Of a stretch of DNA of 38,197 nt, positions 1 through 38,197 are shown piece by piece. The position numbers and the translations under genes were made by a program. Source of the DNA: Candidatus Microgenomates bacterium (GTDB lineage Bacteria > Patescibacteriota > JACPGU01); assembly GCA_016188915.1 (NCBI GenBank), contig JACPGU010000004.1, positions 1 to 38,197 of the forward strand, given 5' to 3'. Positions within the stretch are counted from its first letter, which is position 1; each line of letters starts with the position of its first letter. The notes beneath the pieces were generated by a model. That model did not search any database. It saw nothing but the letters and a program-made list of their open reading frames with translations, and was not told where the DNA came from.

Positions 1-135
1 AAAATCGGGCGCGCGCAAATCGGGAAAAGCAAAGAAAACTTTTTTGTGGGGCGTGCCGGTTTCCGGCACGGCGGCGGGGCGGCTTCATTGGGGGTTTTGC
101 TCAAAGTAGGTTCGTCCAAGGTTCAGAATTTCCCA
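1..135 (-). mobile_element. Possible 3' remnant of a CPR-type serine-recombinase/IS-like element with its GC-rich downstream palindromic tail (cut by window edge)
   Basis: Minus strand reads ...KWEILNLGRTYFEQNPQ* followed by a GC-rich tract with hairpin CGTGCCGG-ttt-CCGGCACG (52-70). From recall this resembles a recurrent CPR recombinase C-terminus plus tail; not verified by search. Confidence 0.35.
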
Positions 136-179
136 TTTAATGCAAAAACACAGGTTTATATCTGTGTTTTTGCATTAAA
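136..179. terminator. Perfect 18-bp inverted repeat (terminator-like hairpin)
   Basis: TTTAATGCAAAAACACAG (136-153) / CTGTGTTTTTGCATTAAA (162-179), 8-nt loop. Confidence 0.7.
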
Positions 180-187
180 AAATAGTG

Positions 188-216
188 TTGACCACGATTT
201 GATTTTGCGATAAAAT
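188..216 (+). promoter_or_regulatory. Sigma70-type promoter upstream of the 23S unit
   Basis: TTGACC (188-193), 17-bp spacer, TAAAAT (211-216). Confidence 0.6.
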
Positions 217-350
217 GTTTAAGCGTTCTGACATTACAATTATTAACCTGTTACATGTTTACTTTTGGTAAAAATGAAAGGGGGCAAAAGCGGCGTTAGA
301 TTGTATTTGTCATGATGTGACAAAGCCGCTTTCTGGGCGGTCTTTTTTAT

Positions 351-427
351 ACACGAATTTCACGAATTTTATACCAATTTCACGAATGCATTAGTGGCAT
401 TAGTATAAAATCCATGGCATTTGTGCC
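351..427. repeat. Short-unit (CACGAATTT) hairpin element, family 2
   Basis: CACGAAT at 352, 361 and 381; inner inverted repeat TTTTATACCAAT (367-378) / ATTAGTATAAAA (399-410). Confidence 0.65.
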
Positions 428-1040
428 ATAGAACCTTAAAAAATAGCAAAAAGAGTAAAATTGTAATTTTCGCATGAAAATAACGAGTTAAAACGCAAAA
501 AATTAATGTTTTTTGTGTTGTAGAGTTAGCTTAATTAAAAGCATATTGGTGGATACCTTGGGATAGATGGCCGAAGAAGGACGTGATAGGCTGCGATAAG
601 CTTCGGGAAGGCGCCTAAAGCCTGTGATCCGGAGATTTCCGAATGGGGAAACCCATGAGCGTAAAACGCTCATACTCCGACTTTGAGTCGGAGAGGTAAG
701 CGAGCGAACTGAAACATCCAAGTAGCTCGAGGAAAAGAAAACAAAGTTATTCCCTGAGTAGTGGCGAGCGAAACGGGAAGAGTCTAAACCATGCAGGTGT
801 CAAGGCCACAGCCGTTGCCTGCGTGGAGTTGCAAGAGCAAACGTTCTCAACTGTGATTGAGAGGCAAAGTAAAAAAACATATTGCTAGTCGAAGGTCTCT
901 GGAAGGAGCCGTCAAAGAGGGTGATAGCCCCGTAGACGAAAGCGGTATGTCTTTGCTGTTTGTTTCTTAAGTACTATAGGACACGTGAAATCCTGTAGGA
1001 AGCTGGGGAGACCACTCTCCAAGACTAAATACCATCTGTC

Positions 1041-1085
<45 letters not shown>

Positions 1086-1138
1086 GGGAGGGGAGTGAAA
1101 TAGAATATGAAACCATATGCTTACAAGATATAGGAGCC

Positions 1139-1316
1139 GCCGTACCTCACTGTGTTCGGTACGGAATGTCTAATATCTAATTGACCTAATTTCTAATAAA
1201 ATACCCAATAAATAACTTCCCAATAATTAAGTTTTGGGTTTTGTGATTTGGAATTTGTTTAGAAATTAGAACTTAGAAATTAGAAATTTCGTCCGCCGAG
1301 CATAGCGAGGTGCGAC
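1139..1316 (+). other. Intervening sequence in 23S helix 25 (E. coli ~550 site)
   Basis: ~175 nt between GGAGCC and GGTGACTG where a short hairpin is normal; outer stem CGTACCTCACTGTGTTCGG / CCGAGCATAGCGAGGTGCG (G-U wobbles) encloses an AT-rich CTAATT/TTAGAAA repeat hairpin. Confidence 0.85.
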
Positions 1317-1815
1317 GGTGACTGTGTTCCTATTGATGAATGCGCCAACGAGTTAGCTAGGCGTGGCAAGGTTAAGCCTTTAAAGGCGGAGCCGTAGTGA
1401 AAGCGAGCATTAAAATGCGAATAGTCGCGTCTACTAGACCCGAAACCAGGTGATCTACCCATGGTCAGGATGAACCCCACCGAAAGGTGTGGAGGAGGTC
1501 CGAACCCATTAGTGTTGCAAAACTACGGGATGAACTGTGGGTCGCAGAGAAATTCTAATCGAACCTGGTGATAGCTGGTTCTCTTCGAAATATATTTAGG
1601 TATAGCTCCCAACTTATAATCAGGAGGGGTAGAGCACTGGATGGGCATTTGTTCCTTCGGGGACAATGTCCAAACAAACTCCGAATACTTCTGACAGTGT
1701 TGGGAAGTCAGACTGTGGGGGCTAAGCTCCATAGTCGAGAGGGAAAGAACCCAGACCGCAATCTAAGGTCCCTAAACATGTCTAAGTGGAAAAGGAAGTG
1801 AGATTACTTAAACAA

Positions 1816-1846
<31 letters not shown>

Positions 1847-1932
1847 TAAAGAAAGCGTAACAGCTCACTGGTCAAGTGATTTTGCGCCGACAATTCAACG
1901 GGGCTAAGGCATGTACCGAAGATGCGGATGTC

Positions 1933-2041
1933 AGTGCGGAGCACTGACACACGAATTGCACAAATCTTTGAACGAATCTCACGAATTTATTCGTGGTATT
2001 AGTTTTTTGTTCGTGTGATTAGTGTGCCAATGCTCTGCATC
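1933..2041 (+). other. Intervening sequence in 23S helix 45 (E. coli ~1170 site)
   Basis: ~105 nt between GCGGATGTC and GACATGGTAG; stem GTGCGGAGCA / TGCTCTGCAT encloses CACGAAT/ATTCGTG repeats. Confidence 0.85.
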
Positions 2042-3461
2042 GACATGGTAGAAGAGCGTTCTTGATGCGCTGAAGCTGACGCGTGAGCGTTGGTGGAGCG
2101 TCAAGAAGTGAGAATGTTGGCATGAGTAGCGATAACTCCGGTGAAAAACCGGGGCGCCGTAAAACCAAGGTTTCCTGGACCACGGTAATCGTTCCAGGGT
2201 TAGTCGGTCCTAAGCCAAACCCGAAAGGGGCAGGCGATGGACAACAGGTTAATATTCCTGTACTGTCGTAGTATCGCCCAAATACTGTCCTTTGCAAGAT
2301 AAGATTTATCTTTTCGCGCATTGGGTGGTCAGCAATGGGGTGACGCATTTTTGAGCTTGGAGCATCTTTTGGCTATTGGTGTTTAAGCGTATTTGGTGGT
2401 TTGATAGGAAAATCCGCAAACAAATCCAGGTGCGCGAGTAAGACCCGCCGATGAGGCGGGGATTCCAGGGGAAAAGGTGACAAGAAAAACCTCTAGCGAG
2501 ATACTATGATAACCGTACCGTAAACCGACTCAGGTGGTTGAGGAGAGTATCCTCAGGCGTTTGGAAGAACCTTCGTTAAGGAACTCGGCAAAAAAGCGTG
2601 CGTAAGTTAGCGATAAGCACTGTCCCCCATCACTTTGCAAACATAATTTTGTGAAAACTAATGTTATAGCAACAAGAATACATTGGTTAATTTACTGATT
2701 ATGTTATCAAAGTGATGGGGGATCGCAGCGAAAGAGCCCAGCCAACTGTTTAGCAAAAACACAGGTCCCTGCTAACTCTTAAAGAGGATGTATAGGGGCT
2801 GACGCCTGCCCAATGCCAGAAGGTCACGGAAGGGGGTTAGCGTGCTTTGCACGCAAAGCTTCTAACCTAAGCCCTGGTGAATGGCGGCCCTAACTATAAG
2901 GGTCCTAAGGTAGCGAAATTCCTTGTCTGGTAAGTTCAGACCCGCACGAAAGGCGTAATGATCTGGGCGCTGTCTCAACGAAGGATCCAGCGAAATTACA
3001 ATAACGGTAAAGATGCCGTTTACTCACAGCAAGACGGAAAGACCCCATGAAGCTTTACTATAGCCTGACATTGAATTAAGATTTTGTCATGCGTAGCATA
3101 GGTGGGAGACTTTGAAGTTCCGCTTTTGGGCGGGACAGAGTCGTTAGTGAAATACCACCCTTATAAGATTTTGATTCTAACCGGTCGAAAGACTGAGACA
3201 GTGTTTGGTGGGTAGTTTGACTGGGGCGGTGGCCTCCTAAAATGTAACGGAGGCGTTCAAAGGTCAACTAGCTCCGGATGGAAATCGGAGCGATAGCGCA
3301 AAAGCAAAAGTTGGCTTGACTGCGAGACGAACATGTCGAGCAGGGCGGAAACGCGGATTTAGTGATCCTTCGATGCAACGTGGGTTGCTCGAAGCTCAAC
3401 GGATAAAAGTTACTCTGGGGATAACAGGCTGATCCTATCCAAGAGTCCACATCGACGATAG

Positions 3462-3499
<38 letters not shown>

Positions 3500-3533
3500 G
3501 TGGAGCAACTCCCAAGGGTTTGGCTGTTCGCCA

Positions 3534-3566
<33 letters not shown>

Positions 3567-4294
3567 AAATAACATTGCGTTGTGTATCGGGAAACTGATA
3601 TACTAGTATTGACTTATATCGGTGAAGCCCTACTCTCTTTTACCAAACTAGAGAGAGGGTAATACCGAGGGAAGATTTAAGATTATGCCAAAAAGTAATG
3701 ATGCCTATATTGCTGGTTTTCTTGATGGCGATGGATCCATAATGGCTCAAATCATCAAGAAAAATGATTATCGATTTGGATTTCAAATCCGAACGAGTAT
3801 TGTTTTCTACCAAAAACAAGGCAAGGAAAGTTTTATGAATTGGTTGAAGAATCAATTACATTATGGATATATTCGCAAAAGAAAAGACGGAATGACAGAG
3901 TATGCCATAGTCGGTTTCAAGGAAGTTGAAGAGATTCTGAAAAGATTTCACTCGCATCTGATTCTCAAAAAAGAATTAGCGAGTCTAGTCCTAAAAATAG
4001 TTCAAATGCCAAAGAAACCAACAGTAAAACAATTTCTTGCAAACTGCGAAATGGTAGATAGATCAGCGATGTTTAATTATTCCAAAAAACGAAAGATAAG
4101 AACGCAACAGGTGAAAGAATACTTGGCAAAAAATAATCTTATTTCCCCGTAACGACTCATAATTATTCGGCAAAAATAATTATGGATGGTTTATTCAAGA
4201 AATCTTGGAATTCCATAACACGTCAACCCCTCCTCCGAGGCGTCGGAAAGGGTGAAGATATAGTCTGCGCCATTAGTAATAATGGAATAACGTG
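3567..4294 (+). mobile_element. Group I intron (728 nt) at 23S position equivalent to E. coli 2593
   Basis: Splits the conserved GAACGT|CGTGAGACAG; 5' exon ends in U with P1 AACGU/GCGUU; terminal G at 4294; P3 TTGAC (3609) / GTCAA (4222); R CGTAACGACT (4148-4157); S AAGATATAGTC (4255-4265). Confidence 0.95.
3685..4152 (+). CDS. Single-motif LAGLIDADG homing endonuclease, I-CreI-like
   Basis: YIAGFLDGDGSIMAQI motif and C-terminal FLANCEMVDRSAMFNYSKKRK match the recalled I-CreI pattern (YLAGFVDGDGSIIAQI; FLEVCTWVDQIAALNDSKTRK); stop codon overlaps the intron R element. Confidence 0.93.
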   Translation: MPKSNDAYIAGFLDGDGSIMAQIIKKNDYRFGFQIRTSIVFYQKQGKESFMNWLKNQLHYGYIRKRKDGMTEYAIVGFKEVEEILKRFHSHLILKKELASLVLKIVQMPKKPTVKQFLANCEMVDRSAMFNYSKKRKIRTQQVKEYLAKNNLISP

Positions 4295-4653
4295 CGTGAG
4301 ACAGTTTGGTCCTTATCTGCTGTGAGCGCAAGAAACTTGAGAGGGGTCGTCTCTAGTACGAGAGGACCGAGACGAACGAGCCTCTGGTGTACCAGTTGTT
4401 CTGCCAAGAGCATTGCTGGGTAGCTATCGCTCGGAAGAGATAAACGCTGAAAGCATCTAAGCGTGAAACTCGCCTCAAGACTAGGTTTCATTAAGATTCC
4501 TGGCAGATCACCAGGTTGATAGGCTGCAGGTGCAAGGGCAGTAATGTCTTCAGCCGAGCAGTACTAATAAATCGTAAGTTAATTCTACAACGCAGAGAGC
4601 GTTAGTTTTGCTTCTTGAGAATTTTACATTTTACTCTTTTTTGAATACATGAC

Positions 4654-4760
4654 TCTCGTGATTTTCAGCAGCAGGGCTACACCCGTTCCCATTCCGAACA
4701 CGGCAGTTAAGCCTGCTAGCACCGATGATAGCCTTTGGGCAAAAGTAGGTGATCGCGAGA
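4654..4760 (+). rRNA. rrf: 5S rRNA (short, ~107 nt)
   Basis: CCCGTTCCCATTCCGAACACGGCAGTTAAG core; terminal helix TCTCGTGAT / GATCGCGAGA; flanking stem TTTTTGAATACATG / CATGTATTCAAAAA. Confidence 0.95.
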
Positions 4761-4774
4761 ACCATGTATTCAAA

Positions 4775-4817
4775 AATCAAAGACACCCGGATATTTTTCT
4801 GGGTGTTTTTGATTAAG
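4775..4817 (+). terminator. rRNA unit terminator hairpin
   Basis: AATCAAAGACACCCGGA / TCTGGGTGTTTTTGATT inverted repeat right after 5S. Confidence 0.75.
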
Positions 4818-4854
4818 ATTGACTTTACTTTGTTTTTTGCCGATAATTAAGAAC

Positions 4855-5247
4855 ATGCAAACAGACGATTTATTAAAGGATATAAACCCCAATGACCCAG
4901 AGTCGGAAACCGTGGCGGAAAGCCAGGTTCATGATGCTTATCGGAAAGGGGAGATAGATGATGCGGCCATTGATTCTTTGGAGACGGTGGCTAATCTGCG
5001 GGTGCAAGCCGAAGAATTAAAACAGAAAGAGGATCTAGGAAAACACATAGGAAATACTTCTCCAGCGCCACTAGAAGATGCCCCAAAAGATTTGATACCT
5101 GAAAAAGTAGAAATACCGCCAATGCCTCAAGAGAAACCAAAAGCTGTTTTGCCGGAGGTCTCTAGCGAAATGAAGCAAGAGGCAAAAGAAGTGGCAAAAG
5201 AAGGACTTCCTAAAGAAATAGAACCAATAAATAATAAAAAGATATAA
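4855..5247 (+). CDS. Hypothetical acidic, Glu/Lys/Pro-rich protein (ATG 4855; track start 4819 is the -35 box)
   Basis: Open frame with charged low-complexity composition; promoter TTGACT-17-GATAAT ends 7 nt before the ATG. Confidence 0.7.
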   Translation: MQTDDLLKDINPNDPESETVAESQVHDAYRKGEIDDAAIDSLETVANLRVQAEELKQKEDLGKHIGNTSPAPLEDAPKDLIPEKVEIPPMPQEKPKAVLPEVSSEMKQEAKEVAKEGLPKEIEPINNKKI

Positions 5248-5260
5248 GAAAGGAGCGTTC

Positions 5261-6049
5261 ATGTTGAATCTTGAAAAAATATTTGGGAAAAAACAAGATG
5301 TGGATTCAAAAAAAGCCGCAGAAGAAGCGGTTCCATTAAGAGATTTAGAATCTCTATCGCTATTGGTGCAAGATAACGGAAAAAGAAAAGAATTTGATAA
5401 AAAAATAACTGCCTTGAGCAGGGATAATATGACATTGGGTATGCTCAAGCAAAAAATAGAAAAAATAGCTCGTGACGGAGAACCTTTAGTATCGGAAGAG
5501 CTAACCGAAAATTTACTCTCTGTCTCAAAAGAAGAAAATGGCGATTTGCAAAAGGTAATGCGTCCCGCTGTTGCCAAAATTTTGGAAAATATTTTTGCCA
5601 ATAGTATGAACAAAACTTTGCCTGAAGAACAAATAAAAGACCCTTTGGATGAAGATAACTTTTTTGCTGGTATAAAAATTAATTTTCCCAAAAACAAAGC
5701 TAGTCAGCGATTTGAAAGCATTCAGGGGTTGGCTAAAAGGGGAGTAGTGGGAGGAGTAGCTGATATCAGGGTGTCTTTTACTTCTCTTGACAGCCCATTG
5801 AAGGACCTTATCATGTATGCCGATGGCAGAATAGTTTTTAACGAAAAAGACAAAAAAACTGACGTAACTGTTGATGCGCAATCTAGCTCTGAAGAAAAAA
5901 TATATCTGGTGGACAAAATTACCGGTAGTTTGATGACGGCAAGAAGGGGGCATATGGAAAAAGAAAATGTGGCAAGAGAAAGAAAAGAAGAATTGCTATT
6001 GAGAGGTAAAAAATTGATGGAGATTATGAATAAAGAAACGCGAAACTAA
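5261..6049 (+). CDS. Hypothetical charged/helical protein, 262 aa
   Basis: Long ORF, AAGGAG SD upstream, followed by a terminator; no recognisable motif. Confidence 0.8.
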   Translation: MLNLEKIFGKKQDVDSKKAAEEAVPLRDLESLSLLVQDNGKRKEFDKKITALSRDNMTLGMLKQKIEKIARDGEPLVSEELTENLLSVSKEENGDLQKVMRPAVAKILENIFANSMNKTLPEEQIKDPLDEDNFFAGIKINFPKNKASQRFESIQGLAKRGVVGGVADIRVSFTSLDSPLKDLIMYADGRIVFNEKDKKTDVTVDAQSSSEEKIYLVDKITGSLMTARRGHMEKENVARERKEELLLRGKKLMEIMNKETRN

Positions 6050-6074
6050 AAGAAACTTGAAATATGTATTTTTT

Positions 6075-6110
6075 AAAATCTCCGGTTCTTCCGGAGATTT
6101 TTGGTATAAT
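6075..6110 (+). terminator. Terminator hairpin directly followed by an extended -10 (TGnTATAAT) for the mutM operon
   Basis: AAAATCTCCGG (6075-6085) / CCGGAGATTTT (6091-6101); TGGTATAAT at 6102-6110. Confidence 0.7.
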
Positions 6111-6205
6111 GGGGAGGCTAAGAAATTAAGAAATTAAGAAATTAAGAAAAATGGCCGTCGGGTACTCTTCTATTATTTTTTTACTTTTTTATTTTCTTAG
6201 ACAAA

Positions 6206-7084
6206 ATGCCAGAATTACCAGAAGTAGAAACGGTAGTCAGAGATTTGCGAAAAAAAATAGTCGGGAAGAAGATTCTCGAAGTTTTGTATTGCGATGAACC
6301 GAAAATTATTCGTGGCATGGCTGTTGCTATTTTCAAGAAAAAAATTATTGGTCAAAAGATTGAAAAGGTAGAGAGGAGAGCCAAGAATATTTTCATGTAT
6401 TTGTCAGGCGGGAGAGTATTGCATATCCATTTGAAGATGACCGGGCACCTACTGATTTCAGATTGTAGATTTCAGATTGCAGATGGGAAATGGGTTGGGG
6501 AGGGGTTGCCAAAAGAATTAGAAGAGAAGGTTAATCAATTCATCCATCTAGTTTTGGAGCTATCGGGAAGGACGATTTTGGCCTATTCGGATATGCGGAA
6601 ATTCGGTTTTTGGCATTTGACGTCAAAGGCTCATATTGAAGCGGTAGTGGCCAGACACGGCCCAGAGCCGTTAGATGATGAAATGTTCACTTTGGCGACC
6701 TTCCGAGCTATTTTGAGGGCATCAGGAGGCAAAATAAAACAAACATTGCTCGATCAAAGCAAAATTGCCGGTATTGGCAATATCTATGGCGATGAAATAC
6801 TTTTTTTGGCTGGGGTCATGCCCACAAAAATTGCTAAAAAATTAAGAAATAAAGAAATTGAAAAAATATATTATAATATCCGGCCGACATTGGAGAAGGC
6901 CATCAAAATGCGCGGCGCTTCCATAGGAGATTTTCGTGACACAGCTGGGAAAAAGGGGTATTATCAGGAAAGCCGTTTGGTTTACGGGAGGGAAGGATTG
7001 CTTTGCCTCCAATGTGGGGGAAAGATAAAGAGGATAAAGATTGCAGGGAGGAGTAGCTGCTATTGCCCGAAATGCCAAAGATAA
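6206..7084 (+). CDS. mutM: Formamidopyrimidine-DNA glycosylase
   Basis: N-terminal PELPEVET, HLKMTG, H2TH motif LLDQSKIAGIGNIYGDEILF, zinc finger CLQC...SSCYCPKCQ. Confidence 0.97.
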   Translation: MPELPEVETVVRDLRKKIVGKKILEVLYCDEPKIIRGMAVAIFKKKIIGQKIEKVERRAKNIFMYLSGGRVLHIHLKMTGHLLISDCRFQIADGKWVGEGLPKELEEKVNQFIHLVLELSGRTILAYSDMRKFGFWHLTSKAHIEAVVARHGPEPLDDEMFTLATFRAILRASGGKIKQTLLDQSKIAGIGNIYGDEILFLAGVMPTKIAKKLRNKEIEKIYYNIRPTLEKAIKMRGASIGDFRDTAGKKGYYQESRLVYGREGLLCLQCGGKIKRIKIAGRSSCYCPKCQR

Positions 7085-7154
7085 ACAGTTCTTATGGTAT
7101 AACGATTAACGTTTGGTATATCAAAGTAAACTCTGAATTCTAAGTTTATGCTTT

Positions 7155-7907
7155 ATGAATGAATTTTATCGCACAAAAGGCATTATTATCGGTAAAAGAG
7201 ATTTTTTGGAAGCTGATAAGATCTTGACAGTCTTTACGGAGGATTTTGGTAAAATCAGCGTCAAAGCCAAGGGCATCAAAAAAATCAAAGCCAAATTGGC
7301 CGGCCATTTGGAAATGTTTAATTGTGTTGACTTAGAGTTAATTAAAGGACGTAGCCATTATGTAGTAGTGGGAGCACAAGCTATCAAGACTTTTGAGAAT
7401 ATAAAAAAGGATTTTGATCGTACCAGCGCTTTTTACTATACTACTGAAATATTGGCAAAGATTTTGGCCGAAAATGCACCCCAAACAAATCTCTTTCATT
7501 TTCTTTTGGCTATCTTTTCCAGGTTAGAAGAGAAAAATGACAAAATTTTTCTTTTGATATTATTTTTTGAGCTTAATGTGCTGGATTTTTTAGGATTTAA
7601 GCCAGAACTAATGGTTTGTGTCGGATGCAGAGAAAATATCTATGGCCATACTTTTTTCTTTAGTGATGAGAGAGGGGGGATATTGTGCGAAACTTGTCAA
7701 AATTCTGATATTTTTTCTACCACTATCTCTCAAAATGCCCTGAAATTGATGCGCCTCCTTGTCTCCAAAGATTTCTCCTTTATTGAAAAGATAAAGATCC
7801 GGTCAGACATAACCAACGAAGTGAAAAATATTAATGGATTTTTTCTAGAGCATATATTAGGTAGGAAATTACGTTCAGCAGATTTTGTCACTATTAAACA
7901 AATTTAA
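7155..7907 (+). CDS. recO: DNA repair protein RecO
   Basis: GIIIGKRDFLEADKILTVFTEDFGKI OB-fold start; CVGC...GGILCETC zinc motif. Confidence 0.95.
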   Translation: MNEFYRTKGIIIGKRDFLEADKILTVFTEDFGKISVKAKGIKKIKAKLAGHLEMFNCVDLELIKGRSHYVVVGAQAIKTFENIKKDFDRTSAFYYTTEILAKILAENAPQTNLFHFLLAIFSRLEEKNDKIFLLILFFELNVLDFLGFKPELMVCVGCRENIYGHTFFFSDERGGILCETCQNSDIFSTTISQNALKLMRLLVSKDFSFIEKIKIRSDITNEVKNINGFFLEHILGRKLRSADFVTIKQI

Positions 7908-7934
7908 GATAACAGATTATAATATTATTATAAT

Positions 7935-9062
7935 ATGCTAGACTATAATCAATGGTGCGAGATATCCTTGCCATCGCTTGACCATAATGTCAAAGAATTA
8001 AAAAAGATTGCCAAAGACACTAAAATCATGGCAGTACTCAAAGCCAATGCCTACGGGCACGGGCTGAAAGAAATTGGTAAAAGATTGGATAAGAATCCTG
8101 ACGTTTTTTCTTTTGGAGTCAATAGCGCCAATGAAGCTTTGGAGCTTAGAAAAAACAAGGTAAAAAAGCCGATTTTGGTTATGGGCTATGTTTCTTCAGG
8201 GGAATATAGTCTTCTTTCAGGCAATGATATTGAGGTAGTTTTATCGGGACAGGAAATGCTGGATCAGATAGAAAAAAAGTTTCAAGGACCAGGGAGATTA
8301 AAAGTGCACATAAAAATTGATACAGGACTAAATCGTTTGGGCTTTTTTCCTGAAGAGGTAGAGAGATTGCTAGACAAAATAAAGGGAAACAAAAAAATAG
8401 TAGTCAAAGGGATAATGTCACATCTGGCCGCTTTAGAGGAAGGACTTTTGGAGTATACTCAAAAGCAAATCAAAAGTTTTGCCCAAATTGAGCAACTTTT
8501 TGCTGATAGGGGATTCTTGGGATTGCGCCATATTGGCGCGGCCAGCTCTCTTTTGTCCTATCCCAATGCCTTTTTTGATATGGTGAGGGTAGGTATCAGT
8601 CTCTATGGGCTTTGGCCTTCAAAAACTACCAGGGATAAGGCCTTGTCCGATATTGACTTGAAGCCGGTAATGTCTTTTAAGAGTAAGATTATTTTCTTAA
8701 AAAGAATCAAAGAGGGTAGTTCCGTCGGATACGGCTGTTCTTTTTCGGCAAAAAAAGATATGCTAATCGGAGTTCTGCCTACTGGTTATTACGAGGGGCT
8801 GGACAGGCGCTTTTCCAACAAAGGAGAATTTGTAGTGGCGGGGCAAAAAATGCCTATTGTCGGACGAATTTGTATGAATATGTCCATGGTAGATTTATCA
8901 GCGGTAGCCGATAGAGTAAAGATAGGAGATGAAGTTTTAATTTTTGGCAGTAGTGGGGATGATTTAATCAGAGCGGAAGACTTTACTGAATCTATCGGCA
9001 CTATTGCTCATGAGATAACTTCAAAAATCCCTCTTTTTGTTCCGCGATTTTACGAAGAATAA
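7935..9062 (+). CDS. alr: Alanine racemase
   Basis: AVLKANAYGHG (PLP lysine), HIKIDTGLNRLG, VGYG, IVGRICMNM. Confidence 0.97.
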   Translation: MLDYNQWCEISLPSLDHNVKELKKIAKDTKIMAVLKANAYGHGLKEIGKRLDKNPDVFSFGVNSANEALELRKNKVKKPILVMGYVSSGEYSLLSGNDIEVVLSGQEMLDQIEKKFQGPGRLKVHIKIDTGLNRLGFFPEEVERLLDKIKGNKKIVVKGIMSHLAALEEGLLEYTQKQIKSFAQIEQLFADRGFLGLRHIGAASSLLSYPNAFFDMVRVGISLYGLWPSKTTRDKALSDIDLKPVMSFKSKIIFLKRIKEGSSVGYGCSFSAKKDMLIGVLPTGYYEGLDRRFSNKGEFVVAGQKMPIVGRICMNMSMVDLSAVADRVKIGDEVLIFGSSGDDLIRAEDFTESIGTIAHEITSKIPLFVPRFYEE

Positions 9063-9082
9063 GGGGAAAATACACAAAAAAT

Positions 9083-9634
9083 ATGATTTGGGAAAAAATA
9101 AATACAAAAGTTTTCTTAACTATCAACTCTTGGCCGCACCCAGACTGGGCAGTTTTTTTAATGCGATTTTTTAGTCTGATCGGGTATGGAGGTATTTTTT
9201 GGCTCGTATTGGCCCTGCTAATTATTTTACTCGACCAGAAGAAAATTCGCCGTGTCAAAGCCTTTTTCCTGATTGTTATCGCCTTGGTAGCGACACTGAT
9301 AATTAACGAAATTTTTATCAAAAATATATTTGCCATTATTCGTCCGCAATACGTCCTACTTGAGCCTGGTTTGCGGTTTTGGGAGAAAGGATTCTCCGAT
9401 TACTCTTTTGTGTCGGGGCACGCTTTTAGCTATTTTGCTTGCGCTTTTTTTTTGACAAAACTTTATTCCGGTCAATCTTGGTGGCTATATATTTTGGCTA
9501 CCATAACAGCTTTCTCGCGTGTTTATTTGGGCTCTCATTGGCCGTTTGATATTTTGGCGGGGGCTGCATTGGGGCTATTAACAGGTGTGGTTATTTGGCG
9601 ATTGTGGCATATTCCATTGAGTAAAAATAAATAA
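9083..9634 (+). CDS. PAP2-family membrane phosphatase (undecaprenyl-PP phosphatase-like)
   Basis: K..RP, SFVSGH and SRVYLGSHWPFD motifs; several hydrophobic helices. Confidence 0.9.
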   Translation: MIWEKINTKVFLTINSWPHPDWAVFLMRFFSLIGYGGIFWLVLALLIILLDQKKIRRVKAFFLIVIALVATLIINEIFIKNIFAIIRPQYVLLEPGLRFWEKGFSDYSFVSGHAFSYFACAFFLTKLYSGQSWWLYILATITAFSRVYLGSHWPFDILAGAALGLLTGVVIWRLWHIPLSKNK

Positions 9635-9654
9635 TAGATTATACTAATCGGCAT

Positions 9655-11004
9655 ATGAGCAAAAAAGAAGAAAAAAATAAAATTTCTGGATCGGAAAAAA
9701 TGGAAAAAATAGTATCGCTTTGCAAGAGGCGAGGATTTGTTTTTCCCGGCTCCGAGATTTACGGGGGATTAGCTAATACCTATGATTACGGTCCTCTTGG
9801 GGTGGAGCTCAAAAACAACATCAAAAAAGTGTGGTGGAAGTATTTTGTCCAAGACAGGGATGATATGACCGGTATTGATGGAGGGATTATTTCCTCCGCC
9901 AAGGTGTGGGAGGCGTCGGGGCATGTCCAAAACTTCAAGGATCCTCTGGTAGAATGTAAAAAATGCCACCATCGCTTTCGTCCAGATAAGCTTAAGGATG
10001 CAAGCAAATGCCCGGATTGCGGAGGGGGATTTACCGAGCCGAAATCCTTTAGTTTGCTTTTTAAGGCAATGATAGGCCCAGTGGAAGATGATCAAGTACT
10101 CGCGTATTTGCGGGGTGAGACCGCGCAAAATATTTTTATCAACTACAAAAATGTTTTAAATTCAACAAATAAAAAGATGCCTTTTGGCATCGGCCAGATA
10201 GGCAAGGCGTTTCGTAACGAGATTACGACGGGCAATTTCATCTTCCGCACCCTGGAATTTGAACAGATGGAGATAGAATATTTCATCAAGCCAGATTCAG
10301 ATTGGAACAAGCAATTTGAAGAATGGGTGGATTATATACATGGTTTCATGGATGTTATCGGCTTAAACCGAAAAAATATGGTCGATCATGAGATTGACAA
10401 GAAAGATTTAGCTTTTTACTCCAAGAGAACGATTGACATGGAGTATCAGTTCCCATTTGGTCAAGATGAGCTTTGGGCGATAGCGTACCGCACCGATTAT
10501 GACTTAACACAGCATCAGAAATATTCGGGTGAAAGCATGGAATATTTTGATGATGAAGAAGGAAAGCGTTATATTCCACATGTTTTGGAGCCGACCTTTG
10601 GGGTTGATCGCACGGTTTTGGCGGTGCTATCAGAAGCCTACGAAGAAGAAAAATTGCCCGACGGTGAGACGCGAGTAGTGCTTCATCTAGCGCCATCTGT
10701 CGCCCCTTACAAAGTGGCGGTTTTTCCGTTATTGAAAAATAAACCGGAGCTGGTGGCTAAGGCACGAGAAGTCTTGGCGATACTTAAAAAAGAATTCAAT
10801 GTCTTCTGGGACGACCGAGGTAATATCGGGAAAAGATATCGCTATCAAGACGAAATCGGCACGCCTTATTGCGTGACGGTGGACTTTGACTCGCTAGAAA
10901 AGGGGACGGTAACGGTTCGCGATCGTGATACGATGAAGCAAGAGGCTGTGGAGATCTCTGATCTGCCCATCTATCTCTACAAGAAAACTAGTGGACTATA
11001 TTGA
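9655..11004 (+). CDS. glyQS: Glycine--tRNA ligase, alpha2 (GlyQS) type
   Basis: SLCKRRGF, YDYGPLG, LRGETAQ, GKAFRNEIT, FEQMEIEYF, C-terminal anticodon domain IGKRYRYQDEIGTPYCVTVD. Confidence 0.97.
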   Translation: MSKKEEKNKISGSEKMEKIVSLCKRRGFVFPGSEIYGGLANTYDYGPLGVELKNNIKKVWWKYFVQDRDDMTGIDGGIISSAKVWEASGHVQNFKDPLVECKKCHHRFRPDKLKDASKCPDCGGGFTEPKSFSLLFKAMIGPVEDDQVLAYLRGETAQNIFINYKNVLNSTNKKMPFGIGQIGKAFRNEITTGNFIFRTLEFEQMEIEYFIKPDSDWNKQFEEWVDYIHGFMDVIGLNRKNMVDHEIDKKDLAFYSKRTIDMEYQFPFGQDELWAIAYRTDYDLTQHQKYSGESMEYFDDEEGKRYIPHVLEPTFGVDRTVLAVLSEAYEEEKLPDGETRVVLHLAPSVAPYKVAVFPLLKNKPELVAKAREVLAILKKEFNVFWDDRGNIGKRYRYQDEIGTPYCVTVDFDSLEKGTVTVRDRDTMKQEAVEISDLPIYLYKKTSGLY

Positions 11005-11147
11005 CGAAGGAAGGATTTATTAGCTAACATTCCTTATTAAAAATGATTCTCAAAAAAGTGCTTGACGGCACTTTTTTGGCGCGTAAAATTGGAGCTACGT
11101 GGGATTTTGCCCGGAAATTTTTTGTCGTTATCAAAAACAAAAACAAA

Positions 11148-11396
11148 ATGTTTCAAGCCAAAAACATTCAGAAGAAATTTATTTTGATCGCCCTCTTTGC
11201 CATAATCTTTTTTGGCGCCCAGACTGCGGTCATTTTTTATGCCAAAAAAACGATCAAAAACGCGGTAGCTAATAAAGACGCTTCCAGTTTCACTAACGCG
11301 CAACTGGAGCAGATCAATAACAGATTGATATCTTTGGAGCAGAGAATTAATTATATTCAAAGTTATATTATTGCCAACAACAATAGCAAAAAATAG
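11148..11396 (+). CDS. Small single-pass membrane protein with C-terminal coiled coil (ATG 11148 preferred)
   Basis: KKFILIALFAIIFFGAQTAVIFY hydrophobic helix then heptad LEQINNRLISLEQRINYI; candidate promoter TTGACG-16-TAAAAT at 11062-11089 lies inside the longer track ORF. Confidence 0.6.
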   Translation: MFQAKNIQKKFILIALFAIIFFGAQTAVIFYAKKTIKNAVANKDASSFTNAQLEQINNRLISLEQRINYIQSYIIANNNSKK

Positions 11397-11445
11397 CAGA
11401 TTATTAAAAAGCCAGCGTGGTGGCTGGCAGAAGGAGGGTGGTGTT

Positions 11446-14400
11446 ATGAGAACTAATTTTAAAAAATGGATAACGGGAATGTTGTCCTTGGGGTTGCTTT
11501 TGACACTTATCGGGCCGATTAGTCCGGTCAAGGCTGGCACGCCTTTTATCCAACAGGTGCGCTATGTTAGTCCGACTACTATAGATGTTGTTTTCTCCGA
11601 AGCGATGGATGCCACTACAACGCAAAATACCGCCAACTACACCCTCGCTACCTCCGCCACCGGCGACAACCACGCCATCACCTCCGCTACTTTAGCCACC
11701 ACCAATACTGCCAATGACACCGCTCGTATCGTGGCCAATCTTGCCCTCATCAGCCCATCAATGAGCGACACTATTACTATTGCCACCGGCGCCGGCGCGC
11801 CGAAAAGCTCTGCTACCTCCACCAACCAGACCGATGGTTTCCCGATGATGGCGATGTTGCAACAGGCGACCGTCGCTATTTCTGAAATCCAAACAGCGGG
11901 CGGTACGGCTACCGATGAATTTATCGAACTCTACAATAGAACTCCCGGCGCCGTAGACCTGACCAACTGGAAATTGAAAGTTATGGATAGCGCTGGTAAT
12001 GAAGCAGAATTGATCTCTAATATTGGCATTGCGTCACTGGCAGGCAACAAATTCGCGCTTTTTACTCATGCGACCGGTTATGATGGCACACCGACTGGCG
12101 ACGGGACTTATTCGGCAGCAGCTATCGGCGACGATAGCACCGTTCTTTTGTACGACAATAATAATATAGTAAGAGACATTGTCGGCTTTGGTTCGGCCAA
12201 GGTCAAGCAAGGTGATGTCATTACTTCCAACCCGGCGGCTAACGGTAGTTTGGAACGAAAATCGCATCCCGGCGCGACGGCTGAATCGATGGCGAGTGGA
12301 GGAAGCGACGCTACGCAGGGCAATAACTATTCTTCTTCTAACAATTTTTATGATTTCGTTACCCAGACGGTAGCTGTTCCGCAAAGCACAGCATCTCCTG
12401 CCGAAGCGCCGGTTGTAGGTGGCGGAGGAGGCACAGGTTTCGGCGCGGGGCGACCCAATATTGAATTCATGCCGATCATGCAATGGAAAGATGGCGCCGA
12501 TCTCAAAGTCATCGCGCGCGTTTTCGATCCGGAAACCGCCGAAAGTTCTCTGACCACCGCGCTTCATTACAAAGTCAATGCCGGCTCTTGGACTTCGGTC
12601 TCCGGTTTCTCCATGGGTAGCAATTTTTTCAAATTTATTATTCCCGACGCGGCTTTCGCTACCACGGATACTATCAGCTATTTTTTGAAAGCAACAGACG
12701 GCGATAGCAACGATCGCTACATGACACAGAATCCAACACTGGATATGTCTGACACGACGACCGATACCGACGCGCAAAGCAATCCTTTTACTTTCTCTAT
12801 CGTGGATGGCTCTGGCTGGGCTCGCACTATTTCAGGCACAGTCACCGATTCGGCCAGCGTAGCGGTGGCCAACGCCATTGTTTATTTGGTAGGCACCGGA
12901 TTTTCCGCCACCACTGCCGGCGATGGTACCTATACTATCTCTAATGTGACCGATGGTATCTATGATGGTCGCGCGTTTGCTTCGAGCAAAGGCGATATGT
13001 GGAAGAACGGCGTGACGGTCAATGGCGGTAACGCGACGGGCGTTAACTTTTCTCTGCCGGCTAGTTTCTCTGGCGGTATGGGTGGTGATTTCTCTCGTCC
13101 GAAGGTAATGTTCACCGCGCCTTTTGAAGGTATGAGCGGCGCGCCGGAAAATATCAATACCGGTTTTGCGCCGATTATGATTGGCTTTAACAAAGACATG
13201 GACGCTTCCACCTTTGTCAGTAATGATAATGTTTTTATCAGCACTGATGGTTCTACCGCGGTGGTAGGTCTGACTCTGACGCGCGCCTATGATGGGGGAA
13301 CAAAACAATTGACTTTGTCCTCCACGACCGCGCTGACTAAGGGGACGAATTATGTGGTCGTTTTGACGCCGAATGTCAAAGACGCTTCAGGTAACAGTAT
13401 TGACGGTAATACCTCATCGGGCAATTTCATTTTCAGTTTTACCACCGCTTTTGACGGCTCAACTTTTGGTGGCACGGGCGGGGCGGTTTTCCCTCCTTAT
13501 GTGACGGGAACAACGCCAAGCTTTGGCGCTTTCAACGTTGCGACCAATGCCAAAATGCGAGTGATTTTTTCCGACCCGATGGATACTTCCACTATTAGCA
13601 CCACCACGATCAAAGTTTATGAAGGCGCCAGCTCAACGGCTCTGTCGGGAACAACAGTGACGCTCGATACTTCAACGAGAAAGACCGCAACCATCACGAC
13701 CGCAAGCGCTTTGACCGCGAGCACCAAATACACCATCAAGGTATTCGGGGGAGTGAAATCCGCGACCGGTATTTTTGGCCGACAGACAACAACAGAAGAA
13801 ATGATGCGCGCGGAATTTACCACCGGCACCGCTACCGACTCTGCCGCGCCACGGGTGGCGGGAGGCAACCTCGATATTTATAAATCAACAGCGACTTGCG
13901 CTGTTTCGGCGGTAGATTGTATCACCAATGTTCCGGGCGGAATAGGAGTAATCAATCTCGGTTTCACTGAAAATATGGATCCTTCTACCATCACCAGTTC
14001 CTCTGTCGTTTTGAAGAAGGGGAGTGTCGAGGTCTCAACAACGGTGAGCTTTGACCCGCTTAATAATACTGTTACCATCGCGCCACTGACGGCTCTCTCG
14101 CCTCTGACGACCTATACGCTCACCGTAGCGACGACGGTTCTCGACAGTGTTAGCAACGCACTCGATCAGGATACAGTAACAGCAGGATCGCAAGGATATA
14201 CCGCACTCTTCAAAACTTCCGATACAGTAGATACTACCGCGCCGACCGTTCTTTACGCGGCAGCTGACGACTTCTCGGTCGCGGTGACTTTCTCCAAGCC
14301 AATGAACGCCAGCAAATTGGGCGATACCGGCTATACTAATTCTGTTTTGAACAAAGACAATTATTCAACCATAAAACAAGGAGCGGCTGGAACAGATTTT

Positions 14401-17400
14401 GCCGGTGGGGGAGGAACAGCAGTTCCTTTGACGAATGCCAGTGTCACGTATGACGCGATGAGCAATACGGCCATCATTAAAGGAGTGCAACTGACAGCGG
14501 GCAACGACTTATATATAGTAGTAAATAATGCCGCGGTCAAAGATGTTTCCGGCAATCTCTTGAACGGTAGCGCCAACGCCTCTACTTCTCCTATCAAAAG
14601 TAGCGCGACTACCGGTGGCATGATTGGTCCCGGTGGCGGGGGAATGATGAATTTCTCTTCCGGTGAAGGATCATTTACCACCATGACCGGCTTCGGCGGT
14701 TTTGAGGCCAGCGCTATGGGCACCCGACCGGTAGGCGTGATGCCGATGAACCAGATGGCAGGGTTGACGAGCAAGTACTTTATTGACTTGCCGGTAACGA
14801 AAGCCATTGTCGATGCCTCCACGCTAGTGCTTACTTTCCCTTCAGGATTTGATGTGACCAATGCTGCCAAAGACGCGGCCAGTCCATCGAGCAAAGATAT
14901 GAATGGTCCGGGCGCCGGCACTATTACCTTTGATAATACCTATAGTAGCGATGGTGTGTCATCTGATGTTTTGGCTCGCACCGTGACGGTCAAATTTGAT
15001 GTGACTGGTACGCCATCAGCCACTGATTTCTTGCACCTGGATCTGGATGGTATCAAAAATAGTTCTATTCCTAAGGACTTCAATACTTCCGGCTATACAG
15101 TAGATATGAAGACGAGAGATAGCGCCGGAGTGCAAATGGATTCCAGTACTTCCATGCCGTTTTTCATCACCGCGGCCGGTACTTATACAATTTCCGGAAC
15201 GATTACCGCGGCCGGCGCTTCTACCGGCACGGCCAAGATCTTCCTTGGCTCGCCAGCCACCGGACCAATGGAAACAACTTCCATCGCTTTCTCTAATGGT
15301 AGTGCTACCTATACCTTCAACAATCTGCCCGCCAGCGACTATTGGCTTTCTACCGAACCGTCGGTAACGCTCGGCGCTAATGATTATTTCGGTATCAATA
15401 ATTCAGAACCAATCAGGCTTTCCGCTACCAACAGTCCTTTGACGAAAAATCTGACTTTGGCGGCAGCTTCCGGTGGCGCGGCAGTGACGGTCAATATCGT
15501 AGGAACATTCAATTCATTAGAAGGGAATATCGATATCTTTGCCGGTGGCTGGAGTGGCTTCGCGGTCAAAACTGTAGAACTTAACGACACCTACGGCGCT
15601 GGCTCTCCGTATTCAACGACACTCCGCATCCCGTCAGGATCTGACGGCACCTGGTATGTGGGAGTCGGTCCGGCAATGCCAAAAGGCGCCATGGGCGGTA
15701 TGATGCCAGAGATGTCCTTTGTCCCACCGCCATCACAAGAAGTGAAGGTGACCAGTGGCACTGGCACTGCCAGCCCTTCTACTTTGACATTCACTGTTTC
15801 TACCGCCAATCGCACGATCTCTGGTACGGTAACTGACGGCACGACAGCGATCTCTAATGCCGAAGTTTTCGCCTATCAGCCGATGGGTGGATTCGGCACG
15901 CCACCGACCAAGACGGCCTCGGACGGCACCTTTACCTTGAAAGTAGCTGACGGCACCTACAAAGTCGGCGCAATGTTGCCCGGTCTTTCCAAACCGGTAG
16001 AACAATCCGTCACTGTTAGTGGCTCTAATGTTTCTGGCATTACTTTGAAACTTTCTAAACCAAATTACACTATCTCCGGTAAAATGACTGACGGTACCAA
16101 CGGCGTTTCCTACGCGCCGGTCTGGGGCTACAACGAAACGACGGGAGAATATTCCAATACGATGACTGACTCTTCCGGTAATTATATTCTTTACGTTAAC
16201 GCCGGCACCTGGAAGGTAGAAGGCGACGCCCCGGGCTACGGCAAGATGCCTTCTATTACAGTTACTGTCACCACGACCTCGCAATCCAATCAAAATCTGC
16301 GTCCGGGATCAACCAATATGGCTACTGTTTCCGGCACAGTGTCTATCGGCGGATCGGCTACTTCCAAAGTCAACGTTTGGATTGAAGGCAATGATTCCAG
16401 TGGCGGGAGATTCAATAATTATACGGTAACCGCCTCTGACGGCACGTACTCTTTGAAAGTACCCGGTGGTACCGGCTATACTGTTCGCGCTTGGACACCA
16501 AATTACGGCGATCTAACACCGGTCGTTATCGGCGCTATTGCTGAAGGAGCTGCGCTTACCGGCAAAGATTTCACTATCGCTTCCGGCGCGACAGCGACCA
16601 TTACCGTCAAGTTCACCAATACTTCCGGACTTTCTGCGACCCAAGGTTTCGTGGACATCTTCAATCCGACCACGGGCCGTGGCTCGCACTTGGACATTAA
16701 AGATATTACCAGCAATCCAACCGCGGCCGGTACTATTGCGCTACCCAAAACATCGGGCTCTGATACCTACAAGGCATTCGTGCATATTCCGGGTTTCGGC
16801 GAATTCGCGCCGACAGTCGTTTCGGGATCTTTGGCGCAGGATTTCACCCTAACCGCGGATAGCAACCTCAATTTCAGTCTACCGACTAGTAGGCGCACCA
16901 TTACGGGGCGAGTCTATGTAGATACCAATGCGGACAGCGATTACGATTCAGGAGAAGAGATTCGCGAAGCCTTCGTCTGGCTATTTAATAAAACTACTGG
17001 TTCACACAACGGTACGCAGACCGCTTCTGACGGCACCTACACTCTAAATGTTTCCGACGGCACCTACGATATCGGCGTGGATAAGCCAAGCTACACTTCT
17101 CCGGCGCCAACGGCTCTGACTATTTCTGGCAATTTAACTGATCAAAATTTCGTTCTCTCTGCTTCAGACAGAACCATTGGTGGTACCATCACCTCCGATG
17201 GCTCGACAGCGCTTACGAGTGCGTGGGTTTGGGCAGAAAAAGTAACCTCACTTACCGATCTTACGCCAGCTGGTGGTTGGGCGGGAGGACAAACCGATCC
17301 TTCAGGCGTCTACTCGCTTGCGGTATCCGCCGGATTTTGGCAAGTGAGAGCGGTCGCGCCTGGTTATCAAGAAACAAAATACAAAGTAGGAACAACACCC

Positions 17401-19590
17401 ACGGTTTTGCAGGTAGCTGGCAGTAATTTGACCGGCAAAAATATTACTCTGATCGCGCAAACCGGCTTTACCGCCAAGGCGCCACAGTCGCAATCTATCA
17501 CACCGGGCAATGCCACGACTTTCAACGACACTACTAATGGTGTATCGCTGGAAATTCCCGCTAATACACTCGGATCTGATTCCTCGGCCAATACTTCTCT
17601 GACCGTCACGGAAGTAGCCGCTCCTGAAACTGGTGTCAAAGCACCACTTGGGGGAGTAGGCGATGAAGTTTCGGCGACCAAGAAAGTTTCAGCAAGTGAG
17701 TCGCAATCTATTACTACCTTTGACACTGGTTCAGCTACCATTACCCTCACCTACAGTGATGCCGATATTCCGGCCGGAATTTCAGAAAGCCAGCTTACTT
17801 TGAGCTATTATGATACGACCGCCGGCCAATGGACGGAAATCCCTGCTATTCAAGACACCACCCTCAATACTTTGACGGGTACGACCACTCACTTCTCGAC
17901 TTTTGCGCCGACCTATCCGACCGGCACCAATCCGCCTTCTACCCCCGGTACTCCGTCCGGTACGGCAGGTAATGGTTCGGTAGCTCTTTCTTGGACAGCT
18001 TCTACTGACGATATTGGTTTGGCGGGATATGAGGTTTATCGTTCTACTACGTCTGGTGGCACCTATACCAATATTTCCGGCGATGTAGATGAAAATGGTG
18101 GCTGGTATCCAGCTCGCCTGGTCGCTGGGACTTCCTATACTGACAGCACTGCCTCTAATGGCACTACTTACTATTACAAAATTTCCGCTTATGACGCGGC
18201 CGGCAATCAATCCACTTCGTCTTCAGCTTCAGCTGGGCTTACTCCTGCTGGCGGAGGCGGAGGAGGCGGAGGAGGAGGGTATATCGCGCCAACTCCATCC
18301 AATACGATCAACGGCTCGGTAGTGGCCACCAAGGGCTTGGGCGGTATTACAACTCTAACCAACAGTGATTCTACCGCGGTCAAAATGACTGTTCCGGCTA
18401 ATGCTGTAACCAACGATACTACCTTTGCTGCTACTGCTATTTCTGCCACTGACGCAACCGTCATTCAGCCAGCTACCAGTACCAATCTATCTGTCGTTGG
18501 CAAGGTCTACAATCTAAGCGCTAAACAGGGCAGTACTGCCGTAACAGTATTTGCTCAACCAGTAACACTAGAATTTACCTACAAAGATACCGATATCCCA
18601 ACTGGCGTTACGGAAAATAATATCGCTGTTTATTACTTTGACACTACTTCTAACAGTTGGGTCAAAATAACCACTTCCTCTATTGATAAAACGGCAAATA
18701 AAATTACCATCTTAGTAGAACACTTTACGCAATTTGCTATTTTGGCTGATACGACCCCGGCTTCACAGACACCGGTCGAACAAACGGCAGGGGAGACGCC
18801 AGCAACACCAACGACAGGAGTCACTCCTTCCAATAATCCGGCAGAATATAATTATGAATATGTTTCCCAGAGCGTCTATCCGACTATCGCGCCTTTGGCT
18901 TCCCAAAGTGTAACCATCAAATTGAAAAATACCGGCACGGCTACTTGGTACAAAACCGGTAGTTATCCTGTCAGACTCGGTACCTCGCACCTCAAAGACA
19001 GGACAAGCAAATTCCACGATGAGACCAATTGGCTCTCCGGCAACAGAGTTGCTTCCTTCCAAGAGGCTAGTGTTGCTCCGGGGGAGACAGGTACTTTCAC
19101 CTTCAATATGACCGCGCCTCTTAATAAAGGTAGCTACAAGGAATACTTCCAGCCGGTCGTGGAAGGACTAGCTTGGTTAAAGGATATCGGTATTTTCTGG
19201 ACGGTAACAGTGGACGAAACCTACAGCGCCAAATGGATGGGGCAAGGATTCAACTCCGGCACCAATACTGATGGTACTAAAACTGTCTGGATAGAATTCC
19301 AGAATACCGGTACCGCGACTTGGAAAAAGACAGGGGACAATCCGGTGCGCCTCGGTACTTCTCACGAGAAAGATAGGGCTTCGATGTTTGCCGATTCTTC
19401 CTGGCTTGCTACCAATCGCGTAGAGCTCTCGCAGACGGAAGTAAAACCGGGGGAGACAGGACGATTTGAATTCAAAATCAAAATCTCGGCCGGCAATGCT
19501 GGCACCACTTACCGCGAATACTTCCAGCCGGTAGCTGAATACCTGACCTGGATGGAGGATTGGGGAGTATATTGGGATATAGCAATCTGA
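11446..19590 (+). CDS. Giant secreted surface protein (~2,714 aa): signal peptide, Ig-like (Big_5-type) domains, lamin-tail domain, carboxypeptidase-regulatory-like beta repeats, ZU5-like domains, FN3, Gly9 linker, two NBR1-Ig-like domains
   Basis: AAGGAGG SD before ATG 11446; signal peptide ...ISPVKA; ISEIQTAGG..DEFIELYN (LTD); V.FSEAMD/FNKDMD/FSDPMD (Big_5); repeated ISGTVTDG...GTY; PSTPGTP..VALSWTASTDD..YEVYRS (FN3); KNTGTATW..PVRLGT..PGETGTF..YFQPV. Confidence 0.9.
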   Translation: MRTNFKKWITGMLSLGLLLTLIGPISPVKAGTPFIQQVRYVSPTTIDVVFSEAMDATTTQNTANYTLATSATGDNHAITSATLATTNTANDTARIVANLALISPSMSDTITIATGAGAPKSSATSTNQTDGFPMMAMLQQATVAISEIQTAGGTATDEFIELYNRTPGAVDLTNWKLKVMDSAGNEAELISNIGIASLAGNKFALFTHATGYDGTPTGDGTYSAAAIGDDSTVLLYDNNNIVRDIVGFGSAKVKQGDVITSNPAANGSLERKSHPGATAESMASGGSDATQGNNYSSSNNFYDFVTQTVAVPQSTASPAEAPVVGGGGGTGFGAGRPNIEFMPIMQWKDGADLKVIARVFDPETAESSLTTALHYKVNAGSWTSVSGFSMGSNFFKFIIPDAAFATTDTISYFLKATDGDSNDRYMTQNPTLDMSDTTTDTDAQSNPFTFSIVDGSGWARTISGTVTDSASVAVANAIVYLVGTGFSATTAGDGTYTISNVTDGIYDGRAFASSKGDMWKNGVTVNGGNATGVNFSLPASFSGGMGGDFSRPKVMFTAPFEGMSGAPENINTGFAPIMIGFNKDMDASTFVSNDNVFISTDGSTAVVGLTLTRAYDGGTKQLTLSSTTALTKGTNYVVVLTPNVKDASGNSIDGNTSSGNFIFSFTTAFDGSTFGGTGGAVFPPYVTGTTPSFGAFNVATNAKMRVIFSDPMDTSTISTTTIKVYEGASSTALSGTTVTLDTSTRKTATITTASALTASTKYTIKVFGGVKSATGIFGRQTTTEEMMRAEFTTGTATDSAAPRVAGGNLDIYKSTATCAVSAVDCITNVPGGIGVINLGFTENMDPSTITSSSVVLKKGSVEVSTTVSFDPLNNTVTIAPLTALSPLTTYTLTVATTVLDSVSNALDQDTVTAGSQGYTALFKTSDTVDTTAPTVLYAAADDFSVAVTFSKPMNASKLGDTGYTNSVLNKDNYSTIKQGAAGTDFAGGGGTAVPLTNASVTYDAMSNTAIIKGVQLTAGNDLYIVVNNAAVKDVSGNLLNGSANASTSPIKSSATTGGMIGPGGGGMMNFSSGEGSFTTMTGFGGFEASAMGTRPVGVMPMNQMAGLTSKYFIDLPVTKAIVDASTLVLTFPSGFDVTNAAKDAASPSSKDMNGPGAGTITFDNTYSSDGVSSDVLARTVTVKFDVTGTPSATDFLHLDLDGIKNSSIPKDFNTSGYTVDMKTRDSAGVQMDSSTSMPFFITAAGTYTISGTITAAGASTGTAKIFLGSPATGPMETTSIAFSNGSATYTFNNLPASDYWLSTEPSVTLGANDYFGINNSEPIRLSATNSPLTKNLTLAAASGGAAVTVNIVGTFNSLEGNIDIFAGGWSGFAVKTVELNDTYGAGSPYSTTLRIPSGSDGTWYVGVGPAMPKGAMGGMMPEMSFVPPPSQEVKVTSGTGTASPSTLTFTVSTANRTISGTVTDGTTAISNAEVFAYQPMGGFGTPPTKTASDGTFTLKVADGTYKVGAMLPGLSKPVEQSVTVSGSNVSGITLKLSKPNYTISGKMTDGTNGVSYAPVWGYNETTGEYSNTMTDSSGNYILYVNAGTWKVEGDAPGYGKMPSITVTVTTTSQSNQNLRPGSTNMATVSGTVSIGGSATSKVNVWIEGNDSSGGRFNNYTVTASDGTYSLKVPGGTGYTVRAWTPNYGDLTPVVIGAIAEGAALTGKDFTIASGATATITVKFTNTSGLSATQGFVDIFNPTTGRGSHLDIKDITSNPTAAGTIALPKTSGSDTYKAFVHIPGFGEFAPTVVSGSLAQDFTLTADSNLNFSLPTSRRTITGRVYVDTNADSDYDSGEEIREAFVWLFNKTTGSHNGTQTASDGTYTLNVSDGTYDIGVDKPSYTSPAPTALTISGNLTDQNFVLSASDRTIGGTITSDGSTALTSAWVWAEKVTSLTDLTPAGGWAGGQTDPSGVYSLAVSAGFWQVRAVAPGYQETKYKVGTTPTVLQVAGSNLTGKNITLIAQTGFTAKAPQSQSITPGNATTFNDTTNGVSLEIPANTLGSDSSANTSLTVTEVAAPETGVKAPLGGVGDEVSATKKVSASESQSITTFDTGSATITLTYSDADIPAGISESQLTLSYYDTTAGQWTEIPAIQDTTLNTLTGTTTHFSTFAPTYPTGTNPPSTPGTPSGTAGNGSVALSWTASTDDIGLAGYEVYRSTTSGGTYTNISGDVDENGGWYPARLVAGTSYTDSTASNGTTYYYKISAYDAAGNQSTSSSASAGLTPAGGGGGGGGGGYIAPTPSNTINGSVVATKGLGGITTLTNSDSTAVKMTVPANAVTNDTTFAATAISATDATVIQPATSTNLSVVGKVYNLSAKQGSTAVTVFAQPVTLEFTYKDTDIPTGVTENNIAVYYFDTTSNSWVKITTSSIDKTANKITILVEHFTQFAILADTTPASQTPVEQTAGETPATPTTGVTPSNNPAEYNYEYVSQSVYPTIAPLASQSVTIKLKNTGTATWYKTGSYPVRLGTSHLKDRTSKFHDETNWLSGNRVASFQEASVAPGETGTFTFNMTAPLNKGSYKEYFQPVVEGLAWLKDIGIFWTVTVDETYSAKWMGQGFNSGTNTDGTKTVWIEFQNTGTATWKKTGDNPVRLGTSHEKDRASMFADSSWLATNRVELSQTEVKPGETGRFEFKIKISAGNAGTTYREYFQPVAEYLTWMEDWGVYWDIAI

Positions 19591-19604
19591 TAAGAAATTA
19601 AGAA

Positions 19605-19643
19605 AATAGATGCCCATGGGCTCAAAGTCCATGGGCATCTATT
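19605..19643. terminator. 15-bp inverted repeat after the giant gene
   Basis: AATAGATGCCCATGG / CCATGGGCATCTATT. Confidence 0.7.
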
Positions 19644-19753
19644 GTATTGCTCTGCTTAAATGTTTTGGGGCGTGATAAGATAGGGGGAGTTAAAATTAAT
19701 CTACCGATGGTGCTTGTAGGTAGATAGATGAATACCAATAACTTCTTACGAAT

Positions 19754-20371
19754 ATGGAAGGACCAAACAACGAAATACCTAATGCTGAAAATAAACCTGA
19801 GAAAAAAGAGCTACCGAGTAGGCTCAAGGTTTTGGTGGTGGAGGATCAGGAGTGGCCGAAAATTTCGATTTTGAAAGCGATCAAAACAAATTTCGGCAAT
19901 TTTTTGCCTGATTTTAGAGATGGTGGAGATTTGAAGATGGTGGATAACGAGCGAGACTTGCTAACGATAATAAATGATCCTGATGCTAGTTTTGACATTG
20001 TGTTTTTGGACAACAGGATATTGGCTAGACCCTTTGATGATGGTGCTAGACCCTCTAGGCGGATTTCCCGCAACACGAGCTTTCTCGACATGGAAGGTAT
20101 AGAGAAAAACGCCTTTGCTATACATGAAGACTCTGACAACTTTATGGATGCCGACAAGATAAATGCCTATCCTTTGATTGGTGCCCTAAAGGAAAAAAAG
20201 ATGTTGGTTGTGGGGACATCATCCATGTCAGAGAGGGAGCTGGCGAGGACAGGAGATCACAAGCCCGATTTTTCTATAACCAAAATGTTCAGTGATGCTG
20301 ACGAGTCTTTGGCGGGTATAAAGGGTCAAGTTTTAGACAAACTAATAGAGGAACAAAAAGAGAAGCAATAA
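19754..20371 (+). CDS. Atypical stand-alone response-regulator receiver (CheY-like) protein with insertions
   Basis: LKVLVVEDQ (acidic pair), FDIVFLDN (phospho-acceptor Asp), LVVGTSS (Thr), FSITK (Lys). Confidence 0.65.
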   Translation: MEGPNNEIPNAENKPEKKELPSRLKVLVVEDQEWPKISILKAIKTNFGNFLPDFRDGGDLKMVDNERDLLTIINDPDASFDIVFLDNRILARPFDDGARPSRRISRNTSFLDMEGIEKNAFAIHEDSDNFMDADKINAYPLIGALKEKKMLVVGTSSMSERELARTGDHKPDFSITKMFSDADESLAGIKGQVLDKLIEEQKEKQ

Positions 20372-20404
20372 TGATTGACTGATAGCAATTTGAAGCAAAA
20401 AAAT

Positions 20405-20427
20405 AAGGGACCGCTTTGCGGTCCCTT
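20405..20427 (-). terminator. Intrinsic terminator between convergent genes
   Basis: AAGGGACCGC / GCGGTCCCTT; T-tract follows on the minus strand. Confidence 0.8.
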
Positions 20428-20439
20428 GGAATGTACTAA

Positions 20440-20832
20440 CTATATTGAGCATTTTTCATCTTGCTCTTTTTTGACCGATGTGTCGATGACGACTTCCATT
20501 TCGAAGATCTCCTCCAGCTCTTCCTTGAAGCGTGCCAGCACATTGCTGGAGACGCTCCCGTACTGGATTGAACTGCCGGTCAAAGTCATTTTCCCCTCCT
20601 TCTCTATTAAGAAGCCACCCCCCAGCACTTCATACGCTTCCTCCCTTATAAACCTTAACAGATTCTTGTGCATCTCTACATCAAGGGCATATAATCCGAC
20701 CAACCCGCTTGCAGTTATTGCGACAATGAACCTTAGTCCCTGGTAAGACATTCCTTCGTAAAGTTCCAACATTTTCCTCATGTGCTCTACGTCTTCCTTC
20801 GACATGTCAACCTTAAATTGGCATGTGTTCAT
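20440..20832 (-). CDS. Hypothetical 130-aa protein, possible Janus/Ocnus/PHPT1-like fold
   Basis: AGGAGG SD; motifs GLRFIVAI, MHKNLL, VLGGG, TGSSIQYG in the order of the PHPT1 family. Confidence 0.6.
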   Translation of the reverse strand: MNTCQFKVDMSKEDVEHMRKMLELYEGMSYQGLRFIVAITASGLVGLYALDVEMHKNLLRFIREEAYEVLGGGFLIEKEGKMTLTGSSIQYGSVSSNVLARFKEELEEIFEMEVVIDTSVKKEQDEKCSI

Positions 20833-20990
20833 TTTTTCCTCCTTAGAAATAGGTTTTTGGGCGTCTTTGACTGCCCTTAAGAAGCAGTCAAAGATAATGG
20901 TGGCTCTTTCTTTTATGTCTCCTGATTGTCAAATTGCGGCGTTTCTGTGCCCTCGCTCTTTTGGGTACCCTTTTCAATCGTTACAGTAGC

Positions 20991-21019
20991 ATTATAGCAT
21001 AGCTTAAGCTATTTGTCAA
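20991..21019 (-). promoter_or_regulatory. Consensus sigma70 promoter with palindromic spacer
   Basis: Minus strand TTGACA-17-TATAAT with TGn extension; spacer holds the perfect palindrome ATAGCTTAAGCTAT (20999-21012). Confidence 0.85.
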
Positions 21020-21176
21020 TACTTTTTTCAAAAAAACCGACACCTGTCTTTATCAATATCTCTCCGTCACTTACAGGTATATTTATCCCTTATTGACAAG
21101 GGAGGAGTAGTATGATAATATGTATTTGTCGGAAAAACCGTCAATTATTTAGACAGGACTTAGGGATCAGAATATA

Positions 21177-21959
21177 GTGATTAATGAGTGGAAAATTCAA
21201 AAAATGAGTAAACAAATAGCACAATTGAAACAACTGGGATTGGACGAAAAAGAGGCGAGGGTGTACCTTGCTGCGCTGGAATTCGGCCCTACCACAGTAG
21301 CCAAACTGTCCAGCAAATCAGGGGTGAAAAGAACTACGGTGTATGAATTTCTTGACGATCTGGTGGCGAGAGGGGTATTGATAGCTACCGTATCCGGAAG
21401 AAGGCGTTTGTATATAGCCACGCCTCCGTCCGATCTAGAAAGGCTCATAGAAAGACAAAAGGAAGCCCTGCGGGAGATAATGCCTGAATTAGTGCTTTTA
21501 GCACAAAAGGGTCCAGTTCGACCCAAGATCAAAGTCTATGAAGGTACGGAAGGGCTGAAATACGCCTGGCTAGAAGCCATTAATCATCCAGAAGGATCGG
21601 AATTAATATCTTATTCTGACTTTGACAAGATATATGAAGTTTTGCCTCGTTCTTTTTGGGAACATTGGGTAGACGTAAAGGTAAAAAGAAAAATCACCTC
21701 AAGAACCATATTGCCATCCAATAAGTATGCGAAAATTCATACAGACGAGAATAAGAGAGAACTTCGAGAGCATATTTTTGTATCGCAGGAAGATTATTCA
21801 GTACCACTAGAAGTTATTGTTTGTAATAATAGAACAGCAATGATGTCTCTAAGGGATGAGAAATTGGCCATAGTGATTGAGTCCAAATATGTAGCCGACA
21901 GTCAGAGAGCATTATTCAATCTCCTTTGGAAGCTATTAAAAAAGGAAAAGAGGAGATAG
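21177..21959 (+). CDS. TrmB-like wHTH transcriptional regulator (start GTG 21177 or ATG 21204)
   Basis: LKQLGLDEKEARVYLAALEFGPTTVAKLSSKSGVKRTTVYEFLDDLVARG N-terminal HTH; KIKVYEGTEG; PLD-like C-terminal effector domain ending AIVIES..ADSQRALF. Confidence 0.88.
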   Translation: MINEWKIQKMSKQIAQLKQLGLDEKEARVYLAALEFGPTTVAKLSSKSGVKRTTVYEFLDDLVARGVLIATVSGRRRLYIATPPSDLERLIERQKEALREIMPELVLLAQKGPVRPKIKVYEGTEGLKYAWLEAINHPEGSELISYSDFDKIYEVLPRSFWEHWVDVKVKRKITSRTILPSNKYAKIHTDENKRELREHIFVSQEDYSVPLEVIVCNNRTAMMSLRDEKLAIVIESKYVADSQRALFNLLWKLLKKEKRR

Positions 21960-21992
21960 GCACTCAAGTAAGCAAATAAACAAGTAAACAAA

Positions 21993-22020
21993 ATAGAGGC
22001 GCGATATATCGCGCCTCTAT
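21993..22020. repeat. Perfect 28-bp palindrome (REP-like)
   Basis: ATAGAGGCGCGATATATCGCGCCTCTAT between convergent genes. Confidence 0.8.
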
Positions 22021-22061
22021 GTATGTTACGTTATTCTTCCTCCAGCCAGAAGCATTCTTGA

Positions 22062-22508
22062 TCAACTTGCTTCATCCAAATATAAAAACGCTATTTTTTT
22101 GATCTTGGTTATGTTTTTGTCATTTGTTATAAAAAGCGAGCAATCATTGACTATGGCTGTAGCTAATTGGACAGCGTCTATCGCCTTGATGTTGTAGACA
22201 GCTCGCAAATAAAGCGCTTTATCTAAAATATTATAATCCGGCATTGCCACTTTGAGACCAGGCATTTGCAGGAAAAAGCTTTTGATCATAGTTAAAGTCG
22301 GGATATCTCCAGCACGCATCGCCGGTACGGCCGATTCCAGATAAGATAATCCTGAAGTAACTCCAATATTCCCCCTTTTTTCTATATTTGAAAATATCTC
22401 CCGGCATATCGCGCCATATTTTTCGTTGTTGTCTAGAAAATATATAATTATGTTGCTATCAAGGCCGATGCGCGTATGTTTGGCGAGTATGGTTTTTATT
22501 TTTCCCAT
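22062..22508 (-). CDS. vapC: PIN-domain toxin (VapC-like)
   Basis: IGLDSNIIIY, SYLE, IDAVQLATA, FITND: the four acidic PIN positions. Confidence 0.88.
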   Translation of the reverse strand: MGKIKTILAKHTRIGLDSNIIIYFLDNNEKYGAICREIFSNIEKRGNIGVTSGLSYLESAVPAMRAGDIPTLTMIKSFFLQMPGLKVAMPDYNILDKALYLRAVYNIKAIDAVQLATAIVNDCSLFITNDKNITKIKKIAFLYLDEAS

Positions 22509-22735
22509 GATAATTTTGATTTTTCAATATAGTCGCTGATGTCTATTTTGGCATAAGCCTGCTTGGCGATACCGGCATAGTAAGCGGTTGCGTTTTTTTT
22601 TGCTGGCCGCATCAAAATATAATCAGAATTTGGCACAGATATTATAAGCAGTTTGTCTTTTGCTTTTATATTTTTTTCCTTCCTGATATTGCGCGGAATG
22701 ACTATTTGATGTTTGGTGCTGACGGTGGTTTCCAT
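22496..22735 (-). CDS. vapB: AbrB/MazE/SpoVT-type antitoxin (VapB-like)
   Basis: TVSTKHQIVIPRNIRK swapped-hairpin motif; overlaps the PIN gene by 13 bp. Confidence 0.88.
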   Translation of the reverse strand: METTVSTKHQIVIPRNIRKEKNIKAKDKLLIISVPNSDYILMRPAKKNATAYYAGIAKQAYAKIDISDYIEKSKLSWEK

Positions 22736-22778
22736 TATGATAATTTATTATTTATCTTTGTTATCATTCTATCTTAAA

Positions 22779-22805
22779 GTAATACATTTTGTCAAATCGT
22801 ATTAC
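22779..22805 (-). promoter_or_regulatory. TA operator palindrome straddling the -35 box
   Basis: GTAATAC (22779-22785) / GTATTAC (22799-22805) enclosing TGTCAA (22790-22795, TTGACA on minus strand); TAGAAT 18 bp downstream on minus. Confidence 0.7.
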
Positions 22806-22988
22806 CTTCTGTCCATACTCTCCCAAATAATCTCCCACAATTTCCGAAAGACTTTTTTGGTATTATGAGCGAGGAGGCGGTCGTGTTTGAAAGTCCGCTG
22901 TATTATCTAGAAAAAACATTAACCCTTGTACCAACAGGCTAGGGATGCCCTCATTTATCAGGCGAAATCGGAGGCAATCTGTTCCTGC

Positions 22989-23744
22989 CTATTTTTGTTT
23001 TTTGAGTAGCTTCCAAAAAGAGTTAAATATAGCCCTTTGAGTATCTGCTATCTGTTGGGATTCTATAATCACGCCCAACTTTTCTTCGCCAAATGACAGT
23101 ATTGCTACTTTGTTCTTGTATATATTTATCTCATTGGAAACTGGGAAATCTTCTTTTGGTAGCAAAATGGTTTCTCTCAGCTCATCTTTATCTGATGCGG
23201 AGTGTATATTCGCATGTTTGCCAGATCTGGCTATAGCTTTTGTGAATATCTTCTTCTTTTCTACTCTTTTTTTCAGATAGTATTCTCTGAAAGCAGGTGA
23301 GAATATCTCATATACATCCTCGAAACTGGCATAAGCGAGTATCTCGGACCCTTCTTCCTGATCTAGAGTGTCTTCATATATCTCTTGGAGTCCCTTGACT
23401 CCTTCATGGAATCTGATCTTTGGCTTCTTGCTTCCGCTTTTTATGAATATCAGGGACAGATCTGGTATTACAGATAATAGCTTCTCCTTTTGCTTTTCAA
23501 GTATATTTACCAGATTTTCAGGTTCGGTAGCGGCATAAAGTGTCTTCTTGCCTACAGGAGTAGGGGATATGAGACCTTTTTCGACCATATCATCTAGAAA
23601 ACTATAGATATTGGTTCTCTTCATGCCCGTCCTCTTTGACAGATCTATAACACTAGAAGGGCTACCCTCAATGGAGGCAAGATATATCGCTATTTCTTGC
23701 TCTTTTATTCCCAATTCTTGCAATATGGCTATGACTTTTTTCAT
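22989..23744 (-). CDS. TrmB-like wHTH transcriptional regulator, paralog of 21177-21959
   Basis: LQELGIKEQEIAIYLA..TGMKRTNIYSFLDDMVEKG; KIRFHEGVKG; GVIIESQQIADTQRAIF. Confidence 0.88.
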   Translation of the reverse strand: MKKVIAILQELGIKEQEIAIYLASIEGSPSSVIDLSKRTGMKRTNIYSFLDDMVEKGLISPTPVGKKTLYAATEPENLVNILEKQKEKLLSVIPDLSLIFIKSGSKKPKIRFHEGVKGLQEIYEDTLDQEEGSEILAYASFEDVYEIFSPAFREYYLKKRVEKKKIFTKAIARSGKHANIHSASDKDELRETILLPKEDFPVSNEINIYKNKVAILSFGEEKLGVIIESQQIADTQRAIFNSFWKLLKKQK

Positions 23745-23865
23745 ATAAATGTTGTCGTCTTTTTATGACACTTTTAGTGTATAGCATGGCTCATATCTAG
23801 TCAACACCTCATTTCTTATCTGCAGAAGTGTCAACTAATTACTGTTGTAAAATGTCATTAGACTA

Positions 23866-23894
23866 TTGACATAATAGCTTGGGTATGCTATAAT
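23866..23894 (+). promoter_or_regulatory. Consensus sigma70 promoter
   Basis: TTGACA (23866-23871), 17 bp, TATAAT (23889-23894) with TGn extension. Confidence 0.85.
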
Positions 23895-23958
23895 TAAGGC
23901 ACTTAACAATTGAGAAACACATTTCTGTGCTGGCGAGCCAAAACGCTAGGAGATTGAA

Positions 23959-24621
23959 ATGGATAACGCGAATGCGAGTATCGAGCTGGTTTCTTACGAT
24001 TGCGACTCTTACGGCTTTGGCAAAGTGTTTTACAATGGTGTACAGATGTTTGACACGACCGGGAAGGGTGGCGGATGCAACGCATGGGAGATCGGGACCA
24101 CTGCGGTATTTCCTTCGCGATTTTCGAAGGATATGGTGGCTGATGGCAGTTCTCCTTGCATTTCCATCCTGACTGCCGGATGTTGTAATGGGCATGTGAT
24201 TGAGTGCAATACGCTTGGGTTTCAGCAAATCTATTTCGTAGCCGCAACTCCCCCTCGTGGGATACTCCCCGTTTATATGTATTGCCCATACTCAGGTGAG
24301 GTGGGCGGAAAGCCTCACGGGGATCCGTTCTATCGTCTGGTTGGCACATTGGTCTGGAGTTCTTACAGGAGAGAAAGGGGCATCGGTAAAGGCAAGATCT
24401 GGCTTATGAGTCGGAATTCCAGCGATGGAGCAAGGCGACTGAATCTCGAGGTGCCGAACGAAGCTTCAAAGGATGACATCTTGGCTCTGCCAAGTCTTCC
24501 TGAGGAGATGAAGCGGTGCTTTGAGGGTGGCGGTGAAATACGACTGGAACCTACGATTGAGGTGGCTAAGACGACGTTTGCGAAGCCACTCACGCATTGC
24601 AATAGTGTTGTCGATAAATGA
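23959..24621 (+). CDS. Hypothetical Cys/Gly-rich protein, 220 aa
   Basis: AGGAG SD, consensus promoter upstream, hairpins downstream; no recognisable family. Confidence 0.7.
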   Translation: MDNANASIELVSYDCDSYGFGKVFYNGVQMFDTTGKGGGCNAWEIGTTAVFPSRFSKDMVADGSSPCISILTAGCCNGHVIECNTLGFQQIYFVAATPPRGILPVYMYCPYSGEVGGKPHGDPFYRLVGTLVWSSYRRERGIGKGKIWLMSRNSSDGARRLNLEVPNEASKDDILALPSLPEEMKRCFEGGGEIRLEPTIEVAKTTFAKPLTHCNSVVDK

Positions 24622-24769
24622 TTGTTACAGGCTAACGGGGCTGCGCCTTGAAGCCAGCCTCATCTCAAAATCTTACCGGATTTTCTTTATAGGAATCCGG
24701 TTTTTGATTGGCGGGCGGAGGATGGTATAATATATTGAAGTCAAGACTTTGGGCTAGAATTTAGCTCTA

Positions 24770-24798
24770 TTGACAATATGTATAATCTGTGATATACT
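24770..24798 (+). promoter_or_regulatory. Sigma70 promoter of the second surface protein
   Basis: TTGACA (24770-24775), 17 bp, TATACT (24793-24798) with TGn extension. Confidence 0.8.
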
Positions 24799-24910
24799 GG
24801 TAAAAAGTGAAAAACAAACACCAAAAAGCGCGGGCAAAAACGTGTCTTTTTTGGTGTTTTTTCAGGTTCAAAATCCTTATTAACCAGTATTAATACTAAA
24901 TATCAACAAG

Positions 24911-27900
24911 ATGTCCAAAATCGTCTCTTTTTTCAAAAAAAATAGGAAAGCGGTCAACCTCAAAGGACTGGTTTCCTCTCTTTTGGTGGCCTCTATCGCT
25001 TTAATGCCCTTGGCTGGTGTGCGCGCTGTGGCTGGTGTCACCATCACCGCTTCCGGCGGTGCTACCAATCTGGTAGAAGGCGGTTCGACGGCTCTGGCCT
25101 ACGGCTATACTTTTCAGCTTGGTGGCGCTAGTAGCGATGTTCTTCAAACTACTGCTACCGATGCTGATGGTGCAATTTATACGGCTGGTGGCTATGTCGG
25201 CACTGCGGATTTGGACCCGACCAAGGCTATCGGCAATAAGACTTCCAACGGTGGGACTTTTTTCATGCTTTCCATGAACGAATCCAGCGCTGTCGGTAAC
25301 GAGAACTACCTTTCCAAGGTCAATGCCGACGGCACACTGGCTTACACTTACTCTTTTGGTAATAGCAATTCTGACGCCTTAGTGGATATGAAGTTAGACA
25401 GCGCCAAGAATGTTTATTTGCTCCATTATTTCAAAGGAACGGTAGATTTTGATCCGACAGCCGGTGTTGACAACAAGACTTCTGGTAGTGCTGGCGCTGA
25501 TTGGGCGACGGCTTTGGTGAAAATTAACGCCGACGGTTCCTATGGCTGGGCGGAAAATTTTCCGGTATTTATTCAAAAAATGCGTGTTTCCTCTACCGGT
25601 ATTTATCTGACCGGCTACGCTAACGGTACAATAGATTTCAACGGTACTGGTGCCGGCGCTTCCGATATCCAGACTACTGATAGCTTTGACGCTTTCGCGA
25701 CCAAATTGAACACTGATGGTTCCTATGGCTGGACCAAGCTAATTACAGGTAGTGGCACCAGTTATGGCGCGGCTATTGATGCCGATGCTTCCGGCAATGT
25801 CTTTGTCTCTGGATATTTTATGAACGATTTGGATTTGGATCCGACTGGGACCGAGGCTATCATTTCTGCCACCGGTTCAACCGATATCTTTTTGGTAAAA
25901 ATAAATAATGATGGCACCTATGGCTACGGTAAAGCTTATGGCAATACCGGCACCAACACACCCTATGATTTGATTGTTGATTCTACCGGTGATGTTTATC
26001 TGGCTGGTACTTTTGAGGGGACGATTGATTTTGACGCTGTTGCTTACGGCGGAGCGGGGGACAATCATACTTCCAATGACAAAACCGATATTTTCTTAAC
26101 TAAAATTAATGCCAATGAATCTTACGCCTGGACGCTGACTTTTGGTGGTGCCTTGGTTTCTGATCCGGCCTCTTCTGTAGGCCGCGACCGTATCTCTTCT
26201 TTGAGCCTGGATTCTTCTGACAATATATATCTAGGTGGATTTGTCTCTTCAGGGAGTGCTGTTGATATGGATCCCACTGCCGGGACAGATTCTCAAACAC
26301 CTGGCTTTTTGAACCGTACTGGTTTTGCGACCAAAATCAATGCCGATGGCACTTACTCTTGGAGCTATCTTTTTGCTGGTGGCAATAACGAAGTGACTTC
26401 GGTAGTCACTAATTCTTTGGGACGCGTCTATATCGGCGGATTTTTCCAAGACACCTTGGATACTGATGTCGTTTCCGGCGTTGATACCCAAACTTCCGCT
26501 GGCAGTTTCGATGGTTTTGTTACGATGTTGGTGCCGAATGATTTGTACACCATCGCCTTAGACGATGTGCCGACGGCTGATGTGACGGTTAGCCTCACTC
26601 CCGGTAACGACCTAACGGCTTCTGCTAGTTCTGTCATATTCACACAATCTACTTGGAATGTTGACCGCTTGATTTACTTGACAGCGGTAGATGACGAATG
26701 GAACGAATCGGCTGGACAAACCAGTTTCATTGAGCATACTTCTAGTTCTGCCGATATGGCTTTTAATGGTCTGACGATCGCTGATTTGACTGTCAGTCTG
26801 ACCGATGGCGGTTTGACCGATGACGATGTGATCCGTGGTACGACCGCTTCCACGCCTATTCAAGTAGCGGAAAACAACACTACTTCGGCAACCTATACTA
26901 TTTCTCTTAACGATCAGCCGGTCTCGGATGTGGTTATTACGCCTACACCTGCTGACGCGACGCAAGCTTCTATTGCCCCGGCCACTCTAACTTTTACCCG
27001 TTCTAATTGGAATACTCCGCAGACCGTGACGGTGACCGCTATTGATGACGCGGCCATTGAAACTAACGTGCACTCAACTTCTATCGCCAATGGGGGAGCA
27101 AGTATTGTTTCGGCCGACCCGATTTTCAACGGCATAGTGGTTGGCCCGAATATTACTGTCAATATCATTGACAATGATAGTCCGGCGGTGAATATCACCG
27201 AATCGGCTTCCTCTACCGATATTACCGAAGGTGGCGCGACTGATAGTTATGACGTGGTCTTGTCCACTTTGCCTTCCGCTAACGTCTTGGTTAATATCTC
27301 AACCGATACAGCGCAAGTGACCGCTCCGGCTTCTTTGCTTTTCACTCCGGCTGACTGGAATGTGCCACAAACGGTGACTGTCACCACTACTGATGATAAT
27401 TCAGTGGAAGGCGCGCATACTTCTACTATTACGCATACTTCGTCTTCTTCTGACATCGGCTATAACGGGCTGACTATTATTCCTGTTACAGCCAATATTA
27501 CCGATAACGATACGGCTGGTATTACCGCTACCGAATCTGGCACTACTGATGTGACCGAAGGTGGCGCGACTGACACTATTGATTATGTTCTCCTGTCTCA
27601 ACCGACAGCAGATGTTAGTATCGCTTTGACGGTTGGCGCGCAAGTTTCGCTATCGGCGACTACTTTGACCTTTACTGCCGCTAACTGGAATACGCCACAG
27701 ACCATTACCGTAACGGCTGTTGACGATAATGTCGCGGAGTCTGCTACTGTCGAAACTATCTCTTATGCCGTCACTTCATCTGATACGAATTATAATGGTA
27801 TTCTAATTACGACTACCAATATCAATGTTATCGACAATGACATCGCCGATATCACCGTTATGCCTACTGGCGGAACAGCCAATGTCACCGAAGGGGGCGC

Positions 27901-29542
27901 GACTGATACTATTGATTATTCTTTGAACACCGAGCCGACGGCTAATGTTGTTATCGCCCTGACAGCTGATGCGCAAGTAACGCTTTCTGTCGGAAGTTTG
28001 ACCTTCACCTCTAGCAACTGGAATGTGCCACAAACCGTTACCGTTACTGCCGTTAACGACACGACTGTCGAAGGCGCGCATACGGGCAATATCTCTTACG
28101 GTGTCACTTCCTCTGATATTTCTTATAACGGTTTTGCTGTGGCTTCCACCTCTGTAGCTATTACCGATAACGATTCTTCTGGTGGTGGAGGCGGTGGTGG
28201 AGGCGGTGGTGGCTATATTCCTCCTACTCCTCCGGTAGTTCCTCCAGTAGACAGTTCTACCGTTACTGTCACTTCTGCCAACGGCGGGACAGCTACAGTG
28301 ACCAATCAGGATGGCACCTATGCTACTATTTCTATTCCTTCTGGCGCGGTAAATTCTGATACTATTGTCAAAATTACTGCCGTAGACAAAAGTGATCCTC
28401 GCGTCATCAACCCCTCTCCTGAATCTGGCTTGATTATTATCGGTAATCATGTTTACGAGATTACTGCGACTAAAGCAGGCGGCGAAGCTCTGGCCAACCT
28501 AGACTCTGCTGTCACTATCAAAATTGTTTACGCTCAAACGGACATTCCTAATGGCATTAATGAAGCCGATACCAGAGTTTACTACTTTGATAGCGCCAAA
28601 AACCAATGGCAGATTATAGAGGGGATTGACATTGATACCATCAACAACAAAATCCTCTTTACGACTAAGACCCTGAATAGGACTTACGCTTTGATGGCCA
28701 AGATAGAGCCTGGTCAGATTGTTACTCCCCCCGTAAGTAACAATAGTGGCTATGTAATTAGCCTTGATCCGGCGGCTTATCAATATCAATATGTTGGACA
28801 GACAGCTTTCAGAGCTTTGAAAACTGGCGAATATGCCATAATCACCTTGGCTCTGAAAAATACAGGCACAGCCAATTGGTATAAAGATGGTCCGCATCCT
28901 GTTAATTTAGGCACAGCAAGATCGCAAGATCGCAATAGCACCTTTGTTGACAATATTTGGTTGTCAAATAATCGCGCCAGTCGTCTAGACCAAAGCTTGG
29001 TCAAACCAGGGGAGACGGGTACCTTTACCTTTGTTATCAAGGCGCCAAACAAAGCCGGTAATTATAAGGAATATTTCCAGCCTGTAGCCGAAGGTATCAC
29101 CTGGATGAAAGATATTGGTATCTATTGGAATTGGAGAGTAGTCAGAGGCGTGTCTAAATCCACTCGTCCTGTTTATAGCGCAAGCTATGCCGCACAGAGC
29201 CCCTATGTAGTGGTCGGTCCAAATGGGTCTGCTACACTTTGGGTAGAATACAAAAATCTTGGCACAACTGTTTGGTCTAACGCAGGCGATAATACGATTC
29301 GTCTAGGCACCAGCAACCCGCAAGACGCAGATTCTTCTCTAAAAGACAGCTCTTGGTTGGCTGATAATCGTGCCACCAATATGGACCAGGCAGTAGTTGC
29401 CCCTGGCGATACGGCTCGTTTTACTTTTACCATCAAAGCCCCTAGCGCTTTAGGCGATTTGAAGGCTTATTTCCGCCCGGTAGTGGACGGGATTGCTTGG
29501 CTGGAAGATGTTGGTTTGTACTGGAATGTTAGCGTGAAGTAA
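24911..29542 (+). CDS. Large secreted surface protein (1,543 aa): signal peptide, SBBP-type beta-propeller, ~5 Calx-beta-like Ig repeats, Gly11 linker, ZU5-like domain, two NBR1-Ig-like domains
   Basis: Repeats D..GN(I/V)Y..G.F.GT.DFDP (propeller); repeats EGGATD..DY.L...PTA.V...LTFT..NWN.PQTVTVTA.DD; C-terminus as in 11446-19590. Confidence 0.9.
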   Translation: MSKIVSFFKKNRKAVNLKGLVSSLLVASIALMPLAGVRAVAGVTITASGGATNLVEGGSTALAYGYTFQLGGASSDVLQTTATDADGAIYTAGGYVGTADLDPTKAIGNKTSNGGTFFMLSMNESSAVGNENYLSKVNADGTLAYTYSFGNSNSDALVDMKLDSAKNVYLLHYFKGTVDFDPTAGVDNKTSGSAGADWATALVKINADGSYGWAENFPVFIQKMRVSSTGIYLTGYANGTIDFNGTGAGASDIQTTDSFDAFATKLNTDGSYGWTKLITGSGTSYGAAIDADASGNVFVSGYFMNDLDLDPTGTEAIISATGSTDIFLVKINNDGTYGYGKAYGNTGTNTPYDLIVDSTGDVYLAGTFEGTIDFDAVAYGGAGDNHTSNDKTDIFLTKINANESYAWTLTFGGALVSDPASSVGRDRISSLSLDSSDNIYLGGFVSSGSAVDMDPTAGTDSQTPGFLNRTGFATKINADGTYSWSYLFAGGNNEVTSVVTNSLGRVYIGGFFQDTLDTDVVSGVDTQTSAGSFDGFVTMLVPNDLYTIALDDVPTADVTVSLTPGNDLTASASSVIFTQSTWNVDRLIYLTAVDDEWNESAGQTSFIEHTSSSADMAFNGLTIADLTVSLTDGGLTDDDVIRGTTASTPIQVAENNTTSATYTISLNDQPVSDVVITPTPADATQASIAPATLTFTRSNWNTPQTVTVTAIDDAAIETNVHSTSIANGGASIVSADPIFNGIVVGPNITVNIIDNDSPAVNITESASSTDITEGGATDSYDVVLSTLPSANVLVNISTDTAQVTAPASLLFTPADWNVPQTVTVTTTDDNSVEGAHTSTITHTSSSSDIGYNGLTIIPVTANITDNDTAGITATESGTTDVTEGGATDTIDYVLLSQPTADVSIALTVGAQVSLSATTLTFTAANWNTPQTITVTAVDDNVAESATVETISYAVTSSDTNYNGILITTTNINVIDNDIADITVMPTGGTANVTEGGATDTIDYSLNTEPTANVVIALTADAQVTLSVGSLTFTSSNWNVPQTVTVTAVNDTTVEGAHTGNISYGVTSSDISYNGFAVASTSVAITDNDSSGGGGGGGGGGGYIPPTPPVVPPVDSSTVTVTSANGGTATVTNQDGTYATISIPSGAVNSDTIVKITAVDKSDPRVINPSPESGLIIIGNHVYEITATKAGGEALANLDSAVTIKIVYAQTDIPNGINEADTRVYYFDSAKNQWQIIEGIDIDTINNKILFTTKTLNRTYALMAKIEPGQIVTPPVSNNSGYVISLDPAAYQYQYVGQTAFRALKTGEYAIITLALKNTGTANWYKDGPHPVNLGTARSQDRNSTFVDNIWLSNNRASRLDQSLVKPGETGTFTFVIKAPNKAGNYKEYFQPVAEGITWMKDIGIYWNWRVVRGVSKSTRPVYSASYAAQSPYVVVGPNGSATLWVEYKNLGTTVWSNAGDNTIRLGTSNPQDADSSLKDSSWLADNRATNMDQAVVAPGDTARFTFTIKAPSALGDLKAYFRPVVDGIAWLEDVGLYWNVSVK

Positions 29543-29566
29543 ATTTAATGTGGGTGCGTGTAATGA

Positions 29567-29600
29567 ATGAAAACTCCTCCGAAAACGGAGGAGTTTTCAT
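29567..29600 (+). terminator. Perfect 15-bp terminator hairpin
   Basis: ATGAAAACTCCTCCG / CGGAGGAGTTTTCAT. Confidence 0.85.
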
Positions 29601-29716
29601 TTGGCAGGGTAGTGGGGATTGATAAATCAATCAAATCAACAAAAAATTATCCACAAAGGCGATAGATGCTAGAAAAAAAAGCTAATTATGGCACTTTTTC
29701 TTTTTGATAATTATTC

Positions 29717-29790
29717 TTGAAAAGCTTTTAGAAAAAGCATACAATTGAAGCGCTGGTGGTGAATTGTGGATAAAAGTGGGGGTAAGTGGG
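29717..29790 (+). promoter_or_regulatory. dcw promoter with four MraZ boxes
   Basis: TTGAAA (29717)-17-TACAAT (29740); GTGG at 29756, 29766, 29776 and 29786 (exact 10-bp period). Confidence 0.8.
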
Positions 29791-29939
29791 TGCTTATCAA
29801 CAGCTCTAGGCAGTACAGATCTCATACGGATATACGAATTATCCATCAAGTTATTACCAGGTTTAGAAGTTAGGGGCTAGAAGGCAATAGACAAAATGTT
29901 TTCTGGGCCGTACCTTTCTAAGCGCTAATAATCCCGACT

Positions 29940-30371
29940 ATGTTCATCGGTGAATATTCTTACACAATTGACGAAAAAGGGAGGGTGGCGACACCTGTTA
30001 AATATCGCGTTCAATTAGGCGATGGCGTTGTAGTGACTAGGGGGCTGGATAATTGTCTTTTTATGTATGCCAAAAAAGACTGGGCAGTATTGGCGGAAAA
30101 ATTGGGCAATATGCCTACGACCGACAAATCTGCTCGTGATTACGCTAGGCTAATGTTGGCTGGCGCAATGGACATTGAACCGGACAAAGCGGGGCGCATT
30201 GTTTTGCCGCAATATTTGCGAGATTTTGCTTCTTTGAAAAAAAATGTTGTTGTTGCCGGTCTCTATAACCGTATTGAAATATGGGATGAGACTACTTGGA
30301 AAAAATACGAGCAGGAGGTGGAGAAAAATTCGGGAGATATCGCCGACAAACTCTCACAATTGGGTGTTTAG
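29940..30371 (+). CDS. mraZ: Transcriptional regulator MraZ
   Basis: MFIGEYSYTIDEKGRV, VVTRGLDNCL, DKAGRIVLP, GLYNRIEIWD. Confidence 0.97.
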   Translation: MFIGEYSYTIDEKGRVATPVKYRVQLGDGVVVTRGLDNCLFMYAKKDWAVLAEKLGNMPTTDKSARDYARLMLAGAMDIEPDKAGRIVLPQYLRDFASLKKNVVVAGLYNRIEIWDETTWKKYEQEVEKNSGDIADKLSQLGV

Positions 30372-30455
30372 GTACGAATTTTAGCTAATTAACACTAATT
30401 TCGCTAATTTGAAACTAATGGCACGAATTGGATTCAAATTAGCGCAATGAGCGCG
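30372..30455. repeat. Short-unit hairpin element, family 2
   Basis: Units ACGAATTTT/CACTAATTT/CGCTAATTT/CACGAATT; perfect IR CGCTAATTTGAA (30402-30413) / TTCAAATTAGCG (30433-30444). Confidence 0.65.
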
Positions 30456-30623
30456 ACCTATGGGAGGGCTAACAGGGTTCATTAAAAGCCTGGGATTGAT
30501 TTGCCAAACAAAAAAACAAAAACAAAGGCCTTTGGCCTAAAAATTTTCATCTTTTTATTTCCCCATAAATAAAAACAAAAAGCGAACCAATCCCTGGCTC
30601 CAATTTTTTTTAAAAAATCCATC

Positions 30624-31496
30624 ATGACCATGGCCCATATCCCTGTTTTGCTGGCAGAATCCATAGAGGCTTTGAATATCGTTCCAGACGGCACCTATGT
30701 TGACGCGACGCTTGGTTTTGGGGGGCATTCGGTGGCCATCTTAAAAAAATTGAATCAAGGTAAATTAATAGGAATAGAAATAGATAAAAATACGTATGAT
30801 CAAGCAAAAAGTTTATTTAGCGACCGCGAAAATGTATTTTTACATTGTAGTAATTTCGTCAATGCTTTTGGCAGTTTTGTACCACACAGCTTTGGCCAAG
30901 TGGACGGAATTCTATTCGACCTGGGGGTCAATGTTCACCAAATAAAAGAGTCGGATAAAGGATTGTCTTTTTTAAAAAATCAATATTTGGATATGCGCTT
31001 GTCTGAATCAAATGGGCCAACCGCCGCCGACATTATTTCATCTAGCGGCGAGCAAGAATTGGTAGAAATATTCAAGAAAGCCGATGAGCGATTTGCCCGT
31101 CCGATTGCCAAAAAAATAATAGAACAGCGACGACGAGCCAAAATAGAAACTACCGATCAATTAGCCGAATTGGTAGGTAGTATCAAAAAAAGAAGAGGGA
31201 GAACGCATCCTGCCACCCAAGTTTTTATGGCCCTAAGAATGACGGTGAATAAAGAGCTGGAAAATATCAGTAAGGCCTTACCGGATGCGGTGGAGATTTT
31301 GAAACCAGGTGGCAGAATAGCAGTGATTACTTTTCACTCCACCGAAGACCGTTTGGTAAAAAATATTTTTAAAGAATTAGTCGCTGTCAAAAAAATAAAA
31401 TTGATAAACAAAAAAGTAATTACAGCTTCCAGAAAAGAACAATTAAGCAATCCTTTATCGCGTAGCGCCAAACTGAGGATAGGGGAGAGATTATAG
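30624..31496 (+). CDS. rsmH: 16S rRNA m4C1402 methyltransferase RsmH
   Basis: HIPVLL, YVDATLGFGGHS, DLGV, LDMR, HPATQVFMALR, ITFHSTEDR, SRSAKLR. Confidence 0.96.
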   Translation: MTMAHIPVLLAESIEALNIVPDGTYVDATLGFGGHSVAILKKLNQGKLIGIEIDKNTYDQAKSLFSDRENVFLHCSNFVNAFGSFVPHSFGQVDGILFDLGVNVHQIKESDKGLSFLKNQYLDMRLSESNGPTAADIISSSGEQELVEIFKKADERFARPIAKKIIEQRRRAKIETTDQLAELVGSIKKRRGRTHPATQVFMALRMTVNKELENISKALPDAVEILKPGGRIAVITFHSTEDRLVKNIFKELVAVKKIKLINKKVITASRKEQLSNPLSRSAKLRIGERL

Positions 31497-31518
31497 GATA
31501 AAAAATAAAAAAACAAAA

Positions 31519-31887
31519 ATGAGGTTGGGCATAAGAATAAAAAAAAGGAGGCAGCAGGCGGTAGCGAAAAGCTACAATACCACCTATGCCAAAAGATATT
31601 TTCGTTTTGGGCCAGTGTCTTTGGGATTTATCACGGTAGCGATGTTTTCTTTGGTCAGCTTTTTTTATCTAGCTCAAGCTAATCAGATCACTACCAAAGG
31701 ATATATCTTGCAAGACTTGCAAAAAGAACACCAAAGGATATTATCTGAAAACGAAAGATTGCAGGTGGAGGCGGCGCGGTTGGAGTCTTTGACCAAGATT
31801 CGTGAAAAGGCCGGCGAACTCTCCATGTCTCCTGTCAGAGACATAAAATATCTTAGCCAGGGCGACGGGCTGGTGGCCAGTAAATAA
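31519..31887 (+). CDS. ftsL: Cell division protein FtsL-like
   Basis: Basic N-terminus, one TM helix, coiled coil; position between rsmH and pbp. Confidence 0.75.
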   Translation: MRLGIRIKKRRQQAVAKSYNTTYAKRYFRFGPVSLGFITVAMFSLVSFFYLAQANQITTKGYILQDLQKEHQRILSENERLQVEAARLESLTKIREKAGELSMSPVRDIKYLSQGDGLVASK

Positions 31888-31991
31888 ATCTAAAACACAG
31901 GGCTTGAAACGAAAGACGAAAGATTAGCATTTTAAAAACATAAGACATCATTGTCTTGTGTTTATTTAATTTTAGTACAAAACTTTTTGAT

Positions 31992-33770
31992 ATGATTGTG
32001 GCAACTCGCATAGAAGAGCATGGCAATATCAAGCTCCGAATCTGGATGGTGCTGATTTTGGCCGTCTTTGCTTTTGCCGCTATTATTGGCAGATTGTTTG
32101 AAAAACAAATTATTCAATACGATCATTATCAATCTCTAGCTTACAATCAAAGATTTCGCGAGGAAAAGATTCGGCCTGCCCGCGGCAATATCTATGTTAC
32201 CGATATTTATAGCGATACCAAATATCCGCTGGTTGCCAACAAAACATTTTGGGCTTTGATGGTCGTGCCTAATCAAATAGATGATCCCGTAGAGCTAGCC
32301 AATATTTTGGGGCCGATTATAGAAATATCACCGGCCGAAATCTCGGAAAAGTTGTCGCAAAGTACAGTTTATATCCCGCCCATCAAACACAAATTAACTG
32401 ACGCGCAAAGAGAGACCATAGAATCATTGAATCTACCCGGAGTGACGATGTTGCCTGAAGTCTATCGCGATTATCCTGAAGGAACGATGGGATCAAAATT
32501 TTTAGGATTTGTTGATAGCAATGGAGAGGGACAGTATGGAGTAGAAGGCTATCTTAACGATATATTGAAAGGAGAGGATGGCAAATTAATCGCCGAGCGC
32601 GATGTTTTAGGACGGCAGATAACGGTGGCTAATAACAAAATGATTGTTCCCAAAAATGGCCAAGATGTTGTTTTGACTATTGATAGAGTAATCCAGTTTT
32701 TTGCTGAAGAAAATATTAAAAAATCCGTGGAGGCTCACCAGGCTGACAGCGGATCGGTAGTGGTGATGAACCCCAAGACAGGAGAGATTTTGGCTTTGGC
32801 TGAATACCCGACCTATGATCCGGCTGTCTATAATGAAGTAAAACCGGAGGATTATGAGATTTTTAAGACCATGGCAGTTTCGGATCCTTATGAGTCGGGC
32901 TCGGTTTTTAAACCTTTGTCTATGGCGTCTGGTATAGATACCGGCGCGGTGAAAAAAGATGATGGAGAATATTTTGAAGCCAACGTACAGGTAGATGATT
33001 ATGTGATATGGAATTCCGAACGCAAAGCACACGGCTATGAAACCATGACACAGGTTTTGGAAAACAGCGACAATGTGGGTATGGTCTGGATGATTAAAAA
33101 ATTAGGCAAAGATAAATTTTATGAGTATCTTGATCGTTTTCGTTTTAACAAAATGACAGGGGTAGAGATATCTGGCGAGGAGGTTGGTTTTATGCAGCCT
33201 AAAAAATATGTTCCAGATGTCGGCGTGGCGACCATGTCTTTTGGCCAGGGGATTACTGTCACGGAAATGCAATTAGTCCAAGCGATGGGAGCTATCGCCA
33301 ATGATGGTTTGATTGTTCAGCCCCATATTGTTAAAGCCTATATTGATAAAAAAGGCAACAAAACAGATATTAAAACTAATATTTTAGGACGCGCGCTATC
33401 GGAGACAACGGCAAAACAAATCAAAGAAATGCTAGTTTCGGTGGTAGAAAGAGGGCATGGTAAGCAAGCCAAAGTAAAAGGCTATTACATAGGAGGCAAG
33501 ACCGGAACAGCTCAAATTCCTCTGAAAGACAGGCGCGGTTATGAAGCAGACAAATTTACCGGCTCTTTTTTGGGGCTGGGGCCAACTGATGACCCACAAT
33601 TTGTAATGATAGTCAGAATCAATGTGCCAAAAGATGTGATTTGGGCAGAGAGTACCGCCGCCCCTGTTTTTGGCGAGATGGCGCGTGATATCATCAATTA
33701 TTATCAATTACCTCCAGATCAATTTTGGGCCGATGAACAAACCAAAAGAGAGAAAGGGTTAATTGATTAG
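31992..33770 (+). CDS. ftsI: Class B penicillin-binding protein (FtsI/PBP3-like); ATG 31992 preferred
   Basis: N-terminal TM, PARGNIY, SVFK (SxxK), SDN (SxN), KTG motifs; dcw position. Confidence 0.9.
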   Translation: MIVATRIEEHGNIKLRIWMVLILAVFAFAAIIGRLFEKQIIQYDHYQSLAYNQRFREEKIRPARGNIYVTDIYSDTKYPLVANKTFWALMVVPNQIDDPVELANILGPIIEISPAEISEKLSQSTVYIPPIKHKLTDAQRETIESLNLPGVTMLPEVYRDYPEGTMGSKFLGFVDSNGEGQYGVEGYLNDILKGEDGKLIAERDVLGRQITVANNKMIVPKNGQDVVLTIDRVIQFFAEENIKKSVEAHQADSGSVVVMNPKTGEILALAEYPTYDPAVYNEVKPEDYEIFKTMAVSDPYESGSVFKPLSMASGIDTGAVKKDDGEYFEANVQVDDYVIWNSERKAHGYETMTQVLENSDNVGMVWMIKKLGKDKFYEYLDRFRFNKMTGVEISGEEVGFMQPKKYVPDVGVATMSFGQGITVTEMQLVQAMGAIANDGLIVQPHIVKAYIDKKGNKTDIKTNILGRALSETTAKQIKEMLVSVVERGHGKQAKVKGYYIGGKTGTAQIPLKDRRGYEADKFTGSFLGLGPTDDPQFVMIVRINVPKDVIWAESTAAPVFGEMARDIINYYQLPPDQFWADEQTKREKGLID

Positions 33771-33840
33771 ATGCCATGGTGATGTGTATTAAAAATATTC
33801 ATTTTTCATTAGATTTAGGTCTTCATGCTATAATATAGGC

Positions 33841-35043
33841 ATGAAAAGATTGTTGAAAAAACTAGCTCAATTTGTTTTGCGCGCTCTGTCGGCGCGAGTT
33901 TTGCTACGTTTTCACCCCGACATCATCGGTATTACTGGGAGCGTTGGCAAGACTTCTACCAAAGAAGCGATCTTTGCGGTTTTGTCCCCGTATTTTTTTG
34001 TCGGTAAAAATATTGGCAGTTACAATACCGAGATTGGCCTGCCTCTTACTATTTTGGGAGCCAGCTCAAGCAAGAATATTTTTCTTTGGCCATTTATTCT
34101 GATCAAAGTTTTCTATCACTCCATTTTTATCCAACAATATTTTGATAAATTGATTTTAGAAATGGGAGCGGATCATTTTGGTGATATAAAAAAACTAACT
34201 GATCTTGCGCGGCCACGCGTAGGGGTGATTACCAGGATCGCTCCTGCCCACTTGGAATTTTTTGGTAATATTGACAATGTTGCCAAGGAAAAATCTAATT
34301 TGATAAAAGTTTTGCCTTCTTATGGTTGGGCGATATTAAATTATGACGATCCAAAAATTCGAGCGATGGCTTCAAAAACTAAAGCCAGAGTTTTGTTTTT
34401 TGGCTTGGATAAAAAAGCTACTATTTGGGCAGACAAGATAGAGTCAAATCTGGAGGGTGTTAGTTTTGCCTTGCACTATTTCAATCAATCAGCCAAAATA
34501 AAAATACCAAAAGTCTATGGTCGACATCAAATTTATTCTGCTCTGGCGGCTTTTGGAGTAGGTATCGCTTGCGATTTAGATTTTTCTGGTATTGTCAAAT
34601 TTTTGCCAAAATTCCAATTGCCCTATGGTCGGGTGAATTTGGTAAGGGGACAAAATAATACTATAATAATAGATGATTCCTATAACGCCAATCCCGAAAG
34701 CACAATGACGGCATTGGATACTTTGGGGGATTTAGCATTGTCGGCAAAGGCAAAAAGAAAAATCATTTTTTTCGGTGATATGTTGGAATTAGGCAAAGAC
34801 ACTCTTAAAATGCATAGAGATTTGGCACCAATTTTTGACAAGCATGCTGATATAATAGTAACGATTGGTCCTTTGGCAAAAAATATCCATAGAAAGATTA
34901 AAGGCTCATATCATTTTGCCGATTCGACTTTGGCTGCCAATTTTGCTTCTGGTTTGATTGAAAAAAAAGATATTATCCTAATCAAAGGATCGCGCGGTAT
35001 GGAAATGGAAAAAATAGTGGAGAAGATTAAATTAAGAAAATAA
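33841..35043 (+). CDS. murF: UDP-MurNAc-tripeptide--D-Ala-D-Ala ligase
   Basis: ITGSVGKTSTKE, ILEMGADH, DDSYNANPES, GDMLELG, IKGSRG. Confidence 0.93.
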   Translation: MKRLLKKLAQFVLRALSARVLLRFHPDIIGITGSVGKTSTKEAIFAVLSPYFFVGKNIGSYNTEIGLPLTILGASSSKNIFLWPFILIKVFYHSIFIQQYFDKLILEMGADHFGDIKKLTDLARPRVGVITRIAPAHLEFFGNIDNVAKEKSNLIKVLPSYGWAILNYDDPKIRAMASKTKARVLFFGLDKKATIWADKIESNLEGVSFALHYFNQSAKIKIPKVYGRHQIYSALAAFGVGIACDLDFSGIVKFLPKFQLPYGRVNLVRGQNNTIIIDDSYNANPESTMTALDTLGDLALSAKAKRKIIFFGDMLELGKDTLKMHRDLAPIFDKHADIIVTIGPLAKNIHRKIKGSYHFADSTLAANFASGLIEKKDIILIKGSRGMEMEKIVEKIKLRK

Positions 35044-35063
35044 TAAAATAAGGAATTAATAAT

Positions 35064-36074
35064 ATGGAAAATACAGCCGAGCTCATCAAGATTTTTTCTC
35101 TTACTTTTTTATCATTTTTGGTAGCGATGATTTGGACGCCGTTTTTGACGAATTTTTTATACAAATATAAAGTAGCTCAACAAATCCGCGACAAATCTTG
35201 GGACGGGACAGCGGTGCCTGTTTACAAAAAATTTCATGCCGATAAAGCGGGCACTCCTTCCATGGGCGGACTGATTGTTTGGGTGACGGCGGCTATCGTC
35301 ACTTTGCTTTTCAATCTTGATCGTGGCCAGACTTGGTTGCCTTTGTTCGTTTTGGTGTCCACCGGTATTTTGGGAGCGGTAGATGATGTTCTGAATATGA
35401 AGGGCAAGGGAGCAATCAAAGGACTGGGTATTTCTTCCAAATTTTTTTGGCAGATTTTAATAGCAGGATTAGGCGCTTGGTGGTTTTATTATAAATTGGG
35501 TTTTGATACTTTGCATATTCCGGCAGTAGGGGATTTCCATATTGGCATTTGGTATCTGCTGTTTTTTGTTGTGGTGGTGATAGCTACGGCTAATGCCGTC
35601 AATATTACCGATGGCTTGGATGGTCTAGCGGGAGGGCTTTTGGCTATTGCCTTTTCGTCCTATGCTACTATTGCCTATGTTCAGGGCAATGTTGGGTTAA
35701 CTATTTTTTGCGCGACCATCATTGGAGCGCTTATTACTTTTTTGTGGTTCAATATCAATCCGGCCAGATTTTTCATGGGGGACACGGGCGCTTTCGCGAT
35801 GGGGTCAACATTAGCCGTGATAGCTCTCCTGACTGATTCGGCAGTAGCTTTGATTATTATTGGATTGATTTTTGCGATAGAGGCCGCTTCCTCTTTGCTA
35901 CAAAGATTTTCTAAGAAATTTTTCAAAAGAAAAATTTTTATTGCTGCGCCTTTGCATTTGCACTTGCAGGCTATTGGTTGGTCTGAACCAAAAATAGTTA
36001 TGCGCTTTTGGTTGCTTGGCGCTATTTTGGCTATCATTGGCCTAACCGTCGGCGTAGTGGGAATGGGAATATAG
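35064..36074 (+). CDS. mraY: Phospho-N-acetylmuramoyl-pentapeptide transferase
   Basis: GTPSMGG, GAVDD, NAVNITDGLDGLAGG, FMGDTG, APLHLH. Confidence 0.96.
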   Translation: MENTAELIKIFSLTFLSFLVAMIWTPFLTNFLYKYKVAQQIRDKSWDGTAVPVYKKFHADKAGTPSMGGLIVWVTAAIVTLLFNLDRGQTWLPLFVLVSTGILGAVDDVLNMKGKGAIKGLGISSKFFWQILIAGLGAWWFYYKLGFDTLHIPAVGDFHIGIWYLLFFVVVVIATANAVNITDGLDGLAGGLLAIAFSSYATIAYVQGNVGLTIFCATIIGALITFLWFNINPARFFMGDTGAFAMGSTLAVIALLTDSAVALIIIGLIFAIEAASSLLQRFSKKFFKRKIFIAAPLHLHLQAIGWSEPKIVMRFWLLGAILAIIGLTVGVVGMGI

Positions 36075-36077
36075 GTT

Positions 36078-36112
36078 AAATAACAAATAAGAAATAAGAA
36101 ATAAGAGATAAG
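36078..36112 (+). repeat. Heptamer tandem array (AAATAAG x5, degenerate)
   Basis: AAATAAC AAATAAG AAATAAG AAATAAG AGATAAG between mraY and ftsW. Confidence 0.75.
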
Positions 36113-36138
36113 CAAGAAATAAAAATTTTGATAACATA

Positions 36139-37254
36139 GTGTCTCGTTTTTCTATTAGAAAACCAAAAATAGATATTGTCTTGGCGATGATTACTATCGC
36201 TTTGGTGGCTTTTGGTTTGATTATGCTCTCGTCGGTTTCGGCGGTAAATAGTTTTGAGCACTTTGGCTACAACAATTTTTACCTTTATCGACAAATGGGA
36301 TTTTTTGCTGTTGGTATGGTAGGTTGGATTTTTTTTCAAAATCTCAATTACCATTATTGGAAAAAAATAGCCAAGCCTTTTTTCCTTATCAGTCTTCTCC
36401 TTACTTTTTTAGTTTTGGTACCAGGCATAGGCTTTAATTACAATGGCGCATCGCGTTGGCTCAATCTTGGTTTTTTTCTTTTTCAGCCCTCCGAACTTTT
36501 GAAATTGGCTTTGGTTGTCTATCTGGCTAGTTGGTTTGATAATATGAGGTCTGAGATAGGATCTTTTCGCAAAGTTTTTGTTCCATTCGTTATTTTGATC
36601 GGTTTTATTGCTGCTATTATTTTGAAACAGCCAGATATGGGTACTTTTTTGGTGACAGGATCAGTGGCGGTGGCCATCTATTTTGTTGCTGGCGCGCGCG
36701 TAATTCATATAGGATTTTTGTTGGGAGGAGGCATTATGGGCATTATCGCCCTAATCAAGGCAGCGCCGTATCGCATGGCCAGACTCTTGGTTTTTTTAGA
36801 TCCTGAAAAAGATCCTTTGGGAGCGGGCTTTCATATCAACCAGGCCTTAATCGCGGTTGGCTCTGGTGGTTGGTGGGGGAGAGGTTTCGGCAAATCCGGA
36901 CAAAAATATACCGGCTACATTCCCGAAGCGCCAGGCGATTCTATTTTTGCTATTATTGCCGAAGAACTGGGATTCGTTAAACTAGTTTTCGCGCCTATTT
37001 TGCTTTTTATTATTTTTGCTTGGAGAGGATTTCATATCGCGAGATTTGCGCCTGATTTTTTTGGTAAACTTTTGGCTTTTGGCCTGACTTCATGGATTAT
37101 TTTTCAAGCTGTTTTGAATATTTCTACGATGGTAGCGTTAGTTCCGCTGACTGGTGTGCCACTACCGTTTATCAGCTATGGCGGTTCGGCTATGATTACT
37201 AATCTTTGCGCCGTCGGAATACTTTTGAATATATCGAAGAATAGTAACAAGTAG
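36139..37254 (+). CDS. ftsW: SEDS glycosyltransferase FtsW
   Basis: GASRWL, FQPSELLKL, QPDMGT, QALIAVGSGG, GVPLPFISYGGS. Confidence 0.95.
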   Translation: MSRFSIRKPKIDIVLAMITIALVAFGLIMLSSVSAVNSFEHFGYNNFYLYRQMGFFAVGMVGWIFFQNLNYHYWKKIAKPFFLISLLLTFLVLVPGIGFNYNGASRWLNLGFFLFQPSELLKLALVVYLASWFDNMRSEIGSFRKVFVPFVILIGFIAAIILKQPDMGTFLVTGSVAVAIYFVAGARVIHIGFLLGGGIMGIIALIKAAPYRMARLLVFLDPEKDPLGAGFHINQALIAVGSGGWWGRGFGKSGQKYTGYIPEAPGDSIFAIIAEELGFVKLVFAPILLFIIFAWRGFHIARFAPDFFGKLLAFGLTSWIIFQAVLNISTMVALVPLTGVPLPFISYGGSAMITNLCAVGILLNISKNSNK

Positions 37255-37261
37255 ATTAAAT

Positions 37262-37770
37262 AATTTCTAATTGACCTAATTGATCTAATTTCTAAGAAAA
37301 ATCACAAGCTTCAATTACAAAATATTTATGGCACAAAATCAAACAATACAAGAAAGCACCAAGAGAAATTATGATTTAGAAGAAAGGACAGCTAAATTTG
37401 GCGAAGATGTCATACGTTTCTGTAGGATAATCAGAGAAGATACTATTACTAGACCACTTATTCAGCAACTCATAAGGGCGGCCACTTCTGTTGGCGCAAA
37501 TTATTCTGAAGCTGACGATGCCGAATCGAAGAGAGACTTTAAGCACAAGATAGGTATTTGTAAGAAAGAATCAAGAGAGGCCAAACATTTTCTTCGGATG
37601 ATAGCCGTAGCTGTGTCAGAACACAAAGAACAGGCACTCATTCTCTGGCAAGAAGCCAAAGAGCTTAATCTTATATTTAATTCTATCAATAACAAACTTA
37701 AAGATTAAATTTGGATAATTGGGGCTTGATTATTTTTTAGGTCAATTAGAAATTAGGTCAATTAGAAATT
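37262..37770. mobile_element. Inverted-repeat-bounded cassette carrying the four-helix-bundle gene (family 1 element)
   Basis: Perfect 20-bp IR AATTTCTAATTGACCTAATT (37262-37281) / AATTAGGTCAATTAGAAATT (37751-37770), built of 7-9-nt CTAATT units; mobility is inferred. Confidence 0.7.
37328..37708 (+). CDS. Four-helix-bundle protein (23S rRNA intervening-sequence protein / TIGR02436-like family)
   Basis: YDLEERTAKF, QLIRAATSVGANYSEA, SKRDFKHKIGICKKESRE, EAKELNLIF. Confidence 0.92.
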   Translation: MAQNQTIQESTKRNYDLEERTAKFGEDVIRFCRIIREDTITRPLIQQLIRAATSVGANYSEADDAESKRDFKHKIGICKKESREAKHFLRMIAVAVSEHKEQALILWQEAKELNLIFNSINNKLKD

Positions 37771-37779
37771 TAAATACCT

Positions 37780-38197
37780 ATGCGAGAAAAAAAGTTTGAC
37801 AATAAAAAAACTCTCAGAGTCGTTCTCACCGGTGGTGGTACACTGGGACATGTTCTGCCAGCCTTGGCAGTGTTAGATAGTTTGAAGATTTTAGTTAATA
37901 AGAAAAAAGATAATCTAGAGATTGCCTATATCGGTCGAAGACAGGGGATGGAAAAAAAGCTGGTAGAAGAGAGAGGTTTGAAATATTTAGGAATTTTGTC
38001 CGGTAAATTTCGTCGTTATTTTGACTTGCGCAATTTGACAGATATTTTTTTAGTGATTGGTGGATTTTTACAATCAGTGTATCTTTTGAAAAAAAATCAT
38101 ATAGATATTGTTTTTGCCAAGGGTGGATTCGTCACTGTGCCGGTGGTTTGGGCGGCTTTTTTGTGGCGCATTCCAGTGGTAGCGCATGAATCAGACA
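37780..38197 (+). CDS. murG: MurG glycosyltransferase, 5' part (truncated by window end; not in ORF track)
   Basis: Read manually: MREKKFDNKKTLRVVLTGGGTLGHVLPA...GKFRRY...VFAKGGFVTVPV...IPVVAHESD, no stop codon. Confidence 0.95.
   Translation, partial: MREKKFDNKKTLRVVLTGGGTLGHVLPALAVLDSLKILVNKKKDNLEIAYIGRRQGMEKKLVEERGLKYLGILSGKFRRYFDLRNLTDIFLVIGGFLQSVYLLKKNHIDIVFAKGGFVTVPVVWAAFLWRIPVVAHESD

Follow-up and report, generated by a model that had tools for sequence, protein, structure and literature searches.

Where the intervening sequences (IVSs) of bacterial 23S rRNA genes come from and what the IVS protein (PF05635) does are questions that have stood open since about 1990, and the protein family now holds more than 7,900 clusters at 90% identity among the matches listed. 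The stretch of DNA from a Candidatus Microgenomates bacterium analysed here (38,197 nt of one contig, hereafter the window) raises both questions at once. Its 23S rRNA gene carries an IVS without a gene, its cell-division (dcw) cluster carries a gene for a four-helix-bundle (4HB) protein of the IVS-protein family between inverted repeats, and the two elements share a 21-nt sequence. A first-pass annotation of this DNA had read the IVS as a gene-less copy of the resident dcw cassette. How, then, are the two elements related, and what does their relation say about the origin of IVSs? We argue below that each is probably a separate member of one family of palindromic insertions, and that this family is very widespread.

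Insertions in and near the 23S rRNA gene

At the start of the window stands a 23S rRNA gene, recognised by the Rfam LSU model at 2232 bits, and a 5S gene comes next. When the 23S gene is aligned with E. coli rrlH, about 170–180 extra nt appear at 1138-1317, between E. coli positions ~540 and ~552; the aligner reports them as 85 + 83 nt (1138-1222 and 1235-1317), and they are an insertion relative to the Rfam LSU model as well. As is typical of IVSs, the extra sequence sits at the tip of a variable helix, helix 25, and extends it by a long stem. It folds into a single continuous hairpin of about 90 pairs (−83.9 kcal/mol, z = −11.5), and the sense strand folds better than the antisense strand. 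The core of the hairpin is composed of a left array of CTAATTNN(N) units (1170-1197) and a right array of TTAGAAAT units (1259-1287), with inner units of the CCCAAT type and the apex near 1228. Outside the core lies a G+C-rich clamp, which alone folds at −36.1 kcal/mol in the sense strand versus −29.7 kcal/mol in the antisense strand. A near-identical clamp, CCGTGCCTCACTTGCGTTCGGCACGGAAT, surrounds a family member at another 23S site in locus L061, and we therefore regard the clamp as part of the element, with which it travels, and not as part of the native helix. The insertions in this part of the window are as follows.

352 to 425, plus strand: hairpin ahead of the 23S gene, made of CACGAATT / CATTAGTG units (37-nt inverted repeat, 76%; fold z −3.1)
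1138 to 1317, plus strand: helix-25 IVS, a gene-less member of the CTAATT-unit family forming one long hairpin (E. coli and Rfam alignment, fold, similarity to other hairpins)
1138 to 1167, plus strand: left half of the G+C-rich outer clamp, CCGTACCTCACTGTGTTCGGTACGGAAT, pairing with 1289-1317 (fold; recurrence of the clamp in L061)
1168 to 1288, plus strand: A+T-rich hairpin core (unit arrays, exact 21-mer at 1176-1196, fold)
1289 to 1317, plus strand: right half of the G+C-rich outer clamp (fold, comparison with L061, strand energies)
1950 to 2046, plus strand: helix-45 IVS, a gene-less hairpin of CACGAAT-type units (E. coli alignment, fold, architecture)

The helix-45 IVS consists of 97 extra nt after E. 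coli position 1185 and folds at −51.4 kcal/mol (z −5.0). Judged by its architecture, it would belong to the same general class as the helix-25 IVS with a different unit type, and CGAAT-type units do flank 4HB genes in 14 of 83 cassettes elsewhere. The hairpin at 352-425 has the same CACGAAT unit type as the helix-45 IVS and, again by architecture, would be a gene-less member of another arm class. A LAGLIDADG intron is also present in the window's 23S gene.

A gene-bearing element between ftsW and murG

The cell-division cluster of the window runs mraZ-rsmH-ftsI-mur-mraY-ftsW, with FtsW encoded at 36139-37254. The gene-bearing element follows ftsW, and a smaller hairpin lies further upstream in the cluster.

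30385 to 30455, plus strand: small hairpin with CTAATTT-type units between mraZ and rsmH (inverted repeat 30395-30419/30427-30451, 84%; fold z −4.3)
37255 to 37327, plus strand: left arm of the gene-bearing element, with a CTAATT-unit array at 37261-37295 and then an inner arm up to the start codon (inverted repeats, fold)
37328 to 37708, plus strand: gene for the 4HB protein, 126 aa, PF05635 (23S_rRNA_IVP) and TIGR02436, co-directional with ftsW and murG (profile scores)
37709 to 37780, plus strand: right arm of the gene-bearing element, with an inner arm and then an AATTAG-unit array at 37737-37770 (inverted repeats, fold)

The left arm begins one base past the ftsW stop, the right arm stops just before the murG ATG (37781), and the arms thus fill the whole spacer. 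They contain two inverted repeats (37262-37281/37751-37770, 20 nt, 100%; 37276-37295/37746-37765, 95%) and, in the predicted fold, form a long stem of about 65 bp around the ORF. The pentamer TAAAT stands on both sides of this cassette and was not seen around other copies. The mraZ-rsmH hairpin is possibly related to the CTAATT-unit family as a weak member.

That the ORF encodes a four-helix-bundle protein, as the first-pass annotation had recognised, is confirmed by profile scores that pass both family cut-offs (PF05635, 45.1 bits against 33.8; TIGR02436, 65.1 against 24). The protein matches PDB entry 2RLD, which has five chains, with E = 9.4e-10 over residues 17-120; its GANY.EA and K.E..E columns are invariant across 13 diverse 4HB members, and it is 68–82% identical to 119 cluster representatives among the matches listed. 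PADLOC and PHROGs gave no match to the protein, and Rfam gave none to the cassette at E ≤ 1. No plus-strand promoter-like site was seen between ftsW and the 4HB ORF of the window's cassette, where the count for the region is at the level of shuffled sequence.

The shared sequence and its spread

Both sequence matches in the first-pass annotation were reproduced. Nucleotides 1176-1196 of the IVS (TCTAATTGACCTAATTTCTAA) are the exact reverse complement of 37746-37766, and the 16 nt shared directly with 37266-37281 are the first 16 nt of the same segment. A third copy of the 21-mer, direct and with two mismatches, lies at 37275-37295, and the complementarity extends over 26 nt at 96% (1172-1197 against 37745-37770). 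None of 100 dinucleotide-preserving shuffles of the window produced a match, even with up to three mismatches.

We scanned public genomes, taking one genome per species, for the 20-mer CTAATTGAYCTAATTTCTAA and found at least 118 loci with at least 124 copies, as compared with 2–44 loci expected by chance if the whole collection is taken as 30–50% G+C; it was on such an enrichment over A+T-rich expectation that the first-pass annotation had staked its proposal beforehand. Among the 118 loci listed, about 75 are labelled CPR/Patescibacteria, 33 carry other labels, and 10 are unclassified. The labels outside CPR are Bacteroidota and relatives, Gammaproteobacteria, Bdellovibrionales, Omnitrophota, Chlamydiae, and Persephonella, several of which rest on the binning of metagenome-assembled genomes (MAGs), whose labels can be wrong; in their 23S fragments, L061 and L105 stand no nearer to E. 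coli than the CPR window does. Locus L052 holds a full cassette between genes for enoyl-CoA hydratase, acyl-CoA carboxylase, and acyl-CoA dehydrogenase. To our knowledge, CPR bacteria lack gene content of this type, and the position of the cassette amid such genes therefore indicates that the spread beyond CPR is real.

The 124 copies listed, a sample selected on the exact 20-mer to which the following proportions apply, take five forms.

Inverted partner within 200 nt, giving a gene-less hairpin of about 60–230 nt: 71 of 124 copies (57%)
Arms 350–520 nt apart: 8 of 124 copies, at 7 loci
Partner belonging to the neighbouring intergenic hairpin: 5 of 124 copies
Solo, with no partner found: 33 of 124 copies
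Cut by a contig end: 7 of 124 copies

A 4HB ORF lies between the arms at six of the seven loci with 350–520-nt spacing, and its product is 52–67% identical to the protein of the window. The full and empty forms of a repeat-bounded element, which the first-pass annotation had postulated, are thus both found, yet their hierarchy looks reversed with respect to that annotation, the gene-less form being common and the gene-bearing form a minority in this 20-mer-selected sample. Arm pairs 650–1140 nt apart are two neighbouring hairpins around ordinary genes with no other cargo, with the exception of L109, which is ambiguous.

A common architecture is recognisable: CTAATTNN(N) units form the outer arm and CCCAAT/CCAAT units the inner arm, which leads to the apex, and the complement of these units stands on the right. 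In gene-bearing copies, the gene occupies the apex. Its variable N-terminus (MTNDQ..., MPNNPNDK...) is encoded by the inner left arm, and past its stop codon comes the inner right arm, complementary to the left one. Family members have terminal inverted repeats, as do miniature inverted-repeat transposable elements (MITEs). The elements lie in intergenic spacers, occasionally in-frame in ORFs, and at the tips of several 23S helices, which bears out the claim that one arm family occupies both rRNA helices and the spaces between operon genes. The hairpins often fill the entire intergenic spacer, so that in many loci the distance to either neighbouring gene is only −15 to +15 nt, and one copy is read in-frame within a 2,521-aa ORF as ...LEIRSIRN.... 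Two copies are present in the 38-kb window, three on one 802-kb contig (L007, L048, and L110), and at least three loci in several MAGs. The 20-mer was absent from 2.9 million viral contigs, and a phage vector is therefore not supported.

Arms around 4HB genes in general

We also considered 80 metagenome loci chosen by protein similarity only (54–74% identity), of which 74 genes had both flanks. A flanking inverted repeat above the 95th percentile of controls was present around 70% of these 74 4HB genes versus 4.7% of 1020 control genes. Together with the six 20-mer loci, this agrees with the expectation of the first-pass annotation that 4HB genes elsewhere would be flanked by matching arms. 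All visible arms are arrays of 7–9-nt units with an xxxxAAT-like core, and the unit types are CTAATT, GACGAAT, GACCAAT, TTCCAAT, TTTGAAT, GTCAAAT, and AAATCCTA. In 76 of 83 cases, where 42 would be expected, a 4HB protein and its nearest neighbour among the proteins have arms of one class. The gene and its arms thus evolve as one unit, in which a change of protein lineage goes with a change of arm type. For the role that the first-pass annotation had raised as possible, in which the protein would mobilise or process its own cassette, this linkage is the only indirect support. None of the 80 protein-selected loci lies inside rRNA.

The neighbours of the 4HB gene are ftsW and murG in the window and VWA/pilin or ATP-synthase genes in relatives. 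The gene upstream is co-directional in 37 of 38 cases (p = 3e-10), with a median gap of 42 nt, and the gene downstream in 26 of 38 (Fisher p = 0.0014 for the asymmetry). This orientation bias, together with the lack of a promoter-like site ahead of the window's ORF, fits a promoterless gene that would depend on read-through, and it implies that the 4HB gene is under selection for expression.

Copies in rRNA

Among the loci listed, the motif lies inside 23S rRNA at three. L061 and L105 each have one member near E. coli position 270 plus another in helix 25, and L090 has a member near E. coli position 1870. For 12 of 13 rRNA copies, the sense strand folds as well as the antisense strand or better, often by 6–24 kcal/mol, as would be expected if the ribosome tolerates only well-folding insertions. 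The presence of one family in several 23S helices and in DNA outside rRNA is the strongest support for an insertional origin of such IVSs. Members at several different 23S sites in other organisms likewise favour the proposal, made in the first-pass annotation, that the IVS is an inserted mobile hairpin.

Site occupancy, mobility, and symmetry

Relatives for the ftsW-murG site were found through FtsW. Two of them (L141 and L142; FtsW 73% identical) have a 4HB cassette at the same junction, with a protein only 38% identical to that of the window and with arms of AAATCCGA/TCGAATTT units. In another two (L143 and L144; FtsW 68%), the spacer measures 80 nt and contains a small hairpin that is unrelated, and in L145-L147 (FtsW 66–68%) the gap between ftsW and murG is 8–12 nt and the site is empty. 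Across these relatives, independent insertion or replacement appears much more likely than divergence in place. The arrays themselves change by slippage, as a single 9-nt unit was gained or lost between L131 and L136, which belong to the same population.

Signs of a transposition mechanism were sought in several ways. No consistent direct repeat that could be a target-site duplication was found around 71 mapped hairpins, although a 2–4-nt duplication of A+T is possible. No transposase or reverse transcriptase was seen next to any inspected copy, the sole cargo between arms being the 4HB gene, and no reverse transcriptase was found among the window ORFs scanned, a set that excludes two giant ORFs. 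Identical 4HB proteins (P0055, P0048), searched for new contexts as a sign of jumping, always stood in the same context, and so offered no hint that the element had jumped very recently. Within single populations, no hairpin was seen to be present in some members and absent from others.

The symmetry of the arms was compared between strands. In 65 oriented cassettes, sense G·U mismatches numbered 149 versus 139 for antisense (p = 0.6), and transversions were commoner still; in intergenic hairpins, the strand preference of the fold relative to the direction of flanking genes was mixed and inconsistent. RNA-level selection outside rRNA is therefore not supported. As there is no excess of sense-strand G·U pairs in the cassette arms, their complementarity outside rRNA looks like a DNA-level property, either a palindrome or two equal protein-binding ends, and not like a selected mRNA structure. 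The earlier suggestion that the arms are kept as a processable RNA stem accordingly finds some backing in the rRNA copies, which fold better in the sense strand, and none in the cassette arms.

Relation of the IVS to the resident cassette

One objection is that A+T-rich sequences of low complexity match here by chance alone, and the arms are indeed A+T-rich and made of short repeated units. However, this is refuted by the absence of any match in 100 shuffles, by at least 118 loci where 2–44 would be expected, and by the inverted partner within 200 nt in 57% of the listed 20-mer copies, and we give it practically no weight. The first-pass annotation's central proposal, read strictly, makes the resident dcw cassette the parent of the IVS, which would have arisen in this genome when a copy lost its gene, in the manner of an autonomous element and its MITE. 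In its favour, both elements stand on one 38-kb stretch, share the exact 21-mer, and have left arms that are 72% identical over 53 nt. Nevertheless, in an arm-by-arm comparison the resident cassette ranks only 58th of 140 against the left arm of the IVS and gives no reportable match to the right arm, and when artificially emptied it ranks 33rd of 141 in similarity to the IVS. The whole IVS is closest to hairpins of L105, L061, L090, L089, and L026 (72–76% over 114–185 nt), and hairpins of other genomes, namely those of L061, L089, L026, L017, and others, are closer to it than the resident cassette is. The G+C-rich clamp occurs in the IVS and in the rRNA copy of L061 and not in the resident cassette. 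The 21-mer common to both elements is the family consensus, found in at least 118 loci. Descent from the resident cassette is thus very improbable, and the IVS and the ftsW-murG cassette are better regarded as independent members of one family. This family provides sequence evidence that rRNA IVSs may start as insertions of mobile hairpins.

Possible mechanisms

In rRNA, the transcript of the element would fold into a ~90-bp extension of helix 25, which RNase III would remove without religation, as in known IVSs. In an operon, the element would be co-transcribed and the 4HB gene expressed by read-through, with arm symmetry maintained at the DNA level. For the way in which the elements insert, we favour with low confidence an Avd-like 4HB protein that would recognise the unit arrays of its own arms and bring in an enzyme of the host or one acting in trans. 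A bolder version, conceivable if doubtful, gives the 4HB protein the part of specificity factor in a new class of mobile hairpins. Bound to its own 7–9-nt arrays, in either DNA or RNA form, it would work with such an enzyme to copy the palindrome or insert it; the gene-less hairpins would be non-autonomous passengers, and the family would be the source of rRNA IVSs across bacteria. If true, this would explain the abundance of PF05635.

In the IS200/IS605 and REP-RAYT systems, palindromes are mobilised as single-stranded DNA hairpins by Y1 HUH transposases. It is conceivable, if doubtful, that a Y1 HUH transposase (IS200/IS605 TnpA or RAYT-like) mobilises the present hairpins in trans as single-stranded DNA, as with REP/REPIN and PATE, and that the 4HB gene is only a cargo that profits from read-through. 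Palindromic elements without target-site duplication, the tight, spacer-filling placement of the copies between genes, and the DNA-level symmetry of the cassette arms without G·U bias all fit such a transposase, and a faint Y1_Tnp match does occur in L145, in a gene that runs off the start of the locus about 2 kb upstream of ftsW with two genes between. Against it, no HUH gene flanked by such arms was found among about 225 loci, and the whole element is one palindrome and not two subterminal hairpins. Arm type also follows the tree of the 4HB protein, which a pure cargo role predicts only if cargo and arms are simply co-inherited, and the asymmetry between upstream and downstream orientation fits selection for expression better than replication-coupled insertion. 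It is improbable that the hairpins are instead host modules for RNA processing or stability that arose by vertical descent and replication slippage and are not mobile DNA. Their location between co-transcribed genes, where they fill whole spacers, the change of unit number by slippage, and the sense-strand fold favoured by rRNA copies would all suit such modules. However, an identical 20-mer across phyla, including in a non-CPR β-oxidation-type operon, copies in-frame in a giant ORF and at differing 23S sites in differing organisms, and cassette arms without G·U bias do not; nor does an ftsW-murG site that is empty at 66–68% FtsW identity and holds an unrelated cassette at 73%.

Comparison with known systems

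As the window and the related loci show, an IVS can be one copy of a repeat whose other copies fill operon spacers, lie within ORFs, or in some cases have a 4HB gene as their cargo, and the gene with its arms is one evolving unit that crosses phylum boundaries. The 30-year-old conjecture of mobile IVSs is thereby open to concrete tests. For annotation, the hairpins occupy many CPR intergenic spacers, and there is a risk that they are annotated as coding sequence or taken to be native expansion segments of rRNA. ORF-bearing IVSs, their excision by RNase III, and the mobile-element conjecture are already known; our literature search found no description of the cross-phylum family of hairpins and cassettes.

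Already in 1990-1993, as quoted in PMC4990558, IVSs were proposed to be mobile elements, with mobility as the function of their ORF. 23S IVSs with an S23p/4HB ORF are described in Leptospira, Coxiella burnetii, Xanthomonas, and Brucella, and the Coxiella IVS has tandem GACAGAT heptamers just upstream of its ORF, varies in their copy number between strains, and is excised by RNase III (PMC4990558). The ORF-bearing 23S IVSs resemble the window cassette in that a PF05635 protein is encoded inside a long stem bounded by inverted repeats, and the arm units of 4HB cassettes recall the Coxiella heptamers. They differ in that the gene-bearing copy here is outside rRNA and the rRNA copy is gene-less, and in that the present arms are base-conserved across phyla, mostly as gene-less hairpins. 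Insertions are plentiful in the rRNA genes of CPR bacteria; a few of them encode 23S_rRNA_IVP, and ORF-containing and ORF-less insertions occur at the same sites (PMC11270868); in that survey, we found no mention of a link to a genome-wide hairpin/cassette family.

ORF-less IVSs of helix 25 and helix 45 in Salmonella, Yersinia, Proteus, and others are helix-extending hairpins that RNase III removes without religation, and their sporadic distribution suggests horizontal transfer (PMC4990558, PMC11270868). The window IVSs use the same two helices, and their sequences are unrelated to the Salmonella type. We know of no report that places Salmonella-type ORF-less IVSs in a repeat family with further copies in intergenic DNA.

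Avd, the accessory protein of diversity-generating retroelements (DGRs), binds nucleic acid and reverse transcriptase. Its four-helix-bundle fold (bAvd, PDB 4DWL) is homologous to that of the window's protein, and the Avd-like PF05635 is the commonest Pfam family around DGR reverse transcriptases (PMC10053308). Unlike DGR Avd, the window's gene and its inspected relatives have no reverse transcriptase, template, or variable repeat beside them.

Correia/nemis elements of Neisseria, RPEs of Rickettsia, ERIC, and REP/REPIN-RAYT are short intergenic inverted repeats that are co-transcribed and form RNA hairpins. RNase III acts on Correia transcripts. RPEs are inserted in RNA genes and, in-frame, in ORFs, and the CTAATT-family copy within the 2,521-aa ORF is likewise in-frame. 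MITE-like palindromic repeats of bacteria have been reviewed in general (PMC3184786). The family described here differs from them in having no target-site duplication found and no transposase partner, in carrying a 4HB protein as its cargo, and in building its arms from arrays of 7–9-nt units that vary in copy number and whose sequence is common to several phyla.

Insertions in the ribosomal RNA loci

Besides the intervening sequences (IVSs) in helices 25 and 45, the 23S rRNA gene of the window carries further insertions relative to E. coli, which are listed below together with the open reading frame encoded in the longest of them.

Window 794-871: 23S insertion, after E. coli position ~277
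Window 2264-2320: 23S insertion, after E. coli position ~1404
Window 2600-2722: 23S insertion, after E. coli position ~1685
Window 3567-4290: intron-like 23S insertion of ~720 nt, near E. coli position 2595
Window 3685-4152: LAGLIDADG_1 endonuclease ORF, within the intron-like insertion

The Rfam alignment of this 23S reaches a local end at 3616, yet the 3' part of the gene picks up again near 4290. The insertion at 2600-2722 is a near-perfect stem of 25 bp (fold z -8.3) and does not consist of repeated units. We also identified two additional long hairpin insertions in the 23S 5' domain of L061, a locus from another genome (6536-6752 and 7058-7256); these consist of AAAAGTT- and CAAAACT-type units with G+C-rich clamps, and the IVS-like insertions of this domain total four in 1.3 kb.

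Neither a 16S gene nor a tRNA was found upstream of the window 23S (window 1-523), and the 23S-5S pair appears to be unlinked from 16S. A promoter-like TTGACC...TAAAAT stretch is present near 190-220. The 5S rRNA is flanked on both sides by a 25-nt inverted repeat of 88% identity (4638-4662 and 4752-4776), which is probably the 5S processing stem.

Repeat elements at other sites

Two further 8-nt tandem arrays were located in the window, at 6117-6200 and 36078-36103: four copies of TAAGAAAT upstream of an fpg-like gene, where the complementary arm is degenerate, and four copies of AAATAAGA between mraY and ftsW, where a partner arm is missing. Both may be decayed members of the unit-array hairpin class. 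Internal repeats of ~330-590 nt were found in two giant ORFs of the window, which also share a conserved C-terminal motif, GAATACTTCCAGCC..., in four copies.

Window 11371-19590: giant ORF, 2,739 aa
Window 24911-29542: giant ORF, 1,543 aa

In L141, the closest relative, each of three successive dcw spacers harbors a unit-array hairpin, and the unit classes all differ.

L141 1140-1410: murF-mraY spacer, TTCTAATTCC/CTAAAA units
L141 2415-2510: mraY-ftsW spacer, AAATCCTA units
L141 3617-4147: ftsW-murG spacer, AAATCCGA units

Cassettes with the four-helix-bundle gene occur elsewhere as well, one within an ATP-synthase operon, where the genes for the alpha and gamma subunits follow directly downstream (L131-L140, 3001-3363), and another with a gene for a giant VWA protein on one side and T4SS-pilin-like genes on the other (L121-L130); both run in the same direction as their neighbours and are stable over many samples. 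In several unrelated genomes (L028, L077, L095, L097, L021 and L167), the apices and arms of the A+T-rich hairpins enclose short palindromes rich in G+C, for example CCGCCCTTGCGGATCCGCACGGGCGG, CCTGCCTGCCGGCAGGCAGG and GCCTGCCCCGGGCTTGACCCGGGG, which may represent a second, nested palindromic element. Finally, a family hairpin at 2033-2152 of L117 lies in-frame within an ORF of 2,521 aa, in whose product it reads ...ITNCSNQVPSTNDQLGQLEIRSIRN...; it thereby resembles the Rickettsia palindromic elements found in coding genes.

Follow-up and report, generated by a model that had tools for sequence, protein, structure and literature searches.

The window analysed here, a stretch of 38,197 nucleotides, covers the start (38 kb) of C2, one of the four contigs that make up the 769-kb genome, with 41% G+C, of an ultra-small bacterium. 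It carries a 23S rRNA gene starting at position 524 and a 5S gene at 4654-4761, both located with Rfam, the 16S gene being found on a different contig from the 23S gene. Ahead of the 23S gene stands a hairpin at 350-428, immediately preceded by a terminator-like hairpin with a T-run at 325-349 and, further upstream, by a promoter-like site, TTGACC-17-TAAAAT (10/12), at 188-216. The 23S gene itself is interrupted by a helix-25 insert at about 1150-1310, by a helix-45 insert at 1941-2038 and, from ~3567, by a stretch that contains a LAGLIDADG-type ORF (3685-4152). Two further non-intron insertions, one of 52 nt at ~2277-2328 (Rfam model position ~1457) and a hairpin of 76 nt at ~2636-2711 (model position ~1763), were without paralogues in an nhmmer search of the genome, which also encodes an RNase III (250 bits).

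Compared with the bacterial 23S consensus, the gene has an insertion that the alignment of the Rfam LSU model locates at 1941-2038 of the forward strand, in the loop at the tip of helix 45 and between model positions ~1218 and 1219 (region ~1210-1220). This lies within 8 nt of the limits 1933-2041 at which the first-pass annotation had called a helix-45 insertion. In the same alignment, the flanks of the insert are conserved, with CCGAAG on one side and GGUAG..GAGCGUUC / GGUAGAAGAGCGUUC on the other, and the two strands of helix 45 that surround it are GAUGUCAG and AUCGACAU. The insert folds into a single hairpin of ~44 pairs with a 4-nt apical loop and a dG of -51.4 kcal/mol (z = -6.56); shuffled sequences gave -30.5 +/- 3.2 kcal/mol, and a fold as good was reached in 0 of 200 shuffles. 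No ORF of the ORF list falls within 1941-2038, and 1933-2041 matches no Rfam family except LSU rRNA and does not qualify as a group I or group II intron. Its place in the apical loop and its complementary ends, which form a long stem, are those of a helix-45 IVS.

The core of this hairpin, at 1948-2028 (forward strand, ~80 nt), is built as an array and is homologous to the copy that lies upstream of the gene. Each arm has four units of ~10 nt, which are of the CAC(G/A)AAT type in the 5' arm (CACGAAT at 1950, CACAAAT at 1959, AACGAAT at 1971 and CACGAAT at 1980) and imperfect complements of it in the 3' arm (ATTCGTG at 1989, ATTAGTT at 1998, GTTCGTG at 2010 and ATTAGTG at 2018). The CACGAAT motifs announced at 1950 and 1980 are thus present, as are their partners, ATTCGTG at 1989 and TTCGTGTG at 2010-2017. 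By repeat analysis, the 5' arm is a succession of two modules of 20 nt each, ACACGAATTGCACAAATCTT and GAACGAATCTCACGAATTTA. Below the core, the 5' scaffold GGATGTCAGTGC-GGA-GCACTGA (1926-1947, forward strand) and the 3' scaffold CCAATGCTCTGCATCGACAT (2027-2046, forward strand, pairing with 1928-1946) form a basal stem of ~17 pairs, which is common to two sister lineages. The segments GCACTGACAC (1941-1950) and GCATCGACAT (2037-2046) match at 7 of 10 positions, and both must pair with the same strand of helix 45.

The strands of the basal stem have a symmetry of their own. The 5' strand is a small palindrome, GTCAGTGC GGA GCACTGAC, at 1931-1949, and both strands (1931-1949 and 2027-2046) are individually palindromic, as they are at the loci L186, L008 and L014. 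The palindrome of L186 reads CCAATGC-TTT-GCATTGG and two other relatives, G028 and G014, are palindromic at both ends, the design recurring with differing sequences. The long duplex beats the local basal hairpins by 4-16 kcal/mol. A capping of the new rRNA ends and a target for a protein are both possibilities for these segments. As for the core, the fold energy of the insert is -44.8 on the transcribed strand against -43.3 on the other, while the upstream copy is more stable on the opposite strand. The asymmetry between strands (G-U versus A-C pairs) as a test for selection at the RNA level gave inconsistent results from one hairpin to another and was discarded; because the strand energies disagree, RNA-level selection on the core of the insert is unsupported.

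The sister copy of the core occupies 350-428 on the forward strand, 97-173 nt ahead of the point where the 23S gene begins, with units at 352, 361, 373 and 381, then at 390, 399 and 419; the unit offsets 0, 9, 21 and 30 are identical in the two elements. As previously annotated, the hairpin 351-427 has CACGAAT at 352, 361 and 381 with ATTAGTG/ATTTGTG partners, and it contains both 20-nt modules of the insert at 85% and 80% identity. When the 88-nt core of the insert was used as an nhmmer query against the 769-kb genome in which the insert had been masked, the sole non-self match was 350-425 (19.6 bits, E 6e-4), with an identity of 59/82 (72%). Dinucleotide shuffles of the query (n=40) gave at most 10.6 bits, and permutations of the order of its units (n=40) gave 9-14 bits, with a maximum of 14.2, the upstream hairpin still being matched by 32 of these 40. 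Since the true match beats all 80 controls, the shared units supplying most of the signal and their colinear order a significant rest, the two elements were accepted as paralogues; they would be copies of one duplicated DNA element, a relation that the comparison of their sequences shows in part. The sharing of CACGAAT is above the chance level, as the motif occurs 10 times in the window for 4.7 expected and this number was reached in 1 of 100 shuffles. Genome-wide, there are only three clusters of CACGAAT, two of them being the insert and the hairpin at 350-428. The upstream copy is bordered by no target-site duplication, and neither a transposase nor a filled/empty pair was found for the insert.

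The family that had been proposed comprised three dispersed copies, the third being the element at the mraZ-rsmH junction (30372-30455, forward strand). Two of these stand, namely the insert and 350-428; the third is unmatched by the insert (nhmmer E > 10) and reaches only E 0.05-0.1 with a profile built from the leader and the insert. It contains six phased units, of which one is CACGAAT, one ACGAAT and the other four of the xCTAAT type; its 3' arm is short and its hairpin is formed by its last ~50 nt only. It has the architecture of the insert, and its membership of the same sequence family is not demonstrable. The scan suggested earlier with a profile of the three copies was run; it returned its own members together with half-matches (E 6e-4 to 0.04) and did not recover the GxxExxY cassette of this genome. 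Weak half-matches of the insert itself lie at C1:63507, C3:52066 and C4:48500, beside the two full-length copies of the genome; a structured region beside C4:48504 belongs to no Rfam family. In 400 other CPR genomes no homologue of the insert was found, the matches obtained being short, with E values per genome of 1e-3 to 1e-2. With just two copies here and none in the 400 CPR genomes, the notion of a dispersed family is weak at the level of sequence.

The helix-25 IVS of the same gene (1137-1322, forward strand), which carries CTAAT/ATTAG arrays, has a full-length copy on the minus strand at C3:5890-6071 (182 nt, E 1e-34, 91% mean column identity). This copy lies in sense orientation in the 16S-tRNA spacer, where it begins 17 nt past the 3' end of 16S; weaker CTAAT relatives are found at the junctions of protein genes. 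The statement that both IVS sites hold dispersed repeats of two families is therefore right insofar as each insert has a paralogue, and too strict insofar as the CGAAT and CTAAT types are not cleanly separate, since the mraZ-rsmH hairpin combines both units, as does a hairpin from another CPR genome. The copy of the helix-25 insert lies in the 16S-tRNA spacer and that of the helix-45 insert before the 23S gene, so that each of the closest paralogues resides in a spacer of an rRNA operon. That this location is meaningful is suggestive, as a matter of two cases only, and for the helix-45 pair a local duplication over 1.6 kb could be a simple alternative.

Among 26 other CPR 23S genes sampled, a helix-45 insert of 100-160 nt is present in six or seven, none of which bears an ORF, and it is absent from a genome of the same family (G005). 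The arms of these inserts are arrays of their own units, such as AAATGCAAAAT and TTGGAAATTGGGATTTAAGA. In one relative whose genome is a single contig (G028), the helix-45 insert has matches, of up to 78% identity, at 8 or more dispersed loci, and these copies have a clear common core with unrelated flanks. In another (G014), the insert has two further sites within its own 3.1-kb 23S locus, and a genome-wide BLAST search yielded one more 23S-adjacent site and a few dispersed loci. These dispersed copies provide an independent confirmation, in another genome, of the idea of a repeat family.

An exact-pattern scan of metagenome contigs retrieved two sister lineages of the insert, G004/L191 and L186-L190. 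The 5' scaffold GGATGTCAGTGC-NNN-GCACTG is common to the insert and to both, the 3' scaffold CCAATGCTYTGCAT is shared only with L186-L190, and the 3' side of G004/L191 is loosely similar. The interior of L186-L190 consists of TTTTGAA/TCGAAT arrays over ~125 nt, that of G004/L191 of 110 nt without arrays. Thus a scaffold common to three lineages encloses interiors that are entirely different, which indicates a stable site whose interior undergoes replacement or rapid turnover. Five pairs vary among L186-L190, four of which still pair on the rRNA strand through one-sided G-U/A-U/G-C changes, the fifth being broken. A hairpin of similar units was met in another CPR genome, at G010:C78 (L038:296-400), where CACTAAT, CACGAAT, AACGAAT and CACCAAT face ATTAGTG/ATTCGTA partners; it stands at the end of an ABC-ATPase-like gene, which we take to be sufC-like, and belongs to no Rfam family. 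The fourth position of its units is free and the arms often mismatch there.

In the present genome, hairpins made of phased units are abundant. They were sought by unit-array scans, those based on the energy of long hairpins over the whole genome having been dropped when GC-rich coding sequence and ordinary MFE hairpins dominated them. Three or more CGAAT units form an array at 13 loci, where 20 shuffles averaged 0.65 (~20-fold); arrays of period 7-8 are present in 37 of 347 intergenic regions, and an array with an inverted partner within 1.5 kb at 42 loci against 0-3 in shuffles. Some of these pairs enclose a gene. Of the five PF05635 (four-helix-bundle) genes, four are enclosed by inverted arrays, each gene with its own unit; one such gene-bearing hairpin, with inverted CTAAT arrays, is in the window between ftsW and murG (37262-37772, forward strand), and encloses a four-helix-bundle ORF (PF05635/TIGR02436; 37328-37708) whose CTAAT units are like those of the helix-25 insert. 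The only GxxExxY gene of the genome, C4:90306-90704 (TIGR04256, 97.8 bits; PF13366, 96.3 bits), is enclosed by inverted TACGAAT arrays that form a perfect repeat of ~46 bp; the solo arms at C1:102458 and C2:100692 are very similar to the arm of this cassette. The first-pass annotation had stated that no such gene is in the window, which is exact for GxxExxY proper, located on C4, and overlooks the four-helix-bundle cassette at 37262-37772.

The insert has the architecture of these cassettes, with inverted phased arrays, the unit array on the 5' side and its complement on the 3' side, and that it belongs to the unit-array hairpins of the genome by architecture, type of unit and polarity is shown in part. 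Between the insert and the arms of the GxxExxY cassette, nhmmer detected no homology in either direction at E values up to 1-10, so that the cassette represents a like design and not a full-length version of the insert. The gene-containing version that had been anticipated does not occur in the genome, and the insert, with its loop of 4 nt, holds no PF13366 or PF05635 gene. The proposed tie to that gene family is consequently partly supported, at the level of architecture only.

Several arrays of this genome are embedded in genes or bracket them. Five CACGAAT units at C3:52056-52101 are read in frame as DTNDTNLHTNMTNGNRMNND within a TatD-family hydrolase gene (C3:51560-52480, minus strand; Pfam TatD_DNase, 235 bits), which has ~30 residues more than the profile; such an in-frame array shows that these arrays enter DNA as insertions. 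An AGATTT/AAATCT array hairpin at C1:46180-46290 apparently lies within the coding frame of a gene that we assume to be tgt-like, and separate ATGAATT and AGAATTT hairpins stand on either side of a gene, presumably rpsK (S11), at C1:107412-108069. At C4:130503-131201 there is a gene for a RAYT-like Y1 (HUH) transposase (PF01797, 27.5 bits; motif NHYHLIL), and the palindrome GCGAAGGTG(A/T)CACCTTCGC flanks it and interrupts it in frame (C4:130468-131213). This GC-rich palindrome has 10 occurrences in the genome and constitutes a separate REP-like family; the transposase, being tied to it, was rejected as the mobiliser of the insert.

Outside this genome, at least 120 contigs contain three consecutive CACGAAT units, for an estimated expectation of ~4; they are spread over many phyla, including Verrucomicrobiota, Bacteroidota, Planctomycetota, Chloroflexota and Acidobacteriota. 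In 80 loci studied, at least two ATTCGTG units lie downstream of the array in 51 and upstream in 4, a polarity that exceeds what the formation of a hairpin alone explains. The loops are mostly shorter than 150 nt and most such hairpins must therefore be gene-less; in the other phyla most of them stand between ordinary genes, and none of the 80 arrays lies within an rRNA gene. A PF13366 (GxxExxY) gene adjoins the array in 2 of the 80 loci. In a Verrucomicrobiota MAG (L118:3630-4090) it sits between two CACGAAT arms, and in a Chloroflexia MAG (L113:3045-3580) a complete empty CACGAAT hairpin stands on either side of it. The statement that such units often flank GxxExxY genes holds when one starts from the gene (this genome and the two MAGs) and fails when one starts from the arrays (2/80). 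Taken together, the original observation is real and partly confirmed, the family being one of two members within a class defined by architecture.

The reading that we favour, with a probability of roughly 0.6, is that 1941-2038 is an ORF-less helix-45 IVS, a duplicated array hairpin that is excised from the pre-23S rRNA and is a tolerated insertion. The insert would be transcribed within the pre-23S rRNA and, by analogy with the IVSs that have been studied, its ~44-pair duplex would be cut by RNase III without religation, the IVS RNA then being degraded. Were the helix-25 IVS removed as well, the 23S rRNA would consist of three pieces, of ~0.6, 0.6 and 1.8 kb, kept together in the 50S subunit. 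We infer excision and fragmentation because the helix-25 and helix-45 IVSs offer the precedent (PMC4990558; PMC11270868). The insert itself would be a selfish or neutral sequence that the gene tolerates, and not a functional part of the rRNA, and the gene-bearing forms of like hairpins are those that enclose the GxxExxY (PF13366) gene and the four PF05635 genes.

The hairpin may instead escape excision and extend helix 45 at the surface of the mature 23S rRNA, which we consider unlikely, if worth keeping in mind. The conservation of the basal scaffold in three lineages, its many G-U pairs and the maintenance of pairing by the variable pairs on the rRNA strand would all suit such an expansion segment, and nothing in the sequence proves cleavage. 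The completely different interiors of the sister lineages are a better fit to a discarded spacer, the RNase III gene is present, and rRNA transcripts were reported by Brown et al. 2015 to lack the CPR rRNA insertions. Moreover, the helix-45 inserts of such form that have been studied experimentally are all excised by RNase III (PMC4990558), which again argues for the excised IVS.

Might oriented unit-array hairpins be, more generally, a pan-bacterial class, of which the ORF-less IVSs are the copies residing in rRNA and whose gene-bearing forms encode the proteins (the GxxExxY nuclease and four-helix-bundle proteins) that recognise the units? This broader proposal is a tentative one, to which we would give long odds. 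If it is true, it would explain the origin of IVSs, the 51:4 polarity and the location of both IVS paralogues in rRNA operon spacers, and the palindromic basal segments might cap both new rRNA ends after excision.

More doubtful is the view that the insert is a non-autonomous mobile element on which a GxxExxY PD-(D/E)xK nuclease or a four-helix-bundle protein acts in trans, the ACGAAT-type units being putative binding or cleavage sites and gene-less hairpins being copied into transcribed DNA, that of rRNA genes among it, in a RAYT-REPIN-like manner. The GxxExxY gene with its xACGAAT arms, the 13 CGAAT arrays with their near-identical solo arms, and the in-frame CACGAAT array of tatD, which shows insertion into DNA, are what such an activity would produce; the polarity of 51 versus 4 in 80 loci of many phyla, the CACGAAT arms that flank GxxExxY genes in two other phyla, and the dispersed family to which the G028 insert belongs point the same way. 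Against this, the insert and the cassette arms are without homology, the units are genome-specific, neither a target duplication nor a filled/empty pair was found, such a gene is missing from the surroundings of 78 of the 80 CACGAAT-array loci, and the sole recognisable hairpin transposase, the RAYT-like one, belongs with a different palindrome. We know of no biochemical activity for the GxxExxY or four-helix-bundle families, which also counts against this view.

Very improbable, finally, is an origin in situ by local slippage and inverted duplication with a coincidental or compositional sharing of the 7-mer, for although the units vary from genome to genome, the similarity to the upstream copy is largely at the level of the units and tandem units are prone to slippage, the true query outscores 80 of 80 shuffled or permuted controls, the phasing of the units is identical in both copies, the helix-25 insert has its 182-nt copy on another contig (E 1e-34) and arrays are ~20-fold over expectation.

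The favoured reading, that of a duplicated array hairpin excised as an IVS, bears on a question that has been open since 1990, namely the origin of rRNA IVSs, whose 'functionality and origin' were still described as unclear by Warrier et al. 2016. Two IVSs of one 23S gene with paralogues outside it, the dispersed family of G028 and the architecture of the cassettes back the long-standing idea that IVSs are inserted copies of dispersed palindromes. The sequences are concrete enough for experiments on RNase III processing and on protein recognition, and annotators should expect such inserts in CPR 23S genes and mask them for phylogeny or probe design.

Among the known systems, the Correia/NEMIS elements of Neisseria, the Rickettsia palindromic elements and the REP/REPIN sequences with their RAYT are dispersed, palindromic and non-autonomous, and transcribed Correia hairpins are substrates of RNase III. 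The hairpins described here resemble the Correia/REPIN type as short hairpin repeats at gene junctions, sometimes in frame within genes, and the helix-45 insert of G028, with its copy number of at least 8, comes near to it; the insert of the present genome differs in that its arms are arrays of genome-specific 7-10-nt units, in having two copies and in that no cognate transposase was found. With the GxxExxY/four-helix-bundle cassettes it shares a design, as these have xxCGAAT/xCTAAT inverted arrays of the insert's polarity in transcribed junctions, whereas the insert has a 4-nt loop in place of a gene and imperfect arms in place of a perfect ~46-bp repeat. We found no printed account that links IVSs to these cassettes.

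Excision by RNase III is documented for helix-45 IVSs, of which the Coxiella one has tandem heptamers (GACAGAT) in its stem (PMC4990558). Our insert is like the classical IVSs of Salmonella, Campylobacter, Leptospira and Coxiella burnetii (PMC4990558, PMC2801512) in its site and its stem, in its sporadic occurrence among relatives, in being accompanied by a second IVS in helix 25 and in the presence of an encoded RNase III. It differs from them in the lack of an S23p/four-helix-bundle ORF, in a stem that is nearly all phased units and in a paralogue upstream of the gene, and its excision is a predicted one. Closer still are the inserts described by Tsurumaki et al. 2024 (PMC11270868), who found that short (< 200 nt), ORF-less, non-intron inserts are common at 23IS2/23IS4 of CPR 23S genes and regarded them as probable IVSs of the RNase III type: the bacterial group, both sites, the size class and the lack of ORFs are the same, and the text of that study describes neither a build of unit arrays nor paralogues outside the rRNA gene. 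In conclusion, ORF-less CPR inserts at both sites (PMC11270868) and tandem heptamers in the stem of an IVS (PMC4990558) were already known, and the present analysis adds to them the paralogues outside the mature rRNA, the scaffold with its swappable interior and the link with the unit-array hairpins and their gene cassettes.
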